64,000 nt of DNA from Obrimoposthia wandeli. Lineage: Eukaryota. This document shows positions 1 through 64,000 of the stretch, one piece after another. The DNA is taken from positions 62,001 to 126,000 of the forward strand of contig CDROCS010003470.1 in assembly GCA_977020255.1 (NCBI GenBank). Reading direction: 5' to 3'. The notes beneath the pieces were generated by a model, which searched no databases, had not been told where the DNA came from, and worked only from the letters and a program-made list of their open reading frames with translations. Both the position numbers and the translations under genes were made by a program. How positions within the stretch are numbered: position 1 is the first letter of the stretch; each line of letters starts with the position of its first letter.

Positions 1-1468
1 TTCCAATTTCAGTTACAAAATTATCATAGTAAACAGTTGCATTATGTGAAATTACTCAAGTTTTAGACTCATCATTGACATTTTTAAACTGCACTGTTGC
101 GCCAAATTGAACCTTAGCCTGTCCTAATTTAGTCACTTCTGATTTTTTAAGACTTTCAATATTTGAATTTACACCTACGTTTAATAAAATTTTATTTCCT
201 AATAGCACCTTAACTATAACATACTTATTATTTAGGTGATACTCTATAGTAGCACCGTTTTCCCTAAGTTTCTTTGGTAAGACCTTATTAAGAAATTGGC
301 CTTGCCTCTTTCTTCCTACTGTTGCTGACAAACCTCCCACTAATTGAATGGGAAGACAACTATTTATATTAAACGATATCGGTGCTGCTGAAGTTGAGGC
401 AATCGCAGCTGATGTAGAAGGTGCTGGTGTGAATGGAGCTGCCGCAGATGATGAGGCGATAGCGTTTGTAGGTGCAACATTTGAGGTTGGGGTCACTCGA
501 TATGCAGTAGCTGATGTCATTGAAGCTGACATTGCTGGCGGGGAAGAACGGGCAGCAGCTGTTGAGACCAATGATGCATCTCCTAAAAGAAATATATTAA
601 AAATATATATATTTATTTTAATTATTACCTCTAAGGCGTGCAAAGATCGATGTAGGCACTAGCGATGGAGGATACATGATTACCACAGTCGACGAAGGAA
701 TCGGTTGTCTCAAGGTATTTCCTGGATTATATATATATATATATATTTAATTACAATTTTAAAAAATAATCAGAAAAATAGTAATAAAAAAATACCTGAT
801 GAAGCTGAATCAACTGTAGCTGGTTGGAAGTCTTCTTCATTGACAGAATTCATCCAGCTGTCGTCTGTTAACTCAAAAAAGTCTGATTCTTCGATGGCCT
901 CCAACCAGCTGTTGTCGCTCTACTGAGGCTGCTCCATCTCGAAATCTGACTGGGTGATATTTTCCATCCAGTCATTGTTCGAGAGTTGGGTTTCTGGCGC
1001 CAATTCCTCAAAGTCTTCTTGGGAGATGACGTTCATCCCCTCATTTTTAGTCATTTGAGTGGATGAGGCAGCTGCAGAATCGAGAGACGGGAGAGAAGAA
1101 CCAATCGCAGGACCGTAAATAGGTTGAAAGGTTGCAACTGGAATAGGAGCAAGAGCTGGAGTGACCTGCGAATCGCGCACCAATTGCACGATAGCTCTGT
1201 TCTTGTTGTTGGCCGTGAAACAGGACAAGTGATCTCGATGTTCATTGAAGAAGTCTCGAAAATCCTTGTCCTTCATATTTCTGTAGAAGGGGTAGACGAA
1301 GAATAGAAGCCCATTAGACTTTGTCCGATAGTAAGCGGACATTATCTCCATACAGGACTCTCCTCCATTCGTAGCCGAAACACCACAATATGCTGGAAAC
1401 AGGTTACACGTAATCTAAAAATAAATATTAATAAAGAAATAAAATATATAGCTTCTTACCATATTCAT
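1..1468 (-). pseudogene. Spliced gene (exons 1468-1460, 1414-796, 721-629, 582-<1), likely the 5' part of a protein-primed DNA polymerase B (terminal-protein side); in-frame TAG 920-922 and TGA 56-58
   Basis: GT-AG introns 1459-1415 (45 nt), 795-722 (74 nt) and 628-583 (46 nt) join ORFs 920..1351 and 56..643 into one frame. C-terminal IQLVGG...NGATIEYHLNN...IESLKKSEVTKLGQAKVQFGATVQFKNVNDESKT*VISHNATVYYDNF resembles, by eye, the region preceding the GSGW/exonuclease part of arthropod Polinton-type pPolB. The frame stays open past the TGA to the window edge. Confidence 0.6.
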
Positions 1469-1504
1469 TATTTAAAAAATCGGGGATTGAAATGTAAAAA
1501 GTGT

Positions 1505-1690
1505 TTGCTTATATACTAAATTTTATGCACACATGTTCTTTTCTTATTGGATGAAAATATTGAATTTATTCTTCCACTGAGAAGGATTGTTTATATGTTA
1601 TTGGTTGATAATATTATTTTTAATATATTTTATTCCTACAATTAAAAAGATTGTTCATTTGCATTTAGGTATTTTGTTATTGGCTGAAAA
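1505..1690 (-). promoter_or_regulatory. Pol II promoter of the pPolB-like gene: TATA box, three CCAAT boxes and an octamer
   Basis: On the minus strand: TATATAA at 1515-1509, about 40 nt upstream of ATG 1468; CCAAT at 1550-1546, 1604-1600 and 1683-1679; ATGCAAAT at 1664-1657. Confidence 0.5.
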
Positions 1691-1870
1691 TTTTAATTTG
1701 TAAATAATGAATTTCTCCAATTAGAATTATTGTTTATCTACATGTCAAGTAATAATAAGATAGTGAAGGAGGCCTTCGTGAGAGATAGAAAAAATGTAGA
1801 GGGAAGAATGAGGAGAGATATGAACAAAATAACTAGATAACGATTTATTGATTAGATCATAATTTTGCAT

Positions 1871-2344
1871 TCATATTAATGTAAACATAGGAAACATAAT
1901 AAAATGCATAAAAAACACAAGGTAATGAGGGTGAGAAAAGGGTAGGGTCACAACAGATAGACTTAAACATTTTTTATATGCACAATGGTCACCATGATCA
2001 CGATATGGACAGCAAATATTTCGTGGAATTTTTAATTTTTAATCACGTGAAATATTTAAGGTATTCAATCTCAATTTTGGAAAATAATTTTTTAAAGTCT
2101 TATACTTTTTGCCATCCAATTCATCTAAATAATAAAAAATTCCGTTTTCAATATCAAAATTAGATTTAATTGTATCGAAAATACATATTTCACAAAAAGC
2201 CTTATGTCTTTCTTTCCATTTTAATAAATGAAAATAATTAGTTAGATATAAATTAGTAAATTTTTTCTTATAATCTAAACTCCTAAACGGGATATCTACA
2301 TGAAAAATGAAATAAAAATGATGGAAAACGTCGCATATATCCAT
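1871..2344 (-). pseudogene. Unknown small protein (101 aa ORF, extendable through TAA 2039-2041 to about 157 codons) with Cys/His clusters
   Basis: ATG-initiated ORF MDICDVFHHF...HKAFCEIC...; the frame continues after the TAA as KLKIPRNICCPYRDHGDHCAYKKC... to TGA 1871-1873. Co-oriented with its neighbours. Confidence 0.45.
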
Positions 2345-2814
2345 AATACATAATTATTTTATAATATAATCTCCATTTATGTTAATGAAAGTCTATAATA
2401 TATTCTTGCATAATTACCCAAATATGTAGTGAATCCCTTTGTTTACAACGAATAAAAATAAAAATCCATTAATCAAAATTTATTATAATATCAAAGTACT
2501 CAGGATTTCTTTTTCTCGTTAGGATTGGTACATATTTTCAATTCTCCTAAGAATATTAGAATAAATTATATTAAATGTAAACCTACCTAAATATTTCGAA
2601 AGTAAATTACATATTTTATCTGCAACAATTTCCGGAATATCATTTTTCGAGAATTATTTTTTTCATAATCTTCCATTAAATCTGAATGTATAATTTATTC
2701 CAATTTATTTTATCAGCCATGTTCTAAAAAATATAATAGATACAATTGTTTATATTTAGTATGCTTATGTAAAATATTTAGACAATTATGTAACACTATA
2801 GATAATCAATAAAG

Positions 2815-3126
2815 TCAAAAAGGAAAATAATTTTCAAAATTATCTTCAGGTTTAATCTGAAGGATTCTCTTTCTTGCAGCTTGCTGATTGTCCTCCATCT
2901 TCACTCCTCTTTTTTCAGCTAGTTGCCTTTGCTCCAATTCAATCTTCCTATTCCACTCCACTATCCGCCGTCGCTCTGCTAGACGCCTGTCTTGAATCTC
3001 CACCCGACGATTCCACTCGGTCACAACAGCAACGTACAGATTCTGATTGAGGACCCTCTTTCTTAAATCTCCTTTCTTATCATTTCTTCTGATGTTTTCT
3101 TTTATTTTCGTCACGTAACTCTGCAT
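2815..3126 (-). CDS. Intact 103 aa SERTA-domain-like protein with a duplicated charged helix
   Basis: ATG at 3126. N-terminus YVTKIKENIRRNDKKGDLRKRVLNQNL resembles the SERTA pattern K-(x)n-DLRRxVLxxNxL. Tandem repeat VTEWNRRVEIQDRRLAERR / IVEWNRKIELEQRQLAEKR. Ends YFPF*. Confidence 0.55.
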   Translation of the reverse strand: MQSYVTKIKENIRRNDKKGDLRKRVLNQNLYVAVVTEWNRRVEIQDRRLAERRRIVEWNRKIELEQRQLAEKRGVKMEDNQQAARKRILQIKPEDNFENYFPF

Positions 3127-3291
3127 TTTAATCAATTAAATTTTTTTTATTTATGAAAAGGTAAATAAATTTGAACATATATATATAAATTTAAAATATT
3201 TTTAATCGAATCACATTCAATTAAATGATATATTTTTATTTATCAAATGAGAGATTATAATTTAATAAATCTATAACTAATCATTGCATTT

Positions 3292-3977
3292 CTATATAAA
3301 TAAACTTATATTTTTGAAATTAAAGAAATTTAAAGACATTTTGGGGAAAGGAGTATTTTCTCCCCATGTCTTCTCAATTATCTGGGTGGATTCCTGCAAC
3401 AACAAAAAACATTAATAAAATTTAAACATATAAATAATTTACCTCAATGACAGGCAGGTTAGCTTGTTTCACCAACTTGTCCTTCTTCCGATGGACCGTA
3501 TGGGTTTTGACCAGATGGCGTCACGGTTTCCTAACCGCCGCTTGCTTTTTATCCACCGGTTGAATAGGTGTCGCCTCTTCGAGAAAGTTCTCCACCTATG
3601 TGAATTATTAAATTTAATATCTAATTAAAAAATAATTTACCTTAGCATTATCTGGAGATGCTAGATATTAGAGCTCACTCCTTGGCAGCTCCTGGCTGCA
3701 TTGACTCGCCAAGTGTTGCGGTTCTATGAACCTCTCTGCCGTGGTCACTGACGGTGCCAAATCCAGTTGAAGTTTCTTAAAATGAAATTAAAAAACATTT
3801 AAAATAAATTAATAGGCTAACCTCATTCGTTGCCGTTATTCTCTTAACAGCACGTATCAAAGATTGCGGCTTTCTGGGCGGTTCAGGCCCCGTATTTTCT
3901 GCTATCGAAGTTGGAGTGAGACCATCCCAATCGTCAGTGAACAGGCACCATTCGTCCTCGTCCAATTCTGCCACCAT
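3292..3977 (-). pseudogene. Four-exon gene (3977-3822, 3775-3641, 3595-3443, 3393-3292), about 181 codons, acidic/aromatic N-terminus, unknown function; in-frame TAA 3668-3670 and TGA 3521-3523
   Basis: Three phase-0 GT-AG introns of 46, 45 and 49 nt, with the first three exons 156, 135 and 153 nt (all multiples of 3). Exons are GC-richer than the introns. Confidence 0.7.
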
Positions 3978-5779
3978 CGACTCGTTTGAAATTTAGAACA
4001 GAAGATTTACATATTTCGATTTTGAATTGGCCATATTGAAGTCCTGTCTTCAACACTTATGAGGACATATGGAAATTAATCTTTCAAATCGTTTACAATA
4101 GCAAAGTATTTCGATCGAATGCAAATATTTTTGGAAGCAGTAAAATAGCCGTTCAAAAATTAAACACAAAACGAAATTATTTCAGACTCTAAAAAAGGAT
4201 ATTTAGTTTTATTTTCTTGTGTCCACAATTTTTCTAAATGATTTAATTTTGTAATAAATAAAATCATAATTTAAAACGAAGTTTGTTGACAATTATTCAT
4301 GTAAGCTAAAAATGTGTGGTTAAAAATTTTGTCGACCAGTATATTATTAATTTTATAATATTTATAAACATTTCTTGTCGAAGTCCCAAAAAGATAACGC
4401 TAGTAATACTATATGTAAATCTTTGTAGATTATAATAAATGTATAAAGCAAGAAAATACGCTAAAGATAATGAAAATGGAAGGAAAAGGAAAATCTCAAA
4501 TTTGATATCAATATTTATTAAGATATTCTTAAACGGTCAGAAACGAGGTTAAATAGTTACAGTATAAAAATTGAAAAAGTGTAAATGTAAAGCAAAAAAC
4601 GACGTATTGTTAGAGACTCTAAAGTAAATAATTTATTTGTTAAAAAGTTAGCAAGATATTTCTTGGTCGTTAAAGATTTTTAAAAATCGTTGTGTGACCC
4701 TCATTTATTATGAATTACTCTTTTTTTTTATTTCGTAAAATAAATGCACTTTAAAATGACAAACTGTCCTGTTTATCAGCCTCACTTCATTGAGATTAAA
4801 AAGGAAAAATACTAAACATATATCATTAACAGAAAATATTTTCGCAATTTATTCTCCTTTCAATTTCATAATAACAACAAAAATCCAATGTATCTAATAA
4901 AGTAAATGAAAAAATAATTCATCTGCATTCTTTTTGAAGTTTAGCTGAGTATTAGGAGTCAATTTAGTAATTACTGAAAACATACTGAAGATACTACTCA
5001 CAAATACACTTTGTTTGATCCTCAAAGGTGATTTAATTGTAACTTTGTTCCTTCTTCATAGTTAAGGATACTTTTAAAATATTTGTATCATCAAAAATCC
5101 TCAAAAAGCATCATTTTGTCTCAACTGTCTCAACTACACAATTTGAAAATTTAGATAATATTATTTTTATCTTTTTTCTCTTCATCAACTTGGAATTATT
5201 AACGCGGAAAGAAATATGGATATTTTCGTAAGAATCGTCAGAAATCTTTATGCAAAGTAGTATTTCCATATTACTGTAGTTCATGTCAGTATTACTGTGT
5301 TCGGGTGTGGAAATTTTATTCAGTCTGCAGATAATATTTTATTCTAAAAGAAGCTAGAAATTACAGAAAAATAACACTACAGAGCAGTAATTAAAGTTAT
5401 ATATATTTTTTTAAATGATCACTAAATCAACGTGGATTTGTTACAATGTTTGATAAAGTTGAAGTGATTAGAGAAAAAGCTTTCTTTTTAAATTTAAGTT
5501 ATTTAGGTTGAAAAGCGGTTTTAAATTAAAACTAAAAGTCCTCAAAAATAGGGTAAGGACATAATCGCAACTGGGCATCTCTGAATATTAAGTAATCAAG
5601 TTTTATCAATTTATTATTTATAACTGTAGAAAACAGAGAAATTTTGAACTAAACAATAACTTTTTTTCGTGTTTCAATGTATTAAATAATTAAAGTTTTA
5701 AACGAAACTGCTTTCCAAAGAATTTTTGCTAGCACAATTTATGTAATAGGTTATATTAAAAAATAATCACCTTCATTTG

Positions 5780-6120
5780 TTTACAAATGAACGAAAACGT
5801 TGTATTCAATGCCCATCTCGTGTTAATGACTGCTGTTCAAATGTGGAATGTGTATGCAAAACATTTTCTATAACCCCATTAATAAATCATTTTATCTTTC
5901 CAATACTTAAAAATAGATCTTTGTTGTTTACATTTTCTAAAGACAATATATATATCGCCCACAAATGAATTATTTAATTACTTTTTTGACATCAAATAAA
6001 ACATATAAAATGAACATTTAAAAAATCTGGTTCTCCATCTATATGTTTGATACAATCTGCATGTTCTGTAGATACAAAACAACGAGTATCCATACACATT
6101 TGCATTATATTGTATTTTTA
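5780..6120 (-). mobile_element. Possible Penelope-like RT remnant
   Basis: Degenerate CMDTRCF...KHIDG (cf. C...F.F....QIDG) and VGDIYIVF (cf. YVDDIF). Weak. Confidence 0.25.
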
Positions 6121-6599
6121 TTGTCTATTTACTCTTTTAATAGATATATTTAGCAAATATTAAGCATAGATATATCGCCAATTTAATATTATTTACATAT
6201 AAAGAATACCGCTCACGATTTTACCCTAGTAAACCTTACTCACTTGTACAACAATTACAGTGTAATACATAATTTCATGATATTTTAAAATGTTTTGTTC
6301 TTGTTCTGTTTTCCTCAAATCTTTTCCCTAAATGTTCCCATTTATTTGATATTTTTGTGTGTAAAAATGAAATTATGTTCCGCTACTTCTTTAAATAATA
6401 TAGGCCTGCTGCAAACATTTTTTTCCGATTAACAAGTAACATATATTTTAACTAAAACTTAAGTATCAATGTATCCATGAAGCATGTTGAATATTTAGCC
6501 AGTGTTACCAATGGTGCCTTACACTTTACGCACTTTATTTTGTATAATAATAGAGACTATTAAAGCCTGAATCTATGTCTACTCGTCTCGCCTGACTAA

Positions 6600-6730
6600 G
6601 TGATATACTGAGCTCTTCCAATGTTTCATAATTAATGTCTACCTTGATCAAAGGTTTTCATAATAAACTCTCCTTTGGCGTCCAAAAAACTATGGCTGAC
6701 TGTTTACGATGTGCAATAAGTCCATGTTTA
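6600..6730 (-). mobile_element. mariner transposase fragment
   Basis: With one frameshift reads KQSAIVFW-DAKGEFIMKTFDQG, matching the mariner VFWD.KG motif. Confidence 0.45.
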
Positions 6731-6949
6731 ACAACAGTACAAAGTCGATATTTGACGCCACTACCTACCCTCATACATCGCCTGCAATTTCTATACGATT
6801 TTTGCATTCAATACATTTACCAATTCGACTAATATACAACGACAATTATATCAATGGCAAAAATATATTTAATATAGTGCTAATATCTGATAAATCTATG
6901 ATTTATTACTTAAAAGCGCTTTCTGTTTTCCATTATTCTTCTTAATATT

Positions 6950-7400
6950 TTCTAATTAGTAAAGTATTTAGCTGCTTCTTGAATTTTTCAATTTTGTCAC
7001 ATTTTCAAATATTTATCAGAAGATTGTTGAAAAAATTCTGACAATAAATTTCAAAATTTTCATCACTGTATTTGTTATTAGAGAATTTCTTCACCAACCC
7101 GATGTCATCATTGTTGATCCTAAGATGCATATACATGCTCACTAGGCTCGAGAAGAGCTTTTTTGACAATAAATATGATCTTGAATAATGACACTGACTG
7201 TTTTAAATTAATTCAAATAGTTATTTCATTTTTAAGATTTACCATTTTAGAAAATGGTGATTTTATTATCAAACATTTTTGTTTCATCAGCATTAATATA
7301 TTTTTAAGTGATCACTGCGATTGATGAAGTATAAATCGAAAATAAGATTGGACCTAGAATCGAATCCATAGGAAAGTGACATTTTAAGTATTCAGGATCT
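6950..7400 (-). mobile_element. LINE (CR1/L2/Jockey-like) ORF2 remnant
   Basis: SILGPILFSIY...INADET (cf. GSILGPxLFxIY...YADDT), and a downstream C-terminal-like FNNLLINI*KCDKIEKFKKQLNTLL. Confidence 0.5.
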
Positions 7401-7849
7401 GAGACAATTTAAAGGATAGTTTACATAAAAGTAAATATATAATAAATACATCTAAATAACTTATTGTAGTCAAAACACGAAAAACAAGATGGTGATTATT
7501 TATTAGAATTCTGATGGACACTAAAACACATATTATTAAAACAACCGTTTGTTTATTGTTAATCGACTTATCCCCACCAGATCATAAGAATCTTAATCGA
7601 AAACGTAGTCTTGGTATCTTATTGGCCATCGTGTGGTTCTCTTCTCATTCAGTTCTATGTTTCTTCTCGTTTCTACTCTTTGTTTGATTTTCTTAAATTA
7701 AGGAATACTCATTTAATCTCTTCATCGTATCATCATTACGTATTCGTATATCTGATTCATGCTTCGACAGCGTGTTCATATTGGTAGAAACTTGATATTT
7801 ACATGATGATATGATGTCCATTATTGTTCCTTTACTCCACCTTTCTGTA

Positions 7850-9170
7850 CATATTTGGTGTTGGTTGGGTTTTACTCAAACTATATATCCCTTTTTGAAC
7901 TTTGTGTTTATTTCTTCTGTATCATTCATTTTGGCAGGTTCTTTTTTGTATCTGAGTTTGGTCTGTACCTGTATGTAAGCCATGTGGGTGGTTGCATCTG
8001 CTGGCCAGGAATATTGTTAATCCAGTATAAAGCGTCTTGTATGGTTATTTCTCCTCTATATGCTATAGATTTAACAGTACGGTGGTGTCTTTCCACGATT
8101 CCATTTCCACTTGGTCGATTTACAAATCTATATATTGGATCGATTGATCATTTTTCCAACAGCGATTTGAATTCTCTAGAATGAAAACTTGTGAAAATAT
8201 CTACCAAGATTTCGGACAGTGCTCCTCTTTCGTAGAAAATTGATTCCAAATTGTTTAACAATCTCGTTGCTGCTTTCATAAGTCTTCATAAGGCATATCG
8301 CGAGGGCCCACAATCAATAAGTGTGAGATACTTCGTTAAGTCTACGGCCAGTCTAGTCCAATTACTATCGATGTTAAGGTTGCCTTAATCGTCTGGTTTT
8401 CGTAGCCATGATGCATCTTCAATGCTGCTTTCATCAACATCGATTCATACTCCAACTGCCCGTATGCTAGCACCACACCAAATTGTTCCTTTAGAACTTG
8501 TTACGTTCCACTTACCTGTAGCAGGATCAATTTCTTCCATTTTCGTGATCAGCCTTTTCAATTTATCTTCAATGTTCACTTGCACTTTATCATCCCGATT
8601 TCTGCAACATTGTCTCCTTAGGAATGCACAGGCCACACGGATCCAACTTACTATTGGGTAATGTTCAATAACTTGTTCACATGGAATACAAATCTCTTTT
8701 CGTTATATTTTCGATCTGACGTTCTGTAAAATTGACGTTTGATCTTTCCCACCATAGTATATTATTCACTTCTTTGACTGTCAATCATGATACTCTTACT
8801 TCGTTTGATTCATACAATTTTTCTGTTTTTTTGGACAGAATCCATACTTTAAAAAATGTGATGTAACCGTTTCCACTTTCACTTTGGTTTCATCGACGTA
8901 TAAGTCGTCTACGTATACATCAGTCGCTGCTTGAATGTCGGTATCTAATGACAATACTTTATCAACATCAGCTTTCATCACCATTGGAACAATATTCAGA
9001 CCAAATCCCATGCTCTTTTGAAAGGCCTGATGACAAATTATATCCAAGTAGCTACTGGAAACTAGACGATATAGTGACTGTGACGCTAGCTTTGAGAGTC
9101 AATTATATGTATTCAGACAAACATTTCAACCCCCGAGACATCCTGAATCCTTTTCGTCAGATAAATTGAA
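7850..9170 (-). mobile_element. Decayed Gypsy/Ty3 LTR-retrotransposon pol (RT, partial RNase H, integrase)
   Basis: RT MGFGLNIVP...DVYVDDLYVDE; RNase H DPATGKWNV...EDASWLRK; integrase WTRLAVD...YLTLIDCGPSRY...FYERGA...PSGNGIVERHHRTVK. Stops and deletions present. Confidence 0.85.
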
Positions 9171-10294
9171 TTTTGAGGAAAATATTATTTTTCCAGGAAG
9201 ACAATTAAAAATTCTATAAGATAGATAATTGTCAATGAACTTTGGAGAAAATCGAATAGTTTTGTGTTGAATTGGCCTTTGTGTAGTCTTAATTTAAACC
9301 TCACAGAAAATGTATGTAGTCAAAGTCTTTGATGGAAAATTCTTTAAATAAAATGAGTCAATTAAGGGTCAAAAGGTCTTTAACAACAAAAACGAGAAAC
9401 ACCAAATTATCAATTAATATAAAAGTTATAAACATCGATTAATGTGATTTTTCAGTAAAATTGGATGTTTGTTCAAATAAGATTTGTTTTTGAATGGTGA
9501 AAGATTTTTACCAAATATTTTAAATCACTTTCGTTAAAATGATCGTTTAAAAAATGAGCTAATCTAAATACATTTAAACAGGTAAAGCCAAAAAAATATA
9601 TCAAATATTTAATAAATATTATGTTTTATTATCTAAATATAAGTGGAAAATTTGACGCTGAGTACATGCTGTGTCCAATATTTTTTAGACAACTGGAAAG
9701 AGTTCAAATAACATGAATCCTAAGAAACTATTTAATAGTTATGCTATAATTTACTTTATAATGCTAACATGTTTTAAAATTGCAATAATGAGCCACTTTA
9801 ATAAATTTTACAATTTAGATTGGTAAAGGAGTAAATTGGGATTTATTTTAGAAAGAATAGGTTAATTAGAACTTTTTTATAACATTGATCTATTTAGAAT
9901 AAACATCTAATATTGTAAAATAGAGAATGCCGATGAATAAATATTGAAATGAAAATGAAAAAGAAAACATCGATAAATGGTGAAATGAAGATAAAAGTGT
10001 ATATTTTATGGCTAAGACGTTAAAGAGACTTTCGACAACAATTGCAAAATATAATAAAGCCCTTTCTTCAAGAGGGAAATAAATGAATAAATGCTGATGC
10101 TAAACTTAAATCAGGAAGATAACTTGAGGTTATATTAAAAAGTGTATCACAAAATATAAAATGTCTTATAGAAAAAAAATCAATTGCAATATGAAATTGT
10201 TATCACAAATCACAGATTGTAAAGTTCCAAAGCAATCTGAAATAAAACAAAGAAAGAAATAGCTCCTAAATTATTACATGATAAGGTAAAAGGG

Positions 10295-11760
10295 TGTGGG
10301 GACGTTTCGAACTGGCCTTTTTAAAAGTCGGACGTTTTCGCGTAAGTGTGCTTGATCGACCAATCAGTGGCACGATGTTACCATCCGAAAGATTAAGTTT
10401 TGTTTTTGACACGAAATATATTTTGTGCCAATTAAATTTAGTTGAAGATGGTGTTCGTTATTTTTGAGATTTTTAGAAAATTTTATATTTGAGCCAATTT
10501 ATAAGAAATTGTTTTAACTTTTCTGTCCAATTATTCATTCAATTCAGGAATAATTACAAAATGGAGATTATCAATACCAAAAGAGGTGGCATAAAGCTTT
10601 GTTTACGAGGCTTCATCCATACTGTTAAAGTTGTAATGAAATCGATAGATGAAATAATCTGGCGTTGTGTGAAACGTCAGAGTTGTAATGGTGTTATTAA
10701 AACAAACAAAGAGAATGGGAATCATGTTGTTGGCAGAGAAAATACTCACCCTGAAGACCAGACAGCCATGGATATTGAAATGTATTGCCATTAAATGAAA
10801 AGTCAAGCCAGCACTACCAACGAAAAACCCAACCAAATCTCCACATTCTCTAATTCTGATGCTCCAGATTAGGTCAAAACCAAACTCATAGTTGCTGATA
10901 CAGTTAAAAGAGTACTCTATCGTGCTCGTGCCACTCACCGACCTAAAGATCCATAGACTCTACAACAGTTTACTATTGCTGATCATTGGTGCCAGATCAC
11001 TAGTGAAAACCCTACCAACTGCCTCGAGTATGAAAACGGCCCAGATGCACAGGAACGACTTCGTCGTATTTGCTACCGACTCCCATTTGCAACGTCTCGC
11101 CTCTTGTGACACTTGGTGCATGGATGGTACTTTTGCAGTTGCTCCTCACCTATTTCATCAGATGTATAGTGTTTGTATTGGTGTTTGTTTACCTCTTGTC
11201 TATGCTTTGCTCCAGCGTAAATCCCAGGCCACATGCGAAATCAAATTTCGTGTATTAGAGGAACCAGGATGTGATCCGTCTGTGGTGATATTTGATTTGA
11301 ACGAGGTGTACAGCACGCTCTCCAACCTGTGTTTGGTGATCATGTTCATATTCAGTACTGTTTCTACTATCTGACTCAGTCAACATGGCAAAAATTCAGT
11401 CATTAATAATCTTACTAATCTGTATGAAACTGATGACTTTCGTTTATTTAGTGGTAAAATAGATGCACTTGTCTTTTTCCCTACAGATCAGGTCACGGAA
11501 GGCATGAGTCACCTCAGAGAATCAGTCTCAGAAGAATATCGATGCATCCCTCCCATGTTCCTACCAGCACGATGGAACATGCACAATGTCACTATTGCAG
11601 ATCAGCCACGCACCAACAACGTTTCGGAAGGATGGAACAGCAAGTTTCAACCACTTGTTGGATATAATCATCATACAGTCTGGAAGCTCATTGAGTGCTT
11701 ACAAGGAGAGTTTGCTCAGATTTCAAAAATTTCAGAATTTATTTTAACATGGATATTTTA
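10295..11760 (+). mobile_element. MULE (Mutator-like) DNA transposon, FLYWCH plus MULE transposase pseudogene
   Basis: FLYWCH-like MEIINTKRGGIKLCLRGF...WRCVKRQSC...H from 10561; WCMDGTFAVAP...PLVYALLQRK; C-terminal PRTNNVSEGWNSKF. GGACGTTT(T)CG repeats at about 10297-10340 mark a likely left end. Confidence 0.85.
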
Positions 11761-13839
11761 AATTTAATTGAGATTTAAAAAGGATGGATGTGTATTCATT
11801 TTATTTACACCTTTTAAGGTATGAAATCAAAATATTTAGTATTGTAATCTTTGAATATTTAGGGCTGTCCATTATCATCTGGTAAATCACTTATAAAGTT
11901 TTTTGATGATGCACTAAATAGCACAAATTATCAAAACGTTTTTAAATCATTTTTATCTCCTGTTTTGATACCACAAATGTGAGAAAACATATGGAGAATT
12001 ATATCGAGAAGAGTTCATAACAATTCATTGGCATATGTTAACGTAGAACTTTAGAAAATGGTAAATTATTAAACAAAGTAAAGATTTTTTAAAAGGAACA
12101 AGCCAAGAGCTTTATACAAGTTTCTTTTAAAATATAAATAGTTTTTAAAATCATGAAAAATTTTTAGTATACATTTTGATTTTTATCCTAATAAATAACG
12201 TTTTATGTTTTATTTTAAAAGTATTTGTCAGTTACACTTCATATTTTAACATGGATTTTAACTGTATTGTAAATTTTTAAGAAACAAAAATTATCCTAAT
12301 GTTGTGTACTAAAAATATAGAAATAAGAACTAGAAATATGTTTTAGAAAACCTTTTTAATAAAATTGTAAATATATATATAAAAATATCGCACATTATAT
12401 TTAAAAACTGTATAAATTAAATGTTGTTTTCAAACTCAAAATTGTAATTAAAAAAGGTTTTTAACCTTTTTAAAGTATGTCTTATATTATTTATCTTATA
12501 CTCGACGTTGTAATACTTTAATACTGGTTTATTTTATTTAAATCATTCATATGATATTTTATTATTTTAAAATTATACATTGCATTAAAATAAGTACCAC
12601 GCTTCATTTAAAAAATCTACAAACAATATAAGTAAAACGCTATATTACAAACACACAACTAAGTTTGTTTAGCTGATTTTATTTGTAAATATGCTGCAGT
12701 TATTCTGTTTATCTCGTTGATTTTGTATTTTTAAGTGCGATACCTTTTTTGGCGATTCATATTTAAGTGTTATTTATAAACAGAATAAGACAAATTAAAT
12801 TATTAGATTTTTAAAAATTTCACAAATTCTTACTTTACTTAAAATAATAAAATAAACAGTTCAAAATATTCCCACAATTTGTATTGTATGTTTAATTTAC
12901 GCTTTATGTTATTAATATTATAAAATTTAATGACATTTTCTTCCGCAGTCATTTAATGTACTAAAATGAAAAGAACATTAAAAAATTGAATATTCAGAAA
13001 AGCTTTTTATGGGATAATAAAAGTAAAATATGGTTTTATTGTTTAATGTTTTATTACCAAATATTAAGGATGATGAAAATTTTTAGCAAGAAAAACATCA
13101 ATGAAATCGAAATGAAATAAATTATCATTAGATAGATACATATAAGTGGCTGTGAATAGAAATTTATGTAGCAATCTGAGATTAATGGCTAGTAATGTGC
13201 AACGCCCAAATTATGTCTAAGAATCAATTGTAAAACTACCGGGTATCTTACAGTGAATTCCTTCCAACATCGAAAGTATTATATCTACGAAAAAATCAAT
13301 TTATAGATAATTTATAGATTTTTTTATCAAATGAGCAGTGATTTTTTAATTGAAAATTTGATCATCGTGTAGCAATGTTTCACAACGGAGAACTTGATTA
13401 TATTCTGCAGAATTTTTATCAAACGTAATTGTAGAGTAATTCTTAGATTATTTGAAGCAGCTTATTGACACTCAATTGACAAGAAGTCAATACCATCAGT
13501 GTTAAATCATAATAAGTCATAACATAAGACATAACTTTATTCCATTAAATCGATCACAAACTTTTAAATTTCAATTAATTAATATTTAAGCCTTGGAAAC
13601 ATTTTGCAATATCAATAAAAATAACATTAAGATCACATAGTCTGGATGATCAAATACAGTAAATTTCATGATGAAAGTCAAGTGAAGAGTATGCAAAACA
13701 ATCCTTTCCATACTCCACTAAGGGTGTATATTATTATATAAAATACATGATCTTTTTACATTCTCTAATTTTATCAAACTAGATCAATTAACAACTTAAC
13801 GGACTCAATTTAATGTAGCGGTTACACCATTAATTTATT

Positions 13840-14250
13840 CTCAATCCTAATCTTTGCTACTCTCACGTTTACATCTTCTCCAGGCTCTAATTTTCCCATT
13901 CTACCTAATTTCTATTTGCTCCTCTCCTCTTGCTTATCGACTATCCACACGATGTCATCAATTAGTAATGCTGTCCGTGCCTCATGTCACTTTTGTCTTG
14001 GGGGCCCACATTGGTACAAACTCCTCCATCCATCGCTTCCATACCATACTAGTTAATCTTTGAATAAATTTCCATATGTGATTCGACTTCATGTCGTTAA
14101 TCCCAAAGTCCGTATCGGCATGTACCTGGTTAAGAAGTGGTTTAGAAGTGGGTGTAAACGCTTAATATCCTTTGCATCCAGTATTCGGTATATAGCCATC
14201 TTAGCACATTTTATCATTATCTCCAATACGCCTCCAAAATTCTTATTTTT
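13840..14250 (-). mobile_element. BEL/Pao LTR-retrotransposon integrase C-terminus (DUF5641-like) remnant
   Basis: NFGGVLEIMIKCAK...NHFL...VWKRWMEEFVP...DDIVWIVD...LGRM...PGEDVNVRVAKIR. Confidence 0.75.
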
Positions 14251-16639
14251 TGCTTTTCAAGTTTTTTTATGTTTTTCATGACTAATTACATTTTCAATGA
14301 TGCGGGTAGGCTGCCAATTTCAGTCAATAATTTTTCTATTCGATTATGACAACAGGGAGGCATGAGAACAAAAATAATAAGTTCTTTCAACATTAACTGT
14401 CCTCCAAGTTTAGGAAGAACAGAACATAAAATGGATTGTAAAAAGGCTAATTTGTAAAGTAGAGTTGGCCTACCTGCGATGTTGTCTGTTTGAGTGGTCC
14501 TCTAACATATATGAAATTCACTGTATCGTCACTGTATCGCCCTACTATCTTTTCCTTGGATAAAAACGGTGAAATCTATTCAACGCTCGATGATTACAGG
14601 CAAAATTATGGATAACAATTTGCGTATTTCTATGTGAAATCTACAAGATCTTGTTGTGTTGTCGCTAAACCACTAGTACCAGATAAGTCATTAAAACATT
14701 TATCGCTATTTAACTTGTGTTTCATTTTGCTCGCTAAATATTTTGGTAGTAGTGATAAACAAGATCCTGAATATATTCAAAAAATATTTTATCCTCGGTC
14801 GTATGAGTTTTTTCATTGCAGTTTTGTTCTTATAATTTGATAATATTTGAATGCTTAGTTGTTACATATTTTGTGATAAAGGTTAATTTTTCGGTGTGGT
14901 ATCTTACGGGTACCTTTGGGGATGTCTTTCCGTCGTGTTGAATGTGGGTCTGATTGTCCATTTTGTGTGAAAGTGTAGTAGAGTTATTGTTGCTGCAAGA
15001 TGGAGAATGGACCATGTTATCTGGTGAGTTATATGGTATTTTGCTCATCTTTATTGCAAGTTGATACTTTTTTATAAGTTCAATATTTTTGACCTTGATT
15101 TCGGCTAGTTCATCAAATTTAGCAGTGTTATTTTCTTTAGAGTTTTAATGATCATTTATGTTGCAGTTTCGCTCTCTATGCATACTTTAAAATTGTTAGA
15201 AATTATGTGTGAATGAATATAATTTTTTTTAAAAATTGGAAAATTTCTTATAAACAACATAAAAATTGATTTTTTGTGTATTGATCTATAACAAAATAAG
15301 TTCAATGCAATTACAAATTTATTAAACACTTCAAATTATTTATCCGAATTATATTCAGATTATTATGATACTTTAACAATTTTATCTGGACATAATTTAA
15401 TAACAAATCATATTTAATAACAAAAGGAATAAGCCACATGCAGTCCTACTATTAATAGAACTCACAATTGAGGTCATCAGTTGCGTATTTTAAATCCTGG
15501 TAAAGTTTGGAAAGTCACACCAAGTTTAAACGGTTGTTTTCTTAACAATTACTATTAGATGAAAGCAAAAAATAAAATATAACAGTGATAAAACTTCAAG
15601 GTTGTTTAATTGATATCGTCTTTAGCTTTGTCAAAGTAATTTATTTTGTTATCAAAACATATTTTATATCTTCAAGCTTATGAAATGCTACTTTGAAGAA
15701 GGAAACTACTCTTAGATTTGAATACTTTGTTGAATATGCAATGATACAACGGAGAAAACTGATAAAAGTCTGATGTGGGATCTCAAGAGAATTTAGGGGT
15801 TGATGGAAATGTTTGTTCTCATATAATAATTTGTTGAGATGTAATAGGTGTTACATTATCTTGCAAGTATAGGTTAGATAGCCCATTTCCCAGTCAACTA
15901 CCAAAGAACCCATATCTCATATACGAATACAATTCTAGATAAACTGATGTACCTGATTACTAGTTGATCACATTTTCTTTATCTAATTAATCATATCATA
16001 AAACTTGTTAAATTTCTTAACTCTACATATAATAATGTGAATAAATCAATTCATTACACAAAGTTAAAAAATAAAACATAAAAAAGACTCAAACTACAAC
16101 GAACCTTATTTGTGCATATGTTAATTAAACTCATATATACATAAATGTTCATAATATCTTTATTTCTTATTATTAGAGAATCACTAATTCGTTGATTAAT
16201 ATCAGAATAAAAGCAGAAAAGTAGCAAAAATATGTGATGTGCAATTGAATCAATTACCAAATTACTAGTCAGTGACTTTGAGGTGGCGTCCTGGGACTTA
16301 TATTGGAGACTTCGTTCTGCAGTCGAGATTCGAGGCAGACTGATTCATTAGTGAAACAATTGATCAAGGCAGCTTCAAAGCAAAGTAGCATGATCGGTTG
16401 TATAATACAAACTAGCTTCTGAATCATTTCATAATATATAACTATTATTTGGTAATGAAGACATTCGCTTATCAATCTGGAATCCATTACAGTTAGATGA
16501 GTCGATCATTATCTGGCTCAAATTTGACACCGGGGTAAAAAATATAGATCTTATCAGCTTCTAAAACACCAGACAATCACTAAAAAGATTTACCCTATAC
16601 AGCAGAGATGTCAAAAAGTTACCACCAATAACATGTCAA

Positions 16640-17278
16640 ATATTATGAAGATAGTGAAATGATCTATGATCTTGCTTTGGTTAGGGATATAATTGAATAT
16701 TTATCATATTTGAACTTAAAGTTATAAGGTAAAAATAAATTAATAACTGTATTATAGGATGAAATCAAATGCTTGAAGGCCAAAATGAAACTATAGAAAT
16801 GTCACATTACAAAGAACTTAAAACTAACAATAAACAATCAGATTTGAGCTTTTCAAAATATTTTAAAAACATACTGAAAACACTTGCAGAAGGATTTAAT
16901 GAAAAATTCGGGGAATTTGCATCGTATGAAGATGATTTTGCCCTATTTGGCACCATTTTCTTATACTACTGCAAAAGCAAAAGACTATATGCACATGGAA
17001 CATTTAGAGATAGTTAGATTCAGCACTTAAAATTTAAAAAACAGCTGAGAAATTTGTCTCTAAAAAGTGTTTCTCAAATATCTTGATAGCATAATAAAGA
17101 ATGAATAACTGAATAATTCTTTGTAATTTTAATCGATTCTAACAATTTTGAAGAAATAGGGCAACTGTAGTGGTAACACATAATTTCATAATAATATTTC
17201 CTTTGATTTAGAAGAGGCCCGCTGAATGTTTAGACTGGCAACTGTGGCCCAAAGTACCATTTGAGTTTGACACTCCTG
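16640..17278 (+). mobile_element. hAT-Charlie (GTF2IRD2/EPM2AIP1-like) transposase 3' remnant with right end
   Basis: DLALVRDIIEYLSYLNLKL*GKNKLI...FNEKFGEF...FALF; Charlie-type terminus GTGGCCC...GAGTTTGACACTCCTG ending at 17278. Confidence 0.7.
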
Positions 17279-18789
17279 CTATACAGTAAACTCTCTAGAA
17301 TTTACAATAGATTTAATTCGAAATGATTTTGAATTTTTTTACTATAAAAATTATTATCTTCAATTCAAATTTTTAGAAATAATTTTATATTTATATCTGA
17401 AAATGCAAACTTTTTATTACTTCTAAGATGCAAATTCGAAGGAAAGTTGGAAAATAAATTGTATAAATTTTATAACTTTTAAATGCATTTTCTTTAATTC
17501 GAAAATTTTAATTGTGATACTGAATATTCAAATTAAAGGGATTTTACTGTCATGGGTTATTTTACATTTTTCATTTCTTATTTGTGAATATTAAATTAGT
17601 TATATATTTTCCACAATAATGTTAATTACTTTTAATGTTTAATTAAATATTTTATTATTAATTTTATTTTGCTATTTTAGATACCTAAAACAAAAATCCC
17701 TCAAGTAAAATGCGACGCTGCATAATAAATCCTTTATACCAAAAGTACGACTGACGTTTTCGGGAGTATCGTAGGCACAGTCTCTGTAATTTATTACCTT
17801 TGTAAAACCAACAAAAAAAAAATTACGTTACATTAAATTTTGTACGAAGCTCCTTGATGAATCTGAAATAAAAACGACTATATTGTAGCTTCAAAAGGAC
17901 TTCAACTATTACGCTTTTTTAATATCAAAGCCGGGATAATTAAACATATATCTGTATAGCAACCATTGGCTCATATTTTAAAAACTATTATTAAAATATT
18001 AAATTGTAATATAAAATAATTTTATTCCAATTGTAAGGGGATATGAAAGATCCTATTTGTTTATGGGTTGTTTATATCATTGATAAGTTTATTTTCAAAA
18101 CGAAGACTTTAGAAGTATTCCGATTGAAATTGTTCAATCATTTTAGTCACACAAAATTAAAACCATAATTGATGCATTGAGTAAAAGTTATCTACTCTAC
18201 CATAAAGTTATCAATAAGGCAGCCAAAAAACTCTGTTTTCTCATTTCTTGGTCACTCAATTAAATATTTGTCGACATATTCATCATTTTCTAAACCTATA
18301 GAAAATTGATTATGGATGCGATTCAAAAATTTACTGGGATACATATAAATTTCAAAAATCGTGTCTCGCATTGTATAAAATTGCATTCACAGAAAAAATT
18401 TGGGTTTTTTATTATTTTTTTCAGATTTTTTAATCAGGATTTCAACCTTAAGATACAGATATTTCTCAAACTAACAAACTTTTAAAAATTAATTTATTAA
18501 TTATTGAAATTTTACTAAAATTACACATCCAAATTAATTAAAGCTGAATATTTTAAAATAAAAACTGAAATTAAATATTTGTAAAAATTCATAGAATTTT
18601 CATCACTGCAGAGAATTCACAAAAAAACTGATATTTTATCTAAATTACGAAAATCTCCGACTGCAACAGTAATGTGAGAAGGGCACATTGAAATGAGTGT
18701 AAGTGAAGAAAATGAAGAAAATCAGTTCAAAGTGATAAGATCAAGAAAGCATTATCAAGGTAGGCATTTTTGTTCTGAAAATATTAACA

Positions 18790-19075
18790 CGTTAGATATG
18801 GCACGGTGAAACGTTATTGACAACAAATATCGTATACCAGGTGCGTGTGTGGTCAGCTCATAAAATTCCAAAATAAAGTAAGGCGAAACACTAAATATAT
18901 TTCTGTGGCTCAATATGGAACGATGAACAAGCGATACCTGTTCACGTTTGGGCTGGATTTGGATTCTTTTTAATGGTACTGTCAATGCAGAAAAATATTA
19001 TTTAACATTGATCAATCATTTTATTCCTTATTTGACATTGGAAGTAAAGAAAACAATTTTTCAACAAGATGGGTA
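18790..19075 (+). mobile_element. Tc1/mariner-superfamily transposase fragment
   Basis: PVHVWAGF...FFNGTVNAEKY...FIPYL...IFQQDG. Confidence 0.6.
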
Positions 19076-20442
19076 TATGCGTAACTTGAAGTCAGCTTCA
19101 TAGTACAATGATATTCATCAAATTAGTAATAACAAATAGAAAAGATTTATTTTAACCCATTTTTTACTTTAAAATGTTTCTTATTTACTTTATCAATCCA
19201 AAATATTTCGCATGTAGTCAAATTGTAAAACGGGCAAAACTGTAAAAGTTTGTTAAAATACCTTTTTAAATATTCTGTGTATCCGAAATTTAATGTTTCA
19301 TCTTAAATCTTATTTTACTCAAATACGTAATTTTTGTTTTTTATTTGACTTTATTCGGAATATCGAAATAGACAATTTCCAAAATTGTATTTACTGAATA
19401 CAAGACAACTCTACAGAGAATTAGTCTTTCCATTTATAGAGGGATTGTGGAGTATTGTTAGACTTGTTAGAATAAAAAATACGACTCACCGAGGTTGCCG
19501 CTATATGTTCCCCTTCTCTAGCCAATCATAATCGAATTCAGTCTCACCCCAGATCGATGTATTTCCCATGAGCACGCCTACAACATCGATGCTCTTTTCC
19601 CTACATGTCCCATCTTATCTCCATAATGTTTCATTCTTCACAGATAATCCTACAATTTCCAGATGTTGAGAATTTGAACTTCTGATTTTATTTTGAGAAT
19701 GTTTTTTTCTTTGCCGCAAAGATGTATTCAGAATGTAAAGAAACGTTATTTAAGATATATTTTTATGAAACTATTTAAAACTTTACAAATAAGATAATTT
19801 TCTCTCTTTAAATGCTTAGGTAAACATTGGGCAACATATCCTCAACATTTTCTTGATTACAAACCAGACATTACAATTTGGGCTAGTGAGTTGTTATCTA
19901 ATAATTTTGTAGAGACGTAAAAGTCACGTTACAAAAATATATAATTTCCGATATTTTCTAAGTCAAAGTATCATAAAAAGAGTTATTTAGTCGCATGGTC
20001 AAAAATCAGTGATTTAAATCATGTAAAAATAACTGACTGTTTCGAATATCTTCCGTAGTATGGTAAAAGAAAATAAGTGTGAAAGAAAGTGACAGAATAC
20101 ACGACATATGTAGTGTTGAACTTTCAAATATTGGTTAAATCAGGGCATTGTTTAAAAGCATGTGGTCATGCAGCAAGTTTTAAAAAAATTAACTTTTTGT
20201 CTTTTTTTCATTTTTGTTGCATGGACTACTTTTAGAAAATGCTTATTTACCAGTATTTGAAACAGATAATGAAATTGTCATTTTAAAGTCACATAATTAA
20301 ATATGTTTTTATTGGTAAATAAATAAAAATTAATATAACGTTAAGATTTATAAGATTATTATTAGATTTATACTAATTTAAAAATTCGTTAGAAAAACTT
20401 TATTTTGTTTATGTTTGTATCCAATATTTCCAAGACTGCATT

Positions 20443-20830
20443 TTAATACACCAGGACAAACTCGCATTTTAGATGCTGTTGGAGACTCAAAGACTTCATC
20501 GTCGTCTGAAACACTTCATACTGCAGAATGTTATGAATGAGCTCGTCTAGTTTGCCTTCTTCCCTCTCCCTAGCCACAACAGTTCTAGGCGATGGGAGCA
20601 TGACCATTGGTTGGTCGACACGAGTGACGTCATTAGGTCCCTCCACAAAGCTGGCTTTAGTTTAACAGTGTTTGATCGTATGCCTAGATACCTTCTTCTA
20701 AACTCTGCTCGTCAGGAGCATGGCTTTCAACTTGCTAATCCACTTTGCAACCACTTGATCTACAATGTCTACCTCAGTGTTATATGTGACATCAAAGAAC
20801 TTCTGATGTCTAAAATAAGCTTTCCAGGTC
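20443..20830 (-). mobile_element. Possible hAT (ZNF862-like) transposase remnant
   Basis: GC-elevated coding-like island containing WSCSHRLEL (cf. C.xHRLEL) and SKLKAM in different frames. Weak. Confidence 0.25.
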
Positions 20831-21499
20831 GTGATAATTTATTAAGTAAGTGATTTTACAGTTAAAATTTCCGTCGTAATCCAATATAGATTCAGTAAGC
20901 GGGTGGATTAATTATCAGTGGATTTATAAAGAGGGAACTACTATAGTAAAATAAAAAGCTTCAAAACATTTAAATTAAAAGAGCACACTGAACTGTCAAT
21001 TTGTTTAAAATTTAATGTTATTTTGCACTTAATAGTTATATTTGTGGTAATTTTGTTCATTGTGTAAGTATGTCACGACCATGCAACAAAATGAACTCTT
21101 TGGTCCATATCAGAACTTTTCCCCATTCAGACTTTGTATTGTTATTATCAGTTTGCAAATAGATCCATAATAGAATCAAGACGTTAAATATATTTAAAGA
21201 ATTTTATAAATATACTTTCTTTTATTGATTCATCACCTATCGGAATATTTTACTTGGATTGCAATTTTTAAACTGTTTACACACAATCAAATTCAATATC
21301 ACAGTTGTAAAAATGAATTCCAACAACTGCCTAGAACGATTATGTATGACTATAAGAATATTTTGGAATTTTTGTAATGATTTATGAAAGCTTTCAAAAT
21401 TCGAATCAATAAAAAGTAAGTGTTTATTTAATTAGTCGCCAAACATTTCTTCTTCTCTAAGACGTTTTTCTAAAACAATTATTATATGCTTGTAGTAAG

Positions 21500-21690
21500 C
21501 ACTTTAATATTTGCATTATTCTCGCATCAGCTCTTCTTCCACAATCTTTGTCATGTTGTTTACTCGATCTTGTGTTGTTTCCTCCGTTAAAGCATATCCA
21601 TTCATTTTCTTTGTGTGTCCTTGTTTTCTTTAAAACTAACCATTTTTCCATGCAGGAAATTGGACAGTCATCGGCGTATACCAGATTGAC
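21500..21690 (-). mobile_element. Possible LINE RT fragment
   Basis: NLVYADDC motif immediately upstream of ORF 21457..21651 in the same frame. Confidence 0.3.
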
Positions 21691-21869
21691 TTAGCCTCAA
21701 GAAAATTTGCCATAACTTGAATGGACATAAACAGATTTTTATCTAATTCAATCATAAGCAAGTCTCCTACTGTCTCTATGGTTTAGACCCCTTGAATTGC
21801 CTTTCAGACGTCTTGTAAACACATTTGTTTATCTAAATCTGAATGTAATAATAATAATAATAAATAACC

Positions 21870-22335
21870 CTCTCCATTCAGATAGGCGTACACAAGTCTA
21901 TGTTTTATCTCTAAATATATTCTAACAGCATTGAATTAAGCAAAAACTACCTAAAACTTACACTTCGATTTTTTCACGCATTGGGATTGTTTTAACCGTA
22001 CCTCCTGATTAGTTTTCTGTTTTATTTGTGTATGAAATTTGGAAGTATATTACCATAGATTCGTCTGAAACGTCACATAACACATAAAAACTGCATTTTG
22101 ATAATTTTCTATGTTGATATTCATCTTACGTTATGTTGTTCATTTCGTTCTCTGACCTATACATTAAAATTACACGCAAACAAATGTTCTACACATGCAT
22201 GTTAGTGTGTGTATGTTTCCATATATTTATAGAATTCAATTTTTATTTGTGGTATTCCTTGACGTGGAACGGTAAGTTTTTAATTATTTATGTTTATCGT
22301 TAATTTCATTTTATAATAGGTTATGGAATTCACCT
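21870..22335. repeat. Dispersed repeat, copy 1 (homologous to 50880-51312, same orientation)
   Basis: Collinear shared blocks CCATTCAGATA, ACCTCCTGATT, TTCGTCTGAAACGTCA and GTTTATCGTTAATTTCATTTTAT. Preceded by an (AAT)n tract at about 21847-21868. Confidence 0.75.
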
Positions 22336-24176
22336 TTCAGTTTTACCTGATGTATTTAATACACAATGAATCGTTAATTAGATTGATACAATAAAATTAA
22401 ACATTGTGGTTAAAGTGAATAGATGCAGTATTTTGGATTCTTCTAAAACACTTTAATCATAATAAAGAAGGTCAACGTTGAATGGATTATCGCAACTTAT
22501 TCTATCGGTTGTATTTTTGTTTTATAATGACCTCAGGACGGCCAATTAATATGAAAAACCCAGTAGCATTGTCGAAACACAATACTAATGGTCGGAGCTT
22601 TGTTCACAGACGCTTTGATGAGCATCGCGGCAACAGCTGATTAATGGTTAAGTTGCTAATATACCATGGGAGGATTTCTTTCTTCATCTTTCTTAAACAG
22701 CTCAGTTATCTGAATATTAGTTTCATAATTTGAATTAAATCACGTACAAAATGCCTGAAATAAAATGAGTTTTTTTACTAAAAGATTATTTTAATAAACT
22801 TTAAATTTATTCAATTTGTGATTCCAAGAAAATATTAAATTTGATAAATTTGATGTGTATGTTTTTCATTTGCATATATTAAGTATTTATTCTTAGAAAA
22901 TGCTTTAATGAAAATTTTTATAAACACAAAATATAAATAACATTTGAAATAAAGTCTATCATGATGTTTGGTTTGCTGTCATCTTTCTGCTAATTGTCTG
23001 ATTCCACGAAAATATCAGTCCTTGGAATTAAACTCGAAAAACTCCACTACCATTTTCCGCATTATTCAGAAGAATGTTATCGATCAAAATATGTGGTAAT
23101 CTGAAGGAGCTAAGTCTGGCTATAAGCTGGATGTAGTAACAATTCGATATTGGCAAAACGTTGCAGATTTTCAGACGTAGATGTGTGCGATCTCGGGTTA
23201 TCATACTGCAGTACTATTTTCTTTCGGTTATTTAAATAAGGATATTAATCTTTCAAAGATGAATACATTATATATAATTGTTCACAATAGAGATTAGATG
23301 TTATTATTTCACCCTCATGAAGCAGCTCAAAGTGAATTATTAGTTCAAAATTCCACCAAACACACAGTAAGTACTTCTGATCGAACCTTCAGATTTTAGC
23401 TACCGGTTCAGCGGACTGAACAACATCTAATCACTGGTTTAATTTATCTGAGTATTTTCGTCATATTTCATCTAATTTTCACAAATTTCTACTCTATTTA
23501 TATTTTGATTTTCTGACATTTCGTTAGGTTCAATTTTACAACTTAAATTTATCTTTCCTAATTGCCGTAGCCCTCATTTATGGTATCTTTAAAAAGCCCT
23601 AAATCAGCACCTAAATCTCGTATAGACATTATTGAATAAGCTTCAACTATTTTACAAAGATCTTTAGAATCGTATGACAAAGACCTTCCTAATCTAGGTC
23701 TAACTATAAGACTAAATCTCCTGACATAAATATTTTATATAAATTTTGAGCTGTACGTAATGAAACTACATTTTCTTCTTCGTATCTTGAAGCTTCAGAA
23801 GCTTTCACGCCTTGTTTGAAATAATGTCTTAAAACTGAAAAAATTCAATGTTTGTATCACTCATTATAATAAAGCTCAAAATATATTATTAAATATTTTT
23901 AGAATTTTCAATTTTTGCACTTTCAAATGTTATATAGTTTGAATATATTTTAACAAACGTCTCTCAGTATAATAGATCTTAGGAATGGTCATGAAAAAAA
24001 CGAAAATACTTATGATACACCCTAACAGTTTAACCAGATTTTTGCCATATTATATTGACATTTCTTTTTCTGTTTTAAAAAAATTAACATGTTTGCTTAT
24101 TTGATTTGCTACATCTGAGTGGCATCCTTATATATTCGCACACAATACAAAGCTAATTCTCCAAAACTAATGTCAG

Positions 24177-24386
24177 GTTGCGTGCTACAAAGTCTTCAGC
24201 TGCACAAGCAAGTGCGAGCGGATGCGCAGTTGCGGAAGACATCGGTGCAAGCGCCGCTGCTGCGACCCAGAAAGCACGTGCCAACCTTGTGAGGTAATGT
24301 GCAACAGCACTCTCAACTGCCGTCATCACAAGTGCCCCATGCCGTGCCACACTGGACCTTGCTACCCCTGTCAGAAGATGGTGGAG
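24177..24386 (+). CDS. NFXL1: Internal coding exon of an NF-X1-type zinc finger protein (NFXL1-like)
   Basis: CAG|GTT acceptor and GAG|GTAGGC donor, 210 nt, phase 0-0, no stops: VACYKVFSCTSKCERMRSCGRHRCKRRCCDPESTCQPCEVMCNSTLNCRHHKCPMPCHTGPCYPCQKMVE. The NF-X1 repeat spacing matches NFXL1. GC3 50/70. Confidence 0.88.
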
Positions 24387-26619
24387 GTAGGCTTCATGCT
24401 TCCCAGTTCAAGAGTGTCATAGTAGTAACAAGATATTTCGTTTATGAAGATCTTCGACATCTATTATATTTTGTACGTTATACTGTCGACATTAAAGCCA
24501 TATGTCTGACTTCACGTCTGTGTACGATCCTCCAAATCCTCATCAATCAAAGTATCCCGTGTGGTGGAACTTTCACAAAAAAGTTCACAGCAAACATCAA
24601 AAGAATTGTCTCGTCTTTACACATACGCGGAATTTGTAGCCGGAACTGATAAGTACTATATTACTAAGAAATTAAAATCCATGAGGAACAATCAATGTCC
24701 CGAAAATTCCAAAATCTAAAAATGGATCCCAACTTTTCTTTTAAATGACACGGAATTCTTTTAAAGAAATTGCCAAAAGTAGTCGACCTTCTTTGATTAT
24801 TTTATTAGACTTCAGAAGATTCTTTATTGTGGTCGTACAGAAAATTTACAGATGCAGATCTCAATCATAACATTCTTAGTGCAATACTAGTTTACTCTGG
24901 AATTGTACTCTTATATGTAAAGAACCAATTTCAAAAACGACAAAATGAATGCAATACTAACTTTTGAACTGAAACCTTCAACTCTGTTTCTTTGTTGAGC
25001 TGCACACAACATTCACTTGGATTTCGTTGTCAATTTTCAATAATTGTAGAGCAAAAAAACAACAAAAACGAAGTTAAATCTGTAATATAAAAGTCGTAAA
25101 CTACGAAGATTAAATTCAAAATTTTCTTCGTCAAATCGTTCAAAAATCTCTCCCATTGCATCATTCACATTAACACAGTTGTCCAACAGCTAAAACTACC
25201 TATTTATATTATGAACCAAGTTAACTTTGGTAGTTGGTGATGAATCGAATAGGAACAAAATACAAATTATATACAGATTTTACCCCCTCCCCTTATTTAA
25301 ATGCCTTCGATAAACCATAAGCACACAAACACATGTTTGAATGCCGAGTAGCCGTCTCAGAACTGCTCAATTTGTTTTCCAGATTTCCGGCGACTAAGTG
25401 GAATGTGTTTTCAAATTGGTAGACACAACTCGTTTTATTATCGGGTACATCAATTGGTATTCGAAACTCTTACAAATACTTGGTTCCACTTGATTTAAGT
25501 ATTTTAATTATATTAATTTTAACAGACATAATATTAAAGTAAAATATAATAAAATACACACTGTATATTTTTAAAAAATATTCAAGGAAAAGTTTAAAGT
25601 CGGTATAGAGGGTTAAATATACTACCCTTAATTTTAGTGAGAGATAATAATTATGTTAAGGTCCAGAAATGGACGAGTTTGACTAAAATATTAAAATAAT
25701 TGGCTGTATTTATAGTCCTGGCCAATAAAAATTTGATAACCCTGAATATTTAAATTATTGAATAAGATAATGGGCCCCATTTGTGGAGATTGGATACTGA
25801 TTCGGCAGCCTTGAGTTTAATCCCTGTTTTGATGTAGCGTCGATGAAATTACGATTTATCCTTGCATGAAATAACTTCATATGGCTTTTTAAAACGTGGT
25901 TTATCTTTTACTCATTTTATTTCGCATAGATTCTGATTCTTCAGGTCAACTGCATCACCAAGCTTAATTTAAAAATAGGTTATTAAAATGAAATTACATC
26001 CAAAGTATTATTTCGACCTCAACGGCCTGCAACCAATTTAGAAGTTATGCTTTCACCGTCCTCGTGGAACAGCTCAACAATTTCTTCTTTCTCAATCGTT
26101 GATACAACAATATTATAAAGCAGTATCCTGCAATTTGTACATTTTACTTTTTTATATTTGATTTTTTTCCAGCAAAAAGTTTACAGTTTTCTAGATATGT
26201 TCTGCTCAAGACAAAAATTTAGTATCTGCGTTTATAATTATTTAAAATTTTCCAAGAATCATGCCTGAAAAGAAAATGAACTTTATACGCGTAAAAACAA
26301 ACTTACATGCTATTGATTTGTGAATGAAATTAAAAATAATTTTTGCAGAAAAAATAAAAAATATGTTTGGAGATGTTGTATAAAAAACTAAAATACTGGA
26401 CAATAAACTGTAGAATGAATATCATTCAAATTAAAAATGGTCATGTGAATTATTAAAAATAATAAATACAATTATTTTAAAGAATACTTAAAAGTATACT
26501 GAAAAACAAAAGATTTATGATAATTACAATAAAAAGTATACACGAAATATTCGAAGACTTCGATATAGTCATTAAATTATTAAAAAGATCAAAGACAAAT
26601 TTGTTTATTTATTAAAAAT

Positions 26620-27110
26620 CAAAAATTTTACAAACTGGAAAGTCATATCGATGTTCTTTGCAAACGAATCTGTGACGTTTACTACAACAGGTTTGAATCT
26701 CATTAAACTTAAATCGTTTTCTGTGGTTTAAATGTGAAATAGAGCAATATTGGCATTTGGATTTTGTGATCCGTTTGGGCAGAATTTGCTAAGCCGATAC
26801 TGGTATCTTTTCGTCCATATATTGTTAAACAAGTCAATTGGAGAGCCTGTCCGTAAACTGAACTCGTAAATAACTTTGATCTTTCATCTCTCATGGGTAA
26901 TCAGGACATTAAAAATATCTAAAATACTTTTTCCATTTAATATTTCCTCATGTTCTTGCAAATTGAAGACCTCCTTTAAAACTGGGCCGAAATCCTCTCT
27001 TGATAAAAAGGCTCTGTTGCCTAGAATTCACCTTGGTCAATTCCGAAAAAGACTGATAATTCTTATTTCTCTAATCTCATTGTGTTATCTAAACATTATA
27101 AAAATATTCA
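26620..27110 (-). mobile_element. piggyBac transposase C-terminal remnant
   Basis: VFFGIDQG (cf. VFFxxLD/N) followed by a Cys-rich tail KCQYCS...TCCSKRHRFVCKEH...VCK. Confidence 0.5.
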
Positions 27111-27245
27111 AACATTAATAATTTACGATTAAATGACAATTCCATTTCTTCTCATCTTCACTATGAACAGATGTCCTATCTTCACATTCTTTTATGAAAT
27201 CAGTTTGATACATTAATAGATAAATATTAATATCCTTAATTTATA

Positions 27246-28430
27246 TTGCGTTGAGGCATAATTAACAACTGTTTTCCAATCTTCAAATATTTCAAATTTA
27301 TCAATTTCTTTCACTTTTTTTTAAAATAATATTCATTACTATTTTGTTAATAAGAATGCGTATCGATGAGCATTTTCATACTCGTCATATCATGAAACGA
27401 TGAAGTGCATCACAGTCATATCGCGATCTTAGGAAACTCTAAAGTGAAGGAGAAATTGTTGAAAGACAAGTCCGAAGAGATGATTCAAGGGTTTCAAATC
27501 CGGCAACACAAAATAAAAGATGAGGAAAGAAGTCAATCGTCTGATTTTGATGATCAAGCTCTTTTGATAGAAGAAGATGAAGGTTTGATGACACATATGT
27601 TGTCTGAACAATTCGATATCAACCGGTCTACAATTGTTAGGTGACTTAAAAAGAATGTAAAATTTTGTAAATTGACTGGATATGTTTCTCTGTATCTCTC
27701 CGACGTTGTCAAAACAAACCCAGTCCGAATCTTTAATCTTTTTTATTCAAAATCCTATGATTAATCATGTCTAGTCTCCAAGAATGTCATAAAACGTGTC
27801 CGTTGATCTTGGCCAAACTCCAAAGAGAATTCCAAAATATATCCATTGCCAAAAGACCACATGCTGTTTTTGGTTAACCGCTCTGAAATTTACGCCAAAG
27901 TTTCTGTTATGGTAGGATGAAAACGAAGTGAAGCAGGAATTATCTTTACTTGAACGTCATGGGAAGAAAGCAACAAATCATTAACATCAACTGCACTCGA
28001 TTTCTTGGAAGTCGTTAATAAAGTCAAACTTACTCCAAAACACACCTGGTTTTGTTACCATGACAACACCAAGCTACATGTCGAACATCAAGTAATTCGA
28101 TAAATAAATGACGAATGATGGAAACTGTTTGAGCCCTCCTTATTCTTCCACTGAAGCTCCTACAGACTCGCATCAATTGTTTGATCAAAAATTGGCAAAT
28201 GGGCAAAATGTACGATGATTTTGTCACTGATGTTAAAGTTTGGATTGCATCCAAGGATCATGACTCTTTTGCACATAATATTGATCGTGGGAAGCAGTTA
28301 TTGAAGTAGGTGTCGATTAAACTCTAGGATAATCATTAAACAAATATTTTGAGTGTATAATTGTGTTACAATGGTGAAAATGATTAATAAAATAATAATA
28401 AAAACGGTCGTTAATTATGCATCAACCCAA
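27246..28430 (+). mobile_element. Near full-length decayed mariner element with TIRs and TA target duplication
   Basis: Left TIR TTGCGTTGAGGCATAATTAACAACTGTTTT vs right TIR (reverse complement) TTGGGTTGATGCATAATTAACGACCGTTTT, TA on both sides. Internal YHDNTKLH and SPPYSSTEAPTD motifs. Confidence 0.9.
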
Positions 28431-29637
28431 TAATAAAACAAATGTACTTTAATAGAAGTTTCAAGAGAAGAACAGTCAACTTAATAGTAGCATAATTAAC
28501 CCAGAGTGATTTCAACCCACTGCACCTGTTTACTCGGGAAAGTTTTTACTTTTAATATTACATAAGACACTATTTTTATAAGCAAGTTTGATTAAAATTA
28601 AGTTTCAGTTTTTAATATTTTCTAGAAAATATCAAGTGGGTTACACAATAATAGAAATGAATCAAAATAAACAAACTTAGAGAGTAAAAAGAATACAGAT
28701 ATATAGTATTTTGAAAAACTATAAGTTATTTGTTTTTTTTAACTAAGTATTTCTAAAATTATTTGGTGAAAATAAGTTAATTCCTAAGTATTTCAGCATT
28801 GTTGTAACAAAACGTGAATTTTTCGGTATTACCTTCATTAATTTTGTTTACATTCAAACTTTTCATGAAATATATTATCTTTAGCTATTTTTTTAAAATT
28901 AAGTTAGGTTCTATTGGTTTAGGTCTGTAGTTTTTTTTCGGGTTTTGTTTGATAACTGAGCGAAAATATTTTAATTAACGCAGTTTTCCGATCATTTTTT
29001 ACTATCACTGCCTTCAAATATTTCGGTTGTTCAAATTGTTTCGACAACAGCAATAATTGACTTTATTTATAGTTTAAAACATTTTAGTTTTAATGTTAAT
29101 AATAATCATTGGTTTTTATCGAAAAGAGAGTAGTGTAAAGTGTACTTTCTCAAAACAGAGAACAAGTTCCATCTTCCACAGCCGATTCAATAAAACATGT
29201 AATGTTGACAGAAAATGCAAACTAGTTATGTAAAGTAAAATAAATTAATAAAATTTTTAAGAATATTTTTGCGAGATGCATTTTTCAACAGTCTTTGACT
29301 GAAATTTTTTTTTAATCAGTTTACATGATTTTTATATTTGTGTAACTCACTTTCTAATCTCTGCCAAAACTTGAAAATTTAAACTTAAGTTAAACATACA
29401 TATATTACTTATGCACAAATGTAGTAAATTGAGAATAAGTAATATAAAAATAAATCTACATTTACAGACTGGCCGAGATGTTTCTGATCTGTTCCTACTC
29501 TTCTTTTTCATAGCTCATTACATTCCTGACTCAAAGTTGAAATCGAATTAATGAAAGTTTCCATCAGAAAAGCCTACATTGAAATTGCAACGCAGCCTTT
29601 TTCTAATCGGCAAGAAATATTAATGTTGGATTTAACT

Positions 29638-29964
29638 CAGTGTTTCCCAATCTTTTTTTAATAACGACACACTTTTTTTTTTCGCTTAATGTCGCGACAC
29701 ATCAAATTTAAAATTTTAAGAAACTAAACCAGTTACAAATGGATATAAATGCTAAATAAATAAAAAATGGATTATTAAATAATTCGTCACTTTATTATTC
29801 GCTTTAATAATATTTGTAACAAAATCGATAAAGTTTTACAGTTTCCATAATTCGAAAATAATTCCAAATTTGAAATCATATAGCAATTTAAAAATTTTCG
29901 CGACACACTTATATATGCTTGGCGACACACTAGTGTGTCACGACGCATAGATTGGGAATCACTG
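29638..29964. mobile_element. hAT-Charlie-type MITE (327 bp) with perfect 8-bp TSD
   Basis: TIRs CAGTGTTTCCCAATCT / AGATTGGGAATCACTG; TSD ATTTAACT at 29630-29637 and 29965-29972; subterminal CGACACA repeats. Confidence 0.95.
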
Positions 29965-30089
29965 ATTTAACTGATAAATATTTAAAGTTGAATTATAAAA
30001 GAATTATTAATAGAATACATAAACAGATAAAAGATAAAGACTAGAAACGTTGTGATATATTTATGAGACGTGCTTCTGCTCTCTATCTT

Positions 30090-30290
30090 CTTCAAAAATA
30101 TATGAAGTTGGCTGCACATTGGTTCCTCATGCACCATTTAGCCCAAATATGACTTCAGGTGATTTTTGAATATTTCACTGTCTCATGAAGAGGAAGTTGA
30201 ACTAAAACAAACAGCTAAGAAGTTATTTGACTACTATGGTCCAGAATTCGTCAAAAATACATTTTCTGATTAAGTGATTCGCTGGAAATA
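30090..30290 (+). mobile_element. mariner transposase 3' fragment
   Basis: Degenerate PHAP..PNMTSGDF (cf. HPPYSPDLAPSDF) followed by typical C-terminal helices. Confidence 0.5.
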
Positions 30291-32089
30291 TGAGTTAATA
30301 ATTTTTATTTTAATCTTTTCAATTTTCTGCAATCGGGAAAAAATAGAAATAATTTTATTCATTTAAAATAATAATCTTTGTTATTTAAAACCATTTACAT
30401 CGGATTATTTTCATTTTAACACTTCACTTAATTATAGTCAATTTATTCCAGTTAAAGTTGTCATAAATACCTTCAGTTAGATTTGAAACAACAACCTATA
30501 TATCTAGCAGCAATCATATTCGAATGTTCCTTTAACAAATGAGGTCATCCTAGATTTATGATAGTACCTGATAACAGGGAATGTCTCTGTTCAGTAATGA
30601 ATCACGTCATCGGTATTTGTGGTTGATTATACGGTGTAGAGTGGTGTATATATTGAATAACACATCTTGCCGATTTGGGGACTGCATTCATACAAAACAA
30701 CGGCGCGGGCATACATTAATTTGGCATAATCACTTAAGCCGATGTCAACTTCTTGGCGATGGGAATTCCCCTTCATTTCCATAGTTGACTCTCGTTGTTA
30801 GAGAGTTGTCGCTAGAAGCCTTTCATGCTTATTCATTGTGGTTTTTTCAAGCAATGCTTTTATTCTCTTAACCAGAGGTTTTTTTGTCGTTAAATATGCA
30901 TTTTTATTTCTTGTGGAAATTTTTGAAGCCCTTTTTAGCCGTTTATTTGACAATTACAGTACACATACATCGGTGTATAATTATATAGCCCAACTAAATG
31001 TATACTAGGTAATTATCTGACATTAATTGAAAGCTAAGATTTCACGAATATATCACCATTAAAAACTTTTTATGTTAAATAATTTTGTTTAAATAATCCG
31101 GTACATAATTATAATTTTATCCCTATTGATGATAACATAATAGTGTATTTTATAAAAACATCATGAATTAAGTTTAACTCTTTTCTCAAGTTTGAAACTT
31201 CAGAAAAAACCGAATCTTTTAGGGAAAATAAAAGATCAATTTTAATATTCCAGCAATATAATGCATATTGCCGTGTGGTAATATTTTATTAAATTTACAA
31301 TAAGAATAATGTATTTCTGTTTAGAAGACTGGTTCAATAAAAAATATCGGAATTATGGACTGGCCAGAACAATCTTCAGTTTTAAATAAAGCTGAAAATA
31401 TTTGAAAAGTTTAATCCAAAGATCAACGAATATGAAATTTTTGATGGGATGAAATCAGAAATATTCAAAGCATAATAGAGTATAAGGTCTAATTTTCTAA
31501 ATTCCTTGGCTAACTGGATGAAAGACAGTTTTTTTAAACGTTGTCATATCTAGTTGTCATGTTTTAGGTTACTAATTGTAATTTGACATTTTATTATTTG
31601 ATGATATAATTATGCACCAGTAGATTTAACCTAAATTATTATAAAAAATTGAAGAACTATATCCAAACCCATTCAATCACCTTCAATCATATAAAATAAA
31701 AGTAGTGAAACATTCTGTTTGTAATTTTTTTTCAATAACATAAAGAAAACGAAAATTAAGCATAAAATCAGCATAATGATTTCGTTACTAAAATATGAAA
31801 ACAGCAAAACTAGTATATAATTTTGCATTGGCAATCTTCAGAATGACAACATATATTAATTGTGATCAAAGCGCTTTTATCAAAGGGGCTGTCATTTAAT
31901 AATAGACCATATTTCTCCGCGTATTTCTACCTCACTTTTTTCACGTACGATCCCAGCTTATATTTAAAAAATTACCCATATGAAGATGGCCTCACCTCAA
32001 TTCTTCAGCCTTTCTATGTTTGCCTAAGTAAGCTCTTCAAGGTGCAAGGATACAAAAGTGGAACGAGTGGATACTAAAAAAACAACATA

Positions 32090-33400
32090 CTCGGAGCTTT
32101 CAAGTTTTTCTTTGAAGCACGGTGAAACCTCCATCCAGTATGTTGTATCAGCAACACACAGACGACAATCTGATGTGGGAAGATGAAATCGACAAGAAAG
32201 GCAATTATGACAACAAAGAAGACAACCACAACTCCCACGACGATGCTCTGACAGCCGAGGAGATGTCCACTATGCAACTTGAGTATGCCAATTATTCCAG
32301 GGAATACGGCTAATAGTTTTAAAAGTTGTCCTTAATTTTTTAAAACGATTTTTGAATCTAAATTTTACACTGATTTCAAATATCTTAACCAGATTTCATT
32401 ATTTACTTCATCCAAACACATTTGAATTAAATTTAGCCCAATTCAAATAAATTATCCAATTTTAAATGTGAGTTCATTAAAACAAATTCAACAAAATATT
32501 ATTTACAAGTAAAAACTATAATATTCTGATTCGTTAGATTTATGGCTCTAATGCAAAATGGCTCAAATGATACGAGTAGTAAACAATCATCAAAGCAAGA
32601 AGGGAAATTATCATTTTTTTCATTAGCAGTTTGAAATTTTATAGATTTAATGAAGAACGTACAGAAGGAATGGCTAACAATTTTTTCAATACTGCCGGCC
32701 AAGAAGAGAGACTGCACAATGAAGCCAGTGGAGCGGATTCAGATTGTGTTGGGATATGAAGTGGATACATGGGATAAATTTGGAGTTTCAGAAGAAGTAT
32801 GTGTGCACCATAGCACGATAAAGCAAGAAATTTACGTCAATTGTGCAAAAGCGGAAACGTGGATTCACTTAATGTTCATACAGACAAACTCGCTGACTAC
32901 GGGGATGAGTAAATAAACCAAAATATTATCCATTCATAAATGTACAGGCGACTGTAATCAGAAGATTGTGTTGACTTGCCATTTCCTGGAACTGTTCATG
33001 ATAGTCGAGGGTTGAAGAATTCAGACTTGTACCGATATTTTACGACATTGCAAACCACATCTACCATATTGAATAATGCAGTTTATGGTGAATATACTTT
33101 TTTTGTAATGAAACATTAAAAAAAGCTCAGGATTCTGTTCAAATAAATCACTATAAGATTCATACGAATGAACTGTCATTTGGTCAATTAAAGTAACAAT
33201 TTCTAGCAATACGGTTATTCAAGCGTTTTTTTTATTTTGCACAATATGACCATACATTTTAATGAAGAAGAACAAATTGACTAATTTGGTAATAAGGAAC
33301 AAAGGTTTGAAATTGATATTTTAAACAACGGGTTTACGATATTACATGTACAAGGTTTGCGTCAAAGGAACGAGTTTGCTGATACTTTGATTAACCAATG
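32090..33400 (+). mobile_element. PIF/Harbinger (HARBI1-like) transposase pseudogene
   Basis: ERIQIVLGY...DKFGVSE; VDSLNVHTDKLADYGDE*INQ; INVQAT; FPGTVHDSRGLKNSDLY (cf. WPGSVHDSR); FGQLK; ILHN. The acidic ORF 32122..32313 may be its N-terminus. Confidence 0.75.
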
Positions 33401-34505
33401 GAACTTACAGACTTTCATAATTACAATCAGATATATGCATAGTATTGCATGCACATGTACTTATACATTCATATAAATATGCTCAAATATCACTGTTATG
33501 TACAAACTTAGTGTGTTTTATCATGTTTGTAATTCTTAATAAAAGTTTCTGTTGTTGTTTTTAACCGTACTTCTTGATAAAAATAAATAAAATTATGTAT
33601 TGATTACGTATTCGAAATTCAAGCTGCTAATAAGTATGTAGATGGACCCACTTTATAAATGTGACATTTATTAAGATAACTAATATAAAAAGGTAAGTAT
33701 AAACACAGATAGACACAGATAGAAAATACAACAACCATGTCCGTTTATCGTACTAGCTAAATATGTGTATAGATTTTCAATGGGATCTCTGTAAAGTTTC
33801 AATCAAAAGTCAGTATGGTGTTTAGCACATGTATTTTTTCAAACATTATTGATTTTACATTAAAAATAGTTATATATAAAAATATAATATACTTTAAACT
33901 ATGTTTTTTAAAAATAGTATTGAGTATAGATGCAGAGGTTTTTCAAATTAGAACTGATCAAAAACTATTCTTACCACAGTGTATTTTCATATGTCAGCTG
34001 TGATATTTTAGTTATTTTCGATCTGAAATTTTCCCAATTAATACATTAGTCTAATTTTTCAGCTAGCATTTCGATATAGTTAGAGGAGGTGATGGTAGAA
34101 ATCGCGCTCATCAGAATAGCGCAACGACCACACTGTTCGTGGATGATAGATGAAGTACTACTGTACAATGTTTAGTAATATTATTATATTTCACTAACTG
34201 ATAAATTCCTAATACCAAAATCCACCAATGAGAATAGAGCATATTTTTAATTCTCACAACACAATTACAGAAGTTAAATCTCGAAAAAGATTGGAAAGAT
34301 TATCCAGCACAGTCTTCAACTGAAAGAAGTAAAGCCAATTTGATCTCCACAAGAGACTATCTATACAAATTGAAAACCGGAAATCGAAAGATCTATATTT
34401 ATTCCCTGTCGTTTTCTCTCTTTCTCTCTTTTCATTGGAATCGAGAACTGGGATTTATCACTTGTGGCTGCCACTGTCTGATCTGCTGCATCTTATCGGA
34501 TGTAG

Positions 34506-34663
34506 AGTAGCAACCCAGACTGCCGGATCCAGTTAGTCATGGAGGGCATCATCCGCGATGCCGTTAGGAGCAACAACAAGTCGATGAAGGAGCATGGTAG
34601 AGGCGCGGAGAAGTACTCCAAGATCAATCCAAGACTTTCCATCGATGATACCTTCGCAGACAG
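34506..34663 (+). CDS. Isolated coding exon of an unidentified gene
   Basis: TAG| acceptor (alternative start at 34511) and CAG|GTAAGG donor. Single open plus frame SSNPDCRIQLVMEGIIRDAVRSNNKSMKEHGRGAEKYSKINPRLSIDDTFAD. GC3 37/52, matching the NFXL1 exon. Confidence 0.65.
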
Positions 34664-35599
34664 GTAAGGAGATCTTCGGGGTGTAACTAGAAGACTCTTT
34701 CGTCATAATAGAGGCTTAATTTAAGTCAGCAACAAACAGACATTTTTTAGACGATAGGAATGTTAAACTATGCTTAACTTAGATACTCAGTTATTATAAA
34801 CGTATCTGAATCAAACAATATCAGAGTATTTACGACTGATTTGGCCTATAGTGTAAAACTATAAAGCTTGACCATCAATTGAAGATGGTAACGAAAATAT
34901 ACATAATAATTACATAATTCTACAATTTAATAGACTGAAACATTTTATGTTTATACTTTTTTGATTAATATTGATTTCGAATCTATCGGTTGTGAAATTT
35001 TGCTAATTAACTGGTATTTTGAAGATTAAAGGAAAATAATTAATTATTAAACTTTATACACACAGTCAAATCGTTAACTACCGATATAAAGCTGAATATC
35101 AATGAAGCTATAAAAATATGGTTAAATGAAGGAATTTGATCTAGCGTAGTTTTATGCGTTATGATCGGTTCACTCATCTTAATTCTCATCTGTTCACTAG
35201 TCTGCTTGCCTTAATAATTATTTTTCATTATTTTAATATGACGAAGCTGCAGCTACATTCTTTTATTTAATATGTTTTTGAAATTAGCATAAGTGATTTA
35301 TTAATTAGCGATATTATTATCTTATATTTAAGCTTTTATAATTTATTAACATATAAAATGTTTAAACTATTAATAGTTGTAACCTATTACAACAAATTTT
35401 CAATATATCCTCGATATTAACATTTGTTTAATTGCTTTCTCTTTAAATTTAGCAAGACATGTAGAGAAAATCATTTTCAGCATTAAAATATAAGTATATA
35501 TTTTGCATGATGATGACCATTTTCAATTATCTTTTCAAATGTCTATGTTCATATGATATTTCTAAAAACTTGTAAATATTATTTTCACAGATACCCCCA

Positions 35600-36805
35600 A
35601 TACTGGATAATTATCTAAAGATATATGAAAAGCCAACAGATTCACCAGACAAAAAAAGTCAACCAAAGAAAAATTAAAGGTGCAACAGACTATAAAGAGG
35701 ATTATCTGAAATTCAGTTTCGTGTCATCCAATAATTCTCCTCATTGTGAGCTTCAATGGATCATATGCCCTAAAAGGTGGTCAAATTAAGCAATACAATT
35801 GCTGAGTCACTCATTTACCATCTTGTGAGGAAATTGTCAAAACTAACCCTGGAATCAAGACTGTGAAAGAAATTGAAAAGTAACTCTTTCGAATAATACA
35901 ATCGCAGAACGACCATTAATTCAAAGAATTTGTGAATTAAAAAAAACACTACATATTAATGAATGTACGGTCGTTAGCAACTGTTGTCTTTTAATTGCAC
36001 TTGTTCGAATTTCTGAAAATAAATTCTTGAAAAAGCATTAAAAGCTTTAAATTTATTCTGCAAAGAACTTCAAAAAGAGACAGCTCGAATTCTAAAACTT
36101 GTAGAACAACATCTACGCAAGCTCAAGGAAAAGCTTCTTCATGACTTCGAATTAACGGAGACAAAGAAGTTTGATTGGGTGGGAAATCCATTTAGATCTT
36201 TATCAGAGCACTTTGCATTTGATTTAGCAATGAAAGAAAATGGAAGAGCTCTGGACTTTAAAAATGATCGCACGTTTGAAGTTGAGTTTAAAGATATTCC
36301 ATTAACTCAGTTTTGGTCAGTGATAGAAAAGACGTTTCCATCTATCGGAGAAATAACTATAAAGATTCTTTTACCATTTGCTACAATATATCTATAAAAA
36401 TCTCGATCATGAATAACATGTAAATATTTTGACCATAGGCTCTAATATAAAAAGCTGTGTTCGCAGAAGCAAGCTCAAGTATCTCACTAAAATGAGAAGG
36501 TACTATAAGTATTACTTGATGTGAGTTTTTTTGTATTTCAGATTGAATTAATGTTGATGCTAAAAAATGTTTTTTTATAAAATAAACTGTACATTTTACA
36601 AAGTCAGCAATCTTTTTGTGCATATTCAAGCTTACTTTTGTATACATAATAATTATATAAAATAAATGTCTTAAAATTGTTGTTCTTATTTATTATAACC
36701 TGAGTTTAAAAATGTAATGTTAAAAGAAAACTGTTTCTTCTGTGAGCCGTGAAAGTATTCATATTTGAAAAGTGTGCTGTGGCATGAAAAGATTGGGAAA
36801 CACTG
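35600..36805 (+). mobile_element. hAT-Charlie (ZBED5/SCAND3-like) internally deleted transposase with right TIR
   Basis: TIAESLI..EEIVK; EIEK..SNNTI; WVGNPF...DRTFEVEFKDIPLTQFW...ILLPFATIYL; terminus AAGATTGGGAAACACTG ending at 36805. Confidence 0.8.
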
Positions 36806-37829
36806 CCTTAGAGATATTTGAAATATTAAATTTTTCAAAAATATACACTAAAACATACACTATCAGATTTCTTTCAGGAAGTGAACTGGTATTCAACGTA
36901 GTTTGAGACTCATTTTTTGCTTTATTCTTCTATATAAAAATGAACAGGGATTACGTAAATTATCTGACCCATATATTCTAGAAAACAAACAGCATAAGTA
37001 TCACAAAAATAAATCAAAAAGATAAGGGTTATAAACTTTACTTTTATTTCAAATTATTCAAACAATTTCTTTTGTTTTTTCAAATATTGTTATTTTAATT
37101 TTAAAAGTTCAATATTTGAGAGAAAAAATCTTCAAAATATTTTTGATTTTTCTTTGTAGCAAATATAACTTCCACTTTTTCCTTTAACGAAATAGCTTAT
37201 TTTTTGTCTAATTTGTCTACATTTTGAGATATTAACAAGGACAGAAACACATTTTATACACAAAAAATTAATTATTAGGTACGATCTGCAACGAAAACAT
37301 GAAATAGTTGTATTGGTTTCTAATAGATTTTATTGTTGCAAACGTGAGCCAAAACAGATTCAAATTTCTGATTCTAACTTTTTATTAAAGTTTTACTATA
37401 ACTTCTGCCTTTGTTAATATTTATTCGTAATGACATTATCCACATCTGATATAGAAATTTTAGAAATTACAGTGATAATTTAATTAAATAAGGATATAAA
37501 TATTGCAAGTAACGTTTAGTAGAGAAATCAAAATTAAAATATTTTTTGTACATAATAAAGTATTTAACGAATTTTAACCTAGATGCAAAACAATATCTAA
37601 AAAATTATTTTTATTTGTGGGAAAAATTATATTGCGCTGTGTTATTTCTGTAGTTGTAAATCTTTATTGCTTTTCTATAAATATCATGGTTAAAGAAAAC
37701 TTTGCAATTGTTTTATGGTGTTTTGCGTCAATTCATGGTATCGTTTCATTATATTCCAAATCTATTTAGGTATTACTTTAGTTTGAGGTATAAAGCATCA
37801 AATCCTACTTGATTCTCGAGTTTCTGCTG

Positions 37830-38150
37830 GAGTTTATTGTATTGTTGAGTATGAGTTATTTTTGTAAATATTGTAAATATCTAAATCTCGGAGTAAATTG
37901 GTTGGCTTCAAGGAGTTGACTAGACTGTGATATTTCTCGTATTGATGCAAATTAAGCGACACGCTATATTGGGCCATTCTTTTAAATTTCAGCTTCAGAG
38001 ACACACTTCCTTTCACACAGTTTTTACAATAAATCCGTGAACTGTTGGTTGGCTTAATTATGTTCAGAACCAGAACAATATCTAATTGTCTTTGATGCTC
38101 GGATTTTTTTTATAGCTCTTTGTAGCAACCATAAACGGAAGTAAATATAT
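37830..38150 (-). mobile_element. Possible Penelope-like RT thumb remnant
   Basis: LDIVL...KPTNSSRIY...LLRDLDIYNIYKNNSY (cf. FLD...KPTNTxRY...EL..I...NGY). Confidence 0.4.
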
Positions 38151-39949
38151 GCAGTCCTGTTTCAAAGAACATTGTTGAATTATATATTTCTAATGTATAT
38201 ATGCTTTGTTAAAGATATTTACATATAACTTTTACTGAATGACTATAGTGGTGTGGGTCAAATGTACTTATAGTCAAAGTTAATCTTTACAATTTTTTGC
38301 CTAATCAAGTGAAAGATTGTTCAAATAAAATAGACAAATAGAAAAATAAAGAACTTCAATGTTAAGGTTTTAAGAAAAATCCGGTGTGTCTTCAGTCAAA
38401 TTAAAAATAATTTAAAAACTAAGAATAATAGAATTGCTACTATCAAGACTAAATATTTTGGTTATATTTTTTATAGTGAAGCTCTGAGCAAAAATGCTAA
38501 ATATGGAAGTTATAATTCTTACGATTAATCACCATTTTGTCTGAACAAAGAAATTCTCCGTTACAAAAGAGTAAGTATTTAAAATATAGAATCCCAATTG
38601 GACTTAAACTTTATCAATAGAAAAAATATATTTGACAAATATTTTTTTGCCAGAATAATCCATATTATATTTATTTCAGAACTTGGTTTAATGCAACAGA
38701 ATTCGGTCAACTGTATAATGTGGTGAAACACATTACTGGGAGAGAGAAAATATATTTTTCTCCTGTTGATAGACTATTCATTATTTTAGCTATTTTACTA
38801 CAAACTGAACATTGACAAAATTAGAAATAGATTGTTCAACAAGTAACATGATAAATTGCATAAAACTGTTAGCACAAGAAGGGTTGTGCTGATAGAAAGA
38901 TTCATTTGAGTAAAATACATAAATATCTTTAGTTGGCTACTATTTATAAAATAAATAACTACATGGGTCAAAAAAACTGGGTAAACGGTCAATATTTTGG
39001 TTGAAAAAATGAACATTGTCCAATAGTGAATAATGTTATCTCCAGAACCTGACCATGAACGTACGCATGGTTTTTCAATTTTATATATTGTATTAATATT
39101 TTTTATTAAGGATACCTAAATATAATATATCATTAACATTATTGCGGTTAAAGAATTTATTATTAAGATTCAGAAAACTCATCTTCTAATTTCCATCTTC
39201 TTCTATAAATATGATTAAAATTTACAAGGGAATATTCCTAACTGGGTACATCTGAAAATTAAAATAATACATTTTAAAGACAGGTATTTATATGATATTA
39301 TTTTTACCATTCAAAACTGCTAAATACCTGAAAAAAATGAGAAATTTTATACTACAATATCAAAACATTTTGTTTAAATCCTCTAAAACTTTCAAATAAA
39401 ATCGGTTTTTAAAGAATTTATTTCTACAATTATAATTTATACTATTTCATACTATATTTTTATACATTTAACATTTACTTTACAAATATTATAACTTTTA
39501 AAATTGGTATTTTTATGTTCAAATCAACTTTTTTTTCAAATATTTTCCTAATTTTGAATATAACTCTTTAGGGGTTACGTTATATGCTAAGAAATCAAGA
39601 AATGTGAAGAAAACATAAAACGACAATTAAGAAACAAACAATAGCTCCTATTCAAAAAAATATAAAAACCCAGATTTCAAATAAATAAAACAGAATTGTT
39701 ACAAAAAAACAGATTTTATATAATACATTTTAAAGCACATAAACATTTTTTATTAAATAATCATAAACAACACAGATAATGGAACAATATATTTAAATAA
39801 ACCAATTTGTATTTAATTGTCATCAGAATTTTCATCAAAACCGGTAATTTTCAGGTCCATTTTCTTTTCTCCCAAGCGTGACTCGTATCGTCTATGGCAA
39901 ACTACTTTCATTACTTCTTTTATTAAACCTACTTTCGGTTGCCAAGTGT

Positions 39950-40520
39950 GCCAAGTTTAATTGAATTTATTTATAGCTTCTTTTTACCATCATTCGATCC
40001 TTTACTGTTTTCGTTTTCAATGAGTTTGTGTTTTTCGTTTTAATGCGATTGACGTGTAAGAAGACTCTTTCGACACATGCGGATAAGTGTGGGAACATTT
40101 TCAAGTTGATCATAAAGTTTGTCAAGACTGCATATTTAGGATTACCGACTCCATCTTTAATACTACGCTACGAATACCAAAATTCAGGAATAGTTTTGAA
40201 TGCGGGACACATATCCTTATTTAATCTAAATGATCTCCATTCATCGTCTAAAACATCTATTTTTTCTACAGAAACAAGTTGTGAGAAAATAATGGCCAAA
40301 TGAACGATTGAGGATGACGATTTGGCAAGATCGTGCACGTTAGCTGGATCTAAAATATTCAGACTAGCAATAACTCTATTGTCATTTAGAGGAAATATTT
40401 TTCAGATTTGGAAACATAGTTCAACTAGAAACTTTAGACAATCCATGTTGAACACATTCTCATTGTCACCAAGCGGTTTCGACTTATATAATGTCATGCA
40501 CCGACCTCCTAAATAAATAT
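39950..40520 (-). mobile_element. hAT transposase C-terminal (dimerisation domain) remnant
   Basis: About 180 codons in one frame with two stops: YLGGRC...FLVELCFQI*KIFP...LDDEWR...EFWYS*...FPHLSACVERVFLHVNRIKTKNTNSLKTKTV. Confidence 0.8.
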
Positions 40521-41279
40521 AATTTAGATATTTGTGATGAATTTAGTTCTTTGGATCAATTTCTTCCAACTTGCACGAAATAATCACTTTTTTTTCACAT
40601 AACAACTGTTAATTTTTTATACTCAATTGAAACCATAGAATGCAATAAATGCAATTTAAAGTGCTGTGATTGAAATTCAATATTCAGACTGTTCATTTTC
40701 TCCAGTACATATACCAAAAAAATTAACACAGGTTGCGTTACTTTGTTGACCATAGTGGCGTAAACATTTCTTGCTTTGTTGCTTTTATTAGAATTTAATT
40801 GAGATTGGAAGTAATTTACAATTAATAATATTAAAACAACCAGTCTAAAAATTTCAAATTAGAATATATATTGTGAAAATAAAATATTTAAGTAATTGTG
40901 AAGTGTAAAATGTTGTATTAAATTTTTTATAGTATTTTAAATATATTTATAAACTATATATATAAAGATTTACCTAAACATTAGGAATATAGAGGGGAAA
41001 ACAAATTGTGCTGTTTTCAAAAAAACACCTAGAAACCTAGATAATACCAAGAAAAACAGAATGGTCAGTACTCACTCATATTTATTTTAAACTATATTTA
41101 CACACACTTAAAAGAAAGGATGCACCAGATTCGCCATTAATCTTACTCTTTGTATACGAGTTTAACCTGGATTGACGTACCTCAGTGTCCCTCGCGTTGA
41201 ATGTTGACCACAGCTAATAAAAACAATAGATTAAGTCTACTGAAGAACATGGCAACTACAAGAAAGTCAATAATTTGTA

Positions 41280-41690
41280 GAATCTGAATTGCAGAATTGA
41301 TTTTGAGGGTCTCATTGCATCACTACAATGAGAAAATTGACAGCGGTCAAGAGAGGGTTGAGCAAAACGGCTGTAGCTGCTGCTAGTCCGGGATACTGTT
41401 GGAGAGTCCTGTCAATAGTGAACTTTTGTGATAGCTGTTTCCTTAATACGCCACTTGATAAACACAGCGCCATTTGGACTGGACACGATCGAAACTGGTC
41501 GCAATTAGCACAAGATAAACACCACACAACAACAGAGACGGTATTAGCAGCAACCGACCCAGCCACTTTCGGACATAATTCAAAGATGCCGTATTGCTTT
41601 CGAGGGAGCAGTTTAGTAAGCCCGATTCGCAGATTTTCTAATCAGACATGAACTTGACCCAGCAAAATCCTTTTTACAAATTTATGTTTG
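41280..41690 (+). pseudogene. Unassigned degenerate coding relic
   Basis: GC-elevated island. One plus frame gives protein-like PLSDIIQRCRIAFEGAV**ARFADFLIRHELDP with several stops. Strand and frame uncertain. Confidence 0.3.
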
Positions 41691-43999
41691 ATATTTGCTT
41701 ATCACTTCGTTTAAATCATACACAACTTGTATTGAGATTCTACTGTCCATTTCAATTCAATCACGATGATATGTGTATATTATACAGTCGTGATCGAAAA
41801 TAAGTTAACACTAAATACTTTATGTTGAACTGATATTATCTTATGTTTTCGTAATGCGATTTGAGATTGTTAAACTATTTCCTGATTTCAGAAATGTTAA
41901 GAAATTAAAAGAAATAAAAAGAAAAATACAGAATTGGCAAAATTAATAGAACTGGAAAGCTCGTAATTCAATGGAATGTTACATCTACAAAGGTAATGGT
42001 AAAATATTGTGCTCTACCAAGGCTTTTCCTTACAAGCTCAAAAGAAGTCGATATTTCGACAGAAGAAACACTAGAAATATGTTAAACTATTATATTCATT
42101 TTATCACAAATATTAAAATTAAAAATGGGTTTCAGTAAACTTATTCCGAAATGTATATAAGAAGAAATTATTTAATTAGTAAATTATGAAAAAAATATAT
42201 TTCGAGAAAAAACTAATCTTATTATATTGTTGGGCTGGAGTTATTGAACTTCTAGCTTAATAGTGTAGGACTTGTGTGTAAGACCTATCCTGATTTTCTC
42301 AAATCTGAAGACAAGAATGGCCGTTTGTATACGACATCTCTCATTAATAGGAGGATAACGTTGATACAAATAACAGATATTTCTTTCAGATTTGATTGCA
42401 CGCTATTCTATCTTGAATACGCTGGGGTTTAGTATACAGCTTAATCTACTGCAAGTTTACAACAGTTAGATAAAAATATGATATTTTGTGCCTGTCGGCT
42501 CTGCTCTCCTATTTTATGGAACTAAATCGTCAATAGAATCGGCTGATTTTTGGAAATTTCAAATTTCTTCACTACGCACTTTTTTGGTAGCTTCTATATC
42601 CAATAATAGTTATACAGTCATCAAAGTCACCTAAGATTAATGATTTCACTGTTTGAGTTAATTAATTCTTCACATATCCTTTTTTGGGGTTTTAATTTTT
42701 TAGTTTACCCCTAATATGTTCTTGGCCATGACTATAAGTATACCCTCGATTGCCGAGCGTCCAAGTAGGAAGCTTGCTCTTATAAGTTTCATTTGAAATT
42801 GAAGAAAAAGTGGATAATATGAAAGAATTACAATATATGTACTCATATTTACATAAAATGAACAGAAAAGGTTTCTTATATTTGTTGAGCTTTTTCCATT
42901 TACTGCTTGCTTTCTACAAAGTGTTGATTCGATAAGTTTGTCGAGGGTTTCCAGGATAAGAGCATCGTGATTATAATAGTAAAGGACTCTGGATATGAAC
43001 AGCTGTCATTTTTACATTTTCTCGTTTCCAACCATATTTATCCACATTTCAAAGATTTATATGGAAGTTAAGATATGTATTAAAAAAATATTTTCTTTGG
43101 ATTTTCAGTCTTCCATCTTTCTTTTCATGCGACTTTTCAAAACTGTCAATTACTGCTCTTTTCTCATGAGACTCTATACGAAATGGAAGATAACTCAATT
43201 TTACCATTATCGTAACTTTATTTTTGTTATTTTTCACTTAAAATTTTAAACTATTCAGTTGAGCTAAATGTGTTCTTCAATGTTGGTATTATACTTAAGG
43301 GTAATTAAAATTTGAGTTATCTTCTGTTTAGTAATAACCCTATACTTTCATTTGATGTATTCATGAAGTCATATAAGTTATAAAAAATAGATTAAATGTA
43401 TGTGTTATAAATTTAGAAGAAAAGAAATATCCATATCAACTTTAACATTTTATAATTTTAGTAATGACTTTATTTCTGTTGCTCGATAAAAAGGAAACTA
43501 TTTTTTAATTAAAACGCATTTATTTTAATTTGATTAATTATATATCTAAATTTCTGTTTAACTTGTTTTTTTTAATTCAGAAATAGTCATGAATAGTTGT
43601 ATTAAATAAATGATATCTGAAATGAAAACAATGTCCTAGTTTATTATTTCCTACGTTTTATTCATAGTATTCAAAGGTTCCAGCGAAGATAGCTTCCATT
43701 GTCTGTCATTGTCTATCATTACAATGCAATTTGTTACGTTAAAACCTTCAGAACATTAAATATAGGGGGAAAATCCGAACTTCCCAGTTTTAGATGCAAC
43801 ATATTGTCCTACTTAGAAATTCAAACTACTGCTCATCGATGGTAAGGTAAGCACCGAGCTCGTAAGATGAACGTATATGATAATTGAATGTTTCAAAATC
43901 ATGACAAGAAGTATCGTATTTGTTCCTTCGTATCAAATCGACATTAACATAACTCATTTGAATTTTAAAACCTTTCTAAGGAATGGAGCTGACATTCAA

Positions 44000-44400
44000 A
44001 AAGGCTTCTACTTTCACATGACAAACACCTCGGACCTCAGGGTTCAGGTGAAGAAAGGAATACGTCTGGTCAACCTACTCCCAGATCCTTATAGGCTCAG
44101 TCTCCAATCGTCTTTAAACTCCCCCTCCCAGGTAACGCCGTAGGCTCAACTAATCAGTCTTCCCAAGAATAGTGGGATGTTTTTAACCCATTAACCTCCG
44201 AAGTCTTGAAGGAATGTGCTCTGTTAGCTATTTTGTCCCAATCTGTGTTCTTCACCAGCTTCACGGATGGGTTAGTATAAAATGGCACATTTTACAGTCA
44301 CGATGTGGCTGGGATTATCACTGGCCATCCCAACGAGCTATCTAGCTATTTGCAAGAAAGTCGTAATCTATGACAAAAATTTGGATGAGGTTTATTATAT
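44000..44400 (+). pseudogene. Unassigned degenerate coding relic
   Basis: GC-elevated. One plus frame runs about 130 codons with three internal stops (WDVFNPLTSEVLKECALLAILSQSVFFTSFTDGLV*NG). Confidence 0.25.
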
Positions 44401-44719
44401 ATCAAATTATGTTCATTCTGTCGTTGAAAGTGAATATATCTTTATGTTTACTGTGTTATTAAGTACATTTAATTTAATTGAAATCCTTTGTTCAGGGCCT
44501 AAATGTTTTTCACCTTTAATGTTTTAGTAATTGTTACTCGCAGAAATATTTGTAGATCTATATTGAATTTTTGTATTAATTACATTTAGACTTAAATTAT
44601 CCTGCATTAAATTTCAATTTGTTAATTCACCTATTAATAAAAAGCATACGTTTATTCTAAAATAATTACCAACAACAAAAATGGATATGCATCTTTAAAG
44701 AATGATCCAAATTTTATTC

Positions 44720-44920
44720 ATATGACAGTAAATCATAGTATGAATTTCGTAGACACAGAAACATCATCACACACGCCAATAATGGAAAGCACTAGGCAGA
44801 ACGCCAAAAACGTTCATGTTTGGGACTCATCAAAATATGTTAGACTCTTATTTGTGCGAGTTCCCTTAGAGACATTTGAAAAAGATAAAAGTGGATGCAT
44901 TTTGAATAACTTTTACCTGA
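44720..44920 (+). mobile_element. Merlin (ISXO2-like) transposase fragment
   Basis: TVNHSMNFVDTETSSHTPIMESTRQNAK (cf. TVNHSxNFVDPxTGAHTQxIESxW). Confidence 0.65.
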
Positions 44921-46009
44921 CATCTGTGAAGTTTGGTGTGGATTTTAATAAAGATATGATTTTATTATTGAACTGAGAAAATCACTATTCTTAAAATTCT
45001 GACGGAAACAATGTTAAAGTATTAGTTCAACAAAAAATTATCAGAGATAAATATAATAAATTTTTATACATAATAATATTGTTTTAACGTTAAGTTGCTA
45101 AGGTTTCATAAATTTATGCATTTTGAATTGAATGCACATTTCGATGCTTTTAAGCTACTGTCTAATTTGTAGTATTCAAGCCATTCTCGATGGTCGTTAT
45201 ATTTAATTAATAGTATAAAAACTTGGATAATGGTTTTGATGATACCATGCAGTTTAAAAACATAAATAAATACTTTTTTATTCCTATAAACTTTATCTAT
45301 ATGGAATTATTATGATATCGGTTGTTTGAAGGAATTCAAAAAAGAGACTGTTGAGATATAGTTTGTAGATTTTTGTGAAAGCTTAGAATTCAACTTTTTT
45401 ATACTGATAAATTAGAGCTCAATATGCTTTCATTTTAATTCTAAATATTTTATCATACATAGGAAGGAAATCAGACATTTGAAAAATATAATTTTAACAG
45501 ATTGAGCAATTTCCACACATTATTATTAAATTAATCCTCAGATAATCGAAACCGATCTACTCACCAACAAAATATATGTATAATATATTGATATGCTTAT
45601 CATAGATGAAATAGAACGAAACGAATTAAAATAATTATAACTGCGTCATTTTGTTACATTTGTTTTAATATGCAAACATCAATCTAAATTTGGATTTTCT
45701 AAGTTTTAAGTTTTGTTCAGCTGAGTTTTTGCAGTAATTTAATTAGTAAGATATTTAGCCAAAAAAAAATGAAAAAGAACTACTGTGATATAAATTTATA
45801 AAGGTTTTAAAGAAAATTAAAAAATTGAAGCTTTAATTATACCTTATGAAAAGTCTGATATAAATGAAATATTTATATTTACAGTCTACTCGTTATTCTG
45901 ACTTCTCTAATCTGTTACCCTCGTTTATTCGGCATAATTTAATATAATTGGAAATATAGGCAATGATTATAACAATAAGATATATGTTTATGATAACGAC
46001 GAAGACATT

Positions 46010-46412
46010 TTAAACTTGATGTCGACCTGGATCAAAACTATGAGACAATTTCATCTTTCAAAATTGAAAATTTTTAGAAGATTTTCTGAAATATGTTGAA
46101 ACTGAAGATCATTGTAATATACCATTACAAGATACAGTTAAAATGGCTTTGCATAATCAAAATAATGAAGTACTCGACTTTCAATATGTTGATCCTTCCA
46201 CTAAATAAATGCTAATAACTTCAAGAGAAACAACAAGAAGTTTAGCTTTTACTCAAAATTACATGAAACAGAAGTTTGAAGATTTCACCGAGTATAACTT
46301 TAAAAATGTTCGACGCCTGGTAATTGAAGTTGCATTTGAGACTAACAAATTTGTGGAAACATGTATTAATCACTATTTCAGAAGGTTTAAATCTAAATGG
46401 TTTTTAATATAA
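46010..46412 (+). pseudogene. Unassigned degenerate ORF of about 130 codons
   Basis: FLEDFLKYVETEDHCNIP...VDPSTK*MLITSRETT...KQKFEDFTEYNFKNVRRLVIEV. One in-frame stop and one upstream frameshift. Confidence 0.3.
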
Positions 46413-47299
46413 CTTTTTCTAGACGTTTTACATCTATTTTTGTAAATGACGTAATTTTATTTTCGTAGTCCAACATATTTCTTCAGAAACAGCAACAATA
46501 TAATTAACGAGAGAAGACTGGATATAATTCTTATAATACATTTGAATTGCTTTTGTGAAAAATATTTTTAAGTGCTATGGAAAATTAATTTACTTCCGAT
46601 TTGATGATTTTCGGTGTATTTTGTGTCTTCTAGAGATTTGACTTTAATTTCAGCATCAAATACATTTTTTACTACAACTCTGCAATCTCTATTCAAAGTG
46701 AAAGAGTGTTCAAATGAAAATTAAATGATGGCAAAATAAATAAATCAAATTAACATTGTTTTTTGTCTCGATGTTTTATTAAAGATTAAAATTGAAAAGG
46801 TAGAATAAATTACTTTTCTCGGAATCAGAATCTGCGATTTGTTTGAAGTTCTTCTTCAATTACAAGAAAACCAGGGATCGACATAATGTCAAATCGATTC
46901 GGTTTAATGATGAGACAAATGACAATTTTCTTCAAATTTACCAAATAAACAAAAATATTTTCATTTTAAATCAAATTTTTCTGAAATTATTATAACTGGG
47001 TTGCAACAATAATCTTATATTATGTTTTTTTAAACGGCATTTCAACCTAAATATTATTGACCACAAAAATAAGGTTCAAAAAATCAAAGTACGATATTTG
47101 GATAGTGTCAATAGACAAACTAAAGGATACCCTTATTTTTTTCTTTACATTTTGGGAGAAAGAAGGAAATATAAAACTTAGCCAATTGTATATTTAAAAT
47201 TTTTATTTGAAAAATTCTCGTTTTGTACACCAATGGCCTGGTGTGGGCTGAAAGAATTTCGTACAGACTGCTATATCGGGGACATAGGACACTCTAGTT

Positions 47300-47362
47300 A
47301 TGATGGTGATCAATGGTAAAAAAAGCCGGCCACTTACCCCTCGTTGTGGGTTCAAACTGACG
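47300..47362 (+). mobile_element. Possible tRNA-derived SINE head
   Basis: A-box-like TGGTGATCAATGG (47304-47316) and B-box-like GGGTTCAAACT (47348-47358) at plausible spacing. No intact cloverleaf. Confidence 0.2.
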
Positions 47363-47829
47363 AGAAACAGTCATTTATAATTAGACGTGCTTACAGTGAA
47401 AGGTATCTAAAAAGTCCAATCAGAAAATAGCTATACAAATTAATGTCGACAATCAGATCATATGTAACAGACCGTATGTAACAGATAACATATTTCCTCT
47501 TCCAACCAATAATCGTAGTTCAAATATTTCTGATGATAATGATGAAAACAATGTAGAAAAAAGATCTCCTTCAATTACACCAGTTTGTAAAAATTATGCA
47601 TTTATCAAAACATCGCAGAGTTCTTGATCAGTTAGAAGGAAATAGTGAATATATTGTTTACTTACAAAATTAGAAATAAAGTCTGGCCTCAAAAAAATTG
47701 ATTGTCTTTTTTATGAAACTGTTTCAATTATTAAAGCAATTCTCCCACATAAAGATTACACATTTCTTGATATATCAGTAGCTTATTCAGTTGTAATTTT
47801 TTAGTTGATTCATAATAATTAATATTAAT

Positions 47830-48170
47830 GGAATGGTGATTGTGACTGGAAAATTATGCAATGCTCACTGGGTTACAAAACGGTTAGACTAAATTTGGTT
47901 ATTTTACTTGTCTTTGTGAAAATAGATCAAGAATAGAACATTACTATAAAATTAATTGGCCAATTAGAACTAATATAAATCTAGGACAAGAAAATTTGTA
48001 TCACTTGTTCAATAACAAAATACTATTTTTCTACATTATATATTAAATTGGGCTTATTTTAAAGCTCTCTAAAAACTTCTAATGTCATGGTAAAGCATTT
48101 AAAGTACCGAGAAGAATATTTCCTAAGCTTTCAGAAGCAAAGTTAAAAGAGAGTCATTGTTGGACATATT
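47830..48170 (+). mobile_element. Chapaev-like (CMC) transposase remnant
   Basis: AMLTGLQNG*TKF...RSRIEHY...WPIR...GQEN...KIL...IGL...FPKLSEAKLKE, matching the GLQxGYTK...LHIKLGL...FPxLSxAKxKEG transposase family. Superfamily name recalled from memory. Confidence 0.6.
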
Positions 48171-48739
48171 AATAAAGTAGGAGAAAATGTTATTTGACAT
48201 GTAAGAATATAAATATCAGATTCGTGATCAGTGCAATACTCAAAACCATCAAAGACTTTCTTCTATTCAGTGAATATTTGAAAATTTTCACCCAATTTTT
48301 TGGGAATAGAAGCCAATCGTGTATTTAAAATTTCGTCTTCGTCTTCATATGTGTCTTCCTTTTCATTTCAAACTTTAACTTTAATTGTAGAACAATTACA
48401 ATTCTATGATTTTCTGAAACCGATTCGTATAGTCTATTTTAACAAGCTACTAGATTTAGACAAATCCACTGCATTCCTCATAATTTCGCTTGATAATATC
48501 CAATGCTTCTCAAGACATTTACAATTTATCTAAACTGTACTCTATAAAATAACTTTAATAATATTTTAAAGGGAAATGCAAATTATCTCATTTTGTTTAT
48601 TTACCATTACCCCTAAATCAAAAACGGCAGCATCAAGTTTTTTATCATTTATAAAGTTGTTTTTCAATTTTCATGTATATTGGCTTTTAACAATTATTAT
48701 GAAAGTTATGTACATAAAAAATATATATAGAAAGTTAAA

Positions 48740-49010
48740 TTCAGAAAAGAATAGCTTCACAAAAGGTGTAATGATACTGAGCATGATATCAAATTCAGGG
48801 TATATGGCAATATCATTTCTCGATGAAAATATTAATAAAGGGAAATATGTTAATTTTTTTAACAGAGCATCTTATGAATGAAGGCATATTAAATAATTCT
48901 CACTTCTAGTAAAATAATGCAAGTTCATAGTAATATTTGCTTTAAAAGTCCCCATACTTCAATATTATAGAAAGCTTTTGGGGAATAATTCTAATCATGA
49001 AGACGTTGAA
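48740..49010 (+). mobile_element. Tc1-like transposase fragment
   Basis: GVMILSMISNSG...FLDENINKGKY and degenerate SP.LNIIESFWG (cf. SPDLNPIENLW). Confidence 0.5.
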
Positions 49011-49559
49011 AGATTCAAACGTCCAATAAAAAAAAATTAAAATTTACATAAAAATAAAAAAGTTGAAAGTTGAATAGACTATTTTTGAACAAGAAAATGT
49101 TATTTCTAATATTTTTACTTTTGTGCTCTTTGTGTTAAAATATGTCATAGGGTCACTTGAGACATCTTTTTGAAATTCTATGTTTTTAATTAGTAGAACT
49201 TAAAATTCCTTGATAAAATATTTCTTTCGATAACCATCAACATTTTTGTTGTCTCTAGAATATTTAAATGTATAAGCATTACAATATAAACTTCTAAAGT
49301 TTCATACAAAATGTAGCTATGGAATCTTTTTAGCATGCAGTGTAAATGCCAAGATTAGAAAAATGTATTGTAATTACACTGGGTTGGTTAGTCAAGTATC
49401 ATTTGCTAGCAACTTCAGGACAAAAATTTCTGCGTTTTTTGGCTACTTGACTTTTAGCAAATTTGAACAGGGAGGAGACAAACGAAAAAGTATCTACGTT
49501 CGATTCTAGACATGATTCTTATTCGTTTTCCAGCTCTTTATCGCTGCTGCTGTGTGAAG

Positions 49560-50090
49560 GCCAATTATTGGAGAAATGGATCAATTAGAGACATATCTGT
49601 GAGCCGGTAATTGTTGCTGCTGTTGTTGCTACTGCAGCTGATGTTGATGTTGCCATATACACCACCGATTATGTCCCCCGTGCCGCCGAAGCGGAGCACA
49701 ATTAGGAGATCCAATACTCGGCTGGCAGATAAATCAGGGAGATAGATATCGCGTGGTTGGCTCCATGGACGAGACGAACAGTGAGAACTATGCTCGGGGA
49801 TCAGTCGCATTCCCATCTACTGCCAGTCTGTCTCGGAGTATGTGTGTGGGGGAGAGACTCAGCTAGGGGTCCTCTGATTCCAGAGATAAATGAGACGCTT
49901 CTCCTTAGCAGCTTCATAATGATCAAAAATCGGATTTTATCGCGTCCGAGTGTTATTGAACTGCGAGAACTATGATTAATTGTCCTGCTGCAGACTATAC
50001 AGATATTTGCTCTTGTTTTCGAGGTTGATAAATAGACGTGCAATTTCATTTTCTATTACGACCGATTCTGGCTTCATAACTAAGGAGACT
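49560..50090 (-). mobile_element. Possible Gypsy gag remnant with Gln-rich tract
   Basis: SKYLY...DHYEAAKE...SPTHILRDRLA...FSLFVSSM (cf. KY...Y.xLK...KPSxLLRxM.LA...LF). (CAG/CAA)n-like tract on the minus strand at about 49610-49650. Confidence 0.35.
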
Positions 50091-50879
50091 TTGGAGTTTT
50101 TTCAACTCAGTCTGACTTAATTATAGTTTAAATATTTGAATTTCTAACATTATAATTAAATAATTCAACAAATTTCATAGTGCGTCAAAGTTTAGAAAAG
50201 AGAGAAACAATAATCTTGAGAATTTCTAAATTAGATTGTCTATGAAATATAATTTTCGTATTTTATGTTTTCCAGTTATTGATATTTTAGGATATTGTTC
50301 AATTGAAGATCACCTGGTTTCTGTTCTGATATATTCATCCAGCAAGTATATCTTGAACTACATTGTGGGTACTGAATTTTCTAGTACATTTTGTCATCTT
50401 GATTTGCATTTTCATTAACTTTTCTGTATTTTGAAATGGTCAGAAGCCTCATCGAGCGAATTACTCCAAAGCCGTTTATTAAGGTCAATATTTTACTTCT
50501 ACACCTAATCAAATTGATTATAACAGTTGCACAAATGAATTTCAACAAGTGGTTATCAACAAAGACAAAAAAGATGGCCAACAAGGAAATATATGATTAT
50601 GAATTTGATTTCTTTGATAATAATGCTTTTTTGGACCTTTCTGGATCAGTTTTATAAAATACTTACACAAGTCAAATCAAAATCAAAACCAAAAGTAACA
50701 AAGTAAATATTTATAACAAGTTCGATACATGACGTTCAATGAAAAGTCTCAAGCTGCCTCTGTAATCTTGTGCTTTTATCTATTTCTCAAACTTCTAATT
50801 TCCTTTGTTTGCCTGTAAATAAATATGACACTAATGCTGTGTTTATTGATTCTCAATTTCCGTACTAAAATTAAATATT

Positions 50880-51312
50880 CCTCCCCATTCAGATACGCGC
50901 CTTTGTTTGTACTTTATAGATATCCTAAAACATTGAATTTAGCAAAATATACTCTGAAACTTTCACTTTCCAATTCTTGATTTCTACATTACCTCCTGAT
51001 TCATTTATTCTCTATTTATGTATAAAATTTGGAAATATATTACTTAAATTATCTTTCAGTACCAATAGGTTCGTCTGAAACGTCAAATAACCCGTAAATA
51101 ACTGCGTTTTCATAATTTTCAAGATTGAAATTAATTTTTCGTTATGGTATTCATTTAGCTTCTATGTCCTATATATTAAATTATCGCTGTTTTACTCTTA
51201 CATTAGTGTATGTATGCGTCCATATATTTATGGTGTTCATTTATGTTGAATGGCAAGTTTCTATTAGTGTGTTTATCGTTAATTTCATTTTATTATAGGT
51301 TATTGAATTCAG
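50880..51312. repeat. Dispersed repeat, copy 2 (homologous to 21870-22335)
   Basis: Same collinear blocks as copy 1, with many substitutions and indels. Confidence 0.75.
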
Positions 51313-52699
51313 ATTTATACCCACAGTATTCAGTTTGACCGAGTGTACTGTAAGGATAACAATAAGTTCATTTTGTCATAACATTTGAAAGATAGCAAAT
51401 TTTAATCATTATAATTTTTTTAAACAATCTAAAATTGGTCACATTTTAGAAAATAAAAATGCAATAAATTCACAATGAGTAAAGTTTAGACAATTGGCAA
51501 AAACATAATTTAACATTCATATACTATCTAAGTTTTAATCAAACCTCTTTATAATGGGGACTTAATATAAGTTACTTACGATTATTATTATTAAGTCTTA
51601 CGAGAAAACACAATTATAATTACAACGCAATTAGTTCCGCCGAGTGTTCTCGAGTGTTCTATTCATCTTCTCAACACGACATATACACAACATGCAGAGT
51701 TATTGTGTATATGTCAAATGATGCTTGTTTATAGTTATCTTTTCTCCATTATCCTTATCAACACTTGTCAGACATAAATAGTTGTTAACCCCAAATTTAT
51801 TCCTTCATTGCATATAGATTAAAATAATACATTGTAGTTGACTGTTCTCAGTATTTAAAATAGCTTTAAGGGCTCGAGAGAAATGGTCGTATAAAATCTG
51901 AGATCGGATACGAAAGAATAAATTCATTATAAACAAAAATAAAATAATTTTTGGTAAAATTTGAACTTCGTTGAGTAATCATAGTATACACTACCATATG
52001 TAATATATCCATTATTAGAGATGTAATTTATTAGAATTAAACAAAATAAAACTGTACAAAAGTTTAAAATGTCAAATATAATGTATTGTTCAAAATTAAA
52101 ATGTATTTGTAAACAAATATGATTTAAAACAAGCGCTTATTAAATGTGGAAACATATCAACTTAACATTTTATTTATATTAAATTTAATAACATTCACAC
52201 AAAATTATTCATTTTTATTTTGCCTTCTAAAATTTGGGAAAGGAAATTTGAAAAATAATTTGCTGTCACAACAAAAATATTGCCGGAAAAAAGACAGTTT
52301 TTGGCACAACTCCAAATTACGCTTGTGTGGATGAAGTGTTTTTCCATTCCAGAATTAATAACTTTAACCTTTAGCGGGGATTGGGAAATACTTCTGTGGC
52401 ATTTAGTTGCCAAAAAGGCGGCATAAAGTGTCATTCAATTTGAGCGGTTTTTCTCCGAATATGGTAGCCTTTGTCAGATGTCTAGTTTGAGTTTCAAAAC
52501 GGTATACATTGTGCATTCATGCATTCAAATCCAAGTGGAAGTCGATATTAGCTGGCACTTAAACCGATAAATTGTGAGAATGACTTCGCTGTTTGTTGTA
52601 TCTGAATAATTTAGATAATTACGGATTAATAATTGAAAATTGACATTATGCAATGAATTGCAGTTTCTCTAGTAATAATTTTGATTAAAAATCGAACAT

Positions 52700-52880
52700 A
52701 TTTTCGGAGTTGTATTTTGGACAGTTCATTCTGATGTGATAAAGAAAATAACCAAAAATAGATTGGAAAAATACCATGGACAGAATATAAATTTTTGATG
52801 AAACATCTTTTATGTATTCTGACAAACAAAGAAAATTTCCGTTACAAAGTGTATTCCTGAAAAATGTTTCTTTATCTTAT
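52700..52880 (+). mobile_element. Possible pogo/Tigger fragment
   Basis: EKYHGQNIN-FDETSFMY (cf. NIFNxDETGLF) across a frameshift. Confidence 0.25.
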
Positions 52881-54019
52881 GGTTCGATGAGAGCAAGATT
52901 ATTTGAGTAGTGATTTTCTATTTCTAATTTTATTTTTCAGATATGTAATTTTCGTTAATCAGTAATTGCAATTCAAGTTGACTAATGAGATGTGAAGAAA
53001 TTTGGTTCGTTACTTATAATTAATTTTTATTTTATTTCAAGATTTTTGAGAATTCTCAATTTGGATAATTTTTAAATGGTTTAAAAAATTAATTAACCTC
53101 TCAGCAGATTAAACCCTTTTCAACCCATTCCAATAAATAGAAGCAGATTAAATATAATGTTAAATAAATTTATAATTACGAAATTTTTAGAAATGTTGGT
53201 TTACTTCGTCTAACTTTAAATAGTACATGGGAAAGTTACAATATTATAGTGAGTCAAAATTCGTACGACAGAAATAAAATTAAGTTGCAATATTGATGGC
53301 CAATGGGTTCGTGCAAAGAACAAATAGCGCAATATGCATGAAACAACTAATGAACTAAAATAAATATATGTAAATAAGTGGTATTACAAATGGTATTCAA
53401 AAAGTCTTTTTAAAAAGTTGTTTCAAATCACTTAAAATTTTGTAAACAATTTTATTAAAATGAACTCTAAAAAGTACTAAACAATTTATTTTCCCTTTCA
53501 TAAAAACCGAAATAATCATTGGATTATCAGAAAGATTATCACACCAAAAAAACTTGAACATAATCAAAATAATTTCAGTGCTTTTTTCGCTGTGTTAAGG
53601 CAAAAGCATTTAACTTCATTCTGGTAAATAGTTTATTTCTTTTATTTCTTTTAACATAGATAATACTTAAGTTCTAAGTTTTCGATTATTTTGCTATTGT
53701 ATTAATCTCTCAATTTAACAAATACTTTATATTAATACAGGATATCTATTAGATTGTTGCCTAATTAATGTTGGTTTTAAATGTCGAAATTTCAATACAT
53801 CTTTATATTCATTCCAGGCCTCTGTTTGCTATGGACATTTCAAAAAGTTAAAAAAATAGGTACCTCATGAATTAACAGAAATAAAAAGTTTATGATTTGT
53901 TTATCAATTGTATGTAGACAGCTTGAATGTAGTTTTTAGGAACGTTTGATAACTTGTGAATGAAAGGGTTTAAAGTAAAACAATATGAGACGTTTATATC
54001 AGCGGGGTGAAACGAATGA

Positions 54020-54350
54020 AGCACAAGGTTATGATAACTGTTTGGTGGTCTATGGCGGATATTGTACACTACAGCTTTTGGAATACAGGCGAAACAATTA
54101 ATTTAGACTTATATTAGAAAATAAATTATAAAAGCCAGCAAAAAATATTATTAAAACAACCACTAATAGCTAATCAGAACACAGGATAAACTAAGCAACA
54201 TGAAGTAGGAAGTCCTTTCACATTCTCCATACTCACTGGACCTGTCTCCAACTGACTTTAATATTTTATAATATTTATCGTCATTTCTGGATTGGAAGAA
54301 ATTTGATACTATAGAAAGTATAAAGTCGGAGGTATATAAACATTGAAAAA
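54020..54350 (+). mobile_element. mariner transposase fragment (internally deleted)
   Basis: KVMITVWWSMADIVHYSFWNTGETIN and EVLSHSPYSLDLSPTDF. Confidence 0.75.
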
Positions 54351-54939
54351 AAGTATAAAATCAGAAGGTTCTAATTTTGATTAATTATTGTTTTAATATT
54401 TGTGTATTTATCTTGTAGTTTTATTTATAAAAGACCTATATTAATTATGCAATAACCTAAGCATCTCAACATATTTCCAAGGCACAGCATTGATAGTAGA
54501 ATAGAGTAGATGCACATTTGAAAATCTGAGCATTACTGTCTGCTGGTTGCCAACATTTGACTCAATCGCTAAGCCTACAGCTTAGTGTCTATTACTACAT
54601 TCACATGCACTCTCAATGATTATATGATGTTATTGAAATATCATTGTGACCCTGAAATCCTAATTAGAAACAAGGATATATGAGCCAAATGAAACCGTTT
54701 AAAACTTTTATATATACCACATAATAAAAAAACTCTTGGACTCCCGGTTAAAAATAACGGGTATGGACTGTTTAAACCATTAGTGTCTTTGTCCCTTTTC
54801 CTTATCGTTAACGCGAGATTTGAAGCTTTTCCGTATGACACATTTTGAGTTCAAAATTTTGTACCTGTAATTAATTAGTGTCTTTTGAACAACGACTTGA
54901 AGAGTATTTACGTGTTTTCTTTTCGTGTGTTTCAAAGTG

Positions 54940-55151
54940 ATTTACTACCTCTAGACGCAATGACTTGTCTATGGTAAGCATAGAATATGATCAATTAAGA
55001 GAAGTGGATTTTGCAAAGTTACTCGAAGATTTTACAAGAATGAAGTCTCGAAAAGTACATATTAATAATTTTTTAAATAGAGAAAAACATAGATAAATAT
55101 CGGGGGTTTTCAATATACCCACGGGTCTCTACCCGTCTATATCTGGCCTTG
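54940..55151 (+). mobile_element. hAT (Tip100/ZMYM1-like) 3' end
   Basis: NDLSMVSIEYDQLREVDFAKLLEDFTRMKSRKV* followed by a GC-rich terminal segment ending CTGGCCTTG. Confidence 0.55.
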
Positions 55152-58100
55152 TATACAACAGAGAGAGAAAAACGGAAACATCATCCAAGTCCCTTTAAAC
55201 CAAAAACAGATAATCAACAAAACAATCCGTGCAAAAGCTATGACATTGACAATTGGATCTATTTGGTTTCATTTGTTAAACTTCGATTTGTGGAACTTAT
55301 CGGGAATGTAAATTGTATTAATTCTTAGTAACTCATTCACGATAGTAACATAGGATTTTGATTGCAATTCCATTTTTGGAGTCAAATTAAGATATTTAGC
55401 AAATGTTTTGACTCTTTGTGATCGAGTTCAATTGAAGTATGTTAGCAATTTGATAAAACTTTCCTGATCTCTTTCAGATAAGATTCAATTTAGTTGGCAC
55501 CCCTGAATCAACCATCACATGATCCTCAAATTTGCGTATTGTTTTAGCTAAATAATAAAACAAAGATTTATTTATAATATTCAGATCTCATTTGATCTTT
55601 TTGAGAAATAAAATATAAAACTCATATATCGTTGCATTAAAATACTTATTCGCTAAAAAGTTGTGCTAGCAATATTTAAAAATAAATTATTAGAAAACTT
55701 GAAGCTCTAGAATTAAAATCTTAAATAAATTTTTCTCTTATACGTCTAGTTATTTTTGTTACGATTGCTTTTATAAAATGTACATAATTGTAATTATGAG
55801 CTAAATTTTAACAATTTACAATGTTTTCTTAATAAATTATTTTATTCAGTTATTATTGAGTTATATACTTGTTCTTGTACATTCTAACATCCTCAGAATA
55901 ATTTCCACTTGGAAAAGCCGATGAATCAACCAAAACATTTTGTTCGAGTGTAAATTACGTCATGTAAAAGTGGTCATACTTGATATATTAAATATGTTTA
56001 TTAAATTTATTTACGTAAGTCATATGAAATAAATGTTAATTTTTTTCTGTATTTATATTTCAAGATATCTCACTAATTATGAATTTAAATTTAATCAGGT
56101 TTATTATGCAATTGTTTTATCAGGTTCATTATTTATTGATTGGTATAATATGCGTATAGGCTTGAAAAATGGCATATTATATTCATTTTCAGCACCAACA
56201 AATTGATAAAGCAGCAAACAATTCTTTCCAGTAGCAAAATATTTGTTGATTTTTTTTCCATAAGAAGGAAAACCAGTCTATTTATAGATACATAAAATGT
56301 GTTCTTTTAGTCAAATCCTAGTAAAATTTTCAGATATTTCAATTACAGTAAACTTGCCACTCTATTGAAATCTAGAAAATTAAAGAAAGAAAAAAATACT
56401 ATTAAAATGACAAAGTAATTTAAAAGATGGGGAAAAATTCTAAAGAGATTTTTAAAGTAAATTTAACAATTTCTTTCGAACATAATACATTTTCATAAAT
56501 TACTCTTTTAAGGCCTAAATTATTTACCTCATCAGTGATTTGTTCTAATTTTCCCGCTATAGAAGAGTTTGTGTAGGAATCTTTGCAAATATGTTTTAAA
56601 ACGAACAGCTTAATTCTTCAGTACGTTTCTTGTTGTCAGGCAACAATTAGAAATAAGTAAACTATCCACATCTATATCATAGGAAGCCTTAATGGACTCT
56701 GCTACACCTTAATTTGGGACTTGTTCCGAATTGGTCAGAAATTGTCTAGTAATTGAATTTTTCCTTCTCAATCTATACATTATTCTATTTACTATATGAG
56801 CGTATAACACGATTTAAATTAACTTTGCAGTTTTTCATAAAGTATCATAATTTTCATAAAGATTTAAAAAATATTAACTCCATAAAAATATCAACAATCA
56901 AATTATTAAATGTATACATAATATTGTTCAAATGTGACAAATTGTTTAAAATTAAAATAAATCTAATTTACCTCAGTAGTCACGTCGATGTTAAACAAAG
57001 TTGAGATAGTGTTTAAACACTCTAAAAGGACACAGGTTGAAAAAATTATGAATAAATACTTTGGTAAGTAATAGTAATTAATAATTTATTTTTAAAAATT
57101 GAGTTTTATTTGTTACAGTTTTAACTTAAACAAACAGATAAAAAGTACGTATATATTTAAAAAAAAATTATATAATAAATATTTTACTAATTGACGATTT
57201 TAGAATAAATGAGTAAATTTATAAATATTATAAAAGTATGTGATTCCCAGAAGATATTTCAATGACATATCTTAATTTCATTAACAATTGTTTTGTAGGG
57301 TAATAATGTTTATTTTCCTCTCAATTTAGTTGTTGGAAAATAAATAGTTGTGGTTGACGAGATCTGGGGAAAAGAAAATGGGCGGAATCCGTCAGGGACT
57401 TAGAAAACATATGAACAAGCTTCATCGTGGACTTTCATGAGATGATGTGACAAGGATAAGTCGGAGAAATCTTTAAGTTAGTTAAATTATACAGGGAAAT
57501 AAAGCGGTCAGTGGGAGGTTAAAGCCCATGTCCACTGAATATAAGGCTATTTAACTTGTGACTAAGCTAACGAAGCTGATTAAAGTAAATGTATTTTAAC
57601 TAACTACTTTCCAAATAAATTTTTAAGCACATGTAGCATTACCTTTTTATTGTATATAATTTTAAAAAAATAAAGGAGGTAATACACTGGACAAATGACA
57701 AATCGGGGATGGTCTAACAAATTTATGTTGAAAACTTTCCATTGATGTGTCTATTACGTATCTGTATAATTGTTGAAATTTTTTTTTCAATTCTAGTTTG
57801 AAATTTTGACAATTTAAGAGACTATAAACAAAGTTAATTTGGTATTTTAGATCAAAACCTCTCATATTTTACACATATTCAGCACTAATGAATGATAAAA
57901 ATGAAATTTTATAAGTATTTACCATTATTTAATATTGGTTATTTTAATATTCAGAGGAGCCCATTTGGGATTATTTACTTAGTTATCATAAAAATGATAA
58001 AAAATGAAACAAGTAGTGGCATCAAAATATACGCGAACAATCTATTACCAAATTGCTACATTTGAAATATTTTGCTGTTTTGATCCACTTTTCGATACAA

Positions 58101-58432
58101 TTTTCTAAGTAAAAAGTAATGAAACATCTTTTATGGGCTCTGTCATATGCAAATGTATGTGTCTAGCTTATCAGCCGTCAAAACACGGACACGAAGTCTC
58201 GTTCTCGACAGTTTGTGTCAACACTGACAGAAATCAAGGAGATTTACATTAGCCGACCCAGTTTCTTTACCAGCTTTTCTTCTCTTAAATAATAATAATA
58301 AACATTGCAGAGCTTATACATGTAATTCAATGTTTCTATTTTTCAGTGTTTTCGTTGAAAAACTGTTCATTAGTTTATCATAATTTCATTTTACTGGCAT
58401 TAAACATGAAGATGTTGAACACAGTTATCCAA

Positions 58433-58472
58433 TAGTAGACGAGTTTCGACGCATTGGGGTTCATCAATACTA
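58433..58472 (-). ncRNA. Decayed minimal type I hammerhead ribozyme motif
   Basis: Minus strand TAGTA-TTGATGA-ACCCCAATGCGTC-GAAAC-TC-GTC-TACTA: 5-bp stem I, near-consensus CUGAUGA core, stem II remnant, GAAAC and GUC site. Confidence 0.45.
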
Positions 58473-59529
58473 ACAAAGGCGTTCGCAATTGAATGAGATT
58501 TTTTAAAAATGTATTATATTTAATTAGAGTTCTTTGAATGAAATGTAGTCCAAATATATTTAAGAATCTCTAATTTAATGTGGAAAGTCGGAAAACATAA
58601 ATTTATATGTTTGTATAATTTATATTTTAAAATGCATAAAATAAAATATATATTAATCTATTTTTGTTGAAAATTTTTGATATCTTATTAAACAAAGCTT
58701 GTTGTTAATTTTAATTTCTGTATAAATTAAAATGAAATTAGCTTTTCAAATTTTTTATTGACAGTTTCAATGATAATCTATTATAATTTCGTTGTAGTTT
58801 ATTCATTGTATTTATAATTTTCATTCAAAAAAACTTGATAAGCAGTTTCATAATTTTGAATAAATTGAGTTATATGCGGAAAACGTTAAACACTACTTTA
58901 CTGCACTATAATTTTCTTCCCAAACATAAAAATTCTAAATATAAAATTAAAATAAAATTAGGAAAGTTTTCTTTCAATAAGTTTGTTAGAACAGTGTATT
59001 CCTTTCTTTATGTTACTATGCCTTTATTTAAGAAATATCTAATCTTGGGGCCTCCCCTTTATTTCATTTTTATTGTATTCTTAAAAAAAGTATCCAATAA
59101 AAAAGTCAATCTTTAATGTACTTATATTTTAGCGAAATATAGTACTTTTCTCCAAATTGTAATAATTAAAGAGATTCAAAATTCAAGTATATTTATTTAA
59201 ACAAAATATATTTATTTAATAAAGTTGAATATAATATTCTAATCATTACTTTTTTTCCTTGACAAAAATATATGTACATATTATTTATTTATAAACGTTG
59301 TTATGAAAATTATATTTCTGTTACAATTTTTGCGTCTGCGTTTGCACTAGTTCGTGGCTCCTTAAGGAGACATTTTTTCCTGTTTGGATATTGCTGCCTT
59401 AGAATATGAGCCAGTGAGGATTTCCAGGGTACGGTGAAATAAATGTTTTCCATCTTTAACCCTTTAAACTTTAGTAAATATCTGATACGCATTTTGTTGT
59501 CTATATGCTCTTATTCCTCTTCTTTAAAT

Positions 59530-59830
59530 CATGCCAAGCACTAAGAAAATTAGAGAAGTTATAATCATGTACCTACTTTGTGAAAGACTTTCAGTTGAAA
59601 GAACACTTGGAAAGAATTCATTGAGACAAAAAAGCAAAGATGGCAATTTTTTCAAATCTTTAAAAGGGAAACTCAACAGTAGATCAAGCTTGAAAATATT
59701 TTTCAAGACACATCTGGACAGATGACGGAAAGCATCCTAGATGTATCATTGCAAAGAAGGAAAGATCTCACTATGTTGGCGAGGAAGTGATTTTTCCTGC
59801 TTTTGTGGAGGTCATTGAAAATGTAATAAA
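59530..59830 (+). mobile_element. hAT (ZBED5/SCAND3-like) transposase N-terminal remnant
   Basis: LLCERLS...FFKSLK...IIAKKERSHYVGEEVIFPAFVEVIENVI (cf. LIAKxGKPHTIGEELILPA). Confidence 0.6.
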
Positions 59831-61016
59831 GGGTATGTTTTACCAGATAATATTTTAAAGTTCAACATTCAGCCGGATATTTCTGTCATGATTCATGATC
59901 AATATGCTTATTCTTCACATTGTTGTTTTTTCAAGCTTTCTTTCCTTTTTACTCTTTCCTTCACCAAGGAAGTGGACATTTTATTTATAAAGCAGACTTA
60001 AGTAAAAAGTTAAGGAAAATATTTAAGTTAAGAATCCTCAAATTTAAGGAAGATGTTTAGTTTGTTTTACTTCAATACAAAAAACAGTGACAAGCAGCTG
60101 TGTTTGATGGAGAAATGTGTGGTTTTTTTTAATAATTTTGTAAGGAAAATTGAATAATGAATATAATCGATTAAAGGACTTTATTAAAAATAAACACTTT
60201 AATTTCTACTTCGTTTAAAGCTAAAATCGATTTTTGCACTCCAAACTATTTTTTGATATTTTATTCGAATTTCGAATTAGTAGAACTCATTCATTTAAAT
60301 TTGCCATTTCTGGAAAATATTGATTGGATGAAGTGTGTCACAAAGAGTGGGCCCCTCATTTCTGGTTAGTGATCTTCTGTAGAACAATTTCCATCTACTG
60401 ACCACGTCACTTGGTTCAGAGACGCCTTGATCTCGTCATTCTTTGTTGATCAAGACACTATCTTCAAGCTTCACTGCTTTTATGTTTAATGCTTTGCTTT
60501 TATTCTGTGTTTTGGGCTAATGTTGGAGTTTTATTTTATAGATTTATAAAGATGAAAATTAAAACTTTATCCCACAAGAATTTCTGAATATTTTTGTAAA
60601 GAAAATTTTATATTAAATACTTAAATTTTCCTTATTATTTTTCAAGTTTCAAATTTGACCTTAAGGTATCCAGATATTTTCCCAGTATTTTAATTTGGAT
60701 TATTACAATAAATATTCATTTAAAAACGTCTAAGTTATGTGGATTTTCGCTTTATGACGTTGTTTCTTGTCGATTAATTTACTCAACAAATATATATTGG
60801 TTCTCCCCTCCGTATGTCAGGATTTCGTATCGGTATTTATATATATGTAGTAGTTGTGCAATGAAATTGAAAGAAGTGACCACAATATGCCTATATTAAT
60901 CAATAAAAAGTGGACAAGTACATAGGATATGAAGCTTGATGAAGCTTGGTGAATATGTAGAAGAACAATACAGAATTATCAGACCAAGCTGTCACTGATT
61001 TGCCTAGTTTTGTTTC

Positions 61017-61113
61017 AAATTTCACTTCACAAACATGTACTGTTTTAAAGAACAGAGGTACCCCATCCTCCCTAGGGATAGGGGGTGGATTAGACCGGAT
61101 ACATTCACCTACT
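61017..61113 (+). repeat. Short copy of the element terminus seen inverted at 63676-63760
   Basis: AAATTTCACTTCACAAACATGTACTGTTTTAAAG...GGTGGATTAGACCGGATACATTCACCTACT matches the reverse complement of 63676-63760. Confidence 0.8.
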
Positions 61114-63675
61114 CTCTGCGTATCTTCCTTTGATACTTTTCTAATCCCATCAGACTCACTATTAGAAATAAACCAAATTTTAAAATTACATTCATTTCCA
61201 ATGATAATTTTGAGACAACAAAGAACGAATCTTTATCTACTGCTAAACATCTCCGATATAACGAAGTCAAATGGTATAACTGTGTAAAACCAGACACGTT
61301 ACAAGAAATGTCCGAGCCAAGAAGTGTCAGTAGTTTCCCTGAAAAATATGTGGAACCTGACAAAATTGATGTTTGCATCTACATAATTTTACGTCTTTGC
61401 TGTTTCTTAATATTTCAAATTTTGGAGATACGTTGTTGTGCTATACTACTTCAGAAATAAATTAAGAACACACATTTTTGTTTAGCTAACACTTTGCTCC
61501 CCAAATTATCAAATCGAAAATCAAAAACTGCATACGATAGTTTTAAGCTCTTCTATTAGTCAACCAACTTCATATCAAAAATATTCGCTGTTATACGTTG
61601 TTTTATGTTATGTCATGTGATGTGGTGGTTTTAATAACTATGTGTATGATAAGGGGGGAAATTAAAAAATATATACCTAGGATGTATACATGTTACACAA
61701 ATCATAAATTTAATTTTGAAGGTCATTATTCTCAAATTTTGTCATGCAAAACTGTAATATGGCATGTGTGTCATTTCAATGATCTAAAATACTATTTGAT
61801 CAAAGATTCTGAAATTTAGAAACAAAATTGATCCACACCATGGGAAATGACAACCACACACCAAACTTCCCATACCAAATTTATTGAACCAAGCGGCGAT
61901 ATCAGTTTATGAAAATAAATCAACTATATATGCATACATTATATTTGTTGGTCAACTAGTTGGTGGTTGGAGGAGAAAATCGTTTATTTTAGGATTCTCT
62001 CTAAATTTAATGGAAATTTTGATTCATATCAAATTTCATATAATCACCAAATATCAACTTTTTTTATAAAACATAACTCTTTTATAAAAAATCTCATTCT
62101 ACAGTAGTTTTATGCTCTAATGTTGATGGTAACATATAAACGGAAAAAATATCGAGACGTATTGTGGTCATATAACGGATAAATTACGAAAATATTGTTT
62201 GATAAAGGGGTTTTAATATCGGAAATGTTTTATTTTCCTAATAACCTAAAACAGATAGTACAAAGGTATACCTAGAAATTTGCCCAGATAATATCTTGAT
62301 TTCTCTAATGGTTAAGGGTTTACACAGATTTACAAAAACGAATATAGTGCGTCCCAAAAAAACTCAATATCTACATTTTTACATTAAATGCTTCAAAATC
62401 ATACTTCAATAATTTCAACTTTAAATATATTATAAATTGAATACGACTTTACTATATTTCGTAAAAATCTTTCACTGAAGTTTTGTTTAAGTTAATTAAA
62501 TCTCACTAATATATCCATTGTAATGTTTATAAATTTTTAATAATGATATTGATTATATTATAACAGTTAATAAGATTCATAAATTTAACTAAATTTGTCT
62601 AAAAATACCAGAGGTATGTAATTATTATCGGCACGATGAAAGATGCAGAAATTTAATTTCTGAAAAGAGGAATGATATTAAGTTAAGGATATATGACAAT
62701 ATCATTTATCAATTGAAATCTAAAATGAGCAAAAATTTGTTAATTTATTAACGTAGCATCTTTTGAATGAAGTCATGCTAAATGAGGCTTACTTCCAGTA
62801 ACATAACGCAAGGTTACACGTTGCAAATTATTGTCTAACTTTAAATGAAAATTATATTGCTTCTGTATATTTGCCATCTAAGTATCCAAACAACATTATT
62901 ATAGAAAATCTGGGAGAATATTAATTCGAATTTTGAAAAGTTTAAGAGTCCCAAGCGTGTAAAAAAATATTAATTAATGTCCCAACTCTAAAAGAAACTC
63001 CCTTTAAGACGCACAAAGTTAATTTTTATTTTAAATTGTAAAATTAGTTAATGAATGGAAAATATGGAATTCCTTCAGTTGACAGGTTTCACAAATTATT
63101 AAACTAAAATTAATTTCAAATATTTCATTAATTCTAGTTTCAGTTAAAATGAAAGTTTTAAATAAGTATTTGCCTTAAATGAACAAAATAAACAATGTGT
63201 TCAAAAAAAAGTAAACTACGACACATGAAAATATAATTTAAAGTCAGCCCAATTTGGTTGGGGAAAAAGGAGGAGAATGAAAATAGATTCATAGATTTAT
63301 GAATATTCTTCTCTATTAGGGGATTCTTTGCTCGAATTAATTTTGCCTTAGAGAATGAATCCGCTGTCAAATCAAGCGTACAACATCGCTAGGGTTTCAT
63401 TTTCCGTCTCAATATGCAGTTTTCTGCTCAACCGTATTTACTCCTTCATTATTAGAATCAGAAAAAATTGATTATCTATTCAACTTAAAAAACGGCGCTT
63501 TTCACCCAATATTCTAATTTCTTTCTACAATTATATTTTTTCATATAAATAAATCTAATGTTTATAATATTAATACTTTTGACGGTTAAAATGAGATGTG
63601 TGTAAAAGATTCAATCAAAAATCTGAATTCTCAAGTTAATAAAATCTCTAATTTTCTGTTTAAAAAATTCTGCAA

Positions 63676-64000
63676 AGTAGGTGGATGTGTCCGGTCTAAT
63701 CCACACCCGCCTCCCCCCCTTGTCCTTTAAAACCGTGCATGTGTGTGGAGTGAAATTTCTTGTAGTTGTGTGGAGTGAAATTTCGTGCATGTGTGTGTGG
63801 AGTGAAATTTCATGCATGTGTGTGAAGTTAAATTTTCAAACCGCCCCCCCCACCCAACACTCAAAAAACTAATTAACCCCATATAACACACTTTAAAATT
63901 GAAAATCTCATAATGCTCCCAAAAAAGTAAGGAAGGTCCTGAGAGGCCGTTTAGTGGGCCAAAGCGTGCCCTCCGGGCCCGCGGTGGTTTAACGAGCAAC
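63676..64000 (-). mobile_element. Terminus of a non-autonomous element (Helitron-like?) containing a minisatellite; continues beyond the window
   Basis: Minus-strand end GTGGAT-(12 nt)-ATCCAC hairpin followed by CTACT, shared with 61017-61113. Four units of TGTGTGGAGTGAAATTTC-type repeat at about 63735-63837. GC-rich palindromic segment near 63945-63990. Confidence 0.5.

Follow-up and report, generated by a model that had tools for sequence, protein, structure and literature searches.

The first 4,050 nucleotides of the 64,000-nucleotide stretch of Obrimoposthia wandeli DNA analysed here (the window) carry a compact minus-strand gene array with short GT-AG stretches, and raise the question of what this array belongs to and whether its genes are spliced. 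A sequence-only reading had seen in it an intron-containing Polinton/adintovirus-type element with four genes, some of them putative mimics of host regulators. The first part is answered by the 11 kb to the left of the window, which contain a terminal repeat as well as polymerase, integrase, ATPase, capsid-like, protease and TBP-like genes. Positions 1–3986 belong, with high probability, to a high-copy Maverick/Polinton, of which they form the truncated and decayed right arm. The polymerase gene (pPolB) of this element starts at position 1462, and both pPolB and gene A are interrupted by GT-AG stretches that the host spliceosome would likely remove.

Identity, copies and decay of the element

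The integrase of the left flank (L001) matches rve PF00665 (E 9.9e-13) and the TBP-like gene matches a TBP profile (E 2.5e-9). The flanking polymerase is 47% identical over ~850 aa to the 1298-aa polymerase of a relative, L073, and the capsid-like, ATPase, integrase and TBP genes are 34–70% identical to their L073 counterparts. The polymerase stretch of the window itself gave no match in the Pfam search, and the clade member L084 matches PF03175 (family B polymerase) at E 2.5e-30. A fragment of the A32/FtsK ATPase matches PF04665 at E 0.018; the flanking gene is 58–70% identical to the L073 ATPase, which matches the same profile at 4.8e-6. The adenain-like cysteine protease shows its His and Cys motifs at L001 6430–6770, with matches to PF00770, all below the curated cut-off, at E 0.05 (copy L016), 0.0026 (L060) and 4.8e-4 (relative L076). 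The capsid-like genes have no Pfam match and are 34–57% identical to ORFs of fitting size and place in L073 and L083, and are only candidates for the major (double jelly-roll) and minor (single jelly-roll) capsid proteins.

The left end of the element lies at L002:8941. Its termini start with AGTAGG, and in many copies this sequence recurs in inverted orientation at the right end. Both repeats are present in other copies, where three of six paired ends show a perfect 6-bp target duplication and the remaining three show none. The element is multicopy (103 matches among 40 scored candidates, identity mostly 80–89%), with two subfamilies that are ~75–80% identical. These data establish the identity of the element and the structure of its copies, and bear out the Polinton/adintovirus-type assignment through a catalytic polymerase and virion genes (the capsid as capsid-like ORFs only). 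The contrary outcome, a cellular match for the 582–1 domain with neither polymerase catalytic motifs nor viral genes leftward, falls away because such genes adjoin it on that side.

The window copy is damaged. Its right boundary lies at ~3986 and not at 4050 as first drawn, and the right terminal repeat is lost, so gene A lacks its start. Of the other copies, 17/17, 20/20, 39/40 and 26/28 lack the in-frame stops that it has at 3670, 3523, 922 and 58, respectively. A segment of ~1.1 kb with the last exons of gene A is deleted at 3339–3344, and a 192-bp TG..CA insertion with a 5-bp duplication (1764–1955, unstranded), likely a solo LTR, is private to this copy. Comparison among copies demonstrates purifying selection on the exons: in 10 of the 14 coding blocks, synonymous changes make up 44–95% of the variants common to at least four copies (Fisher p < 0.05 versus singletons), against 9–23% in five controls. 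For pPolB exon 3, the linker, gene C and TBP the test fell short of significance (p 0.68, 1.0, 0.07 and 0.12).

Genes A, B and C

The co-oriented minus-strand array stands, except that its fourth gene is no separate gene and forms the 5' part of pPolB. In the window, gene A lacks both of its ends. The 3' part of its exon 1 (3822–3986) is present without start and TATA box, and the full exon, as seen in fuller copies, has a dN/dS of 0.42. Exon 2 (3641–3775, dN/dS 0.36) and the basic exon 3 (3443–3595, dN/dS 0.19, with 18 synonymous shared variants and one that is not) contain the private stops 3670 and 3523, and the start of the next exon (3344–3393) borders the deletion. Two SUMO-binding-like motifs occur in fuller copies, and gene A may encode a disordered nuclear regulator that would bind SUMO and transcription factors via short motifs, a tentative assignment that we place somewhat below an even chance.

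Gene B (2815–3126) is intronless and encodes a basic protein of ~103 aa (dN/dS 0.33) with at least 150 near-identical stop-free matches. It has no Pfam match and, as in the earlier reading, is assigned to no family. Its composition suggests that it is probably a coiled coil, and a structural or adaptor role is conceivable without being the likelier outcome. A possible 70-codon gene at 2519–2720, broken here and absent from the second subfamily, is open to the same stop in 4 of 28 copies and runs slightly longer in one more.

Gene C (1734–2411) encodes 162 aa in stop-free copies and is broken in the window by stops, a frameshift and the 192-bp insertion, which lies in its last codons. It had also been called unassignable, but belongs to a family of 183 database proteins with a DEDD/Maelstrom-like pattern. 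The residues E-C-H-C are kept in sequence order (E31 60/60, C144 59/60, H149 59/60, C153 60/60). The predicted model is poor (pLDDT 38.7); with it, Foldseek E-values run from 0.2 to 0.5, the best five rows (E 0.2–0.4) being Maelstrom, and VIA gives 5af0 at Z 3.3 (rmsd 4.8, 118 aligned), with many DEDD nucleases tied at Z 3.2–3.9. The Pfam Maelstrom profile matched 0/60 members at E up to 0.1, and a PF13017 search of the genome gave one weak match (E 0.38). The pattern points to a DEDD-fold protein of the Maelstrom/arenavirus-ExoN type as the probable identity, which would likely bind RNA rather than work as a standard exonuclease.

Gene C could instead have no link to small-RNA silencing and be an active 3'-5' nuclease that works on RNA or on the DNA ends of the element itself. 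Most members keep the first DEDD motif (D16 57/60, E18 51/60) and the late His (H152 58/60), and relatives have the gene next to the polymerase (3/85 loci), but the expected second acidic site is Lys in 59/59 and the position five residues after the late His is acidic in 0/60, these two positions being assigned from the known DEDD motifs. This leaves the nuclease a serious candidate, if the less probable one. A canonical DEDDh exonuclease was rejected, since only the first two of the four acidic catalytic residues are kept.

Predicted introns and the polymerase leader

The six short introns of the sequence-only reading are confirmed, as predictions, in place, length (45–74 nt), GT-AG ends and frame. 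Copies were scored for GT-AG at both ends. On the minus strand of gene A lie A1 (3776–3821, 46 nt; 21/24 copies, 12/12 in the better-kept set), A2 (3596–3640, 45 nt, with an in-frame stop inside; donor 21/21, acceptor AG 20/21) and A3 (3394–3442, 49 nt; 17/20 and 13/13), all in phase 0. A2 scores at both ends in 12/21 copies, owing to a sub-lineage in which a 12-nt in-frame insertion follows the acceptor. On the same strand, pPolB contains D1 (1415–1459, 45 nt, phase 0, with an in-frame stop at its end; 37/40 and 25/25), D2 (722–795, 74 nt, phase 1; 29/39 and 17/17) and D3 (583–628, 46 nt, phase 1; 28/36). Their GC content is 10–14% versus 44–46% in the flanking exons, and once they are removed gene A and the last gene (D) each read in a single frame, where the unspliced reading meets 12 and 7 stops.

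A second set of 26 better-preserved copies, biased to well-kept ones because it was chosen by protein match, has GT-AG ends in 78 of 79 scored introns. Splice dinucleotides are retained in 347/382 cases (0.91) versus 470/668 (0.70) and 122/139 (0.88) in two spacer controls, that is, only slightly above the higher control. A strict chance filter, which recovers only two of the six introns, finds these 2 on the minus strand of 1–4050, 0 on the plus strand and 0 in the remaining 59.9 kb. Across the element, predicted GT-AG introns of 35–87 nt are present in all or most copies of pPolB, the protease gene (16/16) and the TBP-like gene (10/13), and a GT-AG intron of 47 nt also occurs in the TBP gene of the host. 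The boundaries are thereby established, and removal of the six stretches by the host spliceosome is likely on sequence grounds. Intron A3 is part of an exon-plus-intron unit of ~210–225 nt present one to three times in tandem in other copies. We favour, with reasonable confidence, a history in which introns sit in weakly constrained 5' regions, would have been gained and lost between lineages, and multiplied by tandem duplication of such units.

The polymerase gene opens with a TATA box (1508–1515, minus strand) ~50 nt upstream of the start, an element found in 48 of 53 starts versus 7.7% of background windows. The start codon stands alone at the end of exon 1 (1460–1462, ATG at 1462). Exon 2 (796–1414; dN/dS 0.37 and 0.46; private stop 922) encodes a Cys/His domain of ~85 aa, a probable zinc binder, followed by four acidic Trp/Phe repeats. 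Exon 3 (629–721) contributes 31 linker codons (dN/dS 1.02, no selection signal), and the 5' part of exon 4 (1–582, stop at 58) carries a Ser/Thr/Ala linker, a QxGxG-type motif (346–332) and the terminal-protein-position domain; the vOTU, exonuclease and polymerase domains follow beyond the left edge of the window. The proposal that 582–1 is a pPolB N-terminus is thus upheld.

In relatives the start Met lies a few residues ahead of the first Cys, and 14 of 154 homologues match the exon-2 finger. Six metagenome relatives (L071, L072, L073, L074, L079 and L084) encode the whole chain from the zinc finger through acidic repeats, linker and QxGxG to terminal protein and polymerase in one unbroken frame, which exceeds 1200 codons in five and in L079 is open to the contig end; seven others appear split, mostly at positions other than here. 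A single copy in 30 can be read without a stop from the D3 acceptor through the window edge, over 451 codons, and only 2/30 are open for at least 200 codons past D3, so the fusion of finger and polymerase rests mainly on the relatives. The QxGxG pattern is present in only 10/40 copy alignments. With a slight preference, we read the polymerase as a polyprotein whose leader (zinc finger and acidic repeats) would be cut at QxGxG, either by the adenain-like protease or by the vOTU, so that the released terminal protein could prime replication. Chances are balanced that host RNA polymerase II would transcribe the integrated element, using its TATA promoters and perhaps aided by the element's own TBP-like protein.

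A different product, which we consider unlikely, would be a stand-alone zinc finger and acidic-repeat transactivator made mainly from exons 1–2, with D2 retained or an alternative end, the polymerase then starting at a later Met in exon 4. Unspliced D2 reaches a stop within a few codons, hence a ~210-aa protein, D2 and D3 are the least conserved introns around an exon free of selection signal, and Met codons exist in the linker; yet finger and polymerase share one frame in the six relatives, and in most copies phase 1 and the GT-AG ends are retained at D2 as well as at D3. Both products may coexist through alternative splicing.

The accessory region could also have been an early region of oncogene-like mimics (Oncoids) binding Rb-type regulators and forcing S phase. 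As in adintoviruses, where earlier work has placed an accessory region upstream of PolB, motif-rich genes lie upstream of the polymerase and a CxxC motif is present (PMC8502044); genes A and D bear acidic, aromatic short motifs. Unlike in Oncoids, the single CxxC in pPolB exon 2, invariant in 14 aligned rows, is part of the leader fused to the polymerase, and neither the Rb-binding LxCxE nor the E1A CR1 motif was found in the coding frame of the 11 natural exon or gene translations (0/11 each), a scan of all frames giving scattered LxCxE in only 1–4 of 30–43 alignments. With no Rb-binding motif found, the S-phase mimics proposed earlier are unsupported, and this reading is improbable. That the AT-rich stretches are unspliced decayed insertions or low-complexity spacers in a host pseudogene cluster or junk is highly improbable: the window copy has stops, a deletion and an insertion, and splicing is a prediction from the DNA, but the stretches recur with identical positions and ends and freely varying lengths, often not multiples of three, in both subfamilies, coding selection flanks them, homology resumes in frame after every one, and viral genes lie on the left.

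Implications and comparison with known elements

The predicted introns interrupt both polymerase and protease near their starts in all copies, which implies that elements, while active, would have needed splicing in the nucleus. Annotation based on ORFs would shorten pPolB and overlook the leader; junction reads offer a simple read-out of whether and where the family is expressed, and close relatives, which differ in whether a given gene has introns, form a compact system for intron gain and loss. Should gene C be a Maelstrom-like RNA binder, it would be a directly testable candidate for a transposon-encoded counter to piRNA silencing. More speculatively, and with rather low probability, this Maverick clade may have its own nuclear host-like programme, in which a TBP-like factor for TATA promoters, a spliceosome-dependent start of polymerase and protease, repeated intron gain and loss, and a mini Maelstrom-like decoy or antagonist of the piRNA pathway would explain its spread to hundreds or thousands of copies.

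In adenovirus E2B, a tiny upstream exon supplies the start codon of terminal protein and polymerase, and the precursor terminal protein is trimmed by the viral protease. The pPolB start is placed likewise, and a comparable trimming by the element's protease is proposed here, but adenovirus makes its terminal protein separately from the polymerase and is not known to integrate.

The Maelstrom (MAEL) domain has a C-x2-H spacing; gene C, at only ~160 aa, has C-x4-H, an extra CxxC and no profile match. It resembles MAEL and the arenavirus NP exonuclease (PMC2628886, PMC7968707) in its predicted RNase H start, E..H..C-H-C pattern and incomplete DEDD site, and differs in keeping the first D-x-E and late His without the other two acidic residues. 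'MAEL' labels stand on adintovirus maps (PMC8502044 Fig S2); no description of this reading of gene C was found in the literature searched.

As in known Maverick/Polinton sets, pPolB, rve integrase, ATPase, protease, capsid-like genes, terminal inverted repeats and a 6-bp duplication are found, accessory regions lie at the flanks and most copies are decayed. Core genes are described as intronless in the vertebrate (PMC8097293) and nematode sets (10.1101/2022.07.12.499685), the latter with introns only in cargo genes; against this usual description, which is not a strict criterion, pPolB, protease and TBP-like gene carry predicted introns here. No account of spliced protease and TBP genes or of the patchy intron pattern of Mavericks was found in the literature searched. 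With Polinton pPolB, as far as the available part of its description goes (10.1101/2024.03.18.585575), the element shares the TP-vOTU-exo-palm order and a vOTU Cys motif right after the terminal-protein-position domain, and differs by its extra leader (Cys/His, four acidic repeats, Ser/Thr/Ala linker, QxGxG) on predicted spliced exons. Introns within an integrated element are also seen in the introner-laden Maverick-like elements of dinoflagellates, where introners are mobile and mostly inserted after integration (PMC11957031); here, in contrast, no look-alike repeats occur across genes except the tandem units, and the introns, common to all copies at fixed sites, were therefore passed on through replication of the element.

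Identity, ends and copies of the element

The source genome (1.35 Gb) is AT-rich, and window 1–4050 used as a genome query returned 103 matches from 40 scored candidates, mostly 80–89% identical. In the 11 kb to the left of the window lie an rve integrase (E 9.9e-13), an ATPase fragment, a polymerase that shares 47% identity with its counterpart on the metagenome contig L073, capsid-like genes recognized by sequence comparison and an adenain-like protease. A TBP-like gene of the same element (left flank, L001:863–1420, plus strand; PF00352, E 2.5e-9) is placed about 9 kb from the window. The left end of the element falls at L002:8941; this end sequence is found inverted at the right end of many copies, and a perfect 6-bp duplication is seen at three of six paired ends. 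On the strength of these genes, the terminal repeats and the 6-bp duplications, the element at window 1–3986 is classed as a Maverick/Polinton, which bears out the Polinton/adintovirus-type element proposed in the sequence-only reading.

Further traces of such elements surround it. At window 61113 (minus strand) and 63676 (plus strand) the same Maverick family has two more terminal-repeat ends, and directly to the left of the element L002:66–3231 holds pieces of another, more diverged Maverick with polymerase and capsid-like matches. In the copy at L050 the terminal repeat contains a sub-terminal unit of 80 bp that is repeated in tandem about ten times (L050:2655–3588). Two unassigned reading frames lie in the interval from the left terminal repeat to the TBP-like gene (L002:9421–9735, minus strand), a region also present at four other loci (L054, L064, L067 and L016), and are possibly one spliced gene. 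A 192-bp TG..CA insertion with a 5-bp duplication (window 1764–1955), likely a solo LTR, is private to the window copy. The frames at window 7810–8184, 10892–11761, 36023–36397 and 44641–44976 resemble remnants of other transposons, and no long host exon was seen among the window frames of at least 110 aa.

Predicted introns and the genes around them

Six minus-strand introns, whose splicing is predicted from the sequence, interrupt gene A (3821–3776, 3640–3596 and 3442–3394; A1–A3) and the 5' part of the polymerase gene (1459–1415, 795–722 and 628–583; D1–D3). Their GC content is 10–14% versus 44–46% for the flanking exons, and the reading frame is kept on their removal. The earlier observation was largely right, all six frame-restoring GT-AG introns lying at the places it implied and the element type being correct, while its gene models were partly wrong. 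In other copies GT-AG is found at both ends of D1 in 37/40, D2 in 29/39, D3 in 28/36, A1 in 21/24 and A3 in 17/20, and for A2 the donor is kept in 21/21 and the acceptor in 20/21. In 26 better-kept copies of other sub-lineages, picked by protein match, 79 introns were scored; 78 of these have GT-AG ends, and intron length differs by lineage. Because the copies differ from one another mostly by neutral decay, splice sites are retained overall (347/382) far more often than the same dinucleotides in one spacer control (470/668) and only slightly more often than in another (122/139).

Selection on the exons is a stronger argument for the introns than splice-site retention. In 10 of 14 coding blocks, the variants common to at least four copies show an enrichment of synonymous changes (18:1 in A exon 3; p 2e-7 in A exon 1, 0.003 in the finger of the polymerase leader and 0.001 in gene B), an enrichment absent from one spacer and four wrong-frame controls; the test fell short of significance for two parts of pPolB, exon 3 and the linker, and also for gene C and the TBP-like gene. 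Over window 1–4100, the reads of four runs from one sample, of a kind not given, cover introns and spacers alike and none of the 15 listed read joints (532 more being unlisted) matches an intron. Therefore, these reads look like DNA and are uninformative on expression.

Gene A is represented in the window by a middle fragment, with homology to other copies ending near position 3986 and some 1.1 kb missing at 3339–3344. In fuller copies the gene begins at a distance of about 800 nt from the right repeat, with a TATA box ahead of it. There the first exon is acidic (net charge -32) and carries two YIDL[LT]xQDS motifs, which resemble SUMO-interacting motifs, and the last exon is basic. Gene B is intronless and basic, and its genome matches (at least 150, stop-free, with at least 98% protein identity) point to a younger subfamily, whose loci (L163–L174) are 92–98% alike and devoid of the region of a 70-codon ORF. 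No homologues of genes A and B were found at any of 85 related loci. Genes A, B and C, the 70-aa ORF and exon 2 of the polymerase leader gave no significant Pfam match, the best row over all of them being zf-Sec23_Sec24 (E 0.0023, below the cut-off). LxCxE and CR1 are absent from every coding frame tested, leaving unsupported the S-phase-forcing mimics that had been suggested.

The polymerase leader and gene C

The last gene, to which 582–1 belongs, was formerly taken as separate and continues into the polymerase. In one of 30 copies 451 codons are open from the D3 acceptor, past the left edge of the window and into a vOTU and zinc-binding region (this stretch as a query matched 639 representatives), and in six metagenome loci the finger, a QxGxG-type motif, the domain at the terminal-protein (TP) position and the polymerase share one unbroken frame. 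The pPolB-N-terminus-like domain at the end of the gene had been recognized correctly. The frame in the six loci opens with a Met a few residues ahead of the first Cys, which supports the lone ATG placed ahead of intron D1. The domain order, with the TP label assigned here by position, is the TP-vOTU-exonuclease-palm order described in 10.1101/2024.03.18.585575.

The Cys/His domain of exon 2 was matched in 14 of 154 stored proteins, at the N-terminus and in up to three tandem repeats. A model of this finger (pLDDT 71; core 80–90) found no match at E 0.001 in the viral and PDB libraries, and its best VIA rows, the Serrate/ARS2 fingers (Z 3.9, rmsd 4.1, 54 aligned), neither name the fold nor show novelty. 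A GRF-type finger was also considered and was not among the Pfam matches. Four acidic Trp/Phe repeats follow the finger in 42/42 alignments, and 48 of 53 pPolB starts have a TATA box upstream against a background of 7.7%, in related copies whose counts are not independent. The QxGxG pattern appears in 10 of 40 copy alignments; from its position and the specificity of adenain, we infer cleavage at this motif. When longer proteins were searched by words with the terminal-protein region as query, 0 of 473 candidates matched, and a PDB sequence search gave no match for the polymerase core.

Where gene C (2411–1734) is free of stops, it encodes a protein of 162 aa. Its 183 relatives, about 150–220 aa long, carry no Pfam annotation, and its homologues adjoin the polymerase in 3 of the 85 related loci. 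The conserved residues are a D-x-E, an invariant Glu located 13 positions farther along, a His, a CxxC motif and a C-terminal C-x4-H-x2-H-C; of the acidic DEDD positions, the second and third are not conserved. Before the fold search these residues were read as the E-C-H-C pattern that PMC2628886 and PMC7968707 describe for Maelstrom and arenavirus NP. With a poor model (pLDDT 38.7), the top five places go to Maelstrom chains and most of the next ones to other DEDD nucleases; no match is significant. The gene C profile found no PDB sequence match, and none of 187 pattern matches in IMG/VR was confirmed.

Introns across the clade and published elements

Other genes of the element are also interrupted. 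The protease has an intron after its first codons (L001:6399–6440, plus strand; GT-AG in 16/16 copies), and the TBP-like gene a single intron of 35–40 nt in 10 of 13 copies, being unsplit in the metagenome relatives L073 and L083. The protease frames of the relatives L071 and L076 also lack an in-frame upstream Met. A genome search with the TBP-like family gave at least 150 matches, nearly all of those listed at E ~1e-10; at one locus (L156, G000:C238:871991–875236) two host-type TBP genes stand back to back, one of them with a 47-nt intron at 1860–1906. This intron in the host's own TBP gene suggests that the host is an animal.

Seven metagenome relatives have AT-rich GT-AG candidate introns of 42–52 nt in the 5' region of the polymerase; where the finger and TP parts can be aligned, their positions differ from those described here. 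An automated intron-chain test gave a stop-free chain in L076 and L078 (run to the contig end in L078) and none for L081; the labels of L075, L080, L082 and L083 were assigned by inspection. A vOTU-region tree of 27 rows, of which 14 are labelled for intron state, needs four changes of the label, at least two of them forced by well-supported branches, and places L084, which has no introns, together with four loci that do in a clade of 100/100 support. With the labels shuffled, 177 of 500 trials come out as low, so intron state clusters no more than shuffled labels do, and the tree does not separate gain from loss. The exon-plus-intron unit of gene A (about 210–225 nt) is present one to three times depending on the copy, and repeated units are seen in the polymerase leaders of L075 (1–480; two units, each with a QxGG motif) and L076 (1590–2250), which suggests tandem duplication as one visible route by which intron number may grow.

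In PMC8502044, Oncoid genes are placed upstream of PolB, 'MAEL' labels adintovirus maps four times and TBP appears in a figure legend; the sequence files of that work may already hold this polymerase clade. PMC8097293 describes intact vertebrate Mavericks without introns, 10.1101/2022.07.12.499685 intronless core genes with intron-bearing cargo genes, and PMC11957031 introners in dinoflagellate elements; passages of 10.1101/697771, 10.1101/2024.03.25.586562 and 10.1101/2023.08.22.554363 contain nothing on spliced core genes. Among the openly available papers that the literature searches turned up, none was found to describe a spliced pPolB leader. The element is of a known kind, with an unusual core predicted to be spliced and a Maelstrom-like passenger.

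What the first reader, a model, noticed from the sequence alone, without database searches (positions are those of the whole stretch)
2815..3126. Intact SERTA-like ORF inside the virus-like cassette
Seen: the only uninterrupted gene of the cassette, with an N-terminal K...DLRKRVLNQNL motif followed by a duplicated 19-aa charged helix. Known: SERTA-domain proteins (SERTAD1/TRIP-Br, CDCA4, Drosophila Taranis) interact with CDK4 and E2F/DP transcription. Inference: a virus-borne SERTA mimic could promote S-phase entry without an LxCxE motif, and none was seen in these ORFs. I do not know of a described Polinton SERTA gene.
Basis: partly seen in the sequence, partly recalled or inferred. Interest (0 to 1): 0.72.

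Follow-up and report, generated by a model that had tools for sequence, protein, structure and literature searches.

The report
Polinton helical-hairpin gene, SERTA-like not SERTA
A small gene carried by a very abundant virus-like transposon (Polinton) of what is likely a flatworm shows purifying selection and is predicted to fold as a helical hairpin that likely docks on a host regulator, possibly the phosphatase PP2A-B55 as SERTA proteins do, but it fails the SERTA family tests and binding is untested.

Summary
The ORF is real and lies inside a Polinton: 34 of 40 copies have a core gene nearby, and the genome gives over 13,000 first-look candidates. It is a stand-alone gene under purifying selection: shared variants pN/pS 0.13 against 0.58 for singletons in copies picked by a neighbour gene. 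The window copy is open but not fully intact, and the repeat period is 20, not 19. SERTA membership is not supported: no Pfam match in 34 of 34 copies, both published IER/SERTAD motifs fail, and the SERTAD PEST and acidic modules are not evident. The resemblance is still specific. AlphaFold predicts a hairpin whose second helix starts at the motif. Six of nine CDCA4 residues important for PP2A-B55 binding have conserved counterparts, but the most sensitive one (Ile62) faces Asn in 77 of 79 copies. Such patterns arise by chance in 0.3-2% of controls. No complex model could be run. Verdict: a new lineage-specific Polinton accessory gene, likely a host-directed adaptor; B55 docking about 20%, captured SERTA about 6%.

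The parts
2815..3126 (-). 103-aa open frame (P0001), accessory gene of Polinton family 1
   Evidence: selection
3073..3126 (-). Predicted helix 1 of the hairpin (residues 1-18), with K7, the putative counterpart of CDCA4 K44
   Evidence: AlphaFold models of natural copies; K in 72 of 77 copies
3040..3066 (-). SERTA-like, B55-rule motif (L21-N29) at the start of predicted helix 2; N27 breaks the SERTA pattern
2908..3024 (-). Two-copy 20-aa-period repeat within a long E/R/K-rich predicted helix (residues 35-53 and 55-73)
   Evidence: 10 of 19 identical; 1 of 2000 shuffles
2815..2844 (-). Last nine residues and stop, not shared with most copies
3182..3187 (-). TATA-like hexamer about 60 nt upstream of the ATG (weak evidence in AT-rich DNA)
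   Evidence: 44 of 52 copies, mostly at -56 to -61
3341..3990 (-). Remnant of the upstream, apparently spliced acidic gene A; the window copy ends here and lacks the right terminal repeat
1958..2392 (-). Broken copy (2 stops) of a 162-aa neighbour gene shared with the sister Polinton family
56..1351 (-). Gene D, multi-exon gene directly upstream of pPolB
1..3990 (.). Right part of a decayed Polinton copy of about 15 kb; about 11 kb with pPolB, capsid-like, ATPase, integrase and TBP genes and the left terminal repeat lie left of the window (L013, L014)

Best explanation
The ORF is a stand-alone, purifying-selected accessory gene of one high-copy Polinton family, and its product is predicted to be a helical hairpin on a long charged helix that likely acts as an early, host-directed adaptor, with PP2A-B55 the leading but untested target. 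Shown: the gene is real, selected and family-specific, and lies upstream of pPolB inside the terminal repeats. Predicted: helix 1, a two-residue turn, then one helix of about 70 residues carrying the 20-aa repeat and ending in a basic tail. Inferred: the start of helix 2 (L21, K23, V25, L26, N29) with K7 would dock in the B55 substrate pocket, as SERTA/IER hairpins and adenovirus E4orf4 do, and so block or redirect PP2A to favour replication of the element; the charged helix would be a spacer and the tail a nuclear signal. B55 as the target is about 0.2 absolute. A convergent or heavily eroded look-alike is more likely than a SERTAD family member.
For: Copies: 150 scored of 15,863 candidates. 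Linkage: core gene in 34 of 40 flanks, pPolB in 30 of 40; terminal repeat upstream in 7 of 8 loci. Selection: pN/pS shared 0.13 (15 N, 30 S) against singletons 0.58 (61 N, 27 S), p=9e-5, in 27 copies picked by the neighbour gene; the hairpin has the lowest shared ratio (0.16 against 0.28 and 0.23; difference not tested). Models: H2-23 + H26-95, pLDDT 85; same hairpin from a single sequence. [quoted passage not shown] CDCA4 L56, V60, L61, N64 are identical, R58 is K, and a K44 counterpart exists. Position upstream of PolB is where adintovirus 'Oncoid' genes sit (PMC8502044). A sister family has a full virion module without this gene (0 of 11 loci). One host B55 paralogue keeps the patch-1 motifs.
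Against: CDCA4 Ile62, the most sensitive residue (7% binding left), faces Asn in 77 of 79 copies and an aliphatic residue in none; Thr65 (28%) faces Leu. The Lys sits at i-14, not i-12, and the modelled turn is only two residues. The core rule is loose: 35% of shuffles meet it; the fuller pattern is met by 1.9% of shuffles and 3 of 920 other open stretches, and it was chosen after seeing the sequence. Chance SERTA-like strings exist in this genome, including a stop-containing antisense frame of the same Polinton that scores up to 20.5 bits. No homologue outside the family was found to test deep conservation. There is no expression, localisation or interaction evidence.
Confidence: 0.5

Rival explanations
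1. A basic nucleic-acid-binding or self-oligomerising regulator of the element's own transcription or replication, working with gene A or the element's TBP; the SERTA look is chance.
For: 26 K/R against 16 D/E in 103 aa; selection spans the whole protein, repeats and tail included; the element encodes its own TBP; the fold matches generic coiled-coil hairpins.
Against: No DNA-binding family or fold match; the sister family has pPolB and TBP without this gene.
Confidence: 0.25
2. A virion cement or core protein (the Cah class, adenovirus protein IX-like, or a basic core protein).
For: Small, all-helical and basic; Cah genes are defined by such helical character and are present in only some adintoviruses (PMC11071296 passages).
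Against: It lies on the pPolB strand, apart from the ATPase-capsid-protease block on the other strand; the sister family's virion block has no homologue.
Confidence: 0.15
3. A captured SERTAD-family gene that drives S phase through CDK4 and E2F/DP.
For: Residue-level match to the second SERTA helix; hairpin model; Polintons here do capture host-type genes such as TBP and an IAP.
Against: No PF06031 match in 34 of 34 copies; published motifs met by 0 of 34; no PEST or acidic activation region as described for TRIP-Br proteins, the protein being net basic; no host SERTA gene over the cut-off as donor (exon-split genes could be missed).
Confidence: 0.06
4. A non-functional open frame kept open by chance in a repeated element.
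For: Many copies are broken: 40 of 77 are open for 90 aa or more; no RNA holder was listed (not counted as evidence).
Against: Shared variants are depleted of amino-acid changes to the same degree as pPolB (0.21 and 0.15; 0.13 in the unbiased set); start codon and upstream spacing are conserved.
Confidence: 0.03

Closest known systems
IER/SERTAD superfamily B55-binding helical hairpins (CDCA4, SERTAD1-4, IER2/5; 10.1101/2023.08.29.555174, PMC11446282)
   Same: Predicted helix-turn-helix; L, K/R, V, L, N at i, i+2, i+4, i+5, i+8 at the start of helix 2; a conserved Lys in helix 1.
   Different: Asn where CDCA4 has Ile62; Lys at i-14; helix-1 consensus unmet; no Pfam score; a charged helical rod with a 20-aa repeat instead of PEST and acidic regions; carried by a Polinton.
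Adenovirus E4orf4 (viral PP2A-B55 binder)
   Same: Small basic accessory protein of a pPolB-encoding DNA virus lineage; E4orf4 uses the same B55 helix-binding mode.
   Different: E4orf4 is a three-helix bundle with shown binding; no sequence relationship was found and binding here is untested.
Adintovirus/Polinton 'Oncoid' accessory genes (PMC8502044)
   Same: Position upstream of PolB in an animal Polinton.
   Different: No LxCxE and no cysteine pairs, so it does not meet the Oncoid definition.
Cah-class helical genes of adintoviruses (PMC11071296)
   Same: All-helical, patchily distributed.
   Different: Not in the virion gene block; no evidence of capsid association.

Membership tests
SERTA domain (PF06031) / SERTAD | Profile match over the curated cut-off (25 bits) | tested here: not met
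   No match for P0001, its N-terminal 43 aa or any of 34 copies at E<=10; none of the 22 inspected, of 33, weak genome hits is this ORF
SERTA domain (PF06031) / SERTAD | Helix-2 consensus [H/K/R]xxL[L/I]x[S/N] (10.1101/2023.08.29.555174) | tested here: not met
   0 of 34 full; 32 of 34 if the L/I position is ignored
SERTA domain (PF06031) / SERTAD | Helix-1 consensus with Ser and Lys three residues apart | tested here: not met
   0 of 34 full; the hydrophobic-x-K-hydrophobic end in 31 of 34
SERTA domain (PF06031) / SERTAD | Helical hairpin fold | tested here: met
   Predicted hairpin, pLDDT 85; the fold is generic
SERTA domain (PF06031) / SERTAD | Structural match specifically to IER5/SERTA | tested here: inconclusive
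   Only tied generic hairpins, best Z 8.4-8.7
SERTAD/TRIP-Br proteins | PEST region and C-terminal acidic activation domain (PMC2671481) | tested here: not met
   Net basic in all three segments, helical throughout; judged from composition, no PEST predictor run
SERTAD/TRIP-Br proteins | Binding to CDK4, E2F/DP or PP2A-B55 | not tested
B55-docking helices (works-like test; PMC11446282) | [quoted passage not shown] | tested here: met
   Core in 33 of 34, with upstream Lys in 30 of 34; but 35% and 18% of shuffles also meet these
IER family (PF05760) | Profile match | tested here: not met
   No match in 34 copies; the genome search rang nowhere and is uninformative
Oncoid genes | LxCxE or CR1 motif with CxxC pairs | tested here: not met
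   No LxCxE in 34 of 34; no Cys in P0001; CR1 not scanned
Polinton/Maverick (carrier element) | Protein-primed PolB | tested here: met
   L013 frame has PolB motifs and is 54-58% identical to 30 PF03175-positive loci; it does not hit Pfam by itself
Polinton/Maverick (carrier element) | Retroviral-type integrase and packaging ATPase | tested here: met
   rve E=1e-12; Pox_A32 only E=0.018, below cut-off
Polinton/Maverick (carrier element) | Terminal inverted repeats enclosing the gene | tested here: met
   Left end of the window copy recurs, inverted, upstream of gene A in 7 of 8 other copies
Polinton/Maverick (carrier element) | Double jelly-roll major capsid protein | tested here: inconclusive
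   Assigned by eye and by gene order; no library match
Polinton/Maverick (carrier element) | Target-site duplication | not tested
   The window copy lacks its right end

The most novel reading that the evidence does not exclude
A Polinton family that expanded to thousands of copies in a flatworm genome carries the first virus-borne SERTA/IER-type hairpin, a PP2A-B55 hijacker that parallels adenovirus E4orf4 and replaces the LxCxE route of cell-cycle control; acquired together with gene A, it may have helped the expansion.
Probability: 0.2. Interest if true: 0.75.

Novelty: new member of a known kind. Interest (0 to 1): 0.42.

Why it matters
Polinton accessory genes are almost all untested. This one is shown to be selected, is present in thousands of copies and has a precise, cheap test. 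If it docks on PP2A-B55, phosphatase hijacking, known from adenovirus E4orf4, would extend to Polintons through a host-type hairpin, in an animal group where Polintons are PIWI-repressed and de-silenced during differentiation (PMC8532177 passages). If not, it is an ordinary orphan helical gene and a clear case of how SERTA-like strings arise by chance.

Tried and rejected
Splice acceptor instead of a start (ATG-CAG): rejected, the AG is not kept while the ATG and upstream spacing are. bZIP basic region near residues 80-89 (recalled motif): rejected by eye, the Asn varies and no zipper follows. Homologue searches without result: 5.8-billion protein set, 5 candidates and none significant; ESM Atlas twice; viral contigs; metagenome contigs, one 18-residue match at a contig end, not followed; PDB sequences; NCBIfam, below cut-off only. 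Fold searches: no E<=0.001, and IER5 not among the listed rows, which does not exclude it. Host SERTA gene: none over cut-off; of 22 inspected hits (of 33), 14 are one antisense frame of the Polinton protease gene, 2 match other repeats, 6 are short unexplained strings. Sister family: no homologue in 11 of 11 loci (the twelfth held an inserted family-1 copy). Expression: no RNA holder listed; contigs of two runs of one sample cover the stretch but show neither expression nor copy number. Earlier findings: three look-ups, nothing returned.

Full report
Observation. The frame 2815-3126 (-) is open and gives the 103-aa protein described. The internal duplication has a 20-residue period with 10 of 19 identities, reached by 1 of 2000 shuffles. 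The start is not a disguised splice acceptor: 41 of 52 copies have ATG there, and 44 of 52 have a TATA-like hexamer upstream, mostly at -56 to -61. However, 61 of 77 copies have an in-frame ATG five codons further up, which the window copy lacks, and in 14 of 25 copies of the second set the window's start position is not ATG but TTG. The last nine residues are not shared either. The window copy is therefore open but slightly eroded at both ends.

Setting. The window lies in a 1.35-Gb AT-rich animal genome. A host B55 exon has flatworm proteins as its best named hits after two fish entries with unusually high scores, so I infer a flatworm. The 11 kb left of the window hold a broken pPolB, a capsid-like frame, an ATPase, an rve integrase (E=1e-12) and a TBP (E=2.5e-9). 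The pPolB frame does not hit Pfam itself but is 54-58% identical to 30 PF03175-positive loci. The left end of this copy recurs inverted upstream of gene A in 7 of 8 other copies, so the ORF lies within the terminal repeats. The window copy stops at about 3,990. I fetched 40 flanks from rows 13-57, leaving out 5 rows already held; 34 of 40 have a core gene and 30 of 40 have pPolB within the 8 kb. First-look candidates number 15,863 and 13,252; these are loose counts, with 150 scored each time. A sister family has the order pPolB, gene D, TBP, ATPase, integrase, capsid-like, protease-like and the 162-aa gene, with no homologue of the ORF in 11 of 11 loci. The ORF and gene A are thus specific to one family as far as sampled.

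Selection. Using observed codons only, variants shared by three or more copies have pN/pS 0.21 against 0.73 for singletons (52 copies picked by protein score, so biased; pPolB gives 0.15 against 0.61). In 27 of 29 loci picked by the neighbour gene, the values are 0.13 against 0.58 (p=9e-5). Over 79 copies the hairpin gives 0.16, the repeats 0.28 and the tail 0.23. Copies are related, so the p-values are indicative. The pattern fits a gene selected in active elements that decays after insertion.

SERTA tests. Pfam gives no SERTA or IER match for the protein, its N-terminus or any of 34 open copies. PF06031 over the genome has no hit over the cut-off. None of the 22 hits I inspected (of 33) is this ORF, and 14 are one stop-containing antisense frame of the Polinton protease gene, which scores up to 20.5 bits. 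The two consensus motifs of the IER5 paper (passages) are met by 0 of 34; helix 2 fails at one position only. The PEST and acidic regions of TRIP-Br proteins (PMC2671481 passages) are not evident. It should not be filed as SERTA.

What it may work like. AlphaFold on a natural copy gives helix 2-23 and helix 26-95 (pLDDT 85, pTM 0.42), and the same hairpin from 52 residues alone. Fold searches return only tied generic hairpins. PMC11446282 (passages, first part of section 6, and one passage of table S2) states that B55 binders use hydrophobic residues at i, i+4 and i+5 and a basic residue at i+2 at the start of a helix, with a Lys from the preceding helix. L21 is the first residue of the predicted helix 2. 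Of nine CDCA4 positions whose alanine change left 57% binding or less, four are identical (L56, V60, L61, N64), one is conservative (R58/K23), one has a counterpart two residues further off (K44/K7), one is a different hydrophobic residue (V66/Y31), and two mismatch (I62/N27, T65/L30). The matched residues are kept in 72-77 of 77-79 copies, V25 as an aliphatic residue in 75 of 79. Against this, I62 is the most sensitive position (7%) and N27 is fixed in 77 of 79 copies. The core rule is met by 35% of shuffles, and the fuller pattern by 1.9% of shuffles and 3 of 920 other open stretches, which are not independent. The host has two B55 genes, one keeping the patch-1 motifs by alignment to a fish B55; patch 3 was not checked. 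No complex model could be run.

Mechanism and odds. Shown: a real, selected, family-specific gene upstream of pPolB, the position of adintovirus Oncoid genes (PMC8502044 passages), without LxCxE. Predicted: hairpin, charged rod, basic tail. Inferred: a host-directed adaptor (0.5), with B55 docking about 0.2 within that. Rivals: regulator of the element itself (0.25), virion helical protein (0.15; PMC11071296 passages), captured SERTAD acting through CDK4/E2F-DP (0.06), non-functional (0.03). These odds are my judgement, not computed.

Novelty. No paper in the library holds both SERTA and Polinton. None of the 10 listed papers with 'SERTA domain' and 'viral genome' appears, from title and abstract start, to describe a virus-encoded SERTA. 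None of the 10 listed Polinton accessory-gene papers contains PP2A. Searches were seen as listings. The library lacks most subscription papers. The gene is a new orphan of a known kind of element. The novel reading is open at about 0.2 and can be settled by one complex prediction and one pull-down.

Noticed in passing
L013:1010-1420 (+); L177:677-1183 (+): Both Polinton families encode a TATA-binding-protein homologue (PF00352 over cut-off). TBP is listed among MELD virus genes in a legend of PMC8502044, so it is not unprecedented.
   Followed up: partly
L143:720-1619 (+): Another Polinton copy, divergent from family 1, carries an IAP-type gene with BIR and RING domains between TBP and the ATPase.
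   Followed up: partly
L131:5389-6099 (+); window 3341-3990 (-): Gene A, upstream of the ORF, is long, acidic and apparently spliced, with two IDL(L/T)S strings that look like SUMO-interacting motifs (recalled motif); no Pfam match; shared-variant pN/pS 0.22.
   Followed up: partly
L097:1426-1914 (+); window 1958-2392 (-): The 162-aa neighbour is conserved in both families (about 45%), is selected, and looks by eye like a DEDD-type nuclease with a Cys/His tail; no library match.
   Followed up: partly
window 56-1450 and 3390-3830 (-): Short AT-rich GT-AG intron-like gaps of about 55-70 nt interrupt genes A and D inside the Polinton (seen); no RNA to test them.
   Followed up: no
G000, genome-wide: Polinton genes give 13,000-24,000 first-look candidates each, and many pPolB frames are open for over 1,200 aa, which suggests a very large and recent expansion.
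   Followed up: partly
L026-L030 (G000:C243:583400-633399): Several copies lie close together, some head to head in inverted orientation.
   Followed up: no
window 61017-61113 and 63675-63824: Further Polinton terminal-repeat-like stretches near the right end of the window.
   Followed up: no
window 7600-9100 (-), 10561-11761 (+), 36023-36397 (+): Decayed LTR-retrotransposon, MULE-like and hAT-like remnants, judged by eye from motifs.
   Followed up: no
L034:1501-1581 (+), L136, L138: Antisense or repeat-derived frames that look strikingly SERTA-like by eye yet are non-coding or stop-bounded; a caution for motif-by-eye calls.
   Followed up: yes
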